Shown here: positions 1-64,000 of the stretch, piece by piece | Numbering within the stretch: position 1 is the first letter of the stretch | How the letters are laid out: the number at the start of each line of letters is the position of its first letter | IMG/VR virus record: IMGVR_UViG_3300025872_000056 | Location: 13-64,012 of that record | DNA from: a virus | Taxonomy: Duplodnaviria; Caudoviricetes | Reading direction: 5' to 3' (one strand) | DNA length: 64,000 nucleotides | Made by a program: the position numbers and the translations under genes | Notes under the pieces: model-generated | Databases searched by the model: none | Told to the model about the DNA's origin: nothing | Seen by the model: the letters and a program-made list of their open reading frames with translations, nothing else

Positions 1-2
1 TT

Positions 3-2054
3 ACAGGCACTGGAAGTTCCGACAATTATGTATCTGTTGCTCCCGTTAGCATGGTGAATATTCCAGAAATAGCAAATACTTCTTATAGCATTCCTCACGT
101 ATACCAGTGGTCTGATAATATTTATTGGATTTTTGTTGCTCAAAATGCTTCGGCTGCACAAACAAGAACTGTTGGATTATTTGAATTTAATTCTCAAGCA
201 CTTACTATTACTTGGAAAGGCTTTATTACCATGAACAGTGGTATAGCTGGTAATAAAACTGTAAGAGCTTTGAGGGCCTTTGTCTATAAACATTATGATG
301 GAACTGTTGCGGTAAGTGGAACTGGTGTAACTGGGTCTGGGACTTCTTTTTCTACTGATAGAATTGCTGCAGCAAACGCTGGTGTTGGTGGAGCAAGAAT
401 AGGGTTTGGTTCTACTGCTCCTTCGGAAATTAGTAATTGGTACGAAATTTCAAGCATTGCAAGCGACACGGCTTTGACTTTAAAAACCGCAGTTCCTACT
501 GCAATCACTGGTGGTACTCCATATGTTATAGAAGAAATAAGAATTTTACTTGCTTGTACGAATGCAACTACTACTAACGCCGGGTTGCACTTAATGAAGG
601 GTTTAAATTATGGTACTTTTGATTTAGCAGGAACTTCTATTTCGGATGCTGTAAGTACAGACAATCTATGTGCAACGTATACTTTACGCGATACCACTTC
701 CCCAATAGGAATACAGACTATGACAGGGGTTGCATCTGATGATATGGCCGGGGTTACTTTGCATGATGTATATGCAATTAACATGGGTTCACCCGATGCA
801 TCTACAGCAGTAAGAGTATATAAATTTAATATCCGGGCTGCTCTTACTGTATCATCTGGAATTTCAACTAGTGCATTTGTGCACAGAACAAATACTCAAA
901 CTGTAACAGGAACAATAACGCAATCCAATAATGGAAGAATATTTACTGTAAATCATGGAACTGCATCTGGAGTTAATAGTGTTTGGTTTGTAACTACTAC
1001 AAGAATGTATAGAATACCAGTAACAAATATAACAAATGCTGCAACCAATTTTATTTCAGATTTTATGTTGGAAATTGCCCCGGGAGGGAACAACATAACA
1101 TATGCACTGACAAATGCTATGGCTCAATTAGATTATAGTTCCGTACTGGATAGAATTTATGTACCAACATCTAACAATAGATTTGGAATTTATATTGGTG
1201 ATTATGATACAACCAATACAGTTCCTTTTGAAAAACTATTTGGAGCACATCTAAATCGTTATAAAGTTGCGTCTACAAACGTAGGTGCAATGAATGGATT
1301 GTTTCCGTCAACAACTACAACTATTTGGTCTGAAAGCGGATGGTTATTTGTTATTCCGAATACGACAACAAGCGGATTGAATTGGTTGGCAGCAATTCCC
1401 GCTGCTGCTGATGGATTTTATGCATCTACAACAAATCAAAGAATAATTTCTCCAAAACTTGCAACAACAAATGCTACTAAGTTGTACAGAGCATATCTTG
1501 AAACAGATGAATACAGCGGCTCTTATCCTCTAGGATTCCCCACAGAATCATATAAAGTTTATTACAGAACTAGTGGAATTGATGACAACAGTGGTTCTTG
1601 GACAGAATTGCCTTTGAGTGGAAATATTACTGGCGTTTCACCGGGTACACATATTCAATTTATGTTCGAAATGGACATTTTGGGAGAATCGTGTGTTCCT
1701 GCAAAAATTTATTCAATTGCTTGTGTTTATGAAGACGGTTCGCAAGATTCGCATTATCAACCATCTCTTACTAAATCATCTGCATCCAGCAGAATATTTG
1801 CATGGAAACAAGTAGAATCTTGGGGCGGAACAATACCCAATCTTCAAATAAGATTGTACAATGCTGATACTGGATTCTTGGTATTGGATGATAATGTAAC
1901 TTCTTCTTCATCTGGAACGTTCCAATATTCTACGGATGGAAGTACTTGGAATTCATGGAGTTCTAGCGCAGATACCGTTGGCAATTACATTAGATATACG
2001 GCAACAAGTCTTCCAAGCAGTATAACAATACGAGCACTCTTAACTCAGGCTTAA
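3..2054 (+). CDS. virion structural/tail-fibre-like protein, 5' truncated by window edge
   Basis: Frame open from nt 3; Thr/Ser/Gly-rich beta-type sequence with GTVAVSGTGVTGSGTSF motif typical of phage tail proteins. Confidence 0.65.
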   Translation, partial: TGTGSSDNYVSVAPVSMVNIPEIANTSYSIPHVYQWSDNIYWIFVAQNASAAQTRTVGLFEFNSQALTITWKGFITMNSGIAGNKTVRALRAFVYKHYDGTVAVSGTGVTGSGTSFSTDRIAAANAGVGGARIGFGSTAPSEISNWYEISSIASDTALTLKTAVPTAITGGTPYVIEEIRILLACTNATTTNAGLHLMKGLNYGTFDLAGTSISDAVSTDNLCATYTLRDTTSPIGIQTMTGVASDDMAGVTLHDVYAINMGSPDASTAVRVYKFNIRAALTVSSGISTSAFVHRTNTQTVTGTITQSNNGRIFTVNHGTASGVNSVWFVTTTRMYRIPVTNITNAATNFISDFMLEIAPGGNNITYALTNAMAQLDYSSVLDRIYVPTSNNRFGIYIGDYDTTNTVPFEKLFGAHLNRYKVASTNVGAMNGLFPSTTTTIWSESGWLFVIPNTTTSGLNWLAAIPAAADGFYASTTNQRIISPKLATTNATKLYRAYLETDEYSGSYPLGFPTESYKVYYRTSGIDDNSGSWTELPLSGNITGVSPGTHIQFMFEMDILGESCVPAKIYSIACVYEDGSQDSHYQPSLTKSSASSRIFAWKQVESWGGTIPNLQIRLYNADTGFLVLDDNVTSSSSGTFQYSTDGSTWNSWSSSADTVGNYIRYTATSLPSSITIRALLTQA

Positions 2055-2057
2055 TAG

Positions 2058-2201
2058 ATGCCAGATGATATTATTTTTTATTCAAACTATTTTTTTCTTG
2101 AGCTAGGAGATTTTGGCTCGGGAGATATTCTTGGAATAGAAGCACAGACTGAGTGGTTTGTTTTAAGAATTAATAATCCAGAAAGTGTGACAATTTTTTA
2201 A
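2058..2201 (+). CDS. small hypothetical protein (47 aa, [10 protein letters not shown]...)
   Basis: Fills the gap exactly; stop overlaps next start (TAATG). Confidence 0.5.
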
Positions 2202-2767
2202 TGGCTGAAATTGATTTCCCAGATTCACCAAATCCAAATGATACATATAGCTTCAATGGAAAAACTTGGAGATGGAATGGTTCTAATTGGTCATTAATTG
2301 CAACATTAACAGGGCCTACAGGAGCGCAAGGTCCAATGGGCCTTATGGGGCCAACTGGACCAACAGGGCCACAGGGAAATACCGGACCAACAGGACCTCA
2401 AGGAAACACTGGTAATGTTGGGCCCATGGGTCCAACTGGAAGCCCTTCTGATCCATTGACTACGGTTACACAAACTGGAGATTTTACCTTTGGGCTTACT
2501 GATTCGGGCAAATTGATTGAAATAAACAGTGGAACAGGAGTTACTGCATATGTTCCAGCAAATTCAAGTGTGGCGTTTCCCAATGGAACACAGATTCTTT
2601 TGCTCCAGACGGGAACGGGAAAAACCACTGTAAGATCTGGGTCTCCGGGAACAGTTGTTATCGATTCTAAAGGTGGATGGCTGTCTTTGAACGGTCAATG
2701 GTCTTCAGCAACTTTAATAAAACGATCAACAGATAATTGGGTTATGATTGGGGATACTATTGCATGA
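2201..2767 (+). CDS. collagen-like (Gly-X-Y) tail fibre/adaptor protein
   Basis: [20 protein letters not shown]-motif, GPT/GPQ/GNT triplets, C-terminal [16 protein letters not shown] domain. Confidence 0.8.
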
Positions 2768-3528
2768 GTCTTGCAAGAACCGCAATAATTGACTCTACTC
2801 TTGGAGTTATAAGTTCTAATTTGGTTATGCAAATAGATCCCGGAAACACCTATTCATATTCTGGGAGTGGTGTAACATGCTTTAATATAGCAGCAAATCC
2901 AAGTGATGATAACCAACTTTTTAATGGCGTAGGATTTACTGGAGTTGATGGGTGGACATCCTTTATATTTGATGGAACTAATGATCATTTAGATGTGTTT
3001 ATTCCAAATCTTGCAAATGTATGCACAGTTGAACTTTGGGCAAGAATAACTTCTTTTTCTACAAGAATGTTGTTTTCATGGGATTATTATAGTGTTTATT
3101 TGTCAGGAGCAATGGGATTTAATACTGGTAATTCTGATTTATATGGAATAAGTAGTGCTACTGTGTCGAGTTTGGGATTGTTGAATAACTGGAAGCAATA
3201 CGTTTTTATCATGTATGCAGATTTCATTTCTCCTACTTATATGAATAATTCAATATATGTAAACGGTCAATACCAAACATTTAATACGGGTCCAGGAGGA
3301 TTTGGTATGGCATCTCAAAACATTAATTTTAGCACAGAAAGAGGAACTGCCAATTCAAAAGGTTGGGGAAGTGCTAATATAGGTTGTTGGAAAAATTCTT
3401 CAAATACCTCCGGAGCCTTATTTACACCAATGCGACTTGGATTATTTCGTTTTTACAATAGAGCGTTAACTTCGGAAGAAATATTACAAAATTTTAATTC
3501 CACAAAATCCCGCTTTAACATTGCATAA
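2764..3528 (+). CDS. LamG/concanavalin A-like domain protein
   Basis: [35 protein letters not shown] motifs; ATGA overlap start at 2764. Confidence 0.8.
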
Positions 3529-3539
3529 ATATTTTTAAC

Positions 3540-4121
3540 ATGGCTATTGATTTCCCACCAACCCCATCAACCGATCAAATCTATATTTACGAAGGAAAAA
3601 CTTGGAGATATAGTGGTACATTTTGGTATTTAATTGGGAATGCTATTGAGGGGCCGCAAGGGGCAACCGGAGCAACAGGACCTCAAGGAAATACGGGATC
3701 AATTGGAAATACCGGAGCACATGGAAACACGGGGGCGACAGGACCACAAGGAAATACTGGAAATATGGGACCCACGGGCCCCGCTGGTGCAACTGGAAGT
3801 CCCTCTTCCCCTCTTACAATTAGTACTAAAACAGGTAATTTTACTTTTGGATTGGGCGATGAAGGAACAGTTGTAGAAATTAACAGTGTTTCAGGAATAA
3901 CAGCAAGTATTCCACAAGATAGTGATGTTAATTTTAGTGTAGGAACCCAGATATTAGTTGTTTCCACTGGTGCAGGGGCAGTTACTCTAGCTTCATCTCC
4001 AGTTGGGGCAGTCACTTTAAATTCTAAAGGTGGATTGTTAAATTTAAATGGTCAATGGGCAACAGCTACGTTAATTAAACGTAGCTCAAATAACTGGCTC
4101 ATAGCGGGTGACATGATATGA
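3540..4121 (+). CDS. collagen-like tail fibre/adaptor protein, paralog of 2201-2767
   Basis: Same three-part architecture; shared SKGG..LNGQW..ATLIKRS..NW...GD. Confidence 0.8.
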
Positions 4122-5002
4122 TAATGGGTGGAGTTGGAATTCGTGACTCTAAAAAATACATAGTCACCGCTGGTCTTACTTTACATTTGGATAACTCATC
4201 TACTTCTTATTCTGGATTAACTGGTATAACCTGGTCTGATATAAGCGGAAACGGTAGAAGATTTTATTCTAGACATTCAAATAATGCGGCAGGAAAACTT
4301 CCAATTTATACACGAAGCCCAACTGGTCATTATGGTTTTGAATTTAATGGATTTTCTGCCGAGTATGGTGGAATGCCAGAACAATTCAGACTAGGAACTT
4401 ATTATTTCCAAGAGGTAACAACTGCTATTAATTTTGACACAAGTTGGACGATTGAAATATTATGTTATCCGAATGGCGCAGGAAGATTAGAAAGTGGTTG
4501 CGGTGCTAAAGTTAGCACATTATGGCAAAAAATGGGCAGTGGTGCAAATAACACGACTCAATATGTTTATGGTGGTCATAGAGTAAATTTTCAACCAATA
4601 AATGGAGAAAATTTATCTCAATCCATTGAGTCAACCCTAATAAATTGTGGACCAATAATAGAAGGAATTTGTTCTAATACAGTAAGTTATAGAGCATCCG
4701 TCGCTACTTCCTATTTTACTGTTAATGTTCCTTTTTATATTTCTTTTTGTTTCAATAAACAAAGTTCTACAGTATTTAATTTTTTGTATTATATAAATGG
4801 AAATTTATTTCATACTAGCGCCAACCAAACGTATTCAAACGCACCACAGGGAGATTTTTTAATTGGAGGAAGAGATAATAACTGTGGTCCAACGGAAACG
4901 TGGAGAGGTTGGATTTATGACGTTAGGATGTATGATCGCGTATTGACTGCCGCTGAAATAAAACAAAACTTTGAAGCGATCAGAGGAAAAGGCGGAGTCT
5001 GA
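4118..5002 (+). CDS. LamG/concanavalin A-like domain protein
   Basis: [15 protein letters not shown] and [17 protein letters not shown] motifs. Confidence 0.8.
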
Positions 5003-5014
5003 CAGTTTTTTCAT

Positions 5015-5042
5015 TTGACTTATTTTTTATTTATGGTATGAT
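5015..5042 (+). promoter_or_regulatory. sigma70-like promoter for dUTPase
   Basis: TTGACT-N16-TATGAT, ATG 6 nt downstream. Confidence 0.55.
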
Positions 5043-5048
5043 TTGCAT

Positions 5049-5564
5049 ATGATTTTAAAAATATATAAAATTGAACCAACCGTAAAACTTCCAAATTACG
5101 AAACAAAAAATGCTGCATGTTTTGATCTCGCAGCATTTGTAAACAAAGACCCAATTGTTGCTTATTCTGGAAAAGAAAAGATAGAAATTCAAACAGAATT
5201 TGACAGTGAAAATCAAAAACATTATGTAAATATTGCCCCTCAAGAAAGGGCAATGATTCGTACCGGACTTATTTTTGATATTCCGCCAAATTATTCAATT
5301 CGTATTCATCCACGATCAGGGATGGCCCTTAAGTATGGATTGGTTCTCGCAAATTGTGAAGGTGTAATTGATGAAGATTATATTCATGAAACAAAACTAA
5401 TAATGCTAAACACTACTAGCGAAATGATAAAAATCTATCACGGTGATAGAATCGCCCAAGGTGAAATAGTCAAGTATGAACAGGCCGAAATAGAAGAAAC
5501 AATCTATGAACCAACCCAAAAATCAAACAGAGTCGGTGGGTTTGGGAGTACTGGTAGATTCTGA
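5049..5564 (+). CDS. dut: trimeric dUTPase
   Basis: AACFDL, PRSG, GVIDEDY, GDRIAQ, RVGGFGSTG motifs. Confidence 0.95.
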   Translation: MILKIYKIEPTVKLPNYETKNAACFDLAAFVNKDPIVAYSGKEKIEIQTEFDSENQKHYVNIAPQERAMIRTGLIFDIPPNYSIRIHPRSGMALKYGLVLANCEGVIDEDYIHETKLIMLNTTSEMIKIYHGDRIAQGEIVKYEQAEIEETIYEPTQKSNRVGGFGSTGRF

Positions 5565-5789
5565 TTTCTTTTTGGGCCACTTTATTGATTTAAATTCTTT
5601 CCAAACCAACCATAAAGTTAAAACACAGATAATAACATACCAAAAGCTCCATTCAGAGGCTTGGCTTGGTGCTCCGAAGAATGGCTCTTTTAATACGCTA
5701 TGAATTGGATTTCCTTGTTTGTCAAGAGGAGATACAATCTGTGGACTTGTGCAAGCAGATAGAAATAGCAGTGGTAAAAGATATTTCAT
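5523..5789 (-). CDS. lipoprotein with C-terminal TM helix, candidate unimolecular spanin
   Basis: MKYLLPLLFLSA-C lipobox; FWYVIICVLTLWLVW TM segment then basic tail. Confidence 0.5.
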   Translation of the reverse strand: MKYLLPLLFLSACTSPQIVSPLDKQGNPIHSVLKEPFFGAPSQASEWSFWYVIICVLTLWLVWKEFKSIKWPKKKSESTSTPKPTDSV

Positions 5790-6220
5790 GACTTGTTTCC
5801 TCCTGCTGCTGTACCAAAGTAGAAGCCTACTACGGCCAATAGAACCTGTCTGTTTTCCTCTGCAAAAAGATATCCCGGGATTTCAACAAAGTATTTACGG
5901 GTTGTTTCAGGGATCAATCCAAAGAAACTTGGAGGTTGATTTTGTGTAAATTCAGCAAAGGTTGAAATTCCAAAGAATGGAAGAACAAAGGGAGCTGCAA
6001 CTACAGCAAATAGGCAGGCAAGAACGATCAATTGACGAACTCCCTTGCCCACGTCCAAGGGAACACGCTTGACTGCGGCATCTTGATTTTCTGTTGTTTG
6101 TTTGTTGGCTTCCATGGCCATCTCAAACATTTCTTTGCGGTCTTGAGCCTGTTGAGCCCAATAGCGGAACAAAAATCCTGTTATTCCGCCTCCTAATAGT
6201 GATATCAATTCTGTTGGCAT
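5786..6220 (-). CDS. membrane protein, 3-TM holin-like
   Basis: Three hydrophobic segments; C-terminal AVVGFYFG resembles GTA-type 3TM holins. Confidence 0.55.
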   Translation of the reverse strand: MPTELISLLGGGITGFLFRYWAQQAQDRKEMFEMAMEANKQTTENQDAAVKRVPLDVGKGVRQLIVLACLFAVVAAPFVLPFFGISTFAEFTQNQPPSFFGLIPETTRKYFVEIPGYLFAEENRQVLLAVVGFYFGTAAGGNKS

Positions 6221-6227
6221 ATTTACC

Positions 6228-6836
6228 TCAATTCTTTTGGTGTGAAAGTTGTATCTCTATTGAATCTTTTATAGATTCAAAGTGTTTCATCATTGAATCT
6301 TGTTCTTCTGTTTTTGGCATGAAATCATGATGCCATTGAACCAAAACAAAACCAACATTTACACCTTTGTTTCTTAAAGGCAAGCATGCATATTGTGAAA
6401 TATTTTCATCTTCAAAAAAAGATTTGACAAAACTGTCTGGAAGAGCAAAAGTTTGATGTACAAGACTTTTATTATCCACTACATGATGAAGGAGTGGTAT
6501 AAACATGGAACAAAGATTTGCCTTTAATTTATTTACTTGAGATGTATACCCTCGGTGGGTTGATTCGTGTGTCACGGAAAATTTACGCATGGAGATGCCA
6601 TCCATCGTATACTCTCCATTGTGAAATTGAATTATTGTGGCTCGTATGGATTTGGTCGTTATTCTCAATTCTGTAAGCAACTCATGGATTTCATTATGAA
6701 TGGTCAAAAAATTATCAACTTTGGGTCTCCCCTGCCAAAATTTTATAAATCCCCATATTACGCCTGCTCCGGCTGCAATAATTATTGAAATTGTTTCTAA
6801 AAATTTTGTATAGTCTATGAGGGCTATTAAATGCAT
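6228..6836 (-). CDS. single-TM protein with GAF-like domain (T4 holin T-like architecture)
   Basis: N-terminal TM (IIIAAGAGVIWGFI), QFHNG motif, ACLPL...VGFVLVQW GAF-like C-terminus; ATG at 6836 downstream of late promoter. Confidence 0.5.
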   Translation of the reverse strand: MHLIALIDYTKFLETISIIIAAGAGVIWGFIKFWQGRPKVDNFLTIHNEIHELLTELRITTKSIRATIIQFHNGEYTMDGISMRKFSVTHESTHRGYTSQVNKLKANLCSMFIPLLHHVVDNKSLVHQTFALPDSFVKSFFEDENISQYACLPLRNKGVNVGFVLVQWHHDFMPKTEEQDSMMKHFESIKDSIEIQLSHQKN

Positions 6837-6857
6837 GAAAAACTCCGGGCGACTCAA

Positions 6858-6865
6858 TATTTATA
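6858..6865 (-). promoter_or_regulatory. T4-type late promoter TATAAATA
   Basis: Exact TATAAATA on minus strand upstream of the three membrane genes. Confidence 0.7.
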
Positions 6866-6867
6866 AC

Positions 6868-6896
6868 TTGACATTCTACCAAAAACATAATAAAAT
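6868..6896 (+). promoter_or_regulatory. sigma70-like promoter for replication operon
   Basis: TTGACA-N17-TAAAAT. Confidence 0.65.
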
Positions 6897-6904
6897 ATGG
6901 CTCT

Positions 6905-7222
6905 ATGACAAGAGAAGACCTATTCAACCTACATCAATCAATTTCTCAGGAAGCCCTTGAATTAATGCGTAAAAAGAACAATGATTACGCATGCGGAGAG
7001 GACCCATTTTTAAATTTTAGACGAGCCGAATATTTGGGCTTTAGCACGGCGGAATTGGGAGTTCTTATTCGAATGACAGACAAAATGTCAAGAATTTCCA
7101 CATTTTTGAATCGTGGCGAGCTTTCAATTGAAAACGAAAGCGTTTATGACGCTATCGTGGATATGATCAATTATTCAGTTATTCTTGCAGGGCTATTGAA
7201 AGATCGCAAGAAAGTGATATAA
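6905..7222 (+). CDS. nucleotide-modification-associated domain protein (DUF1599/Nmad1-like)
   Basis: KKNNDY...NF...GVLIRMTDKMSRI...ESVYDAIVDMINYS. Confidence 0.7.
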   Translation: MTREDLFNLHQSISQEALELMRKKNNDYACGEDPFLNFRRAEYLGFSTAELGVLIRMTDKMSRISTFLNRGELSIENESVYDAIVDMINYSVILAGLLKDRKKVI

Positions 7223-7230
7223 TATACTAC

Positions 7231-9729
7231 ATGCAATTCTATACAAGCATTGTTGCCCGTGGTAACAATATTCTTTACCGAGGCTACAACAATGGCCTAA
7301 GAGAGACGCGAAAGGAAGCTTTCGCGCCTTCTTTTTTTGTGGCAGAACCAAGCGGAGATCATGAATCTCTTACCGGAATAAAACTCAAAAAAATTGATTT
7401 TCCGGATATCGGTGAGGCAAGAAGCTTTGTGGATGAATACCGAGACATGGATAATTTCAAGATATATGGAACTGCAGACTATACTGCACAATACATGTAT
7501 GAAACTTATCCAAATGCAATCTCCTATGACTTCAGTCGATTAAAGGTAATGTATATTGACATTGAGACTGAATGTGAACATGGATTTCCAAATATTGCCA
7601 CAGCAAATGAAAAAATTATTCTCATCACCATAAAGGTGGGCGAGGAGATCCATAGCTTTACTGTGACTCCTTGTTCTTCTGAAACCGTATTTGTTCATAA
7701 ATATGATTCAGAAGAAGCAATGCTTGCTGGATTTTTTGACATGGTTAAAAAGTTTGATCCGGACATCTTCACCGGATGGAACATAAAAAACTTTGACTTG
7801 CCTTATATTGTCAATCGGGCCGAGAGAATCTGTTCCGAGTCCTTTGCAAACAAGTTAAGTCCTTGGGGGTTCTTGAGAAAGAGAGAACATGCTGCAAATG
7901 GAAGAGTCTATTACAGCGTGGACATCCCGGGTTACATGACCTTGGATTACATCGAACTTTATAAGAAGTTTTCCGGTACAAATCAGGAAAGCTATGCTCT
8001 GGCTTATATCTCAGAAGTTGAGCTTGGCGAGACAAAGGTGGACTATTCGGATTATGGTTCTTTGAGGGAATTCTATAAGAAGAATTATCAGAAGTTTTTT
8101 GAGTATAACGTTCAAGACACTTTGCTGGTAGAGAAGCTTGAAAAGAAGTTGAGACTCATTGAATTGGCAGTTTCAATTTCCTATGAAGCTAAAATTAACT
8201 TCGATGGGGTTTTCTTTTCAACAAGAATTTGGGAAAGCATTTGTTATGATTACTTAAAAGATTACAAGATAGTGCCAGCCTTGAAGCAGTTCTATGAAAA
8301 GGACGAACAATTCATAGGCGCATATGTGAAGGAAGTTGTTCCTGGATTTTACCATAATATTGTGAGCTTTGATGCTACCAGCCTGTATCCAAGCATCATA
8401 ATGCAGTTCAATATCAGTCCGGATTCACTTGTTTTGCATAATGGAAAATGGTCTGCAGATGATTACCTGAATCAACCGGAAGATTTAAGGCAGTTCATTC
8501 AGGAGAATGCCTCAAAGGGCCATTGCGTAGCTGCAAGTGGTGGAGTCTTCAGAATGGATAAAAAGGGATTCATTCCAATTTTGATTGAAAGAACATTTAA
8601 TCAACGACAGGAAGCAAAGAAAACAATGATTGCCCTTGAAAAGGAAAGAGAAAAAAATGGAGATTCCGATGGCTCCTTGGCACAAAGAATTGCGGCTCTT
8701 TCCATCAAACAGTCGGTAAAAAAGATTTTGGCAAATAGCCTTTATGGATGTCTTGGAACGCCCGGATTTGTTTATTCTTCTCCGGAATTGGCAATCGCCG
8801 TCACTACTACTGGACAGTTAGCTATCAGAACAGCAGAGACAAAAATCAATCAATACTTTGAGAAGATAACCAAAAAGAAGAATATTGATGTGGTCATTGC
8901 TGCCGACACCGATTCTTTGTATATTAATATGGCCCCAATAGTTGACCAAATTGGTGTTGAACCAGGAGACTTGATTAATTTTCTTGATAACTCTGCCAAA
9001 AAAGCAATCCAACCCGTTCTTTCAAAAGCAATGAAAGAACTTGGGGAATCTCTTGGCTGCAAAGAGCAAAGGCTAGATTTCAAGAGAGAGGTAATTGCCA
9101 CTACCGGAATCTTTAAAGCAAAGAAGAGATATGCATTGTGTGTTTACGATAAAGAAGGTGTTAGGTTTACTGAACCGAAGGTAAAAATTATGGGCATGGA
9201 AACGGCAAGGTCCAGCACACCACATCTGGTGAGAGAAAGTCTGAAAGTAGCCCTTAAAATCATGCTTACCAAGGACAATAATTCTTTACTTGAATTCGTT
9301 TCAGACTTCAAGGATGAATTTTTTTCACAATCAATTGAGAAGATATCTTCTCCAAGAAAAATTGCAGGCATGAATACCTATAATGATGCGGAAAAAATAT
9401 ATAAAAAATCAACTCCTATTGCAACCAAATCGGCTTTGCTGTATAATTACCAGATAAAGAAGATGCAGCTTGAAGAAAAATATGCACGATTGGGTGAAGG
9501 CGATAAGATCAAATTTATTCATCTCAAGGTCCCCAATCCATATGGCATCGATGGAAGGGAAAAGGTAATTGGGTTCAGCAATGTTCCGCCAAAAGAGTTT
9601 GGATTGGAAAAATACGCAGACCTTGAGATGCAATTTGAGAAGACTTTTCTTGAACCATTGCGAAACGTAACCGACGCAATTGGCTGGACTGTAAACACTC
9701 ATACAACATTGGAGTCATATTTTGAATAA
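7231..9729 (+). CDS. 43: family B DNA polymerase (T4 gp43-like)
   Basis: Exo I DIET, SFDATSLYPS, KILANSLYG, ADTDS, KKRY motifs. Confidence 0.97.
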   Translation: MQFYTSIVARGNNILYRGYNNGLRETRKEAFAPSFFVAEPSGDHESLTGIKLKKIDFPDIGEARSFVDEYRDMDNFKIYGTADYTAQYMYETYPNAISYDFSRLKVMYIDIETECEHGFPNIATANEKIILITIKVGEEIHSFTVTPCSSETVFVHKYDSEEAMLAGFFDMVKKFDPDIFTGWNIKNFDLPYIVNRAERICSESFANKLSPWGFLRKREHAANGRVYYSVDIPGYMTLDYIELYKKFSGTNQESYALAYISEVELGETKVDYSDYGSLREFYKKNYQKFFEYNVQDTLLVEKLEKKLRLIELAVSISYEAKINFDGVFFSTRIWESICYDYLKDYKIVPALKQFYEKDEQFIGAYVKEVVPGFYHNIVSFDATSLYPSIIMQFNISPDSLVLHNGKWSADDYLNQPEDLRQFIQENASKGHCVAASGGVFRMDKKGFIPILIERTFNQRQEAKKTMIALEKEREKNGDSDGSLAQRIAALSIKQSVKKILANSLYGCLGTPGFVYSSPELAIAVTTTGQLAIRTAETKINQYFEKITKKKNIDVVIAADTDSLYINMAPIVDQIGVEPGDLINFLDNSAKKAIQPVLSKAMKELGESLGCKEQRLDFKREVIATTGIFKAKKRYALCVYDKEGVRFTEPKVKIMGMETARSSTPHLVRESLKVALKIMLTKDNNSLLEFVSDFKDEFFSQSIEKISSPRKIAGMNTYNDAEKIYKKSTPIATKSALLYNYQIKKMQLEEKYARLGEGDKIKFIHLKVPNPYGIDGREKVIGFSNVPPKEFGLEKYADLEMQFEKTFLEPLRNVTDAIGWTVNTHTTLESYFE

Positions 9730-10027
9730 CATTTATAAGCAATATACAGCGGACAATTCTGAAAAAAAGATTAAAATTTTAAAAGATAAAAATATTTTTA
9801 AAATGAATACAAAACTCTATCAAAAACTTAAGAAAAAAGAACTTCATGACGAATGTTTTATTTCAGACTTTCCGACCCCATCTAATGTTCCTTCTTCTTA
9901 TGATCTGATGAAAAAGTATCAGAAAGAAGCTGAAGAACTTCAAGTAAAACTTCAAGAGGCTCTTGAAGAGATTGAAATGCTAAAAGAAGAAATAAAAGAT
10001 TTGAATAATATGTTAGATCAAGGATAA
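9722..10027 (+). CDS. hypothetical coiled-coil protein
   Basis: ORF in operon; heptad-rich C-terminus; start uncertain. Confidence 0.5.
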   Translation: MNNIYKQYTADNSEKKIKILKDKNIFKMNTKLYQKLKKKELHDECFISDFPTPSNVPSSYDLMKKYQKEAEELQVKLQEALEEIEMLKEEIKDLNNMLDQG

Positions 10028-10041
10028 ATAAAAGGTAAAAT

Positions 10042-11070
10042 ATGTCGAAATATCTAGAAAATTTATTGAGTAAAATTGATAACCAAGATGCAGCAATTGC
10101 GTCAGATGGAATCAAGGGATCAGATGTCACAAATTTTATTGACACAGGATCTTATGTTCTGAATGCACTTCTTTCAGGGTCTATCTATGGTGGTCTTCCC
10201 GGAAACAAGATTTCTTGTCTAGCAGGCGATCCGGCAACAGGGAAAACCTTCTATGCAATTGGAATCTCGCGGCAATTCCTTGAGGACAACAAAGATGGTG
10301 TTGTGGTCTACTTCGACACCGAACAAGCAGTAACCAGATCAATGTTTGAGGAAAGAGGTCTTGATACAAAACGAATTGCAGTAGTTCCTGTTTCTACTAT
10401 TGAAGAGTTCAAGACACAGGCTCTAAAAATTGTAAACGATGTAATTGAAACACCAGAGGAAGATCGAAAACCAATTTTTATGGTTCTTGATTCTTTGGGA
10501 ATGTTGTCCACTGAAAAGGAAATGACAGACTCTGCAGAAGGCAAGAATGTAAGGGACATGACCAAAGCACAGCAAAACAAAGCTGCCTTCCGGGTTCTCA
10601 CGATGAAGCTTGGGAAGGCACAGATTCCAATGCTCCTCACCAATCACACTTATCAGGTTATTGGTTCCTATGTTCCAACCAAGGATCTTGGTGGTGGCGT
10701 TGGTCTTAAGTATGCAGCAAGCACTATCATCATGCTTTCTAAGAGCAAAGATAAGACAGAAGAAGGAGTAGTCGGTAATTTCATAAAATGCACAAATTAC
10801 AAGAATAGATTCACAAAGGAAAATATGCATGTTGAGACAAGATTGAATTATAGTTCAGGTCTCAGCAGATATTATGGGTTAACTGATTTAGCAATTAAAT
10901 ATAATGTATTCAAGAAGGTTTCAACCCGTATTGAGTTACCAGATGGAAGCAAAGTATTTGAAAAAAATATAGATGAAGATCCGGAAAAATATTTTACCAA
11001 AGATATCTTAAATAAAATAGATGCAGAAGTACAAAAGGATTTTAAGTATGGAACACCCTCCCAAGATTAA
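10042..11070 (+). CDS. uvsX: UvsX RecA-like recombinase
   Basis: GDPATGKT Walker A, VLDSLGML, GGGVGLKYAAS. Confidence 0.95.
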   Translation: MSKYLENLLSKIDNQDAAIASDGIKGSDVTNFIDTGSYVLNALLSGSIYGGLPGNKISCLAGDPATGKTFYAIGISRQFLEDNKDGVVVYFDTEQAVTRSMFEERGLDTKRIAVVPVSTIEEFKTQALKIVNDVIETPEEDRKPIFMVLDSLGMLSTEKEMTDSAEGKNVRDMTKAQQNKAAFRVLTMKLGKAQIPMLLTNHTYQVIGSYVPTKDLGGGVGLKYAASTIIMLSKSKDKTEEGVVGNFIKCTNYKNRFTKENMHVETRLNYSSGLSRYYGLTDLAIKYNVFKKVSTRIELPDGSKVFEKNIDEDPEKYFTKDILNKIDAEVQKDFKYGTPSQD

Positions 11071-11425
11071 TTCTTATATATTTCTTGATGAAGCAGAAGA
11101 GTATAAAAACACAGATACTCTACCTATAAGAATTTTAGACGAGCCTTTTAAAAATGTTGAATTTAGATTTCAGCGTGTGAGTTTTGACACAATTGGCGAT
11201 AATTTAAAAATTAATTTTGATATGGAGATAATGAAAACTCCAAAAAATAAAGATATTGACGTTAATAATCAAGAGTTCGTTGACTTTGTAGGTGAGATCC
11301 TGTATGATATAATCGTCAACAGAAAAGACATCGACATGACAACCGCATACGACCCAAGTGAGGTTGATGTAGCGGATCTAGAGGACGATGTTCACCAAGA
11401 GCCATATGGAAAAGATCATTCTTAA
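11048..11425 (+). CDS. hypothetical protein at the T4 gp40 position
   Basis: Lies between uvsX and helicase as in T4-like phages. Confidence 0.55.
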   Translation: MEHPPKINSYIFLDEAEEYKNTDTLPIRILDEPFKNVEFRFQRVSFDTIGDNLKINFDMEIMKTPKNKDIDVNNQEFVDFVGEILYDIIVNRKDIDMTTAYDPSEVDVADLEDDVHQEPYGKDHS

Positions 11426-12809
11426 GAATCTAGCAAAGAACGAAGAGTTTTCTCGTAAAGTACTCCCTTTTATTAAGAGGGAGTATTTTCAATCTGTTCC
11501 CGAGCAGATTATCTTTAATCAGATTAATAACTTTGTCAGTACATATTCTGCCCTTCCTACGAAGGATGCACTTTCTTTGATGGTTGAGGGTGAGAATGGA
11601 CTTAGTGAGGATCAGTACAAGACTTCTCAGAAGATAATTACTGAAATCTACAATAATACAGATAGAGAAGAATACAAGTGGCTTCTTGAGAAAACCGAGA
11701 AGTTTTGCAAGGATAGAGCTCTTCATCTTGCAATAATGGAATCTATTTCTATTATTGGTGATAAGGAAAATGGTATTAGTGAAAACGCCATTCCTGAAAT
11801 TCTTTCTGAAGCTCTTGCAGTCAGCTTTGATACCAGAGTCGGACATGACTTTATTGAAGACTCTGAAAATAGATATGATTTTTACAGCAAGACTGAAAGA
11901 AGAATTCCATTTGATTTGGAATATTTTAATACTATTACTGGTGGCGGGACTCCTTCCAAGACTCTTAATATCATAATGGCTGGAACTGGATGTGGCAAGA
12001 GTCTCTTTCTGTGCCATCATGCAGCTGCTTGTTTGATGCAAAATCTCAATGTTCTTTATATTACTCTTGAAATGGCAGAAGAAAGGATTGCGGAAAGAAT
12101 TGATGCAAATCTGCTTGATACGCCAATCCAAGACTTGAAGAACATGCCTAGAGCAGCATATAAGAAGAAGATTGAAAATCTTCGTAATTCGTGCAATGGT
12201 AGGCTTATAATTAAGGAATATCCTACTGGTTCAGCCAATGTTAATCATTTTAAGGTTTTGCTGAAAGAATTGAAAACTAAGAAAAAGTTTACTCCTGATA
12301 TAATTTTTATTGATTACTTGAATATTTGCTCTTCTGCTAGAATCAAGAATACAGCCAACACAAACAGTTATCATTATATTAAGGCTATTGCGGAAGAACT
12401 TCGCGGATTGGCAGTAGAGTTTGATGTTCCTATTTTCAGCGCCACACAGGTCAATCGTACTGGATTTGTCAGCACTGATATTGGCCTTGAGGACACTTCT
12501 GAATCTTTTGGTCTTCCAGCAACTGCAGATTTCTTTGCTGCTTTGATTCGAACGGACGATCTTGATGATGTCAATCAATTGATGGTTAAGCAGCTTAAGA
12601 ATAGATACAACACTACAGCAGTAAATAGAAAGTTTGTTATCGGTGTCTCATTTAGTAAGATGAAGCTTGCTGATGTTGAGCAGGAAGATCAGCCCGTATT
12701 GGTTAGTGCAAATCAAACCGATAATAGTAAGCAGAGAAGTGAAGAAGAACAGTATTACAATGCTGTTTCTAAGGCTGCACAAAAAGCAAGTCTTGATTGG
12801 CAGATGTAA
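11406..12809 (+). CDS. 41: replicative helicase (T4 gp41-like)
   Basis: AGTGCGKS, YITLEMAEE, IDYLNI, SATQVNR, SESFGLPATAD. Confidence 0.96.
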   Translation: MEKIILKNLAKNEEFSRKVLPFIKREYFQSVPEQIIFNQINNFVSTYSALPTKDALSLMVEGENGLSEDQYKTSQKIITEIYNNTDREEYKWLLEKTEKFCKDRALHLAIMESISIIGDKENGISENAIPEILSEALAVSFDTRVGHDFIEDSENRYDFYSKTERRIPFDLEYFNTITGGGTPSKTLNIIMAGTGCGKSLFLCHHAAACLMQNLNVLYITLEMAEERIAERIDANLLDTPIQDLKNMPRAAYKKKIENLRNSCNGRLIIKEYPTGSANVNHFKVLLKELKTKKKFTPDIIFIDYLNICSSARIKNTANTNSYHYIKAIAEELRGLAVEFDVPIFSATQVNRTGFVSTDIGLEDTSESFGLPATADFFAALIRTDDLDDVNQLMVKQLKNRYNTTAVNRKFVIGVSFSKMKLADVEQEDQPVLVSANQTDNSKQRSEEEQYYNAVSKAAQKASLDWQM

Positions 12810-13789
12810 TGAATACTGCAATTGAGAAAAAGTTCATTAATATGGTATCACCTTCTTTGACCAAGTTTAAATGGAAGAAGGATGGGCTTGCCACTTGTCG
12901 GTGTTTCAAATGCGGAGATTCGCAAAGAAACAAATCTAAGACAAGAGGTTATTTTTACATAAACAAAGACCATTATTATTATAAGTGTCATAATTGTGGG
13001 TTTTCTTGCACAATAAAAACTGTGCTTGAGAATATTTCTCCAAATCTTGCTAAAGAATATGCATTTGAATGCTACCAATCTAGAATTGGCGGTGTTACTT
13101 TTCAGGAACAGTTTTTTGCTCCTACTGAAAGAGTAATTCCTGATTATATCGGAACCAGTATAATTGATCTGCCGGAGAATCATTACGCAAGAAAGTACGT
13201 AAATGAAAGAAAAATTCCAGAAGATAAACAACATCTTCTTTATTTTGTAGATGATTTTTCAAAAATTGCAACAAAGTTTTTCAAAACATCTATTCGTGAA
13301 CCTAGATTGGTAATTCCTTTCTTCGATGATGAAGGAAAGGTTATTGGTGTTCAAGGAAGATCATTTGACAAGAACGCCAAAATAAGGTATATTACATATA
13401 AGTCACCTCATGTCGAAAGACTGTGGTATGGTTTGGATAGAGTCAATGCTCTGAACAAAGTTTATGTAGTGGAAGGACCTCTTGATTCTTTGTTTCTCCC
13501 AAATGCAATTGCAATGGTTGGATCAAGTTATGCAGTTCCTCCCAAACTTAAAAGAAAAGATTTAGTGTTTGCGTTTGATAATGAGCCAAGAAATCAAGCT
13601 TTGCACAATATGATGAAAGAAGCAATTGATGACAATTACAAAATTGTTGTTTGGCCAAAAATTGAAGAAAAGGATATAAACGAAATGTTTGTAAATTATG
13701 GTAAAGACAAGCTAATGGAGCTTATAGATACTAATACGTATTCTGGTGGCGTTGCACTTTTAAATTTTTTAACTTGGAGAAAAGTATGA
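12809..13789 (+). CDS. 61: DNA primase (T4 gp61-like)
   Basis: CFKCGDS..CHNC zinc finger; VEGPLDS and FDNEPRN Toprim motifs. Confidence 0.95.
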   Translation: MNTAIEKKFINMVSPSLTKFKWKKDGLATCRCFKCGDSQRNKSKTRGYFYINKDHYYYKCHNCGFSCTIKTVLENISPNLAKEYAFECYQSRIGGVTFQEQFFAPTERVIPDYIGTSIIDLPENHYARKYVNERKIPEDKQHLLYFVDDFSKIATKFFKTSIREPRLVIPFFDDEGKVIGVQGRSFDKNAKIRYITYKSPHVERLWYGLDRVNALNKVYVVEGPLDSLFLPNAIAMVGSSYAVPPKLKRKDLVFAFDNEPRNQALHNMMKEAIDDNYKIVVWPKIEEKDINEMFVNYGKDKLMELIDTNTYSGGVALLNFLTWRKV

Positions 13790-14010
13790 TATTTGACGAA
13801 GATTCAGATGAAGAGTTTCAGGAAATGAATGAAGAAAATCAAATGAAAGTTTGTCAGGCTTTTCTTCAATTTAATTCTTATTTCAGCCAGTATATCAAGG
13901 AAATGAATCCTGATTTATGGAAAAAGGCTGTTGATTTTGCAAAAGACAGTGTTGACATCCCTGGTGTCGAATTGAAGTTTTTGGATGACGATAAACAAAT
14001 AGAGGAATGA
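13786..14010 (+). CDS. small acidic hypothetical protein
   Basis: ATGA-coupled to primase. Confidence 0.6.
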   Translation: MIFDEDSDEEFQEMNEENQMKVCQAFLQFNSYFSQYIKEMNPDLWKKAVDFAKDSVDIPGVELKFLDDDKQIEE

Positions 14011-14011
14011 T

Positions 14012-14734
14012 ATGTTACAGAGGGTTCCTGTTTTAAACAGCGGCCATGTCGATCTCATTGATCACATGGGTAGTGATTTAATGGTTGTTAATGCTGCTCG
14101 TGTTTCTTTCAACAAAGAAAGCGATTGGGATGGTGAACGTCATTGGTCTGGAAGAATTGATAATAAAAGGCTTTCAGAAAAAGATGTCAAATTAATATCT
14201 TATTTGGCAAGACACAAGCATTGGACTCCCTTTGCTCATCCACAAATTACTTTGAGAATAAAGGCTCCTATTTTTGTTCGCACACAGTTATTCAAACACA
14301 AAGTCGGGATGGTTGAAAATGAAGTTAGTAGAAGATATGTTACAGATACACCGGATTTTTATATTCCAACTTGGAGATCTGCTCCTACGGACGGAGCCAA
14401 GCAAGGAAGCTCTGACTTTATCACTGATTCTTCTATTGAAATAAATTTAAATTCGCAGTATAATAGTATACTCAAAGAGGCATTGATTACATATGAAAAT
14501 CTTTTGGAACAAGGTGTCGCCCCGGAACAAGCAAGAGCGGTTCTCCCACAAGGAACATACACCGAGTGGTGGTGGACTGGTTCTCTCGCAGCGTATGCCA
14601 GAATCTACGCTCAACGGATTGATGCTCATGCCCAATGGGAAGTTCGCCAATACGCAAAGGCTATCGGGGATTGTATATCGCCAATTTTCCCAATTTCATG
14701 GGAAGCCTTGACAAAAAATTCAGATAATAAATAA
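14012..14734 (+). CDS. thyX: flavin-dependent thymidylate synthase
   Basis: HWTPF, QLFKH, NEVSRRY, EQARAVLPQ, AQWEVR. Confidence 0.95.
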   Translation: MLQRVPVLNSGHVDLIDHMGSDLMVVNAARVSFNKESDWDGERHWSGRIDNKRLSEKDVKLISYLARHKHWTPFAHPQITLRIKAPIFVRTQLFKHKVGMVENEVSRRYVTDTPDFYIPTWRSAPTDGAKQGSSDFITDSSIEINLNSQYNSILKEALITYENLLEQGVAPEQARAVLPQGTYTEWWWTGSLAAYARIYAQRIDAHAQWEVRQYAKAIGDCISPIFPISWEALTKNSDNK

Positions 14735-14753
14735 AGACACCAAAGGAAATACT

Positions 14754-16640
14754 ATGCAAAATTTATCAGCTTTTCAAGAATTCATTTTTATTTCTCGTTA
14801 CTCTCGCTGGCTGAATGCGGAAAATCGCAGAGAAACCTGGGAAGAGTGTGTTGAGAGATGGTGGAGATATTTCACCGCAAAGACTCCTCAACTTTTAGAG
14901 CGTCCTGATGTAAAACAGGCAATTCTAAATCTTGAGGTTCTTCCCTCAATGAGAAGCTTGATGACCGCTGGTCCTGCTGTTGATCATGACAATACATGCA
15001 TCTACAATTGCTCATATCTTCCTATCGATTCACTGCAATCATTTGCTGAACTGTTTGTTGTTCTGATGAATGGCACTGGTGTTGGTTACAGCGTTGAGCA
15101 TCAGTATACAGACAAGCTTCCTGTGGTTGCAAGCAAAATCGAAAAGGATTTCAACATTGTAGTTAAGGTAGAAGATTCAAAGGAAGGATGGGGGAATGCA
15201 CTTAAGACCATTCTTTATCATCTTTATGAAGGTCGTCACGTCAAATGGGATCTTTCTTCTATTCGTGCCGCTGGTGCCAGATTGAAGACTTTCGGTGGAA
15301 GAGCAAGCGGTCCTGCGCCTCTTGACAATCTTTTCAAGTTTGTGGTAAAGGTTTTTTACAATGCACAGGGAAGAAGACTCACGGCTCTTGAGTGTCATGA
15401 CATCTGCTGTGCAATTGCAAATGCGGTTATCGTTGGTGGGGTTCGTCGCTCTGCTATGATTTCTTTGAGTGACCTTTCCGACAGAGAGATGGCAATGTGC
15501 AAGAGCGGTGCTTGGTGGGATGGTGCTGGTTTCCGTTCTTATGCAAATAACTCTGCTGTGTATCGTGGAAGACCTCCAATGGGACAATTCCTTGAGGAAT
15601 GGACTTCATTATACAACAGCCACAGCGGTGAAAGAGGAATGATTAATAGAAAAGCACTTCAGGAACAGGCTGCAAGGTCTGGCCGCGATGAAACCGCAGA
15701 GTATGGAACAAACCCCTGTTCCGAGATTATCCTCAAGCCATTTGAATTCTGCAATCTTTCTACAGTTGTTGTCAAACCAACTGATACTGCAGCTTCACTA
15801 AAGAAGAAGATAGAAATTGCCACTATTATTGGAACCGTGCAATCCACATTTACGAATTTCCCATATCTTCGTCCGGAATGGAAAAAGAATTGTGAAGATG
15901 AAAGATTGCTTGGAGTTTCCATGACAGGTATCTTTGACAACAAGCTTACAAGCGGTCTTGACGGCAAGCCAAAGTTGGTCAAGCTCCTTGAAACACTCAG
16001 AGATCATGCAACTGCAACAAATCTAACATGGGCCGAGAAACTTGGAATAAATCCAAGCAAGTCCATCACTTGCGTCAAGCCTGAAGGAACGACTTCTTGC
16101 TTGGTCGATTCGGCTTCCGGATTGCATCCAAGATATGCAGATTATTACTACCGAAGAATTCGGTTGGACAAAAAGGATCCATTGTATCAACTCATGAAGG
16201 ATCAAGGTGTTCCATGTGAGGATGATGTGATAAATCCAGGATCCACGGCTGTCCTTACCTTTGCGATGAAAGCTCCAAAGGGAACAATGACTACGGAAGA
16301 TCTTCGTGCGATTGCGCACTTGGATCTTTGGAAAATCTACCAAGAGCATTACTGCCACCACAAGCCTTCAATCACGGTAAATTATACCGATGCTGAATTC
16401 CTTGAAGTTGGCCAGTGGCTTTGGGAAAACTTTGATTGTGCAACAGGAATTTCTTTCCTTCCCGGAGGAGATTCGCACACTTATGCTCAGGCACCATTTG
16501 AAAGAATAGATCAAGCAGTGTATAATGAGCATCCGAAGATCAAAGTGGACTTCAAGAAACTTTCTCAATATGAAAAAGAAGACAACACGGAATCCGCGAA
16601 AGAGTACGCCTGCCAAGGTGGAGCATGCCAAATCATGTAA
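14754..16640 (+). CDS. nrdJ: class II (adenosylcobalamin-dependent) ribonucleotide reductase
   Basis: GGVRRSA, TNPCSEI, TCVKPEGT, C-terminal ACQGGAC; no beta subunit adjacent. Confidence 0.9.
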   Translation: MQNLSAFQEFIFISRYSRWLNAENRRETWEECVERWWRYFTAKTPQLLERPDVKQAILNLEVLPSMRSLMTAGPAVDHDNTCIYNCSYLPIDSLQSFAELFVVLMNGTGVGYSVEHQYTDKLPVVASKIEKDFNIVVKVEDSKEGWGNALKTILYHLYEGRHVKWDLSSIRAAGARLKTFGGRASGPAPLDNLFKFVVKVFYNAQGRRLTALECHDICCAIANAVIVGGVRRSAMISLSDLSDREMAMCKSGAWWDGAGFRSYANNSAVYRGRPPMGQFLEEWTSLYNSHSGERGMINRKALQEQAARSGRDETAEYGTNPCSEIILKPFEFCNLSTVVVKPTDTAASLKKKIEIATIIGTVQSTFTNFPYLRPEWKKNCEDERLLGVSMTGIFDNKLTSGLDGKPKLVKLLETLRDHATATNLTWAEKLGINPSKSITCVKPEGTTSCLVDSASGLHPRYADYYYRRIRLDKKDPLYQLMKDQGVPCEDDVINPGSTAVLTFAMKAPKGTMTTEDLRAIAHLDLWKIYQEHYCHHKPSITVNYTDAEFLEVGQWLWENFDCATGISFLPGGDSHTYAQAPFERIDQAVYNEHPKIKVDFKKLSQYEKEDNTESAKEYACQGGACQIM

Positions 16641-16659
16641 GAAAAATATTGTCAGCGAT

Positions 16660-16941
16660 ATGTTGAAATATGCCAAGTACAGGGCAAAGCTAAAGAAGTT
16701 GGATTTTGATCTTACGGCGAAAGACATAATCATACCAAAGCGTTGCCCTGTACTTGGCATACCAATATATCCATATGGCCTCTCAAATTCGCCATCAATA
16801 GACAGAATTGATAATAAAAGAGGTTACACCAAAGACAATGTAGTGATTGTTTCCTTCAAGGCAAATAGAATGAAGGGCGCTGCTACTCTTGATGAACTTT
16901 CGCGATTGGTAAAATTTTATAAAAAATTAATGACCAAGTGA
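16660..16941 (+). CDS. small HNH-type endonuclease
   Basis: CPVLG...SPSIDRIDNKRGYTKDNV...AN; start uncertain. Confidence 0.7.
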   Translation: MLKYAKYRAKLKKLDFDLTAKDIIIPKRCPVLGIPIYPYGLSNSPSIDRIDNKRGYTKDNVVIVSFKANRMKGAATLDELSRLVKFYKKLMTK

Positions 16942-16947
16942 AACGCC

Positions 16948-16955
16948 TATAAATA
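16948..16955 (+). promoter_or_regulatory. T4-type late promoter TATAAATA
   Basis: Exact motif 5 nt before the ATG at 16961. Confidence 0.65.
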
Positions 16956-16960
16956 ATAGG

Positions 16961-17521
16961 ATGTTTCATACTGTTATTGGTATTGATTATTCTATGACTT
17001 CACCTTGCGTTTGTTTGTTTGACATGCGTCAAACTTTTTGTTTTGAAAATTGCCATTTTTATTTTTTGACAGATACCAAGAAATACGCAAATAAATTTTT
17101 AAACAATATCACAGGGGAATTATTTCCGGACTATGATTGTGACACCGAAAGATTTGATACTATTTCTACGTGGGCATTGAATCTTTGTATCGGTGCTGCA
17201 GAGGTATCTCTTGAAGGTTATGCATATAACTCAACTGGAAGGGTATTCCATTTGGCAGAAAATGTTGGAATATTAAAACATAAACTGTACAAAAATGCTA
17301 TTCCTCTCAGTGTGATAGAACCAAGCCGAATAAAAAAGATTGCATCCGGAAAGGGAAATGCGGATAAGCAAGCAATGTATGAAGCTTTTGAAAAAGAAAG
17401 TTTTGTTGACCTAAAAAGCATACTAGGTCAAAAGACACTGTCGAATCCTGTTACGGATATTATCGACAGTTTTTATATTACTAAAATTTTAGTGGATACA
17501 AAACTCAGTCAAGAGATCTGA
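16961..17521 (+). CDS. RuvC-like Holliday junction resolvase
   Basis: IGIDYSMTSP, LEGYAY, KKIASGKGNADK, DIIDS. Confidence 0.85.
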   Translation: MFHTVIGIDYSMTSPCVCLFDMRQTFCFENCHFYFLTDTKKYANKFLNNITGELFPDYDCDTERFDTISTWALNLCIGAAEVSLEGYAYNSTGRVFHLAENVGILKHKLYKNAIPLSVIEPSRIKKIASGKGNADKQAMYEAFEKESFVDLKSILGQKTLSNPVTDIIDSFYITKILVDTKLSQEI

Positions 17522-17888
17522 CTATAAAGCTTTCAACGATTGGTGCTGGTATTGATTTGAGAATTTCATAATTTTCCCAATTTTCCCTCAATACACCATC
17601 CCTTACCATACTGGCTAAAGTGTCATCTAGCTTTTTGTCTTTTTTGCTAAATTTGATATATTTTTTGCCATTATCAACAGCAAGCTTGACAGCCGTAGCT
17701 ACCGAATCTCCATAAGGATAATCTTCCAAGCTTTTCTTTTCCACATCAGGTAAGATGTAATAAAGGAAACCAGCAATATCTCTTTTTGGGACAATAGCCG
17801 AATGTCTTATGGAAGATTTTGAAACTCCCATGTTATAGACATCCTGGTCTTCAGAAAAATATTTTTCAATAACAAATTTTGTCGCCAT
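17505..17888 (-). CDS. hypothetical protein
   Basis: ORF in minus-strand block. Confidence 0.55.
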   Translation of the reverse strand: MATKFVIEKYFSEDQDVYNMGVSKSSIRHSAIVPKRDIAGFLYYILPDVEKKSLEDYPYGDSVATAVKLAVDNGKKYIKFSKKDKKLDDTLASMVRDGVLRENWENYEILKSIPAPIVESFIVRSLD

Positions 17889-17907
17889 GTTACAAATATT
17901 TATGTTA

Positions 17908-18198
17908 TTATCCACCGCCACGAAGTTCTGAGGCAGCGTCCAATTTTCTTTGATGGCGTGGGGGCAGACCCTTCTTCATCTTCGCCATAAGTTCATTCCA
18001 GGCCCCGCCAGTTGCCTTATTAGGGCTTAGAGTGGTATCCATAGCCATTCCCACCGTTTCACTCATAAAGTCCCGTATAACGCTTTTCTTATGGCATTTA
18101 GGGCATGGATTTTTGAGGGGTTGATCGTTGTTTTTCATAGATAAACTTTCCTCAAATTTATGTTTACATTTTTCACACGAAAAAGCATATATTGGCAT
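17908..18198 (-). CDS. FmdB-family zinc-ribbon protein
   Basis: MPIYAFSCEKC...CPKC. Confidence 0.85.
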   Translation of the reverse strand: MPIYAFSCEKCKHKFEESLSMKNNDQPLKNPCPKCHKKSVIRDFMSETVGMAMDTTLSPNKATGGAWNELMAKMKKGLPPRHQRKLDAASELRGGG

Positions 18199-18689
18199 TA
18201 TTTTTTCCTCAAGAAAAATTTTAAAATATCATCAAATATCAAATTATAAGAGGGTTCTTTTGGTTTATTTAAAAGATTCATTCCTGCTTCTTTAGGAGTT
18301 TTATTGCCTTTAAATAAATTGCAATCACGGCAAGCAGCAACCATATTAACCCAACTATTACTTCCACCTCTTTGTCTTGGCACAATATGGTCCACTGTAG
18401 CATTATGTTCTGTCAATTCAATACTGCAATATTGGCAGATATATTTATCACGTCTTAAAATATTTTTTTTGCTAGGATAAGTTTTACGTAAAGGAACTTT
18501 TACGTAATATTTCAAAATCATAACTTTTGGAATTTTAATAGTTCCATTAAGACATTGAATATTAATAGAATCGTCAGTTTCTTCATAATAAACTTTATTC
18601 TTCGACATTAAATCCAATGCTCTTCGCATTGTAATTACATTTAATGGGCTTTGGTCAAAATTCAGAAGAAGAACTGAATTTTCAAGCAT
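18198..18689 (-). CDS. HNH endonuclease (McrA-like)
   Basis: VLLLN..., RDKYICQYC, TVDHIVPRQRGG, NMVAACRDCN. Confidence 0.9.
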   Translation of the reverse strand: MLENSVLLLNFDQSPLNVITMRRALDLMSKNKVYYEETDDSINIQCLNGTIKIPKVMILKYYVKVPLRKTYPSKKNILRRDKYICQYCSIELTEHNATVDHIVPRQRGGSNSWVNMVAACRDCNLFKGNKTPKEAGMNLLNKPKEPSYNLIFDDILKFFLRKK

Positions 18690-18870
18690 TTTCTTTGATA
18701 AACGCCGAGAATGACAAGATTCGGGATTCGTTTTGCGGTTCCCGTTTTTTCTTGGATATTTCGATGGCTTGCAACTGTTTAATTGCTTGTTCTTCGGACT
18801 CATGCGTACCTAAAATTTTTTCACCTGAAGAGTCTGTGACGATAAATTTGTCGCCGGATTTCTTTATCAT
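18682..18870 (-). CDS. small late protein
   Basis: LGTHES...A.KQLQAIEISK motif; TATAAATA at 18878-18885 upstream. Confidence 0.6.
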   Translation of the reverse strand: MIKKSGDKFIVTDSSGEKILGTHESEEQAIKQLQAIEISKKKREPQNESRILSFSAFIKENA

Positions 18871-18877
18871 TCAATAT

Positions 18878-18896
18878 TATTTATAGATCCTAAATA
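18878..18896. promoter_or_regulatory. back-to-back late promoters (TATAAATA minus, CCTAAATA plus)
   Basis: Both motifs in the 34-nt gap between divergent genes. Confidence 0.55.
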
Positions 18897-18904
18897 ATTT
18901 CAGT

Positions 18905-19102
18905 ATGAATAAAGCAATTTTAGCCCACTTAACATCCCTTTGCGAAAAGGCTGAAAAGTTACACACCCATAAAATTTCTACTTACAAACCACTTTCTCCG
19001 TTTTGCACAAATAAAGTTAAAAAAATTGATGAAAAGGTTGTTGGTTTCAATTTAAGCAATTTAAATGAAAGTAAATATTATACAGATGAAAAACTTTCAT
19101 GA
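18905..19102 (+). CDS. small hypothetical protein
   Basis: ATG directly after late promoter. Confidence 0.5.
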   Translation: MNKAILAHLTSLCEKAEKLHTHKISTYKPLSPFCTNKVKKIDEKVVGFNLSNLNESKYYTDEKLS

Positions 19103-22100
19103 ACTAACCGACCAAGCTTTGTCCACAAAGCTTAATGCAGATTATACCAGACTCGCTGAGGGTCGGCAACAGTTTATCTTTGAAAAAACTTTGGAAATTT
19201 TAAATGAAAGTGATGTAGAAATGCGTTCCCTAAAAAGGGAAGAGCAAATGATTCGGGATCAGCTTAAAGAAAGAGAATTTTCTCAGAAAGCAAGACCAGG
19301 TCCACATGAAGAAGGTGGACTAATTGATATGATTGCAAGAGGCATCCGAGAATTACCTAGATTTGGGGCAAAAGTATCAGAAACAAGTAAAGGTTTAGAA
19401 CCTGTAGATAGATGGTTAAGAAGTATGGGCGTTTTTGGCCCAGATACTAAACCTTCTGGTCAATCGTTTCAAGAAAGGGACGAAAAGGTCAAGGCAAAAA
19501 TTCAACAAATTGAAGATTATTCTAAACAAATAGAAAAACAAGGATATAAAAGTTGGGAAGATGTTCCCGTTCCAGAAGAAGAAATAAAAGAATTAGAAGC
19601 ATGGAAACAGAGAACAGAACCATCAAGACCAGGTCAAGAACCAAAAATTCCAACTTTAAGATTAAAAAGAGATTTAAAAGCATATAGAGAATTCCAAAAT
19701 ACAGTAAGAGGAAAAAGCGTACAACAATTAAGAGATCTATATGAAAAAGATCCAGATTTATATTCAAGACATGAAGAATTCATGCCAAATACAGTTGCTA
19801 TAGATCTTAAACCAGCAAATCTAGCAGACGAAACATTAGAGCGAGGATTGCCAAAAGGTGTGTCTGCAAGAACCGCCAGAACAATGAGAGATTTTGGTGA
19901 AAATTTACCAGAAATTACTGCCATTGCTGCCGCAGCTTCTATGGCCCCAGGTTTAGTTACTACTTTTACAAGAGCAGCTGGCGCTGCTGTTCCTGCTATA
20001 GGAAGAAATGTATCTCCATCTGCAGCTGGACAATTGACATCACAAGCATTGACAACAGGATTTGGTATGCAGGGGGCAGCTGGTTTAGCCAGATCTCAAG
20101 ATGTAGGAGAAGCAGGCTTGAATGCCATGTTGGCTCTGCCAGCAGCCAAAACAATTGCAGGGTCTGCAAGATTGGGTGCGGGTGGCGCAGATACCAGTGC
20201 ATCAGGATTTAGAAGTGTATTTAATGATGCACTGGCAAAAGCAAGAGAACGAGAATTAGAAATTTTAGATAGACAAAGAGCAAAAGCGGAAGCAAGAGCT
20301 GGCGCAAAAGAAGGAAGGCTTGAGGGTGGTAGAAGAAAGGAAGAAAGAAGAACATCAAATATAGAAAAAGATGAAGCAGTTTTTAAAGCTTTACCTTGGC
20401 TTCGAATATTCGATAGAAAACGAAAAGTAGAACCATTGGCTCAAGGACAAAGTGAAACCACAAAACCAGAAAGAGCTGAAATTGCCGCAGAGACTTCAGC
20501 ACAGGCTAGAAAACTACCATCTGAACTTGCTTATGATGTGGCAAAGGATTTTACTTTGGCTCGCATTGAAGCTCAAGCCAGAGGAGCCGAAAGACCAGAA
20601 ATACCTTCTTTTGAGAAACAAACACCAAAATTAACAGTTCAAAGTGTTCAACCAGAAAAAGAAAAAGAAGCAAAAAAAATTAATCCTGAAAAACTTGGCG
20701 AAAGAGAAGCAGTTGAAGGACCATCTAGTTTATCACAAGCAGTTGGGGTTGCTAGGGACGTTGCAGATATTCCAAAAAATGTTGCCACAAATATATCAGA
20801 TTGGATAAAGGGAAAGATAAAAGAAATAGGTGCAATAGGAAAGCCATCATTAAGTTCACCAAAACCATCTCCATCTATTCGTGGTCGTTTATTTTCATGG
20901 GAAAAAGCAATAGAAGGTGCAATAAAAAGAGCAAAAGAGACTGTTGGAGAAATAAAAAGAGTAGGTGCTAAAGAGGCAGCAGCTACTGCTTTGGCTGCAT
21001 CGGCTATGATTCTCCCAGAACCAGCAGGAAGACCAATTGCTGCTCATACACCAAAAACAGTAGAAGTTATTAGAATCAATGAGCCTGGAAAATTACCATC
21101 CGCATCAAGGCCAACTGCTTCTGGTCAACCATCAGTTCCAGAAACAAAAATAGAACCCACTCTACCAAATGAAGGTGGAATGAATAAACCAGTTTCACTT
21201 CCTGAATATGAACCAACTACGCCAGGTGAAGGTGGAATGAATAAACCAGTTTCACTTCCTGAATATGAACCAATAACACCAAAGAAAACTCCTTCTACTT
21301 GGGATCAAATGATTAAAGATCTTCAAAAGGAATTTGAAACTATTAAAACTGCTGAACCGGCCCCAGCACCAGATCTGCCACCACCTCCAGCAGCAGAACC
21401 AGAACCAGCTCCAGCACCAGATCTGCCACCACCTCCAGCAGCAGAACCAGAACCAGCTCCAGCACCAGATCCGGAACCACCTCCAGCTGTGTCACAATTA
21501 ACTTGGGATGAAATATTAAACAAGATTAAAAGCCAAGAAAAAAATATTGAGCCAAAACCACAATATGTATCTGATGCTGAACCAGTTGCCTCCCCTGAAA
21601 CAAGACAAGCTCCACCTCCAGAGAAATTGGAAGAACCAACTCGTAGAGAACCATTGCCACCACCTTCGGACAACATTGCAAGAAATGTTCCACCAATTAT
21701 TCCAATAACACCAGCAAATAGACCACCACAAAGACAACAGCCAAATATTCCAGAACCACCAAAAGGTGTTCCTTCGGGGCCTCCTCCTGTCGGAAAACGG
21801 CAACAAGAAAGAGAATATTCACCAGCTCCAGTTAAAGCACCTTCGACTAAAACTAAAACAGAAACACCACCAGTTGCTCCGGTGACTCAGGAAAAACAAG
21901 TTTCCGGAGCTCCTGCAGTAGTTGTAACAACAATACCATCAAAAGATACTGAAATTGAACAGCAAAAACAAGAAACACAAACAAAACAACAAGATAAGAA
22001 TGTTGATCAAAATGTAAATCAAATAGATACTTCAAAAATAGAAACTAAAAAAATTGAAACACAAAATACTATAAATGCAATAGCTCCAGTAGCAATCCCT

Positions 22101-22352
22101 GCTGCAACTGCTCTTACTGCTTGGTTATTAAATAATTTGCAAAGTACCACATCGTCTGCTGGAGATAGTTCAGGAAAGTTGAGATCAAATAAGACAACAA
22201 CAACTGGTTCCGCAAATGTACCAGCACTTCCCGGTACTGCTCAAGAAACTGAAGAAGAAGAAATTGATACTGAAACAACCAAGAAATTAAAAGATTGGAA
22301 TCTTGATTGGACTGAAATCTATAGTAAATACGCCAAGACTCTGTCTAAATAG
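19086..22352 (+). CDS. large Pro/Glu-rich low-complexity protein, possible internal head protein
   Basis: About 1090-aa ORF, MKNFHEL N-terminus, internal repeats. Confidence 0.6.
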   Translation: MKNFHELTDQALSTKLNADYTRLAEGRQQFIFEKTLEILNESDVEMRSLKREEQMIRDQLKEREFSQKARPGPHEEGGLIDMIARGIRELPRFGAKVSETSKGLEPVDRWLRSMGVFGPDTKPSGQSFQERDEKVKAKIQQIEDYSKQIEKQGYKSWEDVPVPEEEIKELEAWKQRTEPSRPGQEPKIPTLRLKRDLKAYREFQNTVRGKSVQQLRDLYEKDPDLYSRHEEFMPNTVAIDLKPANLADETLERGLPKGVSARTARTMRDFGENLPEITAIAAAASMAPGLVTTFTRAAGAAVPAIGRNVSPSAAGQLTSQALTTGFGMQGAAGLARSQDVGEAGLNAMLALPAAKTIAGSARLGAGGADTSASGFRSVFNDALAKARERELEILDRQRAKAEARAGAKEGRLEGGRRKEERRTSNIEKDEAVFKALPWLRIFDRKRKVEPLAQGQSETTKPERAEIAAETSAQARKLPSELAYDVAKDFTLARIEAQARGAERPEIPSFEKQTPKLTVQSVQPEKEKEAKKINPEKLGEREAVEGPSSLSQAVGVARDVADIPKNVATNISDWIKGKIKEIGAIGKPSLSSPKPSPSIRGRLFSWEKAIEGAIKRAKETVGEIKRVGAKEAAATALAASAMILPEPAGRPIAAHTPKTVEVIRINEPGKLPSASRPTASGQPSVPETKIEPTLPNEGGMNKPVSLPEYEPTTPGEGGMNKPVSLPEYEPITPKKTPSTWDQMIKDLQKEFETIKTAEPAPAPDLPPPPAAEPEPAPAPDLPPPPAAEPEPAPAPDPEPPPAVSQLTWDEILNKIKSQEKNIEPKPQYVSDAEPVASPETRQAPPPEKLEEPTRREPLPPPSDNIARNVPPIIPITPANRPPQRQQPNIPEPPKGVPSGPPPVGKRQQEREYSPAPVKAPSTKTKTETPPVAPVTQEKQVSGAPAVVVTTIPSKDTEIEQQKQETQTKQQDKNVDQNVNQIDTSKIETKKIETQNTINAIAPVAIPAATALTAWLLNNLQSTTSSAGDSSGKLRSNKTTTTGSANVPALPGTAQETEEEEIDTETTKKLKDWNLDWTEIYSKYAKTLSK
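21171..21488 (+). repeat. in-frame tandem repeats (2 x 57 bp EGGMNKPVSLPEYEP; about 3 x 48 bp AEPEPAPAPDLPPPPA)
   Basis: Direct repeats visible in DNA and protein. Confidence 0.9.
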
Positions 22353-22390
22353 TTTGAAGTAATTTATATTTTTTGGTATAATATATTTGT

Positions 22391-23071
22391 ATGACTTTGT
22401 TGCCCATAAAAACCTTTATCCATAAAACCGTTGATGTTTCTGGTTCTCTACAAGAACAAACAACAGATACTGGTAGATCATATTCAACCCCAGATGGTGT
22501 ATTTCCATCTGTTACAACTGTTGTTGGTTTTGAAAAACAAAAATTTTTCGCAGAATGGCGTAAAAAGAATGGCAAAGAAAGCGCCAGAGTAACAAAACGC
22601 GGTACGGATTTTCATTCATTGATTGAATCATATTTGAAAAATGAAAGTATTGATTTTGAATCCTTAATGCCAAATATGTTGGATATCTTTATAAGAATCC
22701 AGCCATTATTGCATAAGATAGACAATATCGCAATGATTGAAGCTCCTTTATGGTCTTCATTGCTGGGACTTGCCGGGAGAACAGATTGCATTGCAGAATA
22801 TGATGGAGAATTATCAATCATTGATTTTAAGGCAAGCACCAAGGAAAAAAGAAAGCAAGATATTGAAAATTATTTCATGCAGGCTACTGCTTATGCAATG
22901 ATGCTCCAAGAAAGAACAGGAATTAAGGTAACTCAATTTGTAATCTTAATTTCTTGTGAAGATGGAACAAGTCAGGTTTTTATAGATAAGCCAATAAATT
23001 ATGTCAAAAAATTAAGTGACATAATTCAAAAATATAAGGATCATACCAATGCACAAAGAGAGAATAGTTGA
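22391..23071 (+). CDS. PD-(D/E)xK exonuclease
   Basis: PSVTTV, RGTDFH, AGRTDCI, IIDFK, QATAYA. Confidence 0.9.
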   Translation: MTLLPIKTFIHKTVDVSGSLQEQTTDTGRSYSTPDGVFPSVTTVVGFEKQKFFAEWRKKNGKESARVTKRGTDFHSLIESYLKNESIDFESLMPNMLDIFIRIQPLLHKIDNIAMIEAPLWSSLLGLAGRTDCIAEYDGELSIIDFKASTKEKRKQDIENYFMQATAYAMMLQERTGIKVTQFVILISCEDGTSQVFIDKPINYVKKLSDIIQKYKDHTNAQRENS

Positions 23072-23681
23072 TTTAGAGGAAAGAGTAAATCGTCGTAATA
23101 CCAAATTATGGTTTATGATGAATGAAAATTCTAGATCTAATTCACATAGGGAACAATTTGTAAAAGATAATGGGGGAATGTTTTATCAAAATGATCGCGG
23201 TGAATGGTTGTGGAAGAATGATTATGTAGTTAAAAATGGTTATTGGTTGAAAAGAAAAGATACAGGAGAAAAAGTATTCTTTGAAAATATGAGCGAATTT
23301 TGTAGAAAGAATGATCTTTCAATAGTAAAAATTTGCGAAATCATGAATGGAAAAAGAAAAAGTTACAAGGGATGGGAGCCAGTAGAACTTAGAGCAGTTA
23401 AAGAAGGTCCTGGTAGTCACAAAAATATTGGCACAAATCCCGCTAATAATAAAAAATATGAAGTTATAACCGAAACTGCTATTTTTAAAAACTGGTTAAC
23501 AAATGAAATAGTTTTGGTTACCAATATTCCAGAATTTGCCAAAAAAATCAATGGTCAACGCAAAGAATTATATCAAGTAGCTAAAGGAAAGAAAAAATCA
23601 TATAAAGAGTGGACTTTAGCCTCATCTGCCAATCCTCCTGAAAGTTTAAAGAAAAAAAATCACCCAAAGAATGAAACCTAA
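23049..23681 (+). CDS. protein with two NUMOD1-like DNA-binding modules
   Basis: EFCRKN...GKRKSYKGW and EFAKK...GKKKSYKEW. Confidence 0.55.
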   Translation: MHKERIVDLEERVNRRNTKLWFMMNENSRSNSHREQFVKDNGGMFYQNDRGEWLWKNDYVVKNGYWLKRKDTGEKVFFENMSEFCRKNDLSIVKICEIMNGKRKSYKGWEPVELRAVKEGPGSHKNIGTNPANNKKYEVITETAIFKNWLTNEIVLVTNIPEFAKKINGQRKELYQVAKGKKKSYKEWTLASSANPPESLKKKNHPKNET

Positions 23682-23693
23682 ATATTAGGACCA

Positions 23694-26075
23694 ATGGAAT
23701 ATGCTAAAAATTTCATAAAATATTTAATTGAAGCGGAAGAAAGCGAAACCGTAAAAACTGCTACTTCGCTCAAAAAAGAGCAAAGTATGAGTGGTGCTAG
23801 CAGCGAAAAGGCCAGAGATGCAGCCCGCAAAAGAGCAGAACGTGCCAGCAAGCCAAAAAAATCTCAGCTAGGCAAGTCTGAACTTTTAAAACAAATTTTA
23901 CCAGTAAAAACTGCACAGGGTGCAGTGGAATTAATATATAAAGATTCATATAATTCAAAATATCATCAAATTATTGATCCAAATACAGAGACTACCTTAG
24001 AAAAAGCTCAATCAATAACAAAAGAACAAAATTTCGTTCAGACACAGGCTTCTCAACACTTATTTGGAAAAATAGAGAAGAAAGCTGCTGCCCAAGAAAA
24101 GAAAAGAGCAAAAGAGTCAGAAATGGCAAACGCACAAGGAGCAGAAGAACAAGGACCAGCCCCAGTTCAACAAAAATTCACAAAACCAAAGAAAATGAGG
24201 ATTGAAGATCTTCTTGCAAGCTTTGGAAAAATGGATCCTGTTCAAATGGGAGCTTTGCCATTCGATCTTCGCCAGCAATATTTTCTCAATAATCGTGATC
24301 CTATGTCCGATAAGGAATTCGATCATTTATCGTATGAAACTATTGCCAATCAATTTGGTATAACTGGTGTAGATTTGTCATTCAACGAACAAATAACAAA
24401 TGCGCTTGTAACACTTGCAAGAATTAAGGCCGGAGCAGGCGATTCGGAACTTTCATTTTTAACTAACATTAAAAATGGTACTTATACTCAATTCGGTAAA
24501 GAAGCATTTGATCAAGCAAAGAAAATGCTTGCCAGCTTTGGTGATGCCTGCATTCAATTGATGGTAACTGCTTCTGAAGCTGGTTTGGGTTCACCAAATG
24601 TAGACGGAAAAGTTGACTTTGCATGTGATAAGAATAGATTTACGGTTAATGCTCAGGGTGAAATTTCAATTTCTACAAATGATCTGTCGCAATCTGGAAA
24701 ACATTCAAAACAAACTATTCAGAAAAACTTAGTACAAACTGTTCAAAATTTTGCATCATCTGGGCAGGATCCTTTATTCAATCAAGCAATTGGGGGAATG
24801 CAGCAAACATTAGCTGGCATGGCTCCTGCTTTGATGAGTGATGAATCATTCAAAGAGATTTCTAAAGATCCTGCTATGGCAGCATTCATGCAATCCGAGC
24901 CAGTTATAACTGCATCTGGACAAAATATGGGTCCAATGATGATGCCTTCCGGGGAAATGAATCCTGCTATTTCTTATAAAGTATTTGAAAAAACAACTAA
25001 AAAGACTTTGGAAAAGTTCATTGCTCTTCAAAAGGGAACAAAGGGAACATTTGCAAAAACATTAATGCAGGCTACTCTTGCCACAAGACTGCGTGGTGAT
25101 AATAGTGTAATGCCAGAACAAGCTCCAACACATTTGGTTACAATTGAAGGATTGTTCCCATTAAGTAATGAATATTTTGCTGCAGCAGCTGCAAACAGTG
25201 ACATTTCCATAAAAAATAATGAAAAAGAATTTGGTTTAAAGAAAAGCAGAATGAATAAATTCAAAGTTGTTGTTGAACAGGTTCAGCCGCAGCAGATGAT
25301 GGCACCGATGGATCCTTATGCACAGATGCGTCAAACCATAGCTTCTTTGCTCACACCCGTTCAAAATGATCCTGTTCAATTGATTACTACATCATTGATT
25401 CAAGATTATAACATAGACATGAATTTTAGCCTTCTTCCCGGGATGAAACCCAAGGAATTACATGGTGTAGAATACAATAAAATTAAAATTCATGGTAAAA
25501 ATTTTAAAATTCCAGTTGCAAGAGATCAAGAATTAGTCGCTGCATCGTTTGCAGAAAATTATGTAACTGCAAATAATCTTTTGTTGGAATGCCTAGAAAA
25601 TGATGATGTGATCAGAGCATTATATGAAACAAAAATGATTTCTTTTGAGGATGCAGAAAGAATAGTTGCAACAAGATATGAAGGAATCAATGAAAATATA
25701 AACAATGTTAGATTTGTTCTAGAAAAACTTACTAATACTTTAAATGAAACTCCTCATATTCTTTTGACTTGTATTGAAAATCTACAAGAAGCAAAGAAAA
25801 AAAGAAAAAGAAATTATAAAAGAGAATACAAACTATTTCACGGAAAACCATCTCAAATAAAGAAAAGAGCAGCTAGAGTAAAGGCGCGAAGAAAGATGGA
25901 GAAAAGGGGATTAGTTCGTAAAGGGGACGGAAAAGATGTTGATCATAAAAAACCATTGAGAAATGGAGGAACCAGTGCAACTGGTAACTTGAGAGTAAGA
26001 AGTAGAAGCGAAAATCGCTCAGACAATGGTAAATATAAAGGCCAACCCGCCGATAAGCCAAGGACTGACAAATGA
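23694..26075 (+). CDS. large late protein with C-terminal HNH-like domain
   Basis: CCTAAATA upstream; NFIKYLIE N-terminus; C-terminal DVDHKKPLRNGG...NLRV...NRS. Confidence 0.65.
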   Translation: MEYAKNFIKYLIEAEESETVKTATSLKKEQSMSGASSEKARDAARKRAERASKPKKSQLGKSELLKQILPVKTAQGAVELIYKDSYNSKYHQIIDPNTETTLEKAQSITKEQNFVQTQASQHLFGKIEKKAAAQEKKRAKESEMANAQGAEEQGPAPVQQKFTKPKKMRIEDLLASFGKMDPVQMGALPFDLRQQYFLNNRDPMSDKEFDHLSYETIANQFGITGVDLSFNEQITNALVTLARIKAGAGDSELSFLTNIKNGTYTQFGKEAFDQAKKMLASFGDACIQLMVTASEAGLGSPNVDGKVDFACDKNRFTVNAQGEISISTNDLSQSGKHSKQTIQKNLVQTVQNFASSGQDPLFNQAIGGMQQTLAGMAPALMSDESFKEISKDPAMAAFMQSEPVITASGQNMGPMMMPSGEMNPAISYKVFEKTTKKTLEKFIALQKGTKGTFAKTLMQATLATRLRGDNSVMPEQAPTHLVTIEGLFPLSNEYFAAAAANSDISIKNNEKEFGLKKSRMNKFKVVVEQVQPQQMMAPMDPYAQMRQTIASLLTPVQNDPVQLITTSLIQDYNIDMNFSLLPGMKPKELHGVEYNKIKIHGKNFKIPVARDQELVAASFAENYVTANNLLLECLENDDVIRALYETKMISFEDAERIVATRYEGINENINNVRFVLEKLTNTLNETPHILLTCIENLQEAKKKRKRNYKREYKLFHGKPSQIKKRAARVKARRKMEKRGLVRKGDGKDVDHKKPLRNGGTSATGNLRVRSRSENRSDNGKYKGQPADKPRTDK

Positions 26076-27301
26076 ATATGAAGGAAAGATTATATAGAGA
26101 ACTTTCAGAAAAAGTTTATAGTGATTCTGGTCTTGGCAAATGGTTTAATCGTGAATCTGCAGGGGGTGGGCCTGGTTGGGATCGTTATGACAGCACCGGA
26201 AAAAGAGTAGGAAAATGTGGCGATGCAAAAGAAGGAACTGCATACGCAGCTTGCCTTAGCAAACAAAAAGCACAAAAATTAGGTAAGAAGGGCATTTCTA
26301 AGTTTGTAAAAAGAAAAAGAGCTGCACAATCCAAGCGCGGCAGAGGTAAAAAGGGTGCTGGTGGAAAAGGAATGAAACCTATCTTTGTTGAGACTGGGGC
26401 AGCAAAAAAGAAACAAAATGTAGAGGAAACATTTATGCCAGAAAAATTTATTGTAGAATCTGTCGGAGGATTAAAAAGTTCATATCCATTGATTGAAGCA
26501 AGTGAACTTGAGGCTTATGATATTTTTATAGACAAATCAGGAAATTTATTTGAAGTAAATGACATCGAAGAAAAAGATGGACTTATTCAACTTGATTTAA
26601 AATGGCATAATGGTATAAACGAAGGATGTGAATCAGTTGTAACTGTAAAATTAAATGAATCTTTCGGTCTCTACGGAGAAGGGCTGTCTAATATCATCAA
26701 TGAATGGGGAGAGCTTGAGGAAAGTGCAGAAAGCGGTGGCAAAAAGGTCAAGCTCAATAAAATAATGAAAGGTGATGTTAAAAAATACAAGGTTTATGTG
26801 AAAAATGACAAAGGAAATGTCGTAAAAGTAAATTTTGGCGACCCGAACATGGAAATTAAAAGAGATGATCCTGCTCGTAGAAAAAACTTCAGAGCAAGAC
26901 ATAATTGCGACACCCCAGGCCCTAGATGGAAAGCCAGATATTGGGCCTGCAAAACATGGAGCAGGCAATCAGTTACATCCATGTTAAAAGAAGAAACTGA
27001 AGATCTAAACGAAGCAAAGAATAAACCAAAAAATTCAAAAAAATGGTCATCTTGTATTGCTCAGGCAAAACAAAAATTTGATGTTTATCCTTCCGCATAC
27101 GCGAATGCATGGGCTGCAAAATGTTACAAGAAAAAGAAAGGTAAATGGAAAAAAGTTGCCGAAAGCTTCACTCAAAATGTATTAAATAATAGTATATTAA
27201 AGGAAGAGGCCAGTATTAAACAGATAGAATCTGCCATAGATAATAATAAAAACGGAGTAAGGCAGGCAGTATCTTATCTCAAGCAATTTTTTAACAAATA
27301 A
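26072..27301 (+). CDS. multi-module basic protein conserved in T4-like phages
   Basis: Basic Cys-containing modules (GLGKWF; VNFGDPNM..RRKNFRARHNC; KFDVYPSAYANAWA) separated by L/V-x-E motifs. Confidence 0.7.
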   Translation: MNMKERLYRELSEKVYSDSGLGKWFNRESAGGGPGWDRYDSTGKRVGKCGDAKEGTAYAACLSKQKAQKLGKKGISKFVKRKRAAQSKRGRGKKGAGGKGMKPIFVETGAAKKKQNVEETFMPEKFIVESVGGLKSSYPLIEASELEAYDIFIDKSGNLFEVNDIEEKDGLIQLDLKWHNGINEGCESVVTVKLNESFGLYGEGLSNIINEWGELEESAESGGKKVKLNKIMKGDVKKYKVYVKNDKGNVVKVNFGDPNMEIKRDDPARRKNFRARHNCDTPGPRWKARYWACKTWSRQSVTSMLKEETEDLNEAKNKPKNSKKWSSCIAQAKQKFDVYPSAYANAWAAKCYKKKKGKWKKVAESFTQNVLNNSILKEEASIKQIESAIDNNKNGVRQAVSYLKQFFNK

Positions 27302-27320
27302 ATAAACATAGGAAAAATTC

Positions 27321-27848
27321 ATGAAATTCAAAGACCTGAACAAAAAACTACAATCTCTAATGGAAATGGGTGGGGGCGAACACACCGAAGGCGGAAGCTT
27401 GCAGGGTGGCGACCCAAGAAATTCCGGAAAAAGTGCTTTATCTGATTTTGGTACACATCGTCTTGGCAATGATGCCATGTTAGATCGTATCAATGCATTT
27501 CTTCATGCTTACAGCGGAAAAGAATTCTTAGATCCAGATGGAGCATTGGCTGCAATCAAAAATAAATTAAACATAATTGGTTTGGATTTTAGACCAGTAA
27601 AAATGGATCTTGGGTCAAACCTTATAAAGCTTTACCAATATGGAGCCCCCGGTTTGGGTGTATTTGGTGTAGCAAAAGATCTTAAGACAGATTTGACAAA
27701 AGAACCTTTTTCCAAAACTCCAGGATTAGATGATAGCTTTAATTACGATTTAGTAATTGATGTAGAAAAAACTCCGAGTCATTTGATTCGTTTCAATATG
27801 AAAGTTGTTCGTAATGGTGAAGAGACTGATTGTGGATGTCAGCACTGA
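27321..27848 (+). CDS. hypothetical protein
   Basis: ORF with AGGA RBS. Confidence 0.6.
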   Translation: MKFKDLNKKLQSLMEMGGGEHTEGGSLQGGDPRNSGKSALSDFGTHRLGNDAMLDRINAFLHAYSGKEFLDPDGALAAIKNKLNIIGLDFRPVKMDLGSNLIKLYQYGAPGLGVFGVAKDLKTDLTKEPFSKTPGLDDSFNYDLVIDVEKTPSHLIRFNMKVVRNGEETDCGCQH

Positions 27849-28251
27849 AACAATGAAGAAACTTGATGCAGATGATGATAAATTTTTATCATTTGCCAAA
27901 AAGCACTACTTTAATGCTAGTTGCTCGTCAAGTTATGAATTTTTAGAAGATTTGAAAAGAATCAAATATGTAAAAAGATTAATCTTTCGATTTCATAAGG
28001 CTAGAACTTTAAAATCAATCAAGGAAAGATTAATAATAAATCACTTGATTGTTTTAAGAAATGTTTTTGGTGATCAAGCTGCAGCAGAATTACTTTTTAT
28101 GAAACATGAAATAAAATTTCATAGCTATCTAAAAAGTTTTTTATTGTTTTTAAAGTTTGATGTAAAAAATATTTCAAACATTGATTATGTAAAATTAGCA
28201 ACAGATCCAAGAATAGATAGAAAACTATTACAAATCCAGGACTTACAATGA
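27832..28251 (+). CDS. conserved T4-like hypothetical protein
   Basis: EFLEDLKRIKYVKRL..ERLIINHLIVL.NVFG motif; start uncertain. Confidence 0.7.
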   Translation: MDVSTETMKKLDADDDKFLSFAKKHYFNASCSSSYEFLEDLKRIKYVKRLIFRFHKARTLKSIKERLIINHLIVLRNVFGDQAAAELLFMKHEIKFHSYLKSFLLFLKFDVKNISNIDYVKLATDPRIDRKLLQIQDLQ

Positions 28252-29042
28252 ATCCACTAAATTTGATAATCAAGCCAGCAAGTGTTTATCGTTTTGCAGA
28301 ACTGCTTCAAATGCCGTATAACCAATACGATGCATATAGTTCAAAAATAATAAATGAAAAAGGTAAAATTATCAATGAACAGGGATCTATGGATGGTCTT
28401 GAATATATTGCAATTAGATTAAGATCCATGTTTAAGGAATTAATGCCAGGATCGACACAATATTTTTTAGGTTCTCTTGCTGGAACTTTAAAACTTTTTA
28501 ATGAAGAATTTGCACAAATGGGCCTGTCAATAAGTGATGTAAATGTTGTAATTGAGAAACATTTATTATCTGAAAGCAAAGGCAAAATCAGTTATTTGGA
28601 TTATCTGATAGAAGAAGCCACACAAAGATATATTACTGAAGAAATGACTTCTGGTGTCGTTGGAAACGTAGGAACTGCAGCAACACCAGATAAACAAGGT
28701 GGTATTGCAGGGTTGGATCTTCCTCTTGTCGGCAAGAAAAAGAAGAAAAAACTAAAAGATATAATGATTGAAGCAAATGTGGCTATGACAGAACCAAAAC
28801 AAGAGCAAAAAGTAGTTGGATTATTTGTTGATCCTGTTCAAAAAGATGAACTTTCACGAGCCGTCACACCAAATGGAACTTTTGATTGGAGTCAGTTATC
28901 AGATTCAAAGTCCAAAAATTATTGGAAAAAATTTATTGAAAGAACTCCCGAGGAAACAATAGTCTATGTGGCAGACGAAAGTCAAAATCCACCGCATAGA
29001 ATAATGCTTCCTGGAAAAAAAACTAAGAGAAGATCAGTCTGA
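28248..29042 (+). CDS. conserved T4-like hypothetical protein
   Basis: PY...DAY...IINEKG motif; ATGA coupled. Confidence 0.6.
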   Translation: MNPLNLIIKPASVYRFAELLQMPYNQYDAYSSKIINEKGKIINEQGSMDGLEYIAIRLRSMFKELMPGSTQYFLGSLAGTLKLFNEEFAQMGLSISDVNVVIEKHLLSESKGKISYLDYLIEEATQRYITEEMTSGVVGNVGTAATPDKQGGIAGLDLPLVGKKKKKKLKDIMIEANVAMTEPKQEQKVVGLFVDPVQKDELSRAVTPNGTFDWSQLSDSKSKNYWKKFIERTPEETIVYVADESQNPPHRIMLPGKKTKRRSV

Positions 29043-29951
29043 CAGAAATACTTGACCCTTTGATTCATTTGCTTCCTTATAAAAAGGATGGCCATCAAGG
29101 GGTGAATTTACATTATTTTTTAATTTAGAATTTTTAAGAATTTCTTGATGGCAATTGTCATAACCAGACTGGTATTCTTCTTTTAGAATATCAGGACAAT
29201 TGCCAGGACGAGCTGGACGGCCTTCAAGACGATCCCTCCACCCCATATCATACATTTTACCAGGGCTATAATCTATCATGACATATCCTTTGGAACAAGA
29301 GTATTGATAATTTTATTAATGGTTTCAACATAATTAGTCATGTTTGACATCTTAAAAAAGCCTCTCATTTCTAATAGGTTTTCGTAATCTTCCTCAAACA
29401 TAACAATCATTCCAGCATTTGCATTTCCTGCTTTTTGCCGAAACTCTTTCATGAGTTTCATGAATTCTTCTTTGGATAAATTCTTCTTGTTATTGTTTTG
29501 ATGAAAATATTCATCAAAGCTTTCATAATTGTTCATATTCATTTCCTCAAAATAATTTGATAACCGATGCTTCGGTTTGTTAGATTTGTTAAGTTTAGAA
29601 TTCATCCACCGTTTGAATAATTCTTTTTCTTTTTCATCCATGTTATTGTTTCTGAACTACGTCAAAAAAGTTTTCGTAAAGAACGGATCCATCAGATGCA
29701 GTAGCAGAAAGATATTTTACGTGCTGTTTTAATGCCTCTTCAAGAGTCAAAGGGTGATTTGTCCCAAATGAAAATCCTTTGATCCAATTTGGACATCCAC
29801 CGATTGTTATTCTGATTTCCGTACCATCAAGAGAATTACCATAAAAATCAAAACTGTAATTATCTCCATCAAAATATGTAAAGAAACATTCTACTTCACT
29901 GTATTTTACTCTGAGAGTCTGGAGATCAATTTTTTTAGACACTTTTTTCAT
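29034..29951 (-). CDS. three small hypothetical genes (29034-29279, 29276-29641, 29643-29951)
   Basis: Tightly coupled ORFs. Confidence 0.55.
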
Positions 29952-30112
29952 AAACGAGCTTTCTTAACGGATTTTGGAAGTTGACCAATTTCCTCTAGTT
30001 TAACAAGAGTTGACTTCTTTGCATCCATCAAAGAAGCTGCTCTTTTTCTTTTAAGTCTTTCCTTTCGTCTCTTGTGACGACGAGCCGTAATTTTTTGTTT
30101 TGAATTTGGCAT
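29948..30112 (-). CDS. small very basic protein (54 aa, MPNSKQKITARRHKRRKERLKRKR...)
   Basis: Not in ORF track; ATGA-coupled to next gene; TTGACA and TATAAT boxes upstream. Confidence 0.65.
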   Translation of the reverse strand: MPNSKQKITARRHKRRKERLKRKRAASLMDAKKSTLVKLEEIGQLPKSVKKARL

Positions 30113-30169
30113 ATACTCACTTTCTGTGAAGACTATGTCTATTATACACTAAAGGATGCTTCCTGTCAA

Positions 30170-30310
30170 TTATTTATGAGACTTTCGCTTCTTTAATTTG
30201 TGTTTAAGTTCTTGATTTTCCATTGCAAGTTTACCAGCAGCCCGTGTGAGTTCAATCAATTGGGCTCGCAATTCATTTATTTGTTTGTCTTTGTCTTCTT
30301 TTTTGGGCAT
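30170..30310 (-). CDS. small coiled-coil protein (MPKKEDKDKQ...)
   Basis: ATG at 30310 just downstream of tmRNA. Confidence 0.55.
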   Translation of the reverse strand: MPKKEDKDKQINELRAQLIELTRAAGKLAMENQELKHKLKKRKSHK

Positions 30311-30319
30311 AAAAAATCC

Positions 30320-30549
30320 ACGGTTTTTCAGTCGCGGGAAAACCGGGAAACCCCACTGCTTAAGCAGCCATCCGCATTGGTGCGGCTTTTGTTGTTGCAA
30401 CTGTTTATTTACGACACTCGTTACCCGTGTCGGACATCTCCTTCTTCATTACTTTGCGCTGATCGATTCCTTTCGGACCCGTAAAGTGGATCCGGGGAGA
30501 TTCGAACTCCCGTGTCATACGCATTTCAATTCGATATCAACAATGCCAT
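30320..30549 (-). ncRNA. ssrA: circularly permuted (two-piece) tmRNA
   Basis: T-arm GGGAG-TTCGAAT-CTCCC plus CGGATCC-A precede GGGTCCG-AAAGGAATCGA; acceptor stem has G3.U70; tag ORF 30398-30360 ATTKAAPMRMAA*. Confidence 0.88.
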
Positions 30550-30555
30550 ATGTAT

Positions 30556-30564
30556 ATTATACCA
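30556..30564 (-). promoter_or_regulatory. extended -10 promoter of tmRNA
   Basis: TGGTATAAT. Confidence 0.6.
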
Positions 30565-30565
30565 A

Positions 30566-32752
30566 TTAATATGTTGGTTGTGGAGGCCAATTACTATTAT
30601 TCCCATAAGAATTATCATATCCCCAAGTATTTGATGCAAATGTTATAAATCTTTCTGCAATTAATTTCATACCTGTATACCCCCAATGGTATATGTCATT
30701 GTTTTCTAATTGTGCATCAGAAGTTTTTATCCAATAAGTTGGTCTTGGGATTATTGCTTCTATATCTGGGTTTCTATAGAAAGAAGTTATTTCTTGTAAA
30801 ACAGTATTATATAGACTTATATTTTCACCATATGAAGTCTGATCACCCCCATCATTTAATAAAGTAAATATTTTAACGCTATTTCTATAAAGATAATCCA
30901 AATTTTCTATCAAAGAACCAATATTTGTTCTAAAAGTTCCATCATCAACCCCCTCAATAGCATCATTCACACCAATCGATATGAATACATAAGTTTGTGG
31001 GGTCCTTCCAAATTTAGAAATCATGTCTTCAGATGCGATATCATAAGTATTGAACAATCTTGTTAAAGGTCTAAAGGGACCTTGTAATTTTGCAGAACCT
31101 GAAGTTAATCCTTTTTGCCCAATTTTAATTATATGAATATCTTTATTTCCAAATAAATTTACCATTTCTTTTGTTTTTGCTATTCCTAATTCAATTCCAT
31201 GTGGTGGTCCAGTTTGACCTTCAAATTCCCAGAATTTGTCAGTAACATTAGTTACTCCGGGAATTCCAAGAATATTATTTCCAGTTGAACCTATGTTTAG
31301 ATTTTCAAAAAATCCTAAATCATTATTAAATATTTTTATATTAGATTTTATACCAAGTTCAGATTGTAATGCTTGATAATTTTTTGCCAATCCAACTGCG
31401 TTTTCATCTCCATATATAATTACTAAAGGATGATGATTTGGATCTGATTTAAATGAAATTGAATTTGGGGCCAGTGCTGCACTATATCCATTATTATTAT
31501 AAGAAACAACAATATAAGAATAAGTTACTCCACTTAATAGTCCAGAAATATTAAATGTTGTATTTCCCACCAAATTTGAATTTTCTGAAATAGTAGTATT
31601 ATATAAAGAATATGTTTCCCCGTTTTGATATATGGTTTCTGGGTATGGAGGTGGATCCAAATAATTTACTAAAGAGATTTCATACGAAGAGACATCAAAG
31701 ATATATTCTTTTAATGCATCAAAAAATTGTCTTTCTTTTTGACTAGCAAGTGGACTGGACCATAAAGGGTCTCGTATTCCTTCACCTCCATAAAGTAAGG
31801 CAACGAAACAAGTCTCATTCAGGTGAGGTACATAACATAAGAGAGGTGTTCCGCTATCCCCCGCCCAAATTCCCACATTTGGATTTCTTATTGTTTGTTG
31901 TGTATTTGTAATTAAACCTTGATATGCAGCATTTGGTTTAATATTATGATCAAAATAATGAACTGGAGCATTGTGATTTTTTGTTACAACTACTATTCCT
32001 TGAGGGGTGAGACGGAATAAAGGAACATCATCTGGTATTCCATAAGTATTTAAAAATTTATATGGTTTTACATATTGTAATTCTTGATTTGTAAAAGCTT
32101 GATCCAATTCAAGTAAAGCCCAATCTTTTCCAAAATCATTAGGCCAATTATAGTTTGCAGGATATGTCGATCTATTATTAAAATTTATAACTGTAGTTGC
32201 TGTTTTTGAATAAGTTACATTATTTGTTCCGAGAAAATAAAAAGTTCCACTTATTGGATAACCGATAAAATGCTTTGTGCAAATTAAATGTTTTGGACTT
32301 ATTAAAATAAAAGCAGGAATTGCATTATTCCAATAATTAAAATCAGATGCTATTGTAAAATTACCAGAAGGACATCCCGGATAATAACATTGTTTTGTGC
32401 TATTTGTTACATAATTTTCAGTATAAGACTGACCCCACCAAAAATTTTTATCTACAGCAGTTGGATAATAGACGACATCATTTACAATTTTTACGCCAGA
32501 ACTATTTACACCAGCTTGTCCAGCAAATGTATCAAAACTGTATGTTGGTGCTCCTCTTCCCCTTAAAGATATGCCAGAAAAGTTTACAGAAAATGTAAAT
32601 CCATAAGAAGGATCATTGATGTATAAATTTGGATTAAGTCCACTAACTCCAACTTGTACATTGTTTGCATAATTAGTAGGATCTATTATTGCAGTTCCTG
32701 TATATGTGTACAAAGAATGTAAATTTGAATTAAGATTTACTATAAATGCCAT
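30566..32752 (-). CDS. multidomain protein: trypsin-like protease + half FN3 + SGNH/SASA-like domain
   Basis: ISPKHLICTKHF, DWALLEL, AGDSGTP; ISGLLSGVTYSYIVVSYN; GDENA..GIELG..GVNDA..DIYHW. Confidence 0.7.
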   Translation of the reverse strand: MAFIVNLNSNLHSLYTYTGTAIIDPTNYANNVQVGVSGLNPNLYINDPSYGFTFSVNFSGISLRGRGAPTYSFDTFAGQAGVNSSGVKIVNDVVYYPTAVDKNFWWGQSYTENYVTNSTKQCYYPGCPSGNFTIASDFNYWNNAIPAFILISPKHLICTKHFIGYPISGTFYFLGTNNVTYSKTATTVINFNNRSTYPANYNWPNDFGKDWALLELDQAFTNQELQYVKPYKFLNTYGIPDDVPLFRLTPQGIVVVTKNHNAPVHYFDHNIKPNAAYQGLITNTQQTIRNPNVGIWAGDSGTPLLCYVPHLNETCFVALLYGGEGIRDPLWSSPLASQKERQFFDALKEYIFDVSSYEISLVNYLDPPPYPETIYQNGETYSLYNTTISENSNLVGNTTFNISGLLSGVTYSYIVVSYNNNGYSAALAPNSISFKSDPNHHPLVIIYGDENAVGLAKNYQALQSELGIKSNIKIFNNDLGFFENLNIGSTGNNILGIPGVTNVTDKFWEFEGQTGPPHGIELGIAKTKEMVNLFGNKDIHIIKIGQKGLTSGSAKLQGPFRPLTRLFNTYDIASEDMISKFGRTPQTYVFISIGVNDAIEGVDDGTFRTNIGSLIENLDYLYRNSVKIFTLLNDGGDQTSYGENISLYNTVLQEITSFYRNPDIEAIIPRPTYWIKTSDAQLENNDIYHWGYTGMKLIAERFITFASNTWGYDNSYGNNSNWPPQPTY

Positions 32753-32763
32753 AGTTAACTTTC

Positions 32764-33093
32764 TTAAAATTTTATATTATAAAAAATTTTGAATCCTGTT
32801 TCTGTTTGAGAATTATCATACCAAAACAGAGTGGCACCTAAAGGCGACGACGATGCTGTTAATCCGCTTGGCATCAAAGAATAAGGTTCTTCAAAACCAT
32901 CTATATAAACAGAAATCATGTTACTTTGACCGGAAAAACCTATTTCATTATAAGATGTAGTAATAAAATAATAAGTTGCCCCAGTTGGGGTTGAAGGAAA
33001 AAATCCATTTAAAGTAGAACCAGTTCCAGATTTTGCAGGAAATGCGGATGCTAAACTAAAAGTAACACCGTTAAATAGGTATTGTTCTGGCAT
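32764..33093 (-). CDS. circularly permuted FN3 protein (C-half then N-half)
   Basis: GATYYFITTSYNEIGFS precedes PSGLTA..LFWYDNSQTETGFKIFY. Confidence 0.7.
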   Translation of the reverse strand: MPEQYLFNGVTFSLASAFPAKSGTGSTLNGFFPSTPTGATYYFITTSYNEIGFSGQSNMISVYIDGFEEPYSLMPSGLTASSSPLGATLFWYDNSQTETGFKIFYNIKF

Positions 33094-33126
33094 GATACAA
33101 TACTATTTATGGCTAGCATAAAATAC

Positions 33127-33209
33127 TGCGAGCAGAGGGATTCGAACCCCCGTAGGCATAGGCCAGCAGATTTACAGTCTGCCCTCGTTGACCTCTTGAG
33201 TATACTCGC
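33127..33209 (-). tRNA. tRNA-Tyr(GTA)
   Basis: Cloverleaf, GCAGA-CTGTAAA-TCTGC, long variable arm. Confidence 0.92.
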
Positions 33210-33212
33210 CAA

Positions 33213-33285
33213 CTCCTTGGACTGGAATCGAACCAGTGACATGAAAGTTAACAGCTTTCCGCTCTACCTACTGAGCTACCAAGGA
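33213..33285 (-). tRNA. tRNA-Asn(GTT)
   Basis: Cloverleaf, GAAAG-CTGTTAA-CTTTC. Confidence 0.92.
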
Positions 33286-33898
33286 ATACCAGTTTCCATT
33301 ATGTTCAATAACATCATAATAATTGGATTCTAATATTTGTCTAATTTTATTATTTAAGTCAAAATTTTGTATGGTTAATACTATAGTCTGAATTTTAATT
33401 TTATTTTCAATAATATAATTTACAAAATTTAATGGACTTTCACCATCTCCCAAAACTTCTCCTATGATTACATAATCATATTGTCTATAACCAAGACCGT
33501 TTACTGCGGCATTTAAGTTAATAGCCCAACCAGCATACCATTCTTTATGACGACAGAACTCACTGTAATTTTGCCAGTGTACTGTATTATTATCTACAAA
33601 TAATGTATTTGGTTTATCCGACACGGACTTTTACTTTTCCGTAATTGTCTTTCTCGGGATCCATAAATTCAACAGAAATAATTTTTCTATTATCAGGAAT
33701 GTCGCTTACTCTTGCTGGATCGCCAGCTTGAATAAAAGGACCACCTTCAAAATCGGCCATAGTCCCATCAGTAGTTCCTCTCATATAAAGAGATTCACCC
33801 TCTACAATATAAGTCTTAGTATCAACCTTTCGGATGATTCTTTCGACATTGTATCGACTGATTGATCTTGCGATTATTGGAGCTTCTTCTTTGAACAT
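33268..33898 (-). CDS. two hypothetical genes (33268-33624, 33614-33898)
   Basis: Coupled ORFs; the first ends inside tRNA-Asn. Confidence 0.55.
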
Positions 33899-34029
33899 TA
33901 TTATCCTTATTAAAAATTAGATCCCAATTTTTGGACCATGCCGCATAATTAACTGGGCGATAGGAATCGCCCTTTCCAGCGCCTGTTCCTTTGTGCATAT
34001 TATACCAAACTAAGAATTAAAAGCAACTA

Positions 34030-34266
34030 TTAATTGACTTCAAATGCCGAAACACCAGCAGTATTACTAGTCCATTTGCTAGTGTATATTGGAAAAAAAT
34101 AAGTAGTGCTAGCAGGAACATTTATTGAGACTTGTTGTTCCCCACCTGTAGGATTCATACAAAAACAAGTAATTCCTGCGGTTCCAGTCGCCGTAAATAA
34201 AACTCCTTTATTCATGGGCGAAACTGTATTTTGTGGTAAAGCATTTGTTCTTTTAAAGTTTAGCAT
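34030..34266 (-). CDS. small beta-rich late protein
   Basis: CCTAAATA upstream on minus strand. Confidence 0.55.
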   Translation of the reverse strand: MLNFKRTNALPQNTVSPMNKGVLFTATGTAGITCFCMNPTGGEQQVSINVPASTTYFFPIYTSKWTSNTAGVSAFEVN

Positions 34267-34297
34267 AATTATTCCTGAATTTTAAATATTTAGGTAT

Positions 34298-34305
34298 TAT
34301 AAATA
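34298..34305 (+). promoter_or_regulatory. T4-type late promoter TATAAATA
   Basis: Exact motif before 34314. Confidence 0.65.
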
Positions 34306-34313
34306 ATTTCACT

Positions 34314-34658
34314 ATGGACCCATTTATTCTACAATACAAACAGCGTATTCAGGAACTAACCGAACAGCTCGCAGAACTCAATGAAACTCTAGAAATTTAT
34401 GATGAAATTTTTGAGTATGTTGAGCCTGCATTCGATCAATTCTTGACAGAAAATACAGAAGAACTTTCTGAAGCCAAGAAAGAAGAAGATAAAAAAGATA
34501 AAAAATTACCACCTTTTATGAAGAAAAAGGCTGGCAATAAAATGAATGACAAAAAACTAAAAGAAAAAGAAAAGAAGGGCGGGAATGCTGGTAAAAAAGC
34601 AAAAATCGCCCGTCTTTTGAGAAAGAAAAAAGAAGAAGAAGAAAAGAAAAAGAAGTAA
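34314..34658 (+). CDS. late protein with acidic N-half and Lys-rich C-half
   Basis: Charge switch at LSE/AKK. Confidence 0.6.
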   Translation: MDPFILQYKQRIQELTEQLAELNETLEIYDEIFEYVEPAFDQFLTENTEELSEAKKEEDKKDKKLPPFMKKKAGNKMNDKKLKEKEKKGGNAGKKAKIARLLRKKKEEEEKKKK

Positions 34659-34868
34659 TTAAGAAATTTGCCGAACAGCTCTGCTCAAGGCAGAGGCTAC
34701 CCTGGCAAGATCGTCTTTAGTTCCCGTAATGAATACTGCATTTCGACCTTCTCCCTCAAGGAGGAGGTCGAACATGTTTTTATGCTCTTCAGACTTTGCG
34801 ATTGAGGTTACAAAAACTTCTCCGAGAGTAGTGTGCGTAGCGTTGCAGATGTTAAATGTTTTATTCAT
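34659..34868 (-). CDS. hypothetical protein
   Basis: GGAG RBS. Confidence 0.55.
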   Translation of the reverse strand: MNKTFNICNATHTTLGEVFVTSIAKSEEHKNMFDLLLEGEGRNAVFITGTKDDLARVASALSRAVRQIS

Positions 34869-34883
34869 ATAAATTTCTCCGAA

Positions 34884-34955
34884 TGCGGGTTAGGAGAATC
34901 GAACTCCTCTTTCCTGCTTGGAAGGCAGGAGTAATGGCCAATATACGAAACCCGC
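34884..34955 (-). tRNA. tRNA-Gly(TCC)
   Basis: Cloverleaf, CCTGC-CTTCCAA-GCAGG. Confidence 0.92.
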
Positions 34956-35029
34956 TTTATTTGGTATAATAATCCTTATAGGAATCAATAAGTATTGTAA
35001 AAAATAATCCAACGTTTAAAATTATTGAC

Positions 35030-35269
35030 TTAAATTTGCTCTTTAGAGTTTTCATGTGTTTTCCAAGCCTTTGATTCCCAAAATTTTGTCAAAGGAAGAT
35101 CATAGAACAAAGAACAATTATGCCAAATGCAATGTTTACCCTTAAGAACTGTAACACACCAATTTTTTTCTCCGGGAACAAGAGTTATGGTAACTTTGTA
35201 ACCGTGCTTTTCGACAGCCTGTTTAAATTCTTGATATTCTGCAGGAATTTTGGTTTTCTTGCGAGGCAT
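35030..35269 (-). CDS. hypothetical protein
   Basis: ATG 6 nt after TATAAT. Confidence 0.55.
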   Translation of the reverse strand: MPRKKTKIPAEYQEFKQAVEKHGYKVTITLVPGEKNWCVTVLKGKHCIWHNCSLFYDLPLTKFWESKAWKTHENSKEQI

Positions 35270-35306
35270 ATGCATATTATATCATAAAAATTGCCTTAGT
35301 CAAGTA

Positions 35307-35314
35307 TATAAATA
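35307..35314 (+). promoter_or_regulatory. T4-type late promoter TATAAATA
   Basis: Exact motif, followed by GAGGA RBS. Confidence 0.65.
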
Positions 35315-35332
35315 TATTACTGAGGACTATAA

Positions 35333-37420
35333 ATGGATTTTATTACCAGATACTATAAAACTTTGTCTGAAAATCTTCAAGCAAAAAAAGAAAATTTATT
35401 ACTTGAAGTTAGAAGAAGACAAGCAGGAACTCCGGTTGCCACTGCAAGTCAATTTTTAAATCCAGGAATGTTTCCACAAATACCTCAACAGGCTGTTCCA
35501 ATTTCACAGCAAACAACAACAGTTCCGACTCCGTTGAATCCCGCAAGACTTCCTGGAATGGGATGGGCTAAACTGTCTCCTCAACAAAATTTTAGTCCAA
35601 TGCCTCAGCAAACAACAGCAGTTCCTGGTGTTAATACTTTTGGCCCACCATCTCCTGCAGTTCCTGGTGTTAATACTTTTGGCCCACCATCTCCTGCAGT
35701 TCCTGGTGTTAATACTTTTGGCCCACCATCTCCTGCAGTTCCTGGTGTTGATACATTCGGACCTCCTTCGCCAGCAGTTCCTGGTGTTGATACATTCGGA
35801 CCTTTTTCGCCAGCAGTTCCTGGTGTTGATACATTCGGACCTCCTTCGCCAACAGGTCAAGTTACTCCGGTTGTTCCACTAGCTCAAACACCATCTTCTT
35901 CTTTAAGCAATATTCCTGGTATGGGATGGGTTCCACAACCCACTGTCAGTCCACAACCTTCATGGGTTTCACCTTCTTCTCCACCATCATCAGCCGCTCC
36001 AACAACAGCCCCTGCCCCAGCTCCATTTGCAGGACGTGGTCCAATGATGAGCAAAAAAGATCAAGCTTCCTATGATAAAATGGTTGGTGATATGATGAAA
36101 GCAAGAGGAATGCCAGTTCCCATGTTAAGAACAGGTAAAGGTGGAAATTACCAAGAATGGAGATCTGCAGTAGATGCAAGAAATGCTGCAATGCGTGATG
36201 CAAATATAGCAATCACACTAAGACAAAATCAGCTCAGAGATCAACAAACTCTTGCTAGACAAAATAGAGATGCAGCAAAAGCAGCTGGTGATGATGCTGC
36301 AGTAGCTCGTTATCAGCAAGAACTCAATGATATTAACAGATCTAGAGGAAATCTCAATAAAGATACGGGAAGGTATTCTCTCGGTTCTGATACAACATCA
36401 CAGGGAAGAATTGCAAACGACCAATTGCAGGCATCTTGGAAGAAAAAGCAAGAAGATTTCAAGGCTCGCACCGGAATGGATTATGACCCTTCAAATCCAC
36501 AGCATACAAGAGTTATGCAGAACCCCAACATGAGTCCTGAAGCAATGCAAACTGCTTTGAGTGTTGGTCAATTTAATAAAAATTATGCAACTCAAAATGC
36601 GGATCAAGCAAAAAGAATGGGCGAAACAGAAAGAAATATAGATCAATTAACATATGAAACCGAAAGAGCAAAAAATGATCCAGCATTTAGAAAAGAAATA
36701 AATGCAAGAGATGCTGAAAAGGCAAAACAAGATATGTACGCTGCTGCTGGAGGAAAGGAAGCATGGGAAGCTAGAGAAAATGCTGCACGGGATGGTCAGG
36801 TTAAAATCGTAACAGATATTATAGATGCTAAAAAAGCAGAATCAGATGAAATGAATAGAAAGGCAAGAGAAATAGGCGGGATGATGACCAAGGCAGAATT
36901 TGAAGCTTCTCCAGCAGGACAACAGGCAGAATTAGATAGATTGCGAAATCTAAGTGGTGTTCCTCAAATGCAGGCAAAAAGGGCAGCAGAACAAAGAGAA
37001 AAAGATAAAGAAACATTGGCTACAAATTATCCCGCGTTAAACATGGTTGGGGATGCAATAAGGCAAACTAAAAATCTTCCAACCACTCAACCAGAACAAT
37101 CACAACAAACTCCTGCTGAAACATTACCAGAGCCATCAGTAAATATGACTGGCAACAATATTTCACGCGCTAGAGCAAACAGTGCAAATACAACACCAAT
37201 TCAAAGAGCTACTGTTACTCCTCCTGCTCCCGGGGCAATTCCACCAGCTGGAAGACCAACACCGGCAGCACAGCCAACTGCGCCAATGAGTACTGGAGGA
37301 ATGAACACTCCTGCTGACATAAATGATCCACAGGCAAATGCAAGAAGACCTAGAGGAAGAGTTGTAACCGCAGCAGCTAGAAGCATGGGACCTAACAGCT
37401 CTGCTCCCCGTTTATCTTAA
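35333..37420 (+). CDS. Pro/Gln/Ala-rich late protein, possible internal head protein
   Basis: 695-aa ORF after late promoter; disordered and helical regions. Confidence 0.6.
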   Translation: MDFITRYYKTLSENLQAKKENLLLEVRRRQAGTPVATASQFLNPGMFPQIPQQAVPISQQTTTVPTPLNPARLPGMGWAKLSPQQNFSPMPQQTTAVPGVNTFGPPSPAVPGVNTFGPPSPAVPGVNTFGPPSPAVPGVDTFGPPSPAVPGVDTFGPFSPAVPGVDTFGPPSPTGQVTPVVPLAQTPSSSLSNIPGMGWVPQPTVSPQPSWVSPSSPPSSAAPTTAPAPAPFAGRGPMMSKKDQASYDKMVGDMMKARGMPVPMLRTGKGGNYQEWRSAVDARNAAMRDANIAITLRQNQLRDQQTLARQNRDAAKAAGDDAAVARYQQELNDINRSRGNLNKDTGRYSLGSDTTSQGRIANDQLQASWKKKQEDFKARTGMDYDPSNPQHTRVMQNPNMSPEAMQTALSVGQFNKNYATQNADQAKRMGETERNIDQLTYETERAKNDPAFRKEINARDAEKAKQDMYAAAGGKEAWEARENAARDGQVKIVTDIIDAKKAESDEMNRKAREIGGMMTKAEFEASPAGQQAELDRLRNLSGVPQMQAKRAAEQREKDKETLATNYPALNMVGDAIRQTKNLPTTQPEQSQQTPAETLPEPSVNMTGNNISRARANSANTTPIQRATVTPPAPGAIPPAGRPTPAAQPTAPMSTGGMNTPADINDPQANARRPRGRVVTAAARSMGPNSSAPRLS
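35618..35851 (+). repeat. 6 x 39-bp in-frame tandem repeat (AVPGV[N/D]TFGPPSP)
   Basis: Three copies of one DNA variant then three of another. Confidence 0.95.
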
Positions 37421-37610
37421 TATATTTTTTTGAAGAAGCTTTTTCTGAAGAAAAGTATTCATCAAAAATTTTCTTTAATTCTTCTTTTCTTTTGTCCATT
37501 TTATTGTATTCTTTCGAAGAGTCTTTTCCATCAGTTTCATATCTCCCCAATTTATATGAAACATGGGCAAATTCGTAAATTAGTTCTTCAAGATCAAAAT
37601 TATTTTTCAT
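37392..37610 (-). CDS. hypothetical protein
   Basis: ATG 6 nt after TATAAT. Confidence 0.5.
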   Translation of the reverse strand: MKNNFDLEELIYEFAHVSYKLGRYETDGKDSSKEYNKMDKRKEELKKIFDEYFSSEKASSKKYIKINGEQSC

Positions 37611-37660
37611 ATTGTTATTATACCATTCCTGTACGATTTTGAGAAGGGATAAATATCTCT

Positions 37661-38497
37661 ATGGGCCGTCATATAAATGAAAATTTCTTAAATAAATTTC
37701 TTGGAAAGAATCTTCTTACCGAAGATCAAAAGCGTGCTGTTGCCCTAAAAAATAGAAAATCAAATTATTTAAAAAATTATTATAAAAATCTTGAAGAAAA
37801 AAATTCTGGAAAACTTTCTAAAAATATTAATGAAGATGTAACTACAAGCATTAAAAAGATTTTCTATCGCACCAAAGATCAATTAAATGAATCCAGATCT
37901 GGAATGCAAAATCTAATTCCATACTATACACCATATGGAATTATTTTCTTCAATAAAGATACTCAGGAATGGACAAATACATTTGGTCAAGTAGTAGACC
38001 CAATGGACTTCATGAATGATTTTTCTCATGATGACAGTTCCTCATCTGGAGATGGCGAAACCAGTCAAAACATAATAGTTCCACCACTTCCACCAGAATT
38101 ATATCCAAATCCCCCAAAAGATTTACAAGTTGTATCTTTCAATAATACAGGAGCAACTTTATCGTGGATCGATGATTCTATAAACGAGGAAGGATTTAAA
38201 CTTTTCTATTATCGGGCAAGGCCGGGGGATTATCTTCCAGATTCTTTACCACAGAATATTAATTCTTTTGTTACTGTAGGATCTTCAGATACCGATGTAT
38301 CACTACAATTTATAGATGAAAATTTATCCGAAACAGGATTTAGAATTTATTATAGAGAATATATAGATGGTTTAACTTCTCCAGCTCCACCAGTTTCATT
38401 TTCAGCAGAAAGAATTAATACAAACACAATACAATTAAATTGGATAGATACTGCAACAGATGAAGATGGGTTTAAAGTTTTTTATTCAGAGCCTTAA
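37661..38497 (+). CDS. hub protein with three tandem N-half FN3 modules
   Basis: LSWIDDSINEEGFKLFY, LQFIDENLSETGFRIYY, LNWIDTATDEDGFKVFY with no C-halves; GATAAATA upstream. Confidence 0.75.
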   Translation: MGRHINENFLNKFLGKNLLTEDQKRAVALKNRKSNYLKNYYKNLEEKNSGKLSKNINEDVTTSIKKIFYRTKDQLNESRSGMQNLIPYYTPYGIIFFNKDTQEWTNTFGQVVDPMDFMNDFSHDDSSSSGDGETSQNIIVPPLPPELYPNPPKDLQVVSFNNTGATLSWIDDSINEEGFKLFYYRARPGDYLPDSLPQNINSFVTVGSSDTDVSLQFIDENLSETGFRIYYREYIDGLTSPAPPVSFSAERINTNTIQLNWIDTATDEDGFKVFYSEP

Positions 38498-38498
38498 T

Positions 38499-41147
38499 AT
38501 GAGCGAAGAAAAATTATTTTATAACAATAAAGAATACATTTTGGGGGCAACAGTTTCATTTAAAAGTGGAACTGGAGGGATGACATATTCTTTATCGGGA
38601 TTATGTGGATACAAAAATTATAATTTAATTTTAGTTTCTTTTAAAAATGAAGGAATATCTTCTAATATTGTAGGTCCCTATTATTTGAATTATTTTATTG
38701 ATGAATACAGAGAGCCTATTTACACATTTTTGTGGAATCATCCTGCTGACTATAGGTTGGATAATTTACATCAAAGAACTTATAGCCAAAGAAACGTAGA
38801 AAATTTAATAAGCCCCAGCCAAGCAAGTCCAATTTCTAATTTAGAAAACTGGGAAAGAGAATATTATGATGGAGCTTGGGGAAATTATGCAGCAAATTCT
38901 TATTTTACATCCCAAAAAGGATTTACAGCACCAGACGGATCAACTAGCGCAACAAGATTTAGAGTAAATGGATGGACTGGTTATATATTACATCGACTAA
39001 TAACAGAAGTTAATGGTAAAAATGAATATATTGAGCTTAAAAAGGGAATTACTTATTATCTTTCATTCTGGTTAGATATGAGTAGTGGAAGGACGCTTGG
39101 TGAAATTAGCCCAAGAACACATGATGGCCCAAATGGAATTTGGGCAACAAATCCCCCTTGGCCCCTATCTGTGAGTCAAATATCACCCGTTTATCGCCCC
39201 GAAGGACTTGGCAGTTATCCTTATTTGGCACCAGTTGGAACTACTGGTTGGACGAGATTTGTTTATGGGATAAGATCCACAACTGGGGGCACAAACTATG
39301 TAAACATATATTTATTATCAACTGGTAATCTTGATGGCTCAACATACGATTGGTATTTCTGGGGAGCCCAGTTGGAAGAAGAATCAGGCCCATCTGCAAC
39401 CTCATATAAACCAAATATAATTTCTGATGTAAATTTAGTTGGTAGTGTTTATGACAGAGACACCGGAAATACTCTTTATGATAATTCAATTGAAAATATT
39501 CCAACATGGTGTTCTAACAATGGAATAACATATTTTTGGCCATTAATACAACTATGGGATTCCACGAACTATGATATGCCAACATATAGCGCAAATGATT
39601 ATTATGATTTTTATACTAAACGAGCAATAAACATATTTAAATTATTACCTAAAAAACAAAGAGCAATTAGACCCAGAGGGTTAGATCATCCAATTATGTT
39701 TGAAATGTATGATGATGCTATAACTGGATTAACCTTTGGACCATATCCCGGAGTAACATATACTTATTGGGGAATAACAGAAGGATACAAATATTACACA
39801 ATCCCTTCTGCGACAGCATATATGGGACACGTATGGCCTGTAACAGGAATTTCTGCAGGAATAACAGCTTGGAATAAGTTTTTCAATAACTTTCACTCTA
39901 GAGGGGCAACTATAGACTATGTATTCTTTGATTACGAATTTGTCCCATTCTCAACATTGTATGTTCAAAAAGATCAAACAGCTTTAGGTTGGACGGCTGC
40001 AAGAAAAATATTTGAAGATCCAAGATATTCACAACCTTGGAATGGAGTGACTGCTCTAAAAGATATAATGGATAATCTTGGTGCTACGCTTATTAATATG
40101 GAAGATGCTTATTATAATAACTACAATCATTTGGCTTGGTCTAGAACCATTGGTTATCAGACCCAAAAGGCATATGAATTAATTTTGACACCAGGTTTAA
40201 GTGCTTATTTCCCAGAGGCAACAGTTTCAAATTACAATTATTTCCATCAACCTGATGGTATAACAAATGGTTCTTATGATCAGGCAACCCATCAAATACC
40301 CGGGGACCTCAGAGCGGGCAATGCATCATCACCAGTATTATATGGTGATGTATGGTCATTTTATTCAGATATTCCTGGAGGAGGCCAATCTCAAGCTAGA
40401 CTTCCCCTTTCAGACCCAACTAGATTCGAAAAATTTATTAATACTGGAGGACCTACGGTTTCAACAGGAACGTTGACAAGGCCATGGATTGCATTCATGT
40501 TGGCGATGCTGCAAATGAGATGCACAAAGGCTGCCGAACCAAATGTGCCAATTACTCCGTGGATCGGAAATGTAAGATGGCCGGGAGAAGCATATGGAGG
40601 AAGTTATGGGCGTCCTGTAAATGCTTGGTCGGATACTAAATTGGGGTATAATGAAAAATATGGAAGCACTTATCATATTGAAGGCGGTAATTCAGCTTAT
40701 TATTATGAAATGATAAGGCATTGCATGTTAATGGGAACAAAAGCATTCCCTATGTTTAATGGTTCTTTGTATGATGATGTTAGAACTCCGGGGTGGACTT
40801 CAGGAAATCCTTCAGCGACAAACAGAAGACTATATTTCTTATCAGGCATGACCACCCACATGGAAGAAATTATTCCTGTTGATAACGTAATTCATGAAGT
40901 TCATAATCTGATTGGTGGGTTTACTTTAACAACAGCAGATACCAGCAGACCAAATTGGCTTGCTCCATATTTTGCTAGCGCAGCTCCCGGAATAAATGGA
41001 ACAACATGGTGGTGGCGAGTTACTGTTGGTTCCACCTATACAATAAATGTTCAAGGAACAACTTTGTCTGGAATTTCTGGGCCTTGGGGTGCTTGGGTGT
41101 CAACTACTGGGCCAACCTTAGCAGGGGTAAACATTTCAATAGTTTAA
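38499..41147 (+). CDS. C-half FN3 + carbohydrate-binding-like + possible glycoside hydrolase-like virion protein
   Basis: LSGL..Y..ILVSFKNEG; TAPDGSTSA..WGAQLE; IDYVFFDYE. Confidence 0.6.
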   Translation: MSEEKLFYNNKEYILGATVSFKSGTGGMTYSLSGLCGYKNYNLILVSFKNEGISSNIVGPYYLNYFIDEYREPIYTFLWNHPADYRLDNLHQRTYSQRNVENLISPSQASPISNLENWEREYYDGAWGNYAANSYFTSQKGFTAPDGSTSATRFRVNGWTGYILHRLITEVNGKNEYIELKKGITYYLSFWLDMSSGRTLGEISPRTHDGPNGIWATNPPWPLSVSQISPVYRPEGLGSYPYLAPVGTTGWTRFVYGIRSTTGGTNYVNIYLLSTGNLDGSTYDWYFWGAQLEEESGPSATSYKPNIISDVNLVGSVYDRDTGNTLYDNSIENIPTWCSNNGITYFWPLIQLWDSTNYDMPTYSANDYYDFYTKRAINIFKLLPKKQRAIRPRGLDHPIMFEMYDDAITGLTFGPYPGVTYTYWGITEGYKYYTIPSATAYMGHVWPVTGISAGITAWNKFFNNFHSRGATIDYVFFDYEFVPFSTLYVQKDQTALGWTAARKIFEDPRYSQPWNGVTALKDIMDNLGATLINMEDAYYNNYNHLAWSRTIGYQTQKAYELILTPGLSAYFPEATVSNYNYFHQPDGITNGSYDQATHQIPGDLRAGNASSPVLYGDVWSFYSDIPGGGQSQARLPLSDPTRFEKFINTGGPTVSTGTLTRPWIAFMLAMLQMRCTKAAEPNVPITPWIGNVRWPGEAYGGSYGRPVNAWSDTKLGYNEKYGSTYHIEGGNSAYYYEMIRHCMLMGTKAFPMFNGSLYDDVRTPGWTSGNPSATNRRLYFLSGMTTHMEEIIPVDNVIHEVHNLIGGFTLTTADTSRPNWLAPYFASAAPGINGTTWWWRVTVGSTYTINVQGTTLSGISGPWGAWVSTTGPTLAGVNISIV

Positions 41148-41153
41148 AGCAAA

Positions 41154-42350
41154 ATGACAGACAAATTAATATTTAACCAGTACGAATATACACTAGCTCA
41201 AACTTTACCAGCATCTTCTGGTACAGGTGCTACAATACAAACAACCATAACTGGCTTAAGTGATACAAAACAATATGAATTTATAGTAGTAGCATTTAAT
41301 AATTATGGTTCTACTGTATCTGGACCAATTACAGTTTATACTGCGCCACCACAAGATCCAAATTTATTAAAAGCATCTGTTGATACTTTAAACTGGACAG
41401 TCGTGCCAATTTCTTCAAATGGATTAAGAATCATATGGAATGATTATTTTGTTGAAGAATTAAATTATAATCTTTATATATCAACTGATAACCAAAGCTT
41501 TGATTTTTTAAATTCTGTGTCGGAATATCTAGGATCATATGATGTAGAAGATTTAATTTTAGGAAATTCTTATTATATTTTGTTGAATGCTTTTATTGGA
41601 ACAGGACCAAATGAAGGTCAATTGTTCTTGACATCATCTACTGGCCCTGTTCAAGTTCTTGAAATTCCAAAACCTCCTATAAATTTTCAATATACTTATT
41701 TTGATAACGATGAAGTAACATTATCTTGGGACTACCAAGATGAAATGTTTAAACAAACTGAAATTTTTTATTCTGATGACGGATTAAATTATTCTTTCAT
41801 ATATGATGCAAGCGCAGAACCTACAACAAAAGTAACCATATCTGGGTTAACTTCTGATATTACTTGGTGGTTTAAAATTAGAACTAAAAATTCCAATGGG
41901 AGTTCAGATTTTGCTGGTCCAGTTGTTATTGCAACTTTACCCGATCCTCCAGATAGCCCATTTGGTCTTACTGGTTTTGCTGGCATATCTTCTTACATAC
42001 AAATAAATTGGTCCACCGGAGCAACAAATGAAGATGGATATAATATTTTTAGATCTACAGATAATGTAAATTATACTAATATTCAAACAATAGGGCGTGA
42101 TAATCTTTCTTTTATTGATGTAGAAAAAAGCGAAAACACTCTTTACTATTACAAAATAAATGCATTTAATGAAGGTGGAACTTCGGGATTTTCAAATATA
42201 GTTGGTATTACTTCTGCTATCCTGCCAATTGTTGCACCAACCGGACCAACAGGAATATCTGGATCTGTTTTTTACAATACAATAAATATTTCTTGGATTG
42301 ATCAATCGACAAATGAATTTGGTTATAAAATTTATGTAAAACAAGGATAA
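41154..42350 (+). CDS. FN3 repeat protein: C-half + three intact FN3 + N-half
   Basis: ITGLSDTKQYEFIVVAFNNYG start; intact domains; ends ISWIDQSTNEFGYKIYVKQG*. Confidence 0.85.
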   Translation: MTDKLIFNQYEYTLAQTLPASSGTGATIQTTITGLSDTKQYEFIVVAFNNYGSTVSGPITVYTAPPQDPNLLKASVDTLNWTVVPISSNGLRIIWNDYFVEELNYNLYISTDNQSFDFLNSVSEYLGSYDVEDLILGNSYYILLNAFIGTGPNEGQLFLTSSTGPVQVLEIPKPPINFQYTYFDNDEVTLSWDYQDEMFKQTEIFYSDDGLNYSFIYDASAEPTTKVTISGLTSDITWWFKIRTKNSNGSSDFAGPVVIATLPDPPDSPFGLTGFAGISSYIQINWSTGATNEDGYNIFRSTDNVNYTNIQTIGRDNLSFIDVEKSENTLYYYKINAFNEGGTSGFSNIVGITSAILPIVAPTGPTGISGSVFYNTINISWIDQSTNEFGYKIYVKQG

Positions 42351-42351
42351 A

Positions 42352-43155
42352 ATGACAGATACTTTATTTTACGAAGGTTCAACATATTATTTGCAAAAAA
42401 CTTTAGGACCATTTTCTGGTACTGGGTTTATTTCTACATCATTAGAAAATTTAAATACAGGAACCACATATTCAATTCTTGTTGCCGCTTTCAATAACGT
42501 TGGCTTATCTGACATTTCTACACCAATTGTTTTCAAAACAGATTCCGCCGCGAATAGACCTCCAATAATTTGTACATGTTGGTTTTGGTATTATCCAGTT
42601 TTAAGAAATATGGTACTTTATCAAACCGGAAATACTGTAAACATGATTCATTCTTCAGAAGATATGACTAATTCTGTTGCATGGGTAGGCGCACAAAGAT
42701 TTAACATTACTAGTGGCCATACAGCGCCTGATGGATCAACCGGAGCATTTGCAATCGTAGGTGCTAGTGGCTCCTGGGGAGCGGCTTTATATCAAGAATT
42801 GGCGTTAGACTATGGAAATACTTACATTTATTCTTTTTATCATAAAGTGACAGATGGTGCTACTGGATTTAGAATTGGAGCTTACTACAGATCAACTAGT
42901 GCTGTTCCTAGTGCTAATACAGTGTTCGGCACACATTCACTTCCATTCAGACAAATTTTACCAGTAACAGGTCCAATGGAAACACTCCCAACTGTACGAT
43001 ATCCTACTGGTGCAACAGGATGGCAAAGATTTGCTTTTGAGGTGTATGCATTTACTCCACATCGTTATGAGATAGTTTTTCAAGCTTGGTATAACAGCAC
43101 AAATCGATATCCACAATATTTCTGGGGCCATCAGTTAGAGAAAGTAACACCATGA
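42352..43155 (+). CDS. C-half FN3 + carbohydrate-binding-like protein
   Basis: LENLNTGTTYSILVAAFNNVG; TAPDGSTGA..WGHQLE. Confidence 0.7.
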   Translation: MTDTLFYEGSTYYLQKTLGPFSGTGFISTSLENLNTGTTYSILVAAFNNVGLSDISTPIVFKTDSAANRPPIICTCWFWYYPVLRNMVLYQTGNTVNMIHSSEDMTNSVAWVGAQRFNITSGHTAPDGSTGAFAIVGASGSWGAALYQELALDYGNTYIYSFYHKVTDGATGFRIGAYYRSTSAVPSANTVFGTHSLPFRQILPVTGPMETLPTVRYPTGATGWQRFAFEVYAFTPHRYEIVFQAWYNSTNRYPQYFWGHQLEKVTP

Positions 43156-46100
43156 CGTATCCTCGTCCATATCACCCGACTACTAAAAATTTAATTCCTT
43201 ATTATAAAAATATTCAACCAGCATATTATGATGTCAACGGAAATACTTTATATGAAGGAACTGTAGAAAAGCAATTGGCTTTAGCAAATGGGTTGAGTTT
43301 TGTAGCACCAACTGTACATACTCTTCGGGGGTATGATACTGTTTCTGGTAATGCTGGATTTACCCTTTCAGTAAATAATATTGAAAGTTTAAATTTTTTG
43401 AAACAATTAGGTGAAGGAAAAAGAGCCATTCACCCCCCATCTTTTCCTACATGGTATTTTTATGATGATATACTTCCCCTATCTGGACAGGGATTCAGAA
43501 ATTGGATTACAAATGATTGGGGAAGATCTGGTGCAACAGGATATTACAACAATCCTTGGCCCAATACTGGGGTTGAAAGATGCAAAGAAACTTGGACTAG
43601 ATGGATTAATTATGTGCATTCTCAAGGAATTACCATAGATGCAGTAAACTGGGACACCGAAGGAGATCCGTTTAGATATGCCCCTTCTTCAGCGCTACGA
43701 GAAATGATAAAATCCAATCCTCAATATAGTTCTCCGTGGAGAGGACATACTTCTTGGAAAAGTTTGTATGAGTATGAATTAGGAAGTACTGCAGATGTTT
43801 ACAATTCTTTTGCATGGTACGCTATGGCAGAACGTGGTCGTTCAAATATGTACGATGATACACATATAGAACCATATTTGTCAAAATACCCCAAAGGAAT
43901 TATGGGAAATTATAATAGCTACGAAAGTGAAAGAATTGTTGGTTTTACAATGATTCATGAAGTTAATGAAGATGGTTACATCCTTCCAGAAAGAGGAACA
44001 ATTGGCAATGCACACGCTCCGGTATTATATGGAACATTTAGACAATATGATTGGGAATATTATAGCCCCGGATATGCAACAAGCAGACCGGGCCCTCTTG
44101 CTAGATTTGATTATAAAATAATAGGAAACATTACAAGTCCATATGATTTGCCACCAACAACAGGCGCATGGTCTAGTTTTATGCATTCTATTGCTACCAT
44201 GAGATCCGTAAAGAGAACTAATCCAAATGATTTCATTACTCCATATATTGGAGGACCAATGTTTATTGGCGAATATCATTTTAAGGGAGTTGGGTTTACA
44301 CCCTTTGCCTCATACTTTGGTCAAGCACCAGCAGAAGTTCTTCATAATCGTTGGTACAGACAGAATGTAGATTTTAACAAAATAAGAAGCGGTATAACAG
44401 GGCCGGATGGTTCGACTACAGGATTGGCAATTAATTTTTCTAAAGATGCAGGATTATCAGCAGCATTGGAATTTTATTATACAGGACTTACAGCAGGATT
44501 AACTTATATTTTTTCATATTCATTGGATGTTACCAGAGGATTTACTGGAACATTATTTGGTATGAGACAATTTGTTCCAACAACTTATAATTTACAAAGA
44601 GGATTAACATATCAGCAAATTCTTCCTGTAGTTGGGCCAGTACAAAATAGAATTCATGGAATTTCATATCCTCCAGAAAGTGTTGGATGGACAAGATTTG
44701 CATGGAAATTCCACATTCCACCATCTTTTGATCCTTTAGATCCAGTTGAAAATAATTCATTCTCTGTATATGCAATGTTGACTGGCACAGCTCAACCATA
44801 TACGCAAATCTCAGGGACAACAACCTATATTTGGAATCCTAGTCTTGAAATAGAATCTTCTCCACAAAATATAAACATTCCAATTACAACAATAAATTCT
44901 GAGGACAATATCTTAAGATGGCGCGAAGGTCCTCCCGGAGCAATGACGATAACAGAAAAAGGATACAACAAACGCCATGCAATATATTTTACAAGAAGAG
45001 GAGGCAACAGTGGTTATTATTATGAGTTAGCAAAGCATTGTTGTTTGCTTGGTTCCAAAATGTTGATCGCGTTCAATGCCGCAGAAAATATAGATCACTC
45101 ATACCCCGGGGTAAGAACTTTGCTTGGGAATAATTATTCAGAATTCGGCGGTGCTAAAACAACACCATACTATTTGTCTGGGGATACATATCATGAAGTT
45201 TTTCCAATTAATTTGAACAATGCTTTAAAGGAGTTTCATGATAGAGTTGGAGGGTTTACGCTTGCCACAGCAGACATGTCTCCAATTGACTACAGTTTAC
45301 CATATGTGTTAAATGGAGCGCCGGATATAAATGGAATAACTTGGTGGTGGAGACTTACAGTTAAACCCGGTTATACTTTCTATTGTAATGGTGAAACTTT
45401 AGCAGCGCCTAACAAATTAGGAACATGGATTCCTACAAGTACAAAAGAGTTTACAGGAGTAACTTTAGCTTGGGATGAATGGTCATATCCTCCAGAACCA
45501 ACTTTACCTACTCCAGTTAAGGAAATAAATTTCCTTACAATGTCTAGTCTTAATGATTTGGTTGCTTCTGGTTGCACGTTCTCACGCGGTAGTACTGCAT
45601 CCTTTATTGGATCAAGTGGTTATTTAAATTATGCCTCAATAAATCAACCAAGATTCCATTATGATCCAGATACTCTGCAGCCCAGAGGTTTGATGATTGA
45701 AGATTCTGCTACAAACATTTTGAACTGGAGCGAAAGCTTTGCTTCAACAGGTGGGTCGGTAAATAATTGGTCTGATACTAACATTACAAGATCACAAGGT
45801 TCGATTTCTCCATCTGGGGAAACATACGCAATCAAATTTACTGCGGATATAGCAAACGGAACTTTGGTTTCTACAAATCCTCCCGGAGGAAATGTATTGA
45901 GAACTTTCAGCTTCTGGTTGAAAGGAATTACTGGAAACGAAACAGTTCAATATACTTTTAACGGAGGAACATCGTGGCATGGCATAACAGGAATTAAAAC
46001 TTCTTGGAAGAGATTCGTTGCTGGACCAATTTATCCAGATGGAACAACGGCATTCAATCATCACGTTGGGTGGCGCATTGCAAATACAGGAAGCTCTGTT

Positions 46101-46754
46101 GAAATCTGGGGAGCACAATTAGAACACAGAGTTGGAAGCGTAAACAATCTCGGCTGGAATTCTACGTTCCATGTAAAAGAAACTTCATATATTCCAACGA
46201 ATGGGCTTACAGCTTCAAGATCATTTGATCTTTGCTACATGCAAGGAAGCTCCTTTACTTCTTGGTTTGGCCATACTTATGGAACAATAGTTTATGAAAC
46301 TGAAGGATACCCAACTTTGTTTATACGACAGGGTTTGGGTGGAGGAGACTATACTAATTCTTTTAACAGTTTTGCCTATGGACTTCAACTTAGAAAATCG
46401 GGTTTGGCGGCACAAAATTGTACAACTAGAAATCCATATAAAAACAGATATTTTCCAGCTTTAGATGATCCTTCAAAAGCAATATTTTGTTATTCTCCAA
46501 TTGGAATGAAATATGCCCAGTGCGATTCATTTAACAGCAATGCATACGGTATAACACATACAACATTTACTCTAGCACCAATGGATACAATGATTTTTGC
46601 AGGAACACCGGGGCAAACTCCAAGGCCAACTGTAAGCAGTTTTTCGTTAAGAAAATTTAGATTCTGGGATAGAGTTTTTGATGATACAACTATTAAACAA
46701 ATTTCTAATGGCAATGTAAACTACAATAAGTTTAGATTTAACCCTTGGGATTAA
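43152..46754 (+). CDS. large virion/adhesin protein, paralog of 38499-41147 with extra C-terminal spike-like domain
   Basis: Shared GGNS.YYYE..HC.L.G, GGFTL.TAD.S, ING.TWWWR.TV; C-terminal TFSRGSTA..PRF.YDP..GLMIE..TN..WGAQLE..TSYIPT. Confidence 0.7.
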   Translation: MTYPRPYHPTTKNLIPYYKNIQPAYYDVNGNTLYEGTVEKQLALANGLSFVAPTVHTLRGYDTVSGNAGFTLSVNNIESLNFLKQLGEGKRAIHPPSFPTWYFYDDILPLSGQGFRNWITNDWGRSGATGYYNNPWPNTGVERCKETWTRWINYVHSQGITIDAVNWDTEGDPFRYAPSSALREMIKSNPQYSSPWRGHTSWKSLYEYELGSTADVYNSFAWYAMAERGRSNMYDDTHIEPYLSKYPKGIMGNYNSYESERIVGFTMIHEVNEDGYILPERGTIGNAHAPVLYGTFRQYDWEYYSPGYATSRPGPLARFDYKIIGNITSPYDLPPTTGAWSSFMHSIATMRSVKRTNPNDFITPYIGGPMFIGEYHFKGVGFTPFASYFGQAPAEVLHNRWYRQNVDFNKIRSGITGPDGSTTGLAINFSKDAGLSAALEFYYTGLTAGLTYIFSYSLDVTRGFTGTLFGMRQFVPTTYNLQRGLTYQQILPVVGPVQNRIHGISYPPESVGWTRFAWKFHIPPSFDPLDPVENNSFSVYAMLTGTAQPYTQISGTTTYIWNPSLEIESSPQNINIPITTINSEDNILRWREGPPGAMTITEKGYNKRHAIYFTRRGGNSGYYYELAKHCCLLGSKMLIAFNAAENIDHSYPGVRTLLGNNYSEFGGAKTTPYYLSGDTYHEVFPINLNNALKEFHDRVGGFTLATADMSPIDYSLPYVLNGAPDINGITWWWRLTVKPGYTFYCNGETLAAPNKLGTWIPTSTKEFTGVTLAWDEWSYPPEPTLPTPVKEINFLTMSSLNDLVASGCTFSRGSTASFIGSSGYLNYASINQPRFHYDPDTLQPRGLMIEDSATNILNWSESFASTGGSVNNWSDTNITRSQGSISPSGETYAIKFTADIANGTLVSTNPPGGNVLRTFSFWLKGITGNETVQYTFNGGTSWHGITGIKTSWKRFVAGPIYPDGTTAFNHHVGWRIANTGSSVEIWGAQLEHRVGSVNNLGWNSTFHVKETSYIPTNGLTASRSFDLCYMQGSSFTSWFGHTYGTIVYETEGYPTLFIRQGLGGGDYTNSFNSFAYGLQLRKSGLAAQNCTTRNPYKNRYFPALDDPSKAIFCYSPIGMKYAQCDSFNSNAYGITHTTFTLAPMDTMIFAGTPGQTPRPTVSSFSLRKFRFWDRVFDDTTIKQISNGNVNYNKFRFNPWD

Positions 46755-46757
46755 ATT

Positions 46758-46765
46758 TATAAATA
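46758..46765 (+). promoter_or_regulatory. T4-type late promoter TATAAATA
   Basis: Exact motif 5 nt before ATG 46771. Confidence 0.7.
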
Positions 46766-46770
46766 TTACT

Positions 46771-46947
46771 ATGAAAAGCTTTCATCAATTTTTAATCGAA
46801 GAAGAAAAACTGACATCCGAACAGGAAGCACAACTTGATAAATTAATTGATAATCATTCACAAAGAATGACTATGGAAGCTGCGGTAGATGAAGCAAGAA
46901 AGCAAATGGGATTAAAGCCATTAAATAGAAAGAAATCAAAGAAATGA
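46771..46947 (+). CDS. small putative internal head protein (MKSFHQFLIEE...)
   Basis: Not in ORF track; capsid-targeting-like N-terminus. Confidence 0.65.
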   Translation: MKSFHQFLIEEEKLTSEQEAQLDKLIDNHSQRMTMEAAVDEARKQMGLKPLNRKKSKK

Positions 46948-47756
46948 AATCTTTCAAACAATTTTTATTAGAAGTTTCTTTAGGAGATCCAATAATGGAT
47001 TCCCAAATGGCAGAACTTGACAGAAGAGCCAAGGCAAGAGAAGAAAATCAAGTCCTTCAAACACAATTGGATCAATCGATTGATCAAATGAATAAAAAAG
47101 ATTATGGAATGTATAATATTCCAGGAATGCCAAATTTATCAGCTAATATAGAATTTTCAAGTCAAAGTCGTGCTAGATCGGGTTCAGGAATAGCGACACC
47201 AACAAGTGAATTGGATGCATTCTATACCTTGGGGAATGAAAGACAGCAAACTGTTGCCCAGGGCTTGCCAACAGATACTTTAAATCGTATGCAACAGGCA
47301 CAATATGATCGTTCACAGGGAATACAAACTGGAGCTCCAGGATCCAGGATGGCTCCAAGAATGAGTGCTTCCTCGGCACAGGCTCAAAACACAATTTCAA
47401 GAACTCTGGAAGATAGAGGGGGACCACTTGGTGGTCAGGCTGGAGCCAGAAGTTATGCCGAAAGATTAAATAAAAATTCTCAGACACAAGTAAATGCTTC
47501 AAGTGCAACTCAGAGAGCACTCGGAATGGCTAATCCTGTTGTTGGAGCAGCAAATGCTGCCCGCCAGCAAGCATCACAAGCAGATACAGAAACCGCCTTA
47601 GCAGGAAAGAATTATGCAGAGCTTTCAGCTATGAGAGATGCTTTGGATAAGGAAATCAAAGCAGATTTTGCTTCAGGAAAAAAAACCATGGATCCAGCAA
47701 AATACAAAACTTATACTGCCTTGAACAGACAAATAGACTCCACAATGAAGGGATAA
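46944..47756 (+). CDS. putative internal head protein
   Basis: MKSFKQFLLE N-terminus. Confidence 0.65.
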   Translation: MKSFKQFLLEVSLGDPIMDSQMAELDRRAKAREENQVLQTQLDQSIDQMNKKDYGMYNIPGMPNLSANIEFSSQSRARSGSGIATPTSELDAFYTLGNERQQTVAQGLPTDTLNRMQQAQYDRSQGIQTGAPGSRMAPRMSASSAQAQNTISRTLEDRGGPLGGQAGARSYAERLNKNSQTQVNASSATQRALGMANPVVGAANAARQQASQADTETALAGKNYAELSAMRDALDKEIKADFASGKKTMDPAKYKTYTALNRQIDSTMKG

Positions 47757-47759
47757 ATT

Positions 47760-48170
47760 ATGAAATCATTTAAGCAATATCTAATAAACGAAGAATCGGA
47801 AACCCCAGCAAAAAAAGATTATGATGGAGATGGAGTAATAGAACCTGGAAGCAAAGAATGGAAAGATTCCAGGGATAACGCCATAAAGCAATCAATCGCT
47901 GAACGTGATAGAGGCGATTATGCTGCTTTGGAAAAAAGATTTGCAGAAATCAGTGATGCCGATTTAACTAGATTACTCCCGGGGCCAGTAAAAAAGTTTG
48001 GAATTAGTGGAGTTAGAAAAAATCTTGGTCAATTTGTCGATAATACGGGAAAACCAAGAACTGCTGCCGCTGCAATGGCACAACACTTTAAATCTGGTGA
48101 AGGTGGCAAATCTCTTGGGAAAATATTAGATCCTGTAAAAGCAGACCGAGCACGCCCACAGGAAGATTAA
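47760..48170 (+). CDS. putative internal head protein
   Basis: MKSFKQYLINEE; KDYDGDG.IE..SKE...SRDNAIK motif. Confidence 0.65.
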   Translation: MKSFKQYLINEESETPAKKDYDGDGVIEPGSKEWKDSRDNAIKQSIAERDRGDYAALEKRFAEISDADLTRLLPGPVKKFGISGVRKNLGQFVDNTGKPRTAAAAMAQHFKSGEGGKSLGKILDPVKADRARPQED

Positions 48171-48244
48171 TGATCCTGACGGGATTCGAACCCGTGTTAT
48201 GGCCTTGAAAGGGCCGTGTCCTAGACCGACTAGACGACAGGACC
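48171..48244 (-). tRNA. tRNA-Glu(TTC)
   Basis: Cloverleaf, GGCC-CTTTCAA-GGCC. Confidence 0.9.
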
Positions 48245-48250
48245 AGAGTT

Positions 48251-48424
48251 TCAGTTATCTGTTGTTCGTCGGACTTTGATCGAAGCCAGAATCATTCCGA
48301 TCATTGTTCCGACGCAGGAACCAACCACGGCACCGTCATAGTTCTTGTGGTACAGATAACCAATTAAGTTCAAGGCGATCAAGATTACCAATGCAGTAAT
48401 TAAATTTGGGATGTACTTTTTCAT
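48251..48424 (-). CDS. small two-TM membrane protein
   Basis: MKKYIPNLITALVILIALNLIG...; not in ORF track. Confidence 0.55.
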   Translation of the reverse strand: MKKYIPNLITALVILIALNLIGYLYHKNYDGAVVGSCVGTMIGMILASIKVRRTTDN

Positions 48425-49633
48425 TGCTTTCCTTTTTTAGTTTCCAAAATCTTATAATTCTTCTTTATTCTTTCCTCTTCACAAAGAGTTTTAAGCCAGT
48501 TACCGCTTACGCAGATCTGCCCAGGCTGTCCCGTGATCTCACAAATTCTACTTGACTTTAGTTCTGCTTCTCCAATTATCGAAGCTACTTTATCATATAG
48601 ATGCGGATCATCACTGTCACAGGAAAAATAGAATCTAAGACTTCCAAATTTTTCCTTGATCTGCATTACTCTGAAACCACATTGAAAATCTTCCAATGAA
48701 TACTTTCCATAGGATTCTTTAAGAATGCCGTCCAGCTTTTGGCAGAGTTCATCGACAAGCCCATACCATCCACTGGGAATAAAAGAGTACCCCCCTGACT
48801 CCATGTGATTGAATACAAGTGGATATTTCTTCTGAAGAAGATCTATGTAGTCAATCTCGTCCATTACTCGTCTTTTCCTTTTCCCCAACCATTCTCATAT
48901 TTGTATTCCGTGAGAATTGATTTCCCCTTGGAAACATCCTTATATCTCTCGTCTATGGAATGATTCATGGGATAATGCTTTAGAATTCTTCGTGCTCTCT
49001 CCCTGACTTGGGGAGATACATCAGGATAGACAGTTTCATTTAGAAGATCATAGAGAAACTGTTTTGCACTCATTAAACTGTTGTATTCTTCATTTGGTAA
49101 TGTCATTGGTGTTCTCCTTAAAGAAACCCCATCCCATATCTTTGGCAATCTGTTCCGGTGTCTTTCTCAAGTGTACGACATATGTTGCAGTAACATTCGA
49201 CATTGTGTTGCAATACAAACGCCTAGCCTCATCACGCTGCTTTCTGAATTCCAAGACTTCCTTGAACAAAACTTCTGCTGGAGGAAGTGTATCGCCGTGA
49301 TCATTGTCACCCACAAAATCAGTCATTGGTGTTCTCCTTAAAGCAGTCCCATCCACGCCGATCCGCAACTTGGTTTGCCGTACATGGCGGCGATGGGGAA
49401 GGACGGTATGCCTCATCCCTACACACCTCACGCCTTGCCTCGTCACGCTCAATGGTCAATTCAATAATTTTTTCTGAACGCATATCAAACATGGCAATGC
49501 TGGTATCTAGTTCCCTCCGCAGATGCATAATCTCCGCATAAGCCTCACCAATGTCCCGCAGAACATCCGCAGGGAGATCGGCGCGCTTGGTATGGCAGCG
49601 TAGGCGGTAATCTATGGGCTGGTAGTCAGGCAT
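48421..49633 (-). CDS. four small early genes (48421-48864, 48864-49106, 49090-49326, 49319-49633)
   Basis: First has QIKEKFGSLRFY motif; last two share (E/Q)RDEARR..GW..FKENTND. Confidence 0.6.
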
Positions 49634-50085
49634 TACTTTCTCCTTCTTACACCAAGTATAGCAGCGATTCCAAGGACTGCAAGGACTCCGGGAGCAGGAA
49701 CATCGGGAATCTCGGTGTCAATGTCGTCCCCATCCAACTCTGTTGCCATACAAACGCTATAGACTGTATCATGGGGGACAGGGATGAACATATCCTGATC
49801 CACGGTCTGAATCGTCATCACATGCCTGCCGTTTGAGTAGACCTTGTGAATCCAAAAGCCATCGAATGATCCCATGAAATATTTGTTGTTGTTCACGGGA
49901 TAATTGGAGATGGTGTTGTTGGTCAGAGCCTCGCCAAGAGGTTCGGTGATCGTGAACTGATTGTCCCACATCAATGGGCTCGCAAAGGTTACCTCTTGAT
50001 AAGTGGAACCCTGATACTCGGAGCGAGTGAAGAACTGACCGTTCGAATTGAACAAAGTTGAAGTATTAATGGTAATCACAATCAA
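49633..50085 (-). CDS. PEP-CTERM-like (VPAPG) sorting-signal protein
   Basis: C-terminus VPAPGVLAVLGIAAILGVRRRK*. Confidence 0.75.
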   Translation of the reverse strand: MIVITINTSTLFNSNGQFFTRSEYQGSTYQEVTFASPLMWDNQFTITEPLGEALTNNTISNYPVNNNKYFMGSFDGFWIHKVYSNGRHVMTIQTVDQDMFIPVPHDTVYSVCMATELDGDDIDTEIPDVPAPGVLAVLGIAAILGVRRRK

Positions 50086-51424
50086 AGTTCCTTGTAATTT
50101 TTTGAAATAAAGTTTGCAATCTCATCAAACGACTTTCCGCTGTCATTCATGTCCGCAAGACTGACGAACTTATCAATATCACTATAATGGAAACCTGTAG
50201 AACTTCTAACTCCTGCCCACTTTCTTACGGCAACAGGAAGAACATCTCCTTCCCGTCCATACTTACGAACCTGGATCGGTTTGCCGTGGGTGGTCATGCC
50301 AACAATGGTAGGGAGGACTTTTTGCTTGTTCCGCTTTCTATGTTCCTGATACAATTCGGTAAGAACACCCAAGCAACAATACTTGCATCCTCCACGGGAA
50401 TCAACCCGGCACAGCGCATGCTTTCCCTGCTTGTACTTCTTGGAACGCAGAGCCTTGATCCAACGCATAGCAATTTCTTTATTCATCGTAAGTTCCTAAA
50501 GGATATTATACATCAAGAAGGTTATTTGTCAAGCGTACCGTCCGGATTCTGCTTGCCGTCCGGATTATTTCGAAATTTTTCCATATGGGGACAGTTACAA
50601 CACTCAAACTCTATATCCTTTGGATGGACAAGCAGATCGTCCCAATCTAGACACCAATGCCATCCTTCCTTCATTTCTTCCTCGGTTAGCCGAACGCAAG
50701 GCCCGGTGCCATTCTGAAGAAAGTCATATCTCTCGGGATTCATTCCGTGGAATTCATACTGTCCGGATTCTGAATCCCGTCCGGGGTCTGAAGGCCATCC
50801 GAAGTCGTATGTCTTTTTGTCGTCGGTCATTTGTCTATGATAATCGTGATTTTGTCGAACAATGATAGGACGCAGGCCACCATAAATACGGCGGTTCCGG
50901 CGAGGATCAAAGCCATTGAAACATCAACAATTGAACTGAACACATCGCGCATAGAACTAGTATTTTTTGAAGTGGGTTTCTTTGACATAAATTATTATCT
51001 CCGCAATAGTTAACATGATTGTTGGCATGAATACGGCCAACATAAACAAAGTAAAAGGAATTGTATGTGGATCGTAAACCATGCAGATTATTTATTGTGC
51101 TTCTCTGTCTGTATCTGCAAGTTTGCGTAGAACATTGGAGAACTTGTTGTTGATTCTCTCAATGGATTCCAGCAATTCTTTTGCTGGTATCTCTGCGTCC
51201 GGGTCTTGCTTGCCGTCCGCCTTTATGTCGAATGTCCCGTTCTTCCAAACGCGAATCTGGTCTGTACGGAAGTGCAGCAGCCGCCCTCCATCCTCCAGCG
51301 CGACGCACCAGACATCGTTCTCGTATGTCCCTCCGTCGCGGACATAGATGGCATAGCCGGGGCCAAGGGGCGTGATGACGGGCATTGGGTTGGTGAACTC
51401 GTGGAACATGGGGTGGCCTATCAA
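50082..51424 (-). CDS. small early genes (50082-50486, 50522-50830, two short membrane ORFs, 51092-about 51409)
   Basis: Co-oriented ORFs; 50082 has W..ALRS..Y.QG..YCCLGV motif. Confidence 0.55.
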
Positions 51425-51651
51425 AACGCCGCCCCCGACGGGCCTGGTTTGCTTCCCTTCCCCGACACAGGGAATGAACGAACATAGGGAAGGGATAACC
51501 GGCTTGCAACTGCGATTGCAAGTGGCCCGTTGGGGGAGCGCATGGGGAGGAAAATAACTTTTAGGTATGCTAAAATGCGTCCGATAAACAGTCGGGCATG
51601 GCCGGGAGATGGCTTGGTATGCTGTGTCCTATAACGCATTTGTTATGGGAC
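51425..51651 (-). ncRNA. putative structured RNA or long structured leader
   Basis: Multiple nested stems downstream of TTGACT-N17-TACAAT (51652-51680). Confidence 0.5.
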
Positions 51652-51761
51652 ATTGTACCACATAGCAATGCTAAAGTCAAGCGTCAAGTTCCAAATGAAA
51701 GTTATTGCAGAATTTTTGCACCGACGAACTTAAAATAAATTTGTCCAAAGTGCTGCCCAAT

Positions 51762-51797
51762 AAAAAACTCCCCACAAGTTTTTAGGCTTGTGGGGAG
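51762..51797 (-). terminator. rho-independent terminator
   Basis: CTCCCCACAAG/CTTGTGGGGAG stem then T6. Confidence 0.85.
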
Positions 51798-51824
51798 CAA
51801 CCCTCTCTACCTGACTCGCCGCAG

Positions 51825-53993
51825 TCAGGTTAGTTTAAACTTCTGCAACTTGCGTCCCGCGATCAAGTCGATGAACCTAGACAGGAACACGCGAGAGTGC
51901 TTGCGCCCGGTCAGAGCCTTCAGGAAGTTATTCCTGATACGGACGAGCGTAGCCCCGGTCGGGATCTCATCGATGTCGGTCTTGGGCTTGACCGGACGAA
52001 CAATGTAATACTCGTCAAACCCCGGAGTCAGATCCGGGTTGGACGGGATGAAGTTCTCCCGCTTGTAGTAGGCGTTGTACGCTGCCGTCACCTTGTTCTC
52101 AAGAGCAGCGATCTCCATGCTGTTCTTTCCACTACTGCGGGCTTCCCGAATGCGCTCCCAACTGTTCCTGTCGATAAACTTGTTGACAAGATCAGTCGCA
52201 AGATTGCCCATGCCGCCGATGCTGAATCCAACCGTAGTTGCACCCAACTTGCGAATCTCGTCCACCAAGAAGTATTGGATGGAACTATTGAGACTTGCAA
52301 CATAGCCTTCCTTGTCGCCGGGAACCATGATCGTGCGGCCCGTGGCTGCGTGTTGCACCCGGACTCCCTTGACCGGACGGTAGTAATACTTTCCGTTGGG
52401 AGTCATCCCGGTCGGATCACCGTCCGTAATCAACATGAAGTTAACAATGTCGATCCCGGTGATTGCCTTATACTTGGGAAGGAAATCGTGCAAGACCAAC
52501 AGGGCTTCATTGGTTGGAGTACCGTGAAGATCCATGATTGCCGGAATCGTCCGACGAACAAGATAAGAATTATTAATCTTGCCCCAACTCTCACGGTCAT
52601 TCATCATCGCTGCCGTCCACAGAAGATTCTCAATCCTCCGCTGCTCCTCCTCATTCATCTGCGAGGAAAGCACCTGACGCAGAGCAACATTGGACAGATC
52701 GAATCCATTGGGCATATTCTTCTTGGGGAAGATTCGATCATGCCGCTCCTTCATCTTTTCGTATCCCTCCGAACCCAAGGGAGCATCCTCCGTAAAGAGG
52801 AACACCTCGTAGGGAACACCAATCTTCCTACAGAACCAAGTCATAATCATCACCTGACGGATAACACCGTCAAGGCAACAGGCCATGCTTCCTGACCAAT
52901 CGATTAGCATGACCATGCCATGCTTCTTGCCCTCGTACTTCACCAAGTTTCGCAGGAAGATATCGTCATGGGTCTTGTATTGGAACAACTTGTCCGGGTT
53001 GATTACCCCGGTGTTCTTCATGCGCTCCTTCTTGATTTCCTCTGCTGCCTTGCGCCGCTCAAACTGCATGGCAAGTTCCCGCACCATGCCATTCGTATCC
53101 TTGCGGAACTGCTCAAGAGATTGGCTGATCATATACAGATCGCCCTTCAGGGTATCCGTCCCATCGGGATGATCCTTGCGGATCTTCTCCAAAACAAAAT
53201 CCATTTCAGTCAGGATCTTCTTGTATGGGATGATTGCTTCACCGCTGTTGGCCTTGGGCAGAAGATAAGAAGCGTAGGGGAAATCAATGTAGTTCTCCTG
53301 CCCCCTTCCCGGATCTTCCTTGCCCTCGCGGTCAAACTTCTGCATGGCATCGTCCATGCTAGTGCGGACTTCCAACTCATCGTCCCCAAGGCCAGGATTC
53401 TTCTTCTTCTTCTGCTTGGCCTCATCCTCCGCAAGAGCATAGAGATCCGTAGCAATCTCAACAACATCCTCGTAAGACTTGGCCCGATTCACCCGGTCGA
53501 TGATCTGCTGCTCCTGTGGAGACAGAGGAACCGTCATCAGGTTCAGGATGCCAACCTTGAAGTGAAGATTGATCTTGTCGATGATGGACAACTGCGTGAC
53601 ATCAACATCGTTGATGCCAAAGATATCCTTGTCCAAGATTTCCTTGTAGCCCTCGTAGAAGTCGCGGCGACAGCCGGGGAACTTCTCCTTGATCATTCGT
53701 TCGATACGGGCATCCTCAATCACATTGAGGCAGGAACAAAACCCCTTGATCTTGAGTTTGTTTTCCTTGGCCTTGTTGACTGCCTCCGCATGAACATCCG
53801 GGGGAGTGAACAGGGCATGGGCAACCTCATGCGCGACGATCATATCGCGCAGGGAATCGGATGCCTTCCAATCGGGGATCGTAAGAGTACGAGAATCCAA
53901 GTCAAACGACGCTGACGGTGCAGCAGTATCGAAATTGACAAAGATGTTCTCTGTGGCAAGCGCACGGGCAAAGAGAGAGGTTGAGGTTTTCAT
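51825..53993 (-). CDS. metallopeptidase-like + VWA domain protein (CobT-like partner)
   Basis: AHEVAH, NVIEDARIE, LIDWSGSM, GTP, LITDG. Confidence 0.88.
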   Translation of the reverse strand: MKTSTSLFARALATENIFVNFDTAAPSASFDLDSRTLTIPDWKASDSLRDMIVAHEVAHALFTPPDVHAEAVNKAKENKLKIKGFCSCLNVIEDARIERMIKEKFPGCRRDFYEGYKEILDKDIFGINDVDVTQLSIIDKINLHFKVGILNLMTVPLSPQEQQIIDRVNRAKSYEDVVEIATDLYALAEDEAKQKKKKNPGLGDDELEVRTSMDDAMQKFDREGKEDPGRGQENYIDFPYASYLLPKANSGEAIIPYKKILTEMDFVLEKIRKDHPDGTDTLKGDLYMISQSLEQFRKDTNGMVRELAMQFERRKAAEEIKKERMKNTGVINPDKLFQYKTHDDIFLRNLVKYEGKKHGMVMLIDWSGSMACCLDGVIRQVMIMTWFCRKIGVPYEVFLFTEDAPLGSEGYEKMKERHDRIFPKKNMPNGFDLSNVALRQVLSSQMNEEEQRRIENLLWTAAMMNDRESWGKINNSYLVRRTIPAIMDLHGTPTNEALLVLHDFLPKYKAITGIDIVNFMLITDGDPTGMTPNGKYYYRPVKGVRVQHAATGRTIMVPGDKEGYVASLNSSIQYFLVDEIRKLGATTVGFSIGGMGNLATDLVNKFIDRNSWERIREARSSGKNSMEIAALENKVTAAYNAYYKRENFIPSNPDLTPGFDEYYIVRPVKPKTDIDEIPTGATLVRIRNNFLKALTGRKHSRVFLSRFIDLIAGRKLQKFKLT

Positions 53994-54094
53994 GGCTATA
54001 TCCTACCCTGTCGGCGTTGGGCTGTCAAGGGGGGAGAGAGAAACATTCACAAAAAAGTTCTCTCTCCCCCCAACAAACATCAGGCAAAACAAAC

Positions 54095-54325
54095 TCAAGA
54101 ATTCACGGGAACCGCATTGATGAGCGAGGTCAGGTCAAAGATGCCCTTGCTGACCGCACTCTTGCATTCCTTCATAACCCAAGTGGGAATGCCCTTCATG
54201 TTGATCGACTGCGCGACCATCACCAAGTCAGACTTCTTGAAATTACTGAAGTCTCCATTGAGGTTGGCCTCTGCGTAAATCTTTGCGGCTTGGACAAAAC
54301 GATTTCTCTTATTCATGTATGGCAT
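54095..54325 (-). CDS. small hypothetical protein
   Basis: GAAAGGA RBS; between AAA and VWA genes. Confidence 0.6.
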   Translation of the reverse strand: MPYMNKRNRFVQAAKIYAEANLNGDFSNFKKSDLVMVAQSINMKGIPTWVMKECKSAVSKGIFDLTSLINAVPVNS

Positions 54326-54335
54326 GACTTTCCTT

Positions 54336-55298
54336 TCAAATTGTGATTGTAACCGGATCGGTGTTCTGAATCACGGGCTGCTCCGGTGCAGGCGGCGTGA
54401 TCTGTTCGTTGGCAGGAGGATTGATCGTCGGATCAATCTTGGTGTAGAGATTCCAAAACGCCTCCTGCGTTTCCTTGTCAAACCGATTCAGGGCAAGCCG
54501 AATCGACTTCTCCTTGTCGGAGAAGATGCTGAACGCCCGGACGATATCGACCAAACGACGAGTCGAAATGATCTTGTCCAATGCGCCCTCCGCAAACCCC
54601 TTGCGGATGGTTTCAGCCCATCGCGTCAGGTAGTTGGCAAAGTCATCGTCGCGGCAATTCCTCTCCATCATCTGACGAATCAGGATGCGAGTCTCCACCG
54701 CCTTGGGAGCATACTCCTGCTCGTAGGTAAATCCAAAGCGATCAAGGAACGCCTCGTTCTGAATGCGGGTTCCGACGAATCTGTCATCGCCCATGCCGTC
54801 ACCCTTGGTGTTGGCCGTAGCGACAACCATGAAGCCGGGAGCCGGAACGACAAATTCCGAAATCTTCTTGAGGAAGATTCCCTTGCCTTCAAGCACGGGC
54901 TGAAGGCACATAATCCGGTCAGACGCAAGGTCAACCTCGTCAAGCAGCAGCACCGCACCGCGCTTCATGGCCTCAATGACAGGGCCGTAGACAAAGACGG
55001 TAGTGCCGTTGTGCAGCCGGAAGCCACCAAGCAGATCGTCCTCGTCAGTCTCCGCAGTAATGTTTGCACGAATCAATTCGCGCTTGGCCTTGGCACAAGC
55101 CTGCTCAACCATCGTAGTCTTGCCGTTGCCCGACAGACCCGTGATGTAGACGGTGTTGAAGTCGGTGCGACTGACAAACTTCTCAATGTCCTCGTAGTGG
55201 CCCCACGCAACATAGGACGAATCCTTGGCCGGGACGAGCGTACCAATGTCGCTCGTCATGTTGCTCCCCAACATCATGTTAACCTTGTTCTCACTCAT
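54336..55298 (-). CDS. MoxR/CobS-like AAA+ ATPase
   Basis: GLSGNGKT, LLLDEVD, ATANTKG, NEAFLDRF, ISTRRL. Confidence 0.92.
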   Translation of the reverse strand: MSENKVNMMLGSNMTSDIGTLVPAKDSSYVAWGHYEDIEKFVSRTDFNTVYITGLSGNGKTTMVEQACAKAKRELIRANITAETDEDDLLGGFRLHNGTTVFVYGPVIEAMKRGAVLLLDEVDLASDRIMCLQPVLEGKGIFLKKISEFVVPAPGFMVVATANTKGDGMGDDRFVGTRIQNEAFLDRFGFTYEQEYAPKAVETRILIRQMMERNCRDDDFANYLTRWAETIRKGFAEGALDKIISTRRLVDIVRAFSIFSDKEKSIRLALNRFDKETQEAFWNLYTKIDPTINPPANEQITPPAPEQPVIQNTDPVTITI

Positions 55299-55429
55299 GT
55301 TCGTATCCTGTGTCTTGAGTTTGTACCGGAGTTCGCTCCGATGATTGCACCATGATACACCAATCTTCCACCCCTGTCAAGATTGCTAGTCACATTTTTT
55401 TGAGATTTTTTGTTGGACAAATTCACCCC

Positions 55430-55575
55430 AAAAGAACATGACCCGTCCTAATAAGGAACGGGTCAGAGGTTTTGAAAGAACCCTTGATAAACTTTCTTCA
55501 CTTGGGTTGATATCGGCCCAAGTGTTTGCTACTAGCAGAGGCGCGCTATTGCGTAGCAAGGGCTTTTAAGGTTCG
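55430..55575 (-). ncRNA. putative small structured RNA ending in a terminator
   Basis: CCCTTG/CAAGGG closes three hairpins; TGACCCGT/ACGGGTCA stem then T-rich tail. Confidence 0.4.
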
Positions 55576-55576
55576 T

Positions 55577-56386
55577 TCAAGAATTGCTGTTGTAGTAATT
55601 CTTCTCCTTGCAGCAATCCTTGTTCATGTTTCGCTCAATCTCGTTGATGCGACGGTTCGTTGACTCAATCGCCTCATCGGTAGTCTGATAAATTCCACGC
55701 ATGGAATCGTCAACATGACGCTGCATGGCCTCCATCTTGGAGCGCATATACAGATGGTAGATGCTGACTCCAAAGAACCCTGCGAGAACCCAACCGATAA
55801 GAGTGCTGTCAATTTCCATTTTGTTTCCTTTTTGTTGTTCGCCGTCGATGCACTATGGTATCACGCCTTGGCCGCTGTGTCAAGCCCCTCGCTCAACATT
55901 TTTCGGAAATGTTCAAACAAAGAATCGGCGTAGTAAACATAATCATCACACAAATCAAAAACCTCGCCATCATTTGCAAGAATCTCTGAACAAATGATTA
56001 CATTGTTCTGAATGTCATTGAAATCTAGCCCATTCAGATTGCACATACCTATCTCAAGATCATTCCCGGTTTCTCTGAAGAAACTTTTCTTGAGAATTAA
56101 GATGGAATTATCCGATTCAAAAGACCATTCAAAATCATCAAAAGAACCTTTGGACGGGATTTTGTTCAGGGACTTATCCATTGAATTACTTCTTGAGATT
56201 GTCCTCAATCTTGTTGACATCCCGCTCAAGTGCGGTAATGTCATCACGAATCCAACGGTACTCCGTATCCATGAACTTCCGGCACTCATCGAATTTTGTA
56301 TCGACATAGTGCTTCATCAGGTGGAAGCAGAATCCAAGCAAAGTAATCGCAAACAAAATCCAAGCAAAGTAAGTGTACCAATTCAT
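55577..56386 (-). CDS. small early genes (55577-55819, 55861-about 56182, 56186-56386)
   Basis: Two have an N-terminal TM and AAGGAAACAAA RBS. Confidence 0.55.
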
Positions 56387-56414
56387 TTTGTTTCCTTTCT
56401 GTAAGACAAAACAA

Positions 56415-56490
56415 TGGGAAGGGTGGGAGTTGCACCCACATACTCGCGCTTATAGGGCGCGCGCTCTAACTACTTTTCAGCCACCTTCCC
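56415..56490 (-). tRNA. tRNA-Ile(TAT), atypical
   Basis: Perfect acceptor, anticodon and T stems; loop CC-TAT-AA; T loop TGCAACT. Confidence 0.7.
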
Positions 56491-56580
56491 GAATGGGAAA
56501 CTAATTTTACGGCTAGTCCCCAACCGGGCAATTTCGTATTGCCTGACGAAAGGGAGTTTTGGTGTGTCCCCATGAAACAC

Positions 56581-56934
56581 TTATAAAGTATTCGTTCCAT
56601 ACTTGGGCTGAACCATGTAATGATCGCACAAAGCCCGTTCGACTTCATCGTAAACCCTGTCACGATTGTCCTCGCGCTTGGCCCACTCATCATCATCCAA
56701 GTCTGCATCAAGAGTCTCATCGACCGCAGGAATTTGGTCAATGTAGACCTCGCTCACGAAAGTATTGTGATTCCCGCCCTCCTCCATCGTGAGGGTGAGG
56801 AAATAGATTACCTCGTAGTTCTTGCCGTCCACCTCAACGCAAGTAGTACGCTCAATGGTAGTCTTGGTATCGCTCTTGTTCTTTGCCATTGGGTGATCGA
56901 AATGAATCCGGGTTGAGGGGTCGGGCCTGTCCAT
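56581..56934 (-). CDS. acidic hypothetical protein
   Basis: Downstream of TTGACA-N17-TACAAT; start uncertain. Confidence 0.55.
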   Translation of the reverse strand: MDRPDPSTRIHFDHPMAKNKSDTKTTIERTTCVEVDGKNYEVIYFLTLTMEEGGNHNTFVSEVYIDQIPAVDETLDADLDDDEWAKREDNRDRVYDEVERALCDHYMVQPKYGTNTL

Positions 56935-56986
56935 GTTATGCATATTGTAGGGCATTGAAGTCTCCTTGTCAAGCATTTTTTTCAAG

Positions 56987-57060
56987 CGTTCCCGGTTGGA
57001 TTTGAACCAACAACCAACGGATTAGAAATCCGTTGCGCTATCCAATTGCGCCACGGGAAC
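56987..57060 (-). tRNA. tRNA-Arg(TCT)
   Basis: Cloverleaf, ACGGA-TTTCTAA-TCCGT. Confidence 0.92.
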
Positions 57061-57330
57061 AAATCGGAAGGGTACTCTATTTTGGGCTAGGCATCCTCAA
57101 TTTCGCCTTCCTTGTCGGATGGAGTTAATAAACTTCCATCACGGTATATAGTCGATTGAGCAGCGGGACTCCCATACCCGCATCTTCAGGAAGAATTCGG
57201 AATTCAAGGATCGTCAACGATCCGGCAACCATAGCCGTAGAATGTTTAGCATACGGACTATTCCTGATAACTTCTATTAAGTCTATGCTCTCTCTCAACT
57301 TGGGCGGTCTTGATAAAGATTCGCCTCACT
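57061..57330 (-). ncRNA. putative structured RNA between two tRNAs
   Basis: No ORF of 60 aa or more; at least seven stems. Confidence 0.5.
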
Positions 57331-57335
57331 TTTAA

Positions 57336-57420
57336 TGGGATTGGTGGGACTTGAACCCACAAGACTTTAAGGGTCGGCAGATTTTGAGTCTGCTGCGTAT
57401 GCCGATTCCGCCACAATCCC
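57336..57420 (-). tRNA. tRNA-Leu(CAA)
   Basis: Cloverleaf, GCAGA-CTCAAAA-TCTGC, long variable arm. Confidence 0.92.
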
Positions 57421-57425
57421 GTTGC

Positions 57426-57668
57426 TCACTCCTCCTCGTCATCCTCATCTATGATGACATAACCCTTTCCAAGTTTCTCCTCCAATTCCTCAAGCATCGC
57501 AGCATTAAGAGTTTCCTCTGTATATCCCGATCCACGAATGGCGATATTTAATCTCTTGAGTGCCATTGAAAAAGTTGGATCTGTCTTGCAGGCAACTTCC
57601 ACAGCCATAAGAAGATCAGATACATAAAGCGGACTCATGCTAAATTCGATTCGACGGCGATTGCTCAT
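57426..57668 (-). CDS. hypothetical protein
   Basis: ATG 6 nt after TACAAT. Confidence 0.6.
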   Translation of the reverse strand: MSNRRRIEFSMSPLYVSDLLMAVEVACKTDPTFSMALKRLNIAIRGSGYTEETLNAAMLEELEEKLGKGYVIIDEDDEEE

Positions 57669-57700
57669 GGGTGTATTGTATCAGGTTGGAGTGAGGTTGT

Positions 57701-57943
57701 CTACTCAATTACCTTCCACTCCTTGATGGAGGAGAGGATGACGCTGCGCCATTCTCCGATATCAAGGTCGTAGATTCGCTGAACGCCGGGGGAGTCAGCC
57801 TTGCCCGTGGAGCGAGGGTGATCGACCTTGGGAATCTGATTGAGGTCAGTAGTTCCCTTGAGGACGCGCTTCTCGCCGTCCTTCTTGACGAACACGACTT
57901 GGACGATTGCTCCCTGCTTGAGAGCCTTCCTGAAGTCACTCAT
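57701..57943 (-). CDS. small SH3/WYL_2-like protein
   Basis: F.KKDGE.R...GT...YDLD..EWRS. Confidence 0.75.
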   Translation of the reverse strand: MSDFRKALKQGAIVQVVFVKKDGEKRVLKGTTDLNQIPKVDHPRSTGKADSPGVQRIYDLDIGEWRSVILSSIKEWKVIE

Positions 57944-58661
57944 CGATCTCCTCCTCGCAGGCGTAGGCTTCCGCCCACTTGGCCTGCTGCTTGTTGATGA
58001 ATTCTTCCGCTTCTTCTTCCGTATCAAAGAGTTTGACATTCTCAATGTCTCCGTTCAGGTTGTTCTGAAAGATCACGATGCACTTGTCGCAATTCATCGT
58101 ACCTTCAGGGAAGAAGGCCGCAAATTGATCGCCCAAGTCAGTCTCCCAATCCGGCTCAATGTCGGAGTCGGTGAGAATTGCATCGGCAAGATCGTAAAGT
58201 TCGTCGTTGTTCAATTGTGAATCTCCTCAAGAAGAATGTTGATTGCGGTCTTGACTTCCAAGTCACTCATGGATTGCGACTCGCCGCAAGCCTCACAGTA
58301 CCATTCCCAATCAGACGATTCGCTGATGAGATTGTACGGAAAAGAGATGCGACGGGTTCCACCGCAAGCACATTTGTCATTCATGGTCGGGAGGGGTGTC
58401 ATTGTGGGTGTATTGTAGGGTAGAGGTTTGGGCTTGTCAAGCCCCGGCTGAATGGTAACGAGAAAGTTTTTCACCGAACTTTGCCGAATCATCGACAGAT
58501 TCAGCCAAAAAGACTTCCTCAATCTCCTTGACCACATACATCCCTGTGGTCTTGGTGGACTCGTAAAACTTCTTGAAGTGAAACAACTGTGCATCTTCAA
58601 GATTCTTGAAGAAGTAGTATTTCAAGTTTGGGTAGCAGACCTTGACAATGAAGATTTGCAT
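57936..58661 (-). CDS. three small early genes (57936-58214, 58211-58402 zinc finger, 58437-58661)
   Basis: Coupled ORFs; CACGG...CEACG. Confidence 0.55.
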
Positions 58662-58664
58662 GAA

Positions 58665-58737
58665 TGCCTCCGGTGGGAATCGAACCCACAACCAATAGAT
58701 TAAAAGTCTACTGCGCTGCCAATTGCGCTACAGAGGC
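58665..58737 (-). tRNA. tRNA-Lys(TTT)
   Basis: Cloverleaf, GTAGA-CTTTTAA-TCTAT. Confidence 0.92.
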
Positions 58738-58743
58738 AGGATT

Positions 58744-58775
58744 GGGGGGCGGGGGAACTACATCCCCGCCCCCCC
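58744..58775 (-). terminator. GC-rich hairpin upstream of tRNA-Lys (terminator or processing site)
   Basis: GGGGGGCGGGG/CCCCGCCCCCC stem, no clear T tract. Confidence 0.45.
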
Positions 58776-58786
58776 GGCAGGAGCAA

Positions 58787-61100
58787 TCAGATTTCCTCGT
58801 CATCCCCCATGCTGCGGTCGAAATCCGCCATGAAGGAGTCATCGCCGTCATCCTCGTCCTGATCGCTTTCATCCACCTTCATCTCGTAGAGGAAGGCAGT
58901 CTGAAGGATGCTGAACATTAGAGCCTTCTCCATCGGAGAAAACTCGCTTGGCTGATGGTCGTTCATCAACTTCTTGACAGACGAAACAAGAAGATTACGA
59001 ATCTTGTTGTCGTTGAACCACATCTTGCCCTTCTCGTTGAGGGGAAGGCTGATGCCGTACTGAAGGCTCATCAGGACGGAACTGATTTGCGGCTTGCAGC
59101 CCTTGGCTGCGCGGCCCTGTTCGTATTCCATCACCTTGTTGTATTCCGCAATCTCCGCATCGCTGAAAACTGACATTGTGTTGCTCCTGTTTGAAGTGAA
59201 AGTTAGATCAATCTCCGTCGCCGCCATCGCAGTCATCGATCAGATCCTCAAGAGGATCATCTTCAGGACTCCACCTGTTTGCATCGCGCAACTCGTCCTC
59301 ATCGTCGCCGTCAAAATCGGCATTGGTGAAGTCATCGTCGCCGTTGTCAAGATCGATGATCCGCTTCTCGTACATCGGGCCGTCATAAAGGGGAAAACTG
59401 CTCATCTGTTGCTCCTTGTGAATCAATCTTCCATGTTGCCCATCACAACACTAGAACATTCACGGTGAATGTCCGCAGTAGTGTTCTCCTTGAACCACTT
59501 GACGAAACCATCATAGTCATCGCCTACCAAGAGAATGTTGCCGTCAAAGAAGGCCATCATCTCCTTGTGAATAGCCGCAGCCATAGCCTTGGCATCGTAG
59601 GCATTGTCAGTCAGAATGTTCCTCATCACCATCGAATGCCGCACGGCATGGAGGGAGTAGAGGGTGTTGAGTGCCATGCGTTCTGCGTCAGTCATCGTCG
59701 TTCTCCTGTATCACCATTGTAGCAGAGGCAGGGAGCGGGTCAAGGGGTGCAACGAACTTTTTTTCAGAATTTTTTGCTGCAATTTTGGCGAACTGTTGGT
59801 TGGACTGATAACCTTCAACCAACTTTGCCATAACTTGCCTGCGTAGTTCTGCCTGATCTTCAGGTGAAAGGAAATCCAATGCCTTGTCATTGAATGAGAA
59901 CAAGTCAGGATCTTCAACCAAATTAAGGTTGCCATTCCTGTATTGGAACCAACATGAATTTGTCTGCTCGTTCAATTCTCCGTAATTGAACACAACATAC
60001 ATCTCATGGGTTTTTGGAAAGACATCTAGTTTCTCAATCAGCATCAGAGGCCCAACTCCTCGTCAAGTGCGGCAAGTTTGTCAAGACTTTCCTGCTGCTT
60101 CATGTTGCTTGATTCGTAGTCATCTTCAGCCGAATCAAGAATGTGTTGCGGCATATCGGTATCAACAAGATCGACAAGATCATCGACAACCTTGAAGGGA
60201 AGATCCTTGGCCTTCCAAGTTTGAGAAGTCCCATCGCGGAAGATTTCCACAACTTCCGTAATGTTGATCGAATCTATCTCATAACGGGTGAGGGGAAACC
60301 CTGCAAGCGGCTCCGGGGAAACGCGAGTCCACTTGATTTGGAATGCAATCTCCAAGAGATCGCAGCCCTCCAACGCATTCCTCACGGCAGGCGTAAAGTT
60401 CTTTGCGAAAATGTACCGGGTGTAGACCTTGTTCATGCCTTTACCATTCCGTTCGTTGTTACCATCACAGAAAGAGCGTTCAGGAAGTCAAGAACCTGTT
60501 GCGGGGAAAGAGAAGGAAGAACCTTGTCATCCTGATAATCAAATCCCGGAACATGGACAAAATCACCAAGAGCATCCAAGGCCGCGACTTCCGCAGTCAT
60601 CGCAGCGGAGAAATCCTTTGGATCTTTCCTCACGCAGTAATGCCCCATTCCCCATCGGACACTTGCCTTGAGGCCATTCGGGAAAACAATCGTAAACCCG
60701 TTCGGGTACAGAGTGAAGTTTTGCAGATCAGAGGGGTTCATACTGTAATCTCCTTGTTCTTCAGATTGTCGAACATTCGTTCAACCTCGCTGACTTTCTT
60801 CTTGTTCTGTCTCTTTGCAAGATCAATCACGGTTATGAGAGATTCATGCTTGCGGCCAATCTTATTGTGCTTTGTTAGAAACTCACCGTACTCTTTGCTA
60901 GTGATCAAACCAACTTGCACATACGCAAACATCACTCCATAGGAACGATCTTCTGATTTTGCGGCATCCCTGATCAAATCTTCCATGCGGGTATCAATGT
61001 TGTCGGCCTTTGAGAGAAATTCAACCTTTCCCTCGTAGATGGAAAGAGCAGACTCAATCTCAATCTTTGCGGCGGTCGCCATATGCTGTTTCGTTGCCAT
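58787..61100 (-). CDS. run of small early genes (58787-59177, 59208-59426, 59423-59695, 59688-60044, 60044-60436, 60433-60741, 60738-61100)
   Basis: Overlapping stop/start chain on minus strand. Confidence 0.6.
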
Positions 61101-61184
61101 GTTCATATGGTAGCAGGGGCTACCGGGGAGTCAAGGGGGGAAGTGAACTTTTTTTCGGAATTTTTTTCGGACAGATTTAACGAA

Positions 61185-61557
61185 AGCCCCCCGGAGTCTT
61201 GCAAAACTCCGGGGGGTTCGCTCCATGCACTCAAGGAGTATCCATTAGATTATGAAGTTTGTGAGGCATCTACCACAAACTTCCGCACAAATCAGGGGGA
61301 TATCCTATTGCCCTGATATTTTTCGCCCGACAAGTTTGTACGAACTTGGTCGAACGCCATGCGTAGATGCGGGGTGGATCGGTCGCGGTTTCTCCCCAAC
61401 TAGGGAAGGTATTGGCCTCTTGAGCCACCAACCGTCTTACTTCCGATCCGGTGCGCCAATCAACCGATTGGCTCCCCGCCGCTTTGGGCCTAACTACACT
61501 ATTTTAACTCGCCCAAACGAGCAGTATGAAGAAGCGCATTCGCCTCGTTGTCGTATA
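61185..61557 (-). ncRNA. putative large structured ncRNA (about 370 nt)
   Basis: Own promoter TTGACA-N16-TACCAT (61563-61590), terminator hairpin 61185-61218, many stems, no sense ORF. Confidence 0.65.
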
Positions 61558-61632
61558 CGCATATGGTATCAGGTGCGTATCGCCTGTCAAGCCCTGTTCA
61601 CGCTTTTTCTCACATTTTTTTGTGAGAGAGAT

Positions 61633-63757
61633 TTAGCGGGATTCCTTGCCCGTCAGGATATAGGGCAAGATATCCAAGGTCATGGTTCCGATAAAGAGAA
61701 GGGCAAACAGGGCAAACATCCCTGCAATTCCCCGCATCATCGGATCGTTGTCTGAATCAAGGGCAATCCAAAGTTGGAAGCCGATGATCGACCAACAGAA
61801 AATAATAGAAGCAGCCGTCAGGACGCGCTCAAGAGTCTTTTTCATTTCTTTCTCTTTTTGAAGGAGGACTTTTTCAGAGATTTTTCTTCCGCAGTTTCAG
61901 GCAGTTCGTTCAAAACTATGTCTGCTGCCTCTGCCACGGTAAGATTGGGGAATCTCTGTCGAACCAATCTTATCAATGCAATTGCATTTGAAAATGCCTT
62001 TGGGTCGTGTTCGATCATTTCAGATCGTTCTCAACAGTTCGTTGCATTTTGCAAACTTTTCAGTAAGCATCTGCAAAGTTTCGTATGAAGGATCGTCAGA
62101 TTCCACCAAATCGTGAATGGAAACTTTCAGAACTTCACAGTAATCCAACAGAAGATCGTACAGATCGTCGTACTGCTGTTGGGAAAGATTGATTCTAGCC
62201 GGGGCAGGATCAATCGTCGTAAATTTTTCGGGATCAGCCATCGTTGGTTTCCTCGAAATCCTTCTGATCCCCGTAGAGATCGGGCCAATTCCTCTCAACC
62301 GCAATCATCTGCGGACAGGAGAGGCCATTCTCTGCGCCGTTCAGGGTAGAGGAAAGTTCACAAATTTCCCTACGCAGATCGTCACGCTCACGAATGAGTT
62401 GGGCGATTCGCTCCTCGTAGATCATCTTCTGTTCCACAAGCACGGTTCGGATCATATCAGGCATCGTTCTGCTTTCTTTGGGCGTAGCGTTCTACCTTGA
62501 TTCCGTACTCAATCATGTTCAGCATCTCGTAAACCTTACGAGAAGGGTATCCACCGAAAGTGACGCATTCAACGCCAAGTTCCGGCGAATCAGGAATTTC
62601 AATCAAGCGGCCCAACCCGTAGGCTCTGCCACTCCTTGAGAGAAAGAAGGTTCCGGGGAATCCGGGCTTGAGGTTTAGAGTCTGATTGACTCTCTCAACC
62701 ACATCGATCAGGACTTGCTCTGTGATTCGTATTGGCATGGCTGAATGATACCCCATGAGGGGAGGGAGTCAACCCTGAAAGTGTCCCGAATGTGAAATTT
62801 TTTTCACAGAGGACGATTCTTGAACACATACGGCAAAATTCCAAGACCGAATGTGAACATCCACGATGCGTAGATTGCTCCAACCCCGACAACCGACAGG
62901 GAGAGAAAATCACCCCAAGTCTCTCCCTTGAAGATTGCGAGGTAGAGAAGGACAAATCCACAGCACCACATCGTCAGGGTGGCAGCACCCATGAAAATTC
63001 TATCTGAAATCGTTCCGGGTTGCAGAAACTTCATTTCGTTTCTCCTCAATTTTTTTTCAGGAAGTTTTCCAATAGCCGTAGACGCACCGCTTCCCGGCCC
63101 GTGAGCAGTCATGGTTGTCGTGAATTACCCCGTCAACCATAGCGACGAGGTGCTTGCTTACCCGCACGACAAGTCTGCCGGAAGGAAGTTCAGAGGGATT
63201 CAGGTGAACCCGGCATCCGCTTCCCCGGCACATCGTCGCAGTCCACAGAAAACCATGATCTTCCATGTACCGCTTGAACCAATTTTCCCGCACCTGAACC
63301 CCGCTGTCAGGGTTGGAGCCGGAAAGATTCCACAGATCAGCGTGAACTTCTGCGTAATTTCTACGCATGGCGATAGCCAAGGCCCGGACTACGCAGTCGC
63401 CCACCCGCTTTCGGCCAAACTTGCCGGAAGCACTCCTCCCCCCATCGTCAAAGATGAAAGGAATTTTTTCAACTTTCATTGAAACAGCCTTTCCTGTTCG
63501 GTTGCGGCAAACTTCTTTTCTTCTTCCTTGTCTTGGAGCAACTTCACACCAAGTACCATGAAGTTCATGGCATCGTAAACTTCCTTCTTTGGCCTGAAGC
63601 CCATCGTGATGGTTTCCTTGCCTTTGCCACGGGTGCGCTGCAACTGAAAGCCCCCGTAGGCCATCTGAAGGGTGAAATCATCCTGATCCTTGGTCGTGCC
63701 AAGGGCAGCATTCAAGCGGGAAAGACCGTGATAGAGGATTCGTGTGGTGACTCGCAT
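61633..63757 (-). CDS. run of small early genes (61633-61845, 62020-62241, 62234-62464, 62457-62738, 62804-63034, 63057-63479, 63476-63757)
   Basis: Coupled ORFs; 63057 has GDCVVRALAIA motif. Confidence 0.6.
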
Positions 63758-64000
63758 GGGTGTATTGTACCAACGCTAGGCCGGGGTCAACCCCCAAAGT
63801 TCCCACTTTCTCACATTTTTTGGTTCAGGTCAAATTTGTCAAGAATATTGAACAATTCTATTTCTTGATCAAGATTGAAGTTTGGATCAATCTGCCTGCA
63901 AATGGTAAAGATTCTGTCAAATTTCTTTGACAAATCAATATTGTAATTTCTCACGAAATCTATCTTGTCTTTCTGCAATCTTCCATTCCTGTGCAAAGGA

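What the first reader, a model, noticed from the sequence alone, without database searches (positions are those of the whole stretch)
31448..42545. Split-FN3 plug-and-socket system: five orphan N-halves and five orphan C-halves across six proteins
Seen: an intact FN3 in 41154-42350 reads PDSPFGL..INWSTGATNEDGYNIFR|STDNVNYTNI..NTLYYYKINAFNEGGTS. The same fold occurs cut at the marked loop. Orphan N-halves (P..L...L.W.D....E.GF.I.Y): three in tandem at the end of 37661-38497, one at the end of 41154-42350, one at the end of 33093-32764. Orphan C-halves (L.(F/Y)NG..Y.L...SGTG...SGL....Y...V.A.N..G.S): starts of 38499, 41154, 42352 and 33093, plus one inside 32752-30566 (about 31645-31448). The counts match 5:5. 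Inference: halves from different chains complete each other's beta-sandwich. The three-socket hub would recruit three arms, two of which carry a further socket, displaying carbohydrate-binding, hydrolase-like and protease/esterase payloads, like a scaffoldin on the virion. I do not know of a described phage system like this.
Basis: partly seen in the sequence, partly recalled or inferred. Interest (0 to 1): 0.93.

Follow-up and report, generated by a model that had tools for sequence, protein, structure and literature searches.

The report
Split FN3 joints link phage fibre proteins
In this uncultured freshwater phage and its relatives, small fibronectin-type domains are encoded in two pieces on separate tail-fibre-region proteins, and the pieces most likely snap together to hang enzyme- and sugar-binding arms on a common anchor, a docking trick with only scattered precedents.

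Summary

The split is real and old:
- Independent contigs carry the same junctions.
- Eleven hub homologues stop in the same region, ten of them within 5 residues of strand C.
- In nine related viral loci, genes again end in an N-half. In 13 of 15 cases the next gene opens with a C-half, with stop-to-ATG spacing of -1 to 24 nt.

Reading one junction through with X gives a confident FN3 fold: pLDDT 87, against 39 for the hub alone. The two-chain prediction scored ipSAE 0.57 against a best control of 0.01, a verdict of "weak support".

The most likely explanation is non-covalent fold completion that docks cargo proteins onto anchors. Binding has not been shown.

The 5:5 count does not generalise: relatives show 2:3, 2:1, 3:4, 2:3 and 1:2 on partial contigs.

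Precedents exist: the Tuc2009 BppU-BppA composite domain and HCF-1 Fn3n/Fn3c. Earlier notes of this scan describe similar split Fn3 joints in other, sequence-unrelated phages.

Verdict: a new variant of a known kind.

The parts
37661..38497 (+). Hub/anchor protein, 278 aa: a conserved N-terminal region (aa 1 to about 125), a linker, then three tandem orphan FN3 N-halves
   Evidence: There are 15 homologues. Of the 12 aligned, 5 have three N-halves and 7 have two. AF2 on the hub alone gives pLDDT 39. The PDB profile search matches only the N-terminal parts of FN3 domains.
38096..38218 (+). Socket 1 (orphan FN3 N-half, strands A-B-C)
   Evidence: Alignment A3. HMM score 77 bits. Pfam fn3 profile 2-42 of 84.
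38225..38365 (+). Socket 2 (orphan FN3 N-half)
   Evidence: This unit is absent from the seven two-socket homologues.
38369..38494 (+). Socket 3 (orphan FN3 N-half). It ends the hub 1 nt before the next gene's ATG.
   Evidence: Complex prediction with the p38499 plug: ipSAE 0.57 against a best control of 0.01. The read-through fold has pLDDT 87.
38499..41147 (+). Cargo protein, 882 aa: plug (nt 38499-38696), a jelly-roll-like domain, and a large glycoside-hydrolase-like region
   Evidence: Homologues P0160 and P0079 start at the equivalent Met. GH-like leads score 0.87-0.90 only.
41154..42350 (+). Adaptor, 398 aa: plug (41154-41351), whole FN3 domains (41664-41930 and 41934-42218; a third at about 41360-41650 is unconfirmed), and a terminal socket (42228-42347)
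   Evidence: The same plug-FN3-FN3-socket layout occurs in P0156, P0168 and P0171 and in the L010 295-aa gene.
42352..43155 (+). Cargo protein, 267 aa: plug (42352-42549) plus a jelly-roll-like domain. It starts 1 nt after the adaptor's stop codon.
   Evidence: Read through with X, Pfam fn3 spans the junction at 26.2 bits, above the cut-off of 25. It aligns to p38499 aa 4-294.
43152..46754 (+). 1200-aa protein without a plug. It is a paralogue of p38499 aa 312-880 with extra C-terminal domains, and overlaps p42352 by ATGA.
   Evidence: phrog_5939 'tail protein', E 1.6e-30.
32764..33093 (-). Minimal adaptor, 109 aa: plug (32896-33093) followed by a socket (32767-32883)
30566..32752 (-). 728-aa protein: a trypsin-like N-terminal part, an internal orphan C-half (31445-31654), and a GDSL-like C-terminal part. 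It starts 11 nt after the 109-aa adaptor.
   Evidence: Homologue P0071 has the same layout.

Best explanation
The cluster encodes virion (probably tail) proteins that are joined non-covalently by completing split FN3 domains.

An anchoring protein ends in strands A-B-C of an FN3 (the 'socket'). A cargo protein begins, at its first residues, with the remaining strands C'-E-F-G plus an extra hairpin (the 'plug'). Neither half folds alone. Together they form one beta-sandwich whose core uses the conserved Trp of strand B and the conserved Tyr of strand F.

The hub offers three sockets in tandem. Two adaptors (398 aa and 109 aa) carry a plug and a further socket, so branched or chained assemblies can form. 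These would display a glycosidase-like arm, sugar-binding-like arms and a protease/esterase-like protein.

The gene order puts the socket at the 3' end of one gene and the plug at the 5' end of the next, with stop and start 1 nt apart. That suggests coupled translation and co-folding of cognate halves.

Shown: the sequence anatomy, its conservation, and the predicted folds.
Inferred: physical binding, which plug enters which socket, the location on the tail, and co-translational assembly.
For: 1. The halves are complementary parts of Pfam fn3. The plug profile matches strands E-F-G of solved FN3 domains.

2. Read through with X, Pfam fn3 spans both junctions:
- P0228 residues 10-100 = profile 2-75, 21.4 bits.
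- P0229 residues 13-102 = profile 10-83, 26.2 bits, above the cut-off of 25.
- The phage's own whole FN3 scores 15.1 bits.

3. AF2 on the read-through P0228 gives pLDDT 87 and pTM 0.80. All listed Foldseek PDB hits are FN3 domains aligned over 100-131 columns, and phage FN3 proteins top the viral library. The hub alone gives pLDDT 39.

4. Two-chain prediction: ipSAE 0.57, 0.56 and 0.57 against a best control of 0.01. Plug pLDDT is 71-72, against 43 when the socket is replaced. Socket pLDDT is 73-74, against 42-45 with unrelated partners.

5. Hub homologues down to 40% identity: 11 of 12 aligned sequences (the hub plus 11 homologues) end within 5 residues of strand C. No fused hub was found among longer proteins.

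6. The plug starts at residue 1-4 in 46 of 78 proteins examined, with varied cargo.

7. In the window plus nine related loci, 13 of 15 genes that end in a socket are followed directly by a gene that starts with a plug (11 of 13 without two duplicate loci). Spacing is -1 to 24 nt, with TAA or TGA stops.

8. Whole FN3 domains of the same subtype exist uncut in giant proteins P0025 and P0139.

9. Contigs of an independent run are identical across both junctions.
Against: - The complex tool's verdict is only 'weak support'. At scores of 0.60 or under, such passes are more often wrong than right unless the guess was likely beforehand, and no contacts were given.
- The single-chain fold cannot tell cis from trans. 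Its alignment also held two whole FN3 rows, which may bias it toward that fold.
- Socket and plug counts are unequal in relatives: 2:3, 2:1, 3:4, 2:3 and 1:2.
- One C-half is internal to p32752, not N-terminal.
- p33093 and p41154 hold both halves, so they could close on themselves or polymerise.
- Orthologous loci are not independent observations.
- There is no expression, proteomic or binding data.
- The tail location rests on weak PHROG labels.
Confidence: 0.7

Rival explanations
1. Same-chain or same-kind completion. Proteins that hold both halves (p33093, p41154) close on themselves or chain head-to-tail, and tandem N-halves of the hub pack against each other. In that case the halves would not mediate hub-to-cargo docking.
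For: - p33093 is a C-half, then about 10 linker residues, then an N-half. By my estimate from FN3 geometry, that linker might just span the domain.
- p41154 has both ends.
- The hub has 2-3 tandem N-halves.
Against: - Anchors with a single socket and no plug exist (L009, L010, L011, L014).
- Cargo proteins with a plug and no socket are the majority: 46 of 78 have a plug, but only 6 of 78 have a terminal socket.
- The hub alone is predicted to be unfolded, pLDDT 39.
- Adjacency of socket and plug across genes holds in 13 of 15 cases.
Confidence: 0.1
2. The plug is an ordinary autonomous N-terminal anchor domain that binds some other virion site. The terminal N-halves would be remnants kept because gene boundaries inside a conserved FN3 coding stretch serve as recombination points for swapping fibre cassettes.
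For: - Plugs outnumber sockets in several contigs.
- Several near-identical plugs within one genome head different cargo.
- Conserved N-termini on variable receptor-binding proteins are typical of modular exchange (PMC13352976, passages).
Against: - The plug is predicted to be unfolded without the socket: pLDDT 43 against 71-72.
- Sockets keep the FN3 core residues and an exact end point down to about 30-40% identity.
- Joined halves give a complete FN3.
- The cassette-exchange idea is compatible with fold completion rather than opposed to it.
Confidence: 0.12
3. The pairs are really single genes. The stops would be sequencing or assembly errors, or would be bypassed by frameshifting or read-through, giving one polypeptide with a whole FN3.
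For: Stop and ATG are 1 nt apart at both window junctions, and the downstream frame is +1.
Against: - An independent run's contigs are identical over both junctions.
- Spacing varies from -1 to 24 nt in relatives, with different stop codons.
- Every plug begins at a Met.
- Hub homologues from other sources stop in the same region.
- No longer fused hub was found, which is weak evidence.
Confidence: 0.03

Closest known systems
Lactococcus phage Tuc2009 baseplate tripod, BppU-BppA joint (PMC4742702; abstract and passages read)
   Same: Two separately encoded phage baseplate proteins build one composite beta-sandwich. A C-terminal extension of the anchoring protein completes a sheet of the cargo protein's domain, the composite resembles a titin domain, and the cargo carries a carbohydrate-binding module.
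   Different: [quoted passage not shown] Here three strands (about 40 residues) are donated to the N-terminal plug. Sockets occur in tandem and on adaptors, the gene boundary falls in the C-C' loop, and no sequence relation was found. Tuc2009 is solved by crystallography; this system is only predicted.
HCF-1 Fn3n/Fn3c self-association module (10.1101/577890, one passage read; the original structure paper is recalled, not seen)
   Same: A half FN3 on one polypeptide and the remainder on another associate non-covalently to make whole FN3 repeats.
   Different: HCF-1 is a eukaryotic nuclear protein. It is made as one chain and then cleaved, and it has one joint, with no tandem sockets and no exchangeable cargo. 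The split position was not compared here.
Branched receptor-binding-protein systems: KP32/K11 branching domain plus N-terminal conserved peptide (PMC13352976, abstract and passages); CBA120 tailspike complex (PMC8825819, PMC11414711, listing only)
   Same: Secondary receptor-binding proteins carry a short conserved N-terminal docking element that fits a site on a primary anchor, giving branched, exchangeable arms.
   Different: In those systems a folded T4 gp10-like branching domain binds a peptide of about 29 residues. Here no such family was detected, and the joint is a single fold shared between chains.
Donor-strand complementation in chaperone-usher pili (recalled knowledge, no call)
   Same: An incomplete Ig-like fold is completed by strands from the next subunit, which allows chains to form.
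   Different: Pili donate one strand, need a chaperone and usher, and build homopolymers. Here about half a domain is exchanged between different proteins.
Cellulosome cohesin-dockerin scaffoldin
   Same: A scaffold with several docking sites displays enzymes and carbohydrate-binding modules.
   Different: No cohesin or dockerin family is present. Both cellulosome partners are complete folds. One structural neighbour cluster of the protease-like domain does carry Dockerin_1 in 73% of its members, a lead only.

Membership tests
Fibronectin type III domain (Pfam PF00041), as a split domain | The N-terminal part matches strands A-C of the profile | tested here: met
   Hub 151-195 = profile 2-42 of 84. 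Hub aa 234-278 alone = profile 2-38, 14.9 bits. The PDB profile search of the hub hits only the N-terminal parts of FN3 domains.
Fibronectin type III domain (Pfam PF00041), as a split domain | The C-terminal part matches strands E-G of the profile | tested here: met
   p42352 29-61 = profile 51-83. Plug profile positions of about 25-65 match titin, Dscam and PTPR FN3 domains.
Fibronectin type III domain (Pfam PF00041), as a split domain | The joined halves reach Pfam's gathering score (25 bits) with one match across the junction | tested here: inconclusive
   P0229 scores 26.2 bits (met). P0228 scores 21.4 bits (below the cut-off). Both matches span the junction.
Fibronectin type III domain (Pfam PF00041), as a split domain | Seven-stranded beta-sandwich fold | tested here: met
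   The AF2 read-through model has pLDDT 87 and 8 strands. All listed Foldseek PDB hits are FN3 domains, prob 1.00, TMq 0.48-0.73.
Inter-chain fold completion (Tuc2009 BppU-BppA type) | Each partner is incomplete or unstable alone | tested here: met
   By prediction only. Hub alone pLDDT 39. Plug pLDDT 43 with an unrelated partner against 71-72 with the socket.
Inter-chain fold completion (Tuc2009 BppU-BppA type) | The two chains form one domain in a complex | tested here: inconclusive
   ipSAE 0.57 against a best control of 0.01, verdict 'weak support', no contacts reported.
Inter-chain fold completion (Tuc2009 BppU-BppA type) | Physical binding and presence in the virion | not testable with these tools
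   Needs pull-down, a structure or virion proteomics. No RNA holder was listed.
Branched RBP system of KP32/CBA120 type | Conserved N-terminal docking element on secondary proteins | tested here: met
   The plug starts at residue 1-4 in 46 of 78 proteins, and at the first Met of the 19 N-terminal plugs among the 20 listed (the other is internal).
Branched RBP system of KP32/CBA120 type | T4 gp10-like branching domain or XD-type assembly domains on the primary protein | tested here: not met
   No such Pfam or PHROG family was found on any of the eight proteins.
Cohesin-dockerin scaffoldin | Cohesin and dockerin domains | tested here: not met
   No Pfam hit at E <= 0.1.

The most novel reading that the evidence does not exclude
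A clade of uncultured freshwater phages uses a class-coded split-FN3 docking system.

- Socket classes pair with matching plug classes. Examples from the sequences: sockets ending ..ETEFKIYYRT, ..NEDGFLIYYRGIT or ..NExGFKIFY.
- Tandem sockets and plug-socket adaptors build branched scaffolds.
- Several cargo proteins with near-identical plugs compete for one socket, so one virion population displays a mixture of enzymes and adhesins.
- Cognate halves co-fold as the ribosome passes from one coupled gene to the next.

If true, this would be a natural, programmable protein-joining kit, distinct from peptide-in-groove docking.
Probability: 0.35. Interest if true: 0.85.

Novelty: new variant of a known kind. 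Interest (0 to 1): 0.68.

Why it matters
If the halves do bind, this is a compact, modular way for phages to mount and swap host-recognition and depolymerase arms: about 40 residues on the anchor and about 65 on the cargo.

It would help explain how large uncultured phages build branched fibre sets. It gives annotators a rule: a gene that ends in half an FN3 predicts its partner. It also offers a natural split-domain pair for protein engineering and for re-targeting phages in laboratory hosts.

It also shows that 'truncated' domains at gene ends, usually dismissed as errors, can be functional joints.

Tried and rejected
- Relatives of the hub: none in viral contigs with the protein or the alignment. 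None in genome contigs. None in GenBank phages. Only a 1073-base fragment in metagenome contigs (L005).
- p42352 and p38499 have no tblastn match in GenBank phages. A megablast of 30500-47000 found only a 64-base chance-like match.
- Alignment A5 was misaligned, with hub N-halves laid on the plug region. It was dropped and replaced by A6.
- The profile search of the C-half was dominated by giant multi-FN3 proteins that match only profile positions of about 25-63. Only rows covering the profile start were used.
- The hub N-terminal HMM found nothing in the nine loci, so their anchors are not demonstrably homologous to this hub.
- No RNA holder was listed for the stretch, so there is no evidence on expression either way.
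- Literature searches turned up no paper that describes a split FN3 as a phage fibre joint. Supplementary files were not consulted.
- All 25 pairings were not tested, because only one complex job is allowed.

Full report
**What the window is**

The window is nearly the whole of a 64,012-base linear IMG/VR virus record that CheckV rates 39% complete. It carries T4-like replication genes: DNA polymerase, UvsX-like recombinase, DnaB-like helicase, primase and ribonucleotide reductase. Near-identical DNA occurs in several freshwater metagenome runs. No cultured relative was found for the hub, p38499 or p42352 in GenBank phages.

Translation of the ORFs and alignments A2 and A3 show five segments of about 40 residues that align with the first half of the phage's own whole FN3 domains. 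Each stops 2-4 residues after the strand-C motif.
- Three are in tandem at the end of the 278-aa hub (37661-38497).
- One is at the end of the 398-aa protein (41154-42350).
- One is at the end of the 109-aa protein (33093-32764).

Five segments of about 65 residues align with each other and with the second half of FN3.
- Four begin at the first Met of 38499, 41154, 42352 and 33093.
- One lies inside the 728-aa protein 32752-30566, at aa 370-436.

Pfam gives matching partial hits. HMMs built from the halves find no further copy among 1421 six-frame ORFs of the window. The two plus-strand junctions read TAA-n-ATG with the downstream frame shifted by one. On the minus strand the 109-aa gene is followed after 11 nt by the 728-aa gene.

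**The stops are real and conserved**

- Contigs of a run that is not flagged as a possible source (X5) are identical to the window across both junctions: records 37600-39902 and 41757-42423, with no differences and no gaps.
- The hub has 15 database relatives. I aligned 12 and left out three rows of 184-188 aa with 66-67% coverage. Five have three N-halves and seven (40-49% identity) have two. Eleven of the 12 end within five residues of strand C, and P0005 has 13 more residues.
- A search among longer proteins found no fused hub. That is weak evidence, as the tool itself notes.

**The plug is a widespread N-terminal module**

I ran a profile search of 1.84 billion representatives and a word-index search among longer proteins, then mapped the hits with HMMs.
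- The plug begins at residue 1-4 in 46 of 78 proteins examined; 3 of these are the window's own.
- They fall into size classes of about 250-300, 800-900 and 1050-1100 aa.
- Six of the 78 end in an orphan N-half. Three of those (P0156, P0168, P0171, 292-294 aa) have the layout plug, two FN3 domains, socket, which mirrors the window's 398-aa adaptor.
- The remaining hits are long multi-FN3 proteins that match only the E-F-G part of the profile.
- Two of them (P0025, P0139) hold uncut FN3 domains of the same subtype, including the SGTG-type loop. This shows what the intact domain looks like.

**Related loci**

An alignment of the 882-aa cargo family (A7) retrieved nine IMG/VR loci at about 27-43% identity. 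L008 duplicates L006, and L013 is a shorter copy of L012.
- In every locus at least one gene ends, within 0-3 residues, in one or two orphan N-halves.
- Counting the window, 13 of 15 socket-ending genes are followed directly by a plug-starting gene (11 of 13 without the duplicates).
- The two exceptions are p33093, which is followed by the gene with the internal C-half, and the L010 295-aa adaptor.
- Stop-to-ATG spacing in these pairs runs from -1 to 24 nt, with TAA or TGA stops. This rules out a common recoding signal.

Sockets and plugs fall into recognisable classes that travel together. Because the loci are orthologous, this does not prove specificity.

**The counts do not generalise**

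Sockets to plugs by locus:

| Locus | Sockets:plugs |
|---|---|
| Window | 5:5 |
| L006 / L008 | 2:3 |
| L007 | 2:1 |
| L009 | 1:1 |
| L010 | 3:4 |
| L011 | 2:3 |
| L012 | 1:2 |
| L013 | 1:1 |
| L014 | 1:1 |

Whole-record searches of five of the records gave the same numbers. Those five searched records are 11-35% complete. Several near-identical plugs in one genome suggest that cargo proteins may share sockets.

**Fold predictions**

- The hub alone is predicted without confidence: mean pLDDT 39, with the socket 3 region at 30-51.
- I read the hub-p38499 junction through with X at the break. With a 16-row alignment (A6), the 116-residue product folds with mean pLDDT 87 and pTM 0.80 into eight strands.
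- All listed Foldseek PDB matches are FN3 domains over 100-131 aligned columns. Phage FN3 proteins lead the viral library.
- Pfam fn3 spans both junctions, at 21.4 and 26.2 bits. The halves alone score 14.9 bits and nothing, and the phage's own whole FN3 scores 15.1 bits.
- As two chains, hub 234-278 plus p38499 1-70 scored ipSAE 0.57, 0.56 and 0.57 against 0.00, 0.00 and 0.01 for the controls. The runs agreed in at least 96% of contacts, and the partner pLDDT was at least 71. The tool's verdict is 'weak support', and it warns that passes at 0.60 or under are more often wrong than right unless the guess was likely beforehand.
- Both chains lose confidence with unrelated partners: 43, and 42-45.

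**Interpretation**

The most economical reading is inter-chain completion of one FN3 fold, used to dock cargo on anchors (confidence 0.7).

Gene adjacency suggests three pairs: hub socket 3 with p38499, the p41154 socket with p42352, and the p33093 socket with the internal C-half of p32752. That would leave hub sockets 1 and 2 for the plugs of p41154 and p33093. This wiring is inference only.

Payload labels are leads only:
- trypsin-like for p32752 aa 1-365 (feature score 0.97)
- a weak GDSL hit below the cut-off
- glycoside-hydrolase-like neighbours at 0.87-0.90 for p38499
- phrog 'tail protein' for p43152

p42352 plus p43152 together align in order with p38499. This is a second split, between domains, in the same cluster.

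**Comparison with what is known**

- Tuc2009: the BppU C-terminal hairpin completes a sheet of BppA domain 2, and the composite resembles a titin domain (PMC4742702, passages). This is a solved phage precedent for a shared beta-sandwich joint.
- HCF-1 assembles whole FN3 repeats from a half repeat and one-and-a-half repeats on separate subunits (10.1101/577890, one passage).
- KP32-type systems dock a conserved N-terminal peptide on a gp10-like branching domain (PMC13352976). No such domain was detected here.
- Earlier notes of this scan describe similar split Fn3 joints in other phage genomes. A sequence look-up found no look-alike of p38499 among them, so this appears to be an independent family.

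The finding is therefore a new variant of a known kind. Its distinguishing features are an N-terminal plug, a three-strand socket, tandem sockets, plug-socket adaptors, and a gene boundary held in the C-C' loop across a clade.

Noticed in passing
window 42352-46754: p42352 (aa 3-264) and p43152 (aa 20-374 and 594-773) align in order with the single 882-aa p38499. The second arm is thus split between domains at an ATGA overlap. Homologues of 267-270 aa keep the same end (..QLEKVTP).
   Followed up: partly
window 48170-64000: GC rises from 32-42% to 44-51% at about 48.2 kb, next to tRNA-Glu. The region is poor in long ORFs and holds five tRNA genes.
   Followed up: no
window 30269-30577 (-): ARAGORN calls a permuted tmRNA (tag ATTKAAPMRMAA*) directly downstream of the 728-aa gene.
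   Followed up: no
window 35333-37420 (+): A 695-aa protein upstream of the hub carries six tandem copies of a 13-residue Pro-rich unit and a long Lys/Gln/Ala-rich stretch. It has no Pfam or PHROG family.
   Followed up: no
window 33127-33286 and 34884-34955 (-): tRNA-Tyr and tRNA-Asn sit immediately upstream of the 109-aa adaptor gene, and tRNA-Gly lies 1.6 kb further on.
   Followed up: no
window 30569-32752 (-), aa 1-365: The nearest structural cluster of the protease-like part is a set of viral proteins of which 73% carry Dockerin_1. This hints that other phages mount a similar cargo through a different docking module.
   Followed up: no
L010 5828-8341; L011 12597-14453; L012 8131-9993: A second kind of anchor in relatives: proteins of 619-838 aa with an FN3 array that end in a socket (..NEDGFLIYYRGIT) and are followed 1 nt later by a plug gene. 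From the sequence alone, the N-terminus of the L010 protein resembles the hub's N-terminal region.
   Followed up: partly
window 7231-16640: A T4-like replication module: DNA polymerase, UvsX-like recombinase, DnaB-like helicase, primase and ribonucleotide reductase.
   Followed up: no

What the first reader, a model, noticed from the sequence alone, without database searches (positions are those of the whole stretch)
61185..61590. About 370-nt highly structured orphan RNA with own promoter, terminator and long-range pairings
Seen on minus strand: GCGGGG/CCCCGC encloses GCCAATC/GATTGGC and GGATCGG/CCGATCC with inner hairpins. Then CGACCAAGTT/AACTTGTCG, ATCAGGG/CCCTGAT, GAAGTTTGTG/CACAAACTTC and an 11-bp terminator stem. 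The loop GTAGATGC is complementary to upstream GCATCTAC (8 bp), and loop CTCAAG to downstream CTTGAG, suggesting two pseudoknots. No sense ORF. I could not see RNase P, group I intron, 6S or SRP signatures. Candidate new large phage ncRNA.
Basis: partly seen in the sequence, partly recalled or inferred. Interest (0 to 1): 0.8.

Follow-up and report, generated by a model that had tools for sequence, protein, structure and literature searches.

The report
Pistol ribozyme heading a phage RNA
The front half of this folded phage RNA is a member of a known self-cutting RNA class (the pistol ribozyme) with an unusually large side arm, and it probably cuts the transcript in two to free a folded RNA of about 185 bases whose job is unknown.

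Summary
The RNA is not a wholly new class. Positions 61522-61361 form a pistol self-cleaving ribozyme (Rfam RF02679, 33.2 bits against a cut-off of 34.5).

- **Conserved parts:** P1, the 6-bp pseudoknot, the A-rich linker and the core residues (purine-32, G33, G40, C41, G42) are all there.
GCGGGG/CCCCGC is pistol stem P3, here carrying a 99-nt branched insertion.
- **Cleavage site:** P3 is followed by the strictly 2-nt junction (A-U here) and a 6-bp P2. The predicted cut lies between 61368 and 61367.
- **Precedent:** Other phage contigs hold pistols with P3 up to 113 nt, and 5 of 19 have A-U junctions.
- **3' half:** 61367 to about 61183 matches no family and has no homologues beyond near-identical strains, so its role is inferred only.
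- **Lead:** Its first 13 nt are perfectly antisense to the phage gene at 63057-63479.

Cutting itself is untested. The scan has already noted long-armed phage pistols on other DNA.

The parts
61563..61590 (-). Sigma-70-type promoter: -35 TTGACA (61590-61585), 16-nt spacer, TG-extended -10 TACCAT (61568-61563). The start is predicted near 61556.
   Evidence: 10 of 12 matches, TG present. The same TTGAC-N16-19-TACCAT form occurs 3 times in the window against 0.12 expected. The start site is inferred, not mapped.
61531..61546 (-). Small leader hairpin (GAGGCG / CGCUUC) between the predicted start and the ribozyme.
   Evidence: MFE fold. No comparative support.
61507..61522 (-). Pistol P1 hairpin: GCUC / GAGU with the 8-nt loop GUUUGGGC.
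   Evidence: Rfam alignment. 4 of 4 pairs form.
61483..61517 (-). Pistol pseudoknot: UUUGGG (61517-61512) pairs with CCCAAA (61488-61483). The span also holds the linker UAAAAUA (61506-61500).
   Evidence: 6 of 6 Watson-Crick pairs. In 20 of 20 sequences the variable pair is kept, as C-G in 7 and U-A in 13. The MFE fold draws this pairing as a hairpin.
61480..61493 (-). Catalytic core: UUA, purine-32 (G61490), G33 (61489), G40 (61482), C41 (61481), G42 (61480).
   Evidence: The roles of these residues come from the review PMC6154101 (passages read).
61494..61499 (-). P2 5' strand, GUGUAG.
   Evidence: It pairs with CUACGC at 61366-61361 (6 pairs, one of them G.U)..
61369..61479 (-). P3: closing helix GCGGGG/CCCCGC around a 99-nt branched insertion (61473-61375). 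The insertion holds hairpin 61472-61455, stem 61449-61443/61382-61376 and a distal three-way junction.
   Evidence: (z -3.6). In a strain variant the inner 46 nt are replaced by 66 other letters, and the listed substitutions fall in loops or junctions.
61367..61368 (-). Two-nucleotide P3-P2 junction, A-U. The predicted scissile bond lies between A61368 and U61367.
   Evidence: Position follows from the pistol architecture (Harris 2015, PMC4604425, section 5 read). 5 of 19 other viral pistols also have AU. Cleavage was not tested.
61361..61366 (-). P2 3' strand, CUACGC.
   Evidence: P3 plus 2 nt plus P2 closure reached in 345 of 20000 shuffles.
61183..61367 (-). Predicted 3' cleavage product of about 185 nt with a 5'-OH. 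It has a Y-shaped domain, the hairpin 61284-61254 with loop 61272-61265, small hairpins and the terminator.
   Evidence: Fold at -74.7 kcal/mol, z -5.9. No Rfam match better than E 0.5 on this stretch, on either strand. No listed change in strain variants.
61187..61216 (-). Intrinsic-terminator-like hairpin (13 pairs, 9 of them G-C) followed by a T-poor tail.
63360..63372 (-). Possible antisense target: 13 nt inside ORF 63057-63479 (codons A37-R40), perfectly complementary to the first 13 nt of the predicted 3' product (61367-61355).
   Evidence: The anchored chance expectation is about 0.001. This is a lead only.

Best explanation
The transcript starts at its own promoter, near 61556. Its 5' half folds into a pistol self-cleaving ribozyme.

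- **Fold:** P1 is followed by a 6-bp pseudoknot to the P2-P3 junction, a 6-bp P2, and a P3 stem whose tip has grown into a 99-nt branched domain.
- **Chemistry:** By the chemistry established for this class, G40 (61482) activates the 2'-OH of A61368, which attacks the bond to U61367.
- **Products:** This gives a fragment of about 189 nt carrying the ribozyme and ending in a 2',3'-cyclic phosphate. It also gives a structured RNA of about 185 nt that starts with a 5'-OH at U61367 and ends at the terminator (61216-61187).
- **Consequence:** A pistol cuts near its own 3' end, so the downstream RNA keeps only 7 ribozyme nucleotides. I infer that the ribozyme is a built-in 5'-end maturation device for that downstream RNA. 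It would equally sever the RNA from any read-through of the upstream gene.

Shown here: the sequence and structure match to the class. Inferred: cleavage itself, the transcript ends, and the role of the released RNA.
For: - **Family models:** Rfam Pistol scores 33.2 bits over the full model 1-68, E 3.3e-4 on the region and 0.028 on the window. A model built from two other phage pistols hits only this site in the 64 kb, at a rough E of 4.4e-5.
- **Conserved features:** P1 forms 4 of 4 pairs and the pseudoknot 6 of 6. The linker is UAAAAUA. UUA, purine-32, G33, G40, C41 and G42 are all present (residue roles from PMC6154101).
- **Pseudoknot covariation:** The window uses the U-A form of the variable pseudoknot pair. 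That pair is kept in 20 of 20 sequences, as C-G in 7 and U-A in 13.
- **Closure:** A 6-bp P3, then exactly 2 nt, then a 6-bp P2 follow the core. This is reached in 345 of 20000 shuffles.
- **Junction rule:** Harris 2015 states that the junction's identity varies but its length is strictly conserved, and that the P3 loop can be deleted.
- **Natural precedent:** Among 19 distinct parsed viral pistols, P3 spans 16-113 nt, with 6 of 57 nt or more. The junction is GU in 13, AU in 5 and GA in 1.
- **Score calibration:** Pistols with long P3 or an AU junction score 20-28 bits below short-P3 ones in Rfam, because only the 5' part is aligned.
- **Strain variants:** No change is listed inside the 5' core 61475-61523, although changes are listed on both sides of it (9 further differences were not shown).
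- **Transcription signals:**
Against:
- The P3/P2 closure is only moderately unlikely by chance (p about 0.017).
- No homologue of the whole element was found, so P2, P3, the insertion and the 3' half have no real covariation support.
- The comparison set was fished with a pattern taken from this core, so its invariance there is by construction.
- A at the position 5' of the cut, together with a 99-nt insertion, has not been tested biochemically.
- No read ends or RNA data show a cut.
- A contig from an RNA library bridges the upstream gene, the promoter and the pistol 5' part (61489-61789). If it is RNA at all, the unit is not only promoter-driven.
Confidence: 0.75

Rival explanations
1. Operon punctuation. 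The pistol mainly processes read-through transcripts of the upstream small genes (ORF 61633-61845 and beyond). It cuts the message off from a structured, terminator-bearing 3' tail. The 3' half would then be a stabilising or terminating tail, not a functional RNA. This reading is compatible with the main one.
For: - No terminator-like site lies between the stop at 61633 and the pistol.
- An RNA-library contig bridges 61489-61789.
- Several viral pistols sit just upstream of ribosome sites and ORFs, and several loci carry 2-3 pistols.
- A review suggests polycistronic processing as a role for bacterial ribozymes (PMC6765202, passages read).
Against: - A good promoter of the phage's recurrent type lies 41 nt upstream of P1.
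- The sequence after the cut is 185 nt of strongly folded non-coding RNA (z -5.9), not a gene.
- The next gene has its own promoter after the terminator.
- The RNA-library contig may be contaminating DNA.
Confidence: 0.3
2. Ribozyme-matured antisense RNA. The cut exposes a 13-nt seed at the extreme 5' end of the 3' product. Before the cut, 6 of those 13 nt are paired in P2. The freed seed pairs with the mRNA of phage ORF 63057-63479 and regulates it.
For: - The first 13 nt of the product (61367-61355) are perfectly antisense to 63372-63360.
- An anchored 13-mer is expected about 0.001 times in 64 kb.
- 16 of the 19 other viral pistols show anchored matches of only 6-8 nt in their loci and 3 show none.
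- The duplex energy is -24.5 kcal/mol against an opening cost of 7.6 kcal/mol.
Against: - The match was found after the fact.
- The duplex energy of the first 30 nt (-35.3 kcal/mol) is reached by 2 of 65 shuffles.
- The target lies inside the coding region, not at the start codon.
- Nine of the 13 seed nucleotides are paired in the product's own best fold.
- No relatives were available to test whether seed and target change together.
Confidence: 0.12
3. Decayed or inactive pistol. The fold is retained as an architectural scaffold, but the large P3 insertion, the A at the cut site or the competing 8-bp pairing (61370-61363 with 61273-61266) prevents cleavage.
For: - The Rfam score is sub-threshold and the lowest of the 15 pistol hits scored from pattern-found cores.
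- An 8-bp alternative pairing covers the scissile junction (-10.5 kcal/mol).
Against: - All catalytic residues are intact and the junction length is correct.
- AU junctions and long P3 arms recur in other phage pistols that pass the Rfam cut-off.
- The competitor loop is transcribed about 95 nt after the cut site.
- P2 plus P3 (-17 kcal/mol) outweigh the competing pairing.
Confidence: 0.1
4. Allosteric ribozyme. The 99-nt branched P3 insertion is a sensor for a ligand or a protein and gates the cleavage.
For: - The insertion is an ordered two-junction domain (z -3.6).
- It is attached to the stem that abuts the active site.
Against: - It matches no aptamer family.
- A close strain variant replaces its inner 46 nt by 66 others and changes loops and junctions. 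That does not fit a conserved binding pocket.
- The P3 loop is dispensable in tested pistols.
Confidence: 0.05
5. A wholly new RNA class whose likeness to a pistol is due to chance.
For: - The score lies below Rfam's gathering cut-off.
Against: - Core match, pseudoknot, two-nucleotide junction and P2/P3 closure occur together.
- This is the only hit in the window for two independent models.
Confidence: 0.03

Closest known systems
Pistol self-cleaving ribozyme (Rfam RF02679; Weinberg 2015, recalled, not held; Harris 2015, PMC4604425, sections 3, 5 and 6 read; env25 structure 5K7C as described in PMC6154101)
   Same: - P1, the 6-bp pseudoknot, the A-rich linker, P2 and P3 are present.
- The 2-nt scissile junction and the catalytic purine-32, G33, G40, C41 and G42 are present.
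- The phage context is the usual one.
   Different: - P3 carries a 99-nt branched insertion, against a short hairpin in the tested constructs.
- The junction is AU, not GU.
- P2 has 6 bp, against 2-5 bp in the 19 viral examples parsed here.
- The Rfam score is 1.3 bits under the cut-off.
Earlier scan notes e1-3287452 and e1-5961379 describe similar cases.
   Same: - P3 is expanded.
- L009, L019 and L025 have AU junctions.
- The ribozyme sits at the front of non-coding, structured sequence, sometimes near tRNA genes.
   Different: - Nothing outside the roughly 45-nt core is similar in sequence.
- Their downstream RNAs are unrelated to this one.
- All of them pass the Rfam cut-off.
Theta (HDV-like) ribozymes next to phage tRNAs (PMC10879173; only the search listing and the start of the abstract were seen)
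   Same: A small self-cleaving ribozyme encoded by a phage lies next to a structured non-coding RNA, presumably to define an RNA end.
   Different: - The ribozyme class is different.
- The neighbour is a tRNA, whereas here the released RNA belongs to no known family.
Bacterial small RNAs matured by RNase E so that the seed lies at the new 5' end (for example ArcZ and RprA; recalled, no call)
   Same: Under the antisense reading, processing creates the 5' end that carries the seed.
   Different: - Processing here would be autocatalytic and would leave a 5'-OH.
- The target pairing is untested.

Membership tests
Pistol self-cleaving ribozyme (RF02679) | Short P1 hairpin with an 8-nt loop | tested here: met
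   GCUC/GAGU at 61522-61507, 4 of 4 pairs (one G.U), loop GUUUGGGC.
Pistol self-cleaving ribozyme (RF02679) | Six-base-pair pseudoknot between the P1 loop and the P2-P3 junction | tested here: met
   UUUGGG at 61517-61512 pairs with CCCAAA at 61488-61483, 6 of 6 Watson-Crick pairs. The variable pair is kept in 20 of 20 sequences through two pair types.
Pistol self-cleaving ribozyme (RF02679) | A-rich 7-nt linker between P1 and P2 | tested here: met
   UAAAAUA at 61506-61500, identical to the linker of L022.
Pistol self-cleaving ribozyme (RF02679) | Conserved core residues: purine-32, G33-C41 pair, G40, G42 | tested here: met
   G61490, G61489-C61481, G61482 and G61480. Residue roles come from PMC6154101. 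My mapping of env25 numbers onto Rfam columns (offset of 1) is an inference.
Pistol self-cleaving ribozyme (RF02679) | P3 helix that starts directly after G42 | tested here: met
   GCGGGG/CCCCGC, 6 bp, appears in the MFE folds. It closes a 99-nt insertion. P3 spans 16-113 nt in 19 viral pistols.
Pistol self-cleaving ribozyme (RF02679) | Strictly two-nucleotide junction from P3 to P2 that carries the scissile bond | tested here: met
   The junction is A61368-U61367. Length matches; identity is AU rather than the 'modestly conserved' GU. AU occurs in 5 of 19 viral pistols.
Pistol self-cleaving ribozyme (RF02679) | P2 helix between the linker end and the strand after the junction | tested here: met
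   GUGUAG/CUACGC, 6 pairs. Closure together with P3 is reached in 345 of 20000 shuffles.
Pistol self-cleaving ribozyme (RF02679) | Score at or above Rfam's gathering cut-off (operational, not structural) | tested here: inconclusive
   The score is 33.2 bits against 34.5. The model aligned only 61522-61460 and mis-paired P3 and P2. Long-P3 or AU relatives score 40-55 bits against 65-68 for short ones. The window's score is the lowest seen.
Pistol self-cleaving ribozyme (RF02679) | Mg2+-dependent site-specific self-cleavage giving a 2',3'-cyclic phosphate and a 5'-OH | not testable with these tools
   Only assembled contigs were available from the sequencing runs, and they cannot show RNA ends.
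Trans-acting antisense small RNA | Seed complementary to a target mRNA and conserved together with it | tested here: inconclusive
   A perfect 13-nt match to 63372-63360 starts at nucleotide 1 of the product. No relatives were available to test co-conservation. 2 of 65 shuffles reach the 30-nt duplex energy.
tRNA / tmRNA-like element | Cloverleaf or tRNA-like domain | tested here: not met
   ARAGORN and Rfam find no tRNA or tmRNA at 61183-61590. Read by eye, the P3 insertion has three-way junctions, not a cloverleaf.

The most novel reading that the evidence does not exclude
The pistol is a self-contained maturation switch for a phage regulatory RNA. While the transcript is uncut, 6 of the 13 seed nucleotides are locked in P2. 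Self-cleavage releases a 185-nt RNA whose very first 13 nucleotides, with a 5'-OH end, are a perfect antisense seed against the phage's own gene at 63057-63479. The hairpin loop at 61273-61266, which can pair with the same nucleotides, would serve as an internal decoy or cap. This would be a ribozyme-activated small RNA, a mode of small-RNA biogenesis that my paper searches did not turn up.
Probability: 0.12. Interest if true: 0.7.

Novelty: new member of a known kind. Interest (0 to 1): 0.38.

Why it matters
- **Annotation gap:** A large 'orphan' phage RNA turns out to be half explained by a catalogued ribozyme that standard annotation misses. A long insertion in P3 costs the family model about 20 or more bits.
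- **Possible role for pistols:** The biological role of pistol ribozymes is still open. Units such as this one (promoter, pistol, folded RNA, terminator) suggest that some pistols trim the 5' end of phage non-coding RNAs instead of cutting between genes.
- **A testable case:** The released RNA and its 13-nt match to a nearby gene give a concrete experiment.
- **Method:** Long-P3 variants argue for insertion-tolerant searches when ribozymes are counted in viromes.

Tried and rejected
**Searches for homologues of the whole element, all empty**
- blastn of 61100-61640 against phage records.
- The 122-aa downstream protein in viral contigs.
- An exact 19-nt core stretch in viral contigs.
- The alignment of the 122-aa protein's relatives in metagenome contigs (283 pattern matches, none a relative) and in genome contigs (124 pattern matches, none a relative).
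- A specific core pattern in metagenome contigs.
- Our own earlier findings, searched by place among relatives.

**Searches among more distant relatives**
- Five close relatives of the 122-aa protein exist (79-100% identity), but their DNA could not be fetched.
- Of the 4 closest relatives by the CobS-like gene (L033-L036, 74-75% identity), 3 records were searched and L036 was not held. None of the 3 has a pistol or the RNA. The shared 14-nt match lies in a coding region and is chance.
- Four loci with relatives of the 140-aa protein (about 50% identity) hold no Rfam match at E up to 1.

**Modelling attempts**
- MAFFT could not align the pistol 3' strands across variable P3 lengths.
- A model built from two pistols, like Rfam's, aligns only the 5' part of long-P3 pistols. 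No covariance model could place the window's true P3 and P2 strands, so I parsed them with a script instead.
- A loose motif search for further pistol cores in the window gave 3 matches against 0.87 expected, none convincing.

**Sequencing runs**
- All four runs laid were assembled contigs.
- No RNA-library contig covered 61187-61429. This says nothing either way.
- Depth cannot rank expression.

**Readings considered and dropped**
- A 22-aa frame starts 7 nt after the cut site (seen). Such a frame stays open by chance about one time in three, and it runs through two strong hairpins, so I rejected it.
- A tRNA-like reading of the P3 insertion was rejected.
- The antisense 167-aa ORF 61252-61755 has no family, and I treat it as spurious.

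**Papers**
- Weinberg 2015 and Wilson 2019 are not held.
- Supplementary files of papers were not consulted. The pistol alignment of Weinberg 2015 and Harris 2015 might already contain long-P3 or AU examples.

Full report
**Where the window comes from.** The window is an uncultured-virus record of 64,012 bases, estimated 39% complete. It carries 9 tRNA genes and a permuted tmRNA. The finding lies in a 526-nt gap between two small minus-strand ORFs, 61633-61845 and 60738-61106. Neither ORF has a Pfam or PHROG family.

One has a bulged C, and the terminator stem has 13 pairs, not 11.
- The 406-nt stretch folds at -160.2 kcal/mol against -129.7 +/- 5.7 for shuffles (z -5.36, 0 of 100 as good).
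- A TG-extended TTGACA-16-TACCAT promoter lies at 61590-61563. The form TTGAC-N16-19-TACCAT occurs three times in the window against 0.12 expected, once before the next gene. It therefore looks like a genuine promoter type of this phage.

**What the 5' half is.**
- A permissive Rfam scan gives one notable hit: the Pistol ribozyme at 61522-61460, 33.2 bits against a cut-off of 34.5. The E-value is 3.3e-4 on the region and 0.028 on the whole window.
- Read against the family consensus, the match is complete:
  - P1 is GCUC/GAGU with loop GUUUGGGC.
  - The loop's UUUGGG pairs with CCCAAA, the pistol pseudoknot (6 of 6 pairs).
  - The linker is UAAAAUA.
  - UUA is followed by purine-32 (G61490), G33, then G40, C41 and G42.
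  - According to the review PMC6154101 (passages read), these residues form the active site.
- Directly after P3 come exactly two nucleotides (A61368, U61367) and then CUACGC, which pairs with GUGUAG just before the UUA (P2, 6 pairs).
- With the core fixed, such a P3 plus 2 nt plus P2 closure arises in 345 of 20000 shuffles of the downstream 300 nt.
- A second model, built from two unrelated phage pistols, finds this site and nothing else in the window (rough E 4.4e-5).

**Is a 99-nt P3 insertion with an A-U junction still a pistol?**
- Harris et al. 2015 (PMC4604425, sections 5 and 6 read) say that the GU junction is only modestly conserved and varies. They say its length is strictly conserved, and that active two-strand constructs lack the P3 loop altogether.
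- A pattern taken from the core found 31 viral loci. Their fates in the parse:
  - 3 are cut off just after the core.
  - 3 could not be parsed.
  - 1 parse is doubtful (L016).
  - 5 are duplicates.
  - 19 distinct pistols remain.
- In those 19, P3 spans 16-113 nt, with 6 of 57 nt or more. The junction is GU in 13, AU in 5 and GA in 1.
- L015 (GU) and L030 (AU) have the same linker, P2 and first downstream bases. I therefore take A for G at this position as a natural substitution.
- Rfam scores fall from 65-68 bits for short-P3 examples to 40-55 bits for long-P3 or AU examples, and its alignments then stop after the 5' part.
- The window's 33.2 bits continues this trend but is the lowest value seen, which I count against the assignment.
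- The comparison set was selected with the core pattern, so its invariance there proves nothing. The pseudoknot partner and P1 were not constrained by the pattern, and they pair in all sequences. The variable pseudoknot pair is C-G in 7 and U-A in 13.

**How it most likely works.**
- By the established pistol mechanism, the 2'-OH of A61368 attacks the bond to U61367.
- The transcript from about 61556 would split into a ribozyme fragment of about 189 nt, ending in a cyclic phosphate, and an RNA of about 185 nt starting with a 5'-OH at U61367 and ending at the terminator.
- The cut lies 7 nt from the ribozyme's 3' edge, so the downstream RNA is released almost clean.
- That RNA is strongly folded (z -5.9): a Y-shaped domain, a 10-11-bp hairpin, two small hairpins and the terminator.
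- Apart from the pistol hit, no Rfam match on the scanned stretch 61000-61750 is better than E 0.36, and ARAGORN finds no tRNA there.
- I infer that the pistol defines this RNA's 5' end and separates it from any read-through of the upstream gene. No terminator-like site lies between that gene's stop and the pistol.
- A contig from an RNA library bridges 61489-61789. It could, however, be DNA in that library.

**Strain variation.**
- DNA runs from freshwater and aquaculture samples hold near-identical phage DNA. Two DNA runs and two RNA-library runs were laid.
- A variant lineage shares substitutions at 61453, 61462, 61473 and 61524 and two one-base insertions. In one 2429-nt contig it replaces 61378-61423, the inner part of the P3 insertion, by 66 other letters.
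- The listed substitutions fall in predicted loops or junctions.
- One hairpin (61428-61414) appears to be kept in the variant, with U.G becoming C-G and a loop of 7 instead of 5 nt. I read this from a 30-letter loose end only.
- No change is listed in the 5' core or in 61093-61452 outside the replaced part. Nine further differences were not shown, and the pattern of differences looks mosaic, so I draw no conclusion about selection.

**Two coincidences at the cut site.**
It could compete with the active fold or cap the new 5' end.
- Second, the first 13 nt of the predicted 3' product are perfectly antisense to 63372-63360, inside the phage ORF 63057-63479, which belongs to a PHROG family of unknown function.
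  - An anchored 13-mer is expected about 0.001 times in 64 kb.
  - 16 of the 19 other pistols show anchored matches of only 6-8 nt in their loci and 3 show none.
  - The match was noticed after the fact.
  - The 30-nt duplex energy is reached by 2 of 65 shuffles.
  - Part of the seed is paired in the product's own fold, with an opening cost of 7.6 kcal/mol against -24.5 kcal/mol for the duplex.
- I keep this as the boldest reading, at about 12%.

**Comparison and novelty.**
- The ribozyme is a new member of a known class in its usual phage setting.
- Long-armed phage pistols were already noted by this scan on other DNA (e1-3287452), as was a pistol heading a long folded RNA (e1-5961379).
- My searches and the passages I read turned up no description of pistols heading stand-alone non-coding transcription units. 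I could not read Weinberg 2015 or any supplements.
- The P3 insertion and the 3' RNA have no relatives in any collection searched. Their function therefore rests on inference.

**Verdict.** Interest is moderate.

Noticed in passing
window 1-64000, step near 48000: G+C rises from about 0.33-0.42 before 48 kb to 0.44-0.51 after it. The closest relatives by the CobS-like gene look AT-rich in the stretches I read. This could be a mosaic module or an assembly join.
   Followed up: no
window 55855-55883, 61107-61134, 61563-61590 (all minus); also 59754-59775: A recurrent promoter form, TTGAC-N16-19-TACCAT, occurs 3 times against 0.12 expected. The A-rich stretch upstream of the 61134 copy recurs at 59754-59775.
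   Followed up: partly
window 60738-61106 (minus): Relatives of this 122-aa ORF start at its 9th or 11th codon. The true start is therefore probably 61082 or 61076, not 61106 or the 'leaderless' 61100.
   Followed up: partly
L008 8230-8501 and 5178-7876 (same sequence in L010, L018): A pistol is followed by about 165 nt of non-coding sequence ending in a terminator-like hairpin. It sits just ahead of an array of 24 tRNA genes on the same strand. L010's contig is 210 kb.
   Followed up: partly
L011, L013, L017, downstream of their pistols: Three contigs share a conserved non-coding sequence that starts right at the pistol cut site. It has no Rfam match in L013. It may be another ribozyme-headed phage RNA family.
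   Followed up: no
L015 4405-4616 (minus): A sub-threshold manA RNA match (37.8 bits against 55.2, E 3.2e-6) lies immediately upstream of a pistol.
   Followed up: no
L007, L027, L028: Several pistols occur per locus: 3 in L007, 3 in L028 and 2 in L027. L027 also has a type-P5 twister and six tRNA genes. These are ribozyme arrays of the kind already noted by the scan.
   Followed up: no
L026 1589-1667: A c-di-GMP-I-GGC riboswitch aptamer scores above its cut-off (66.3 bits against 59) on a 234-kb viral contig, 1.4 kb from a pistol.
   Followed up: no
window 61478-61518 as laid on run X7: A 477-nt contig of another organism in the aquaculture run shares only the 41-nt pistol core, with 5 differences. 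It is a separate pistol in the same community.
   Followed up: no
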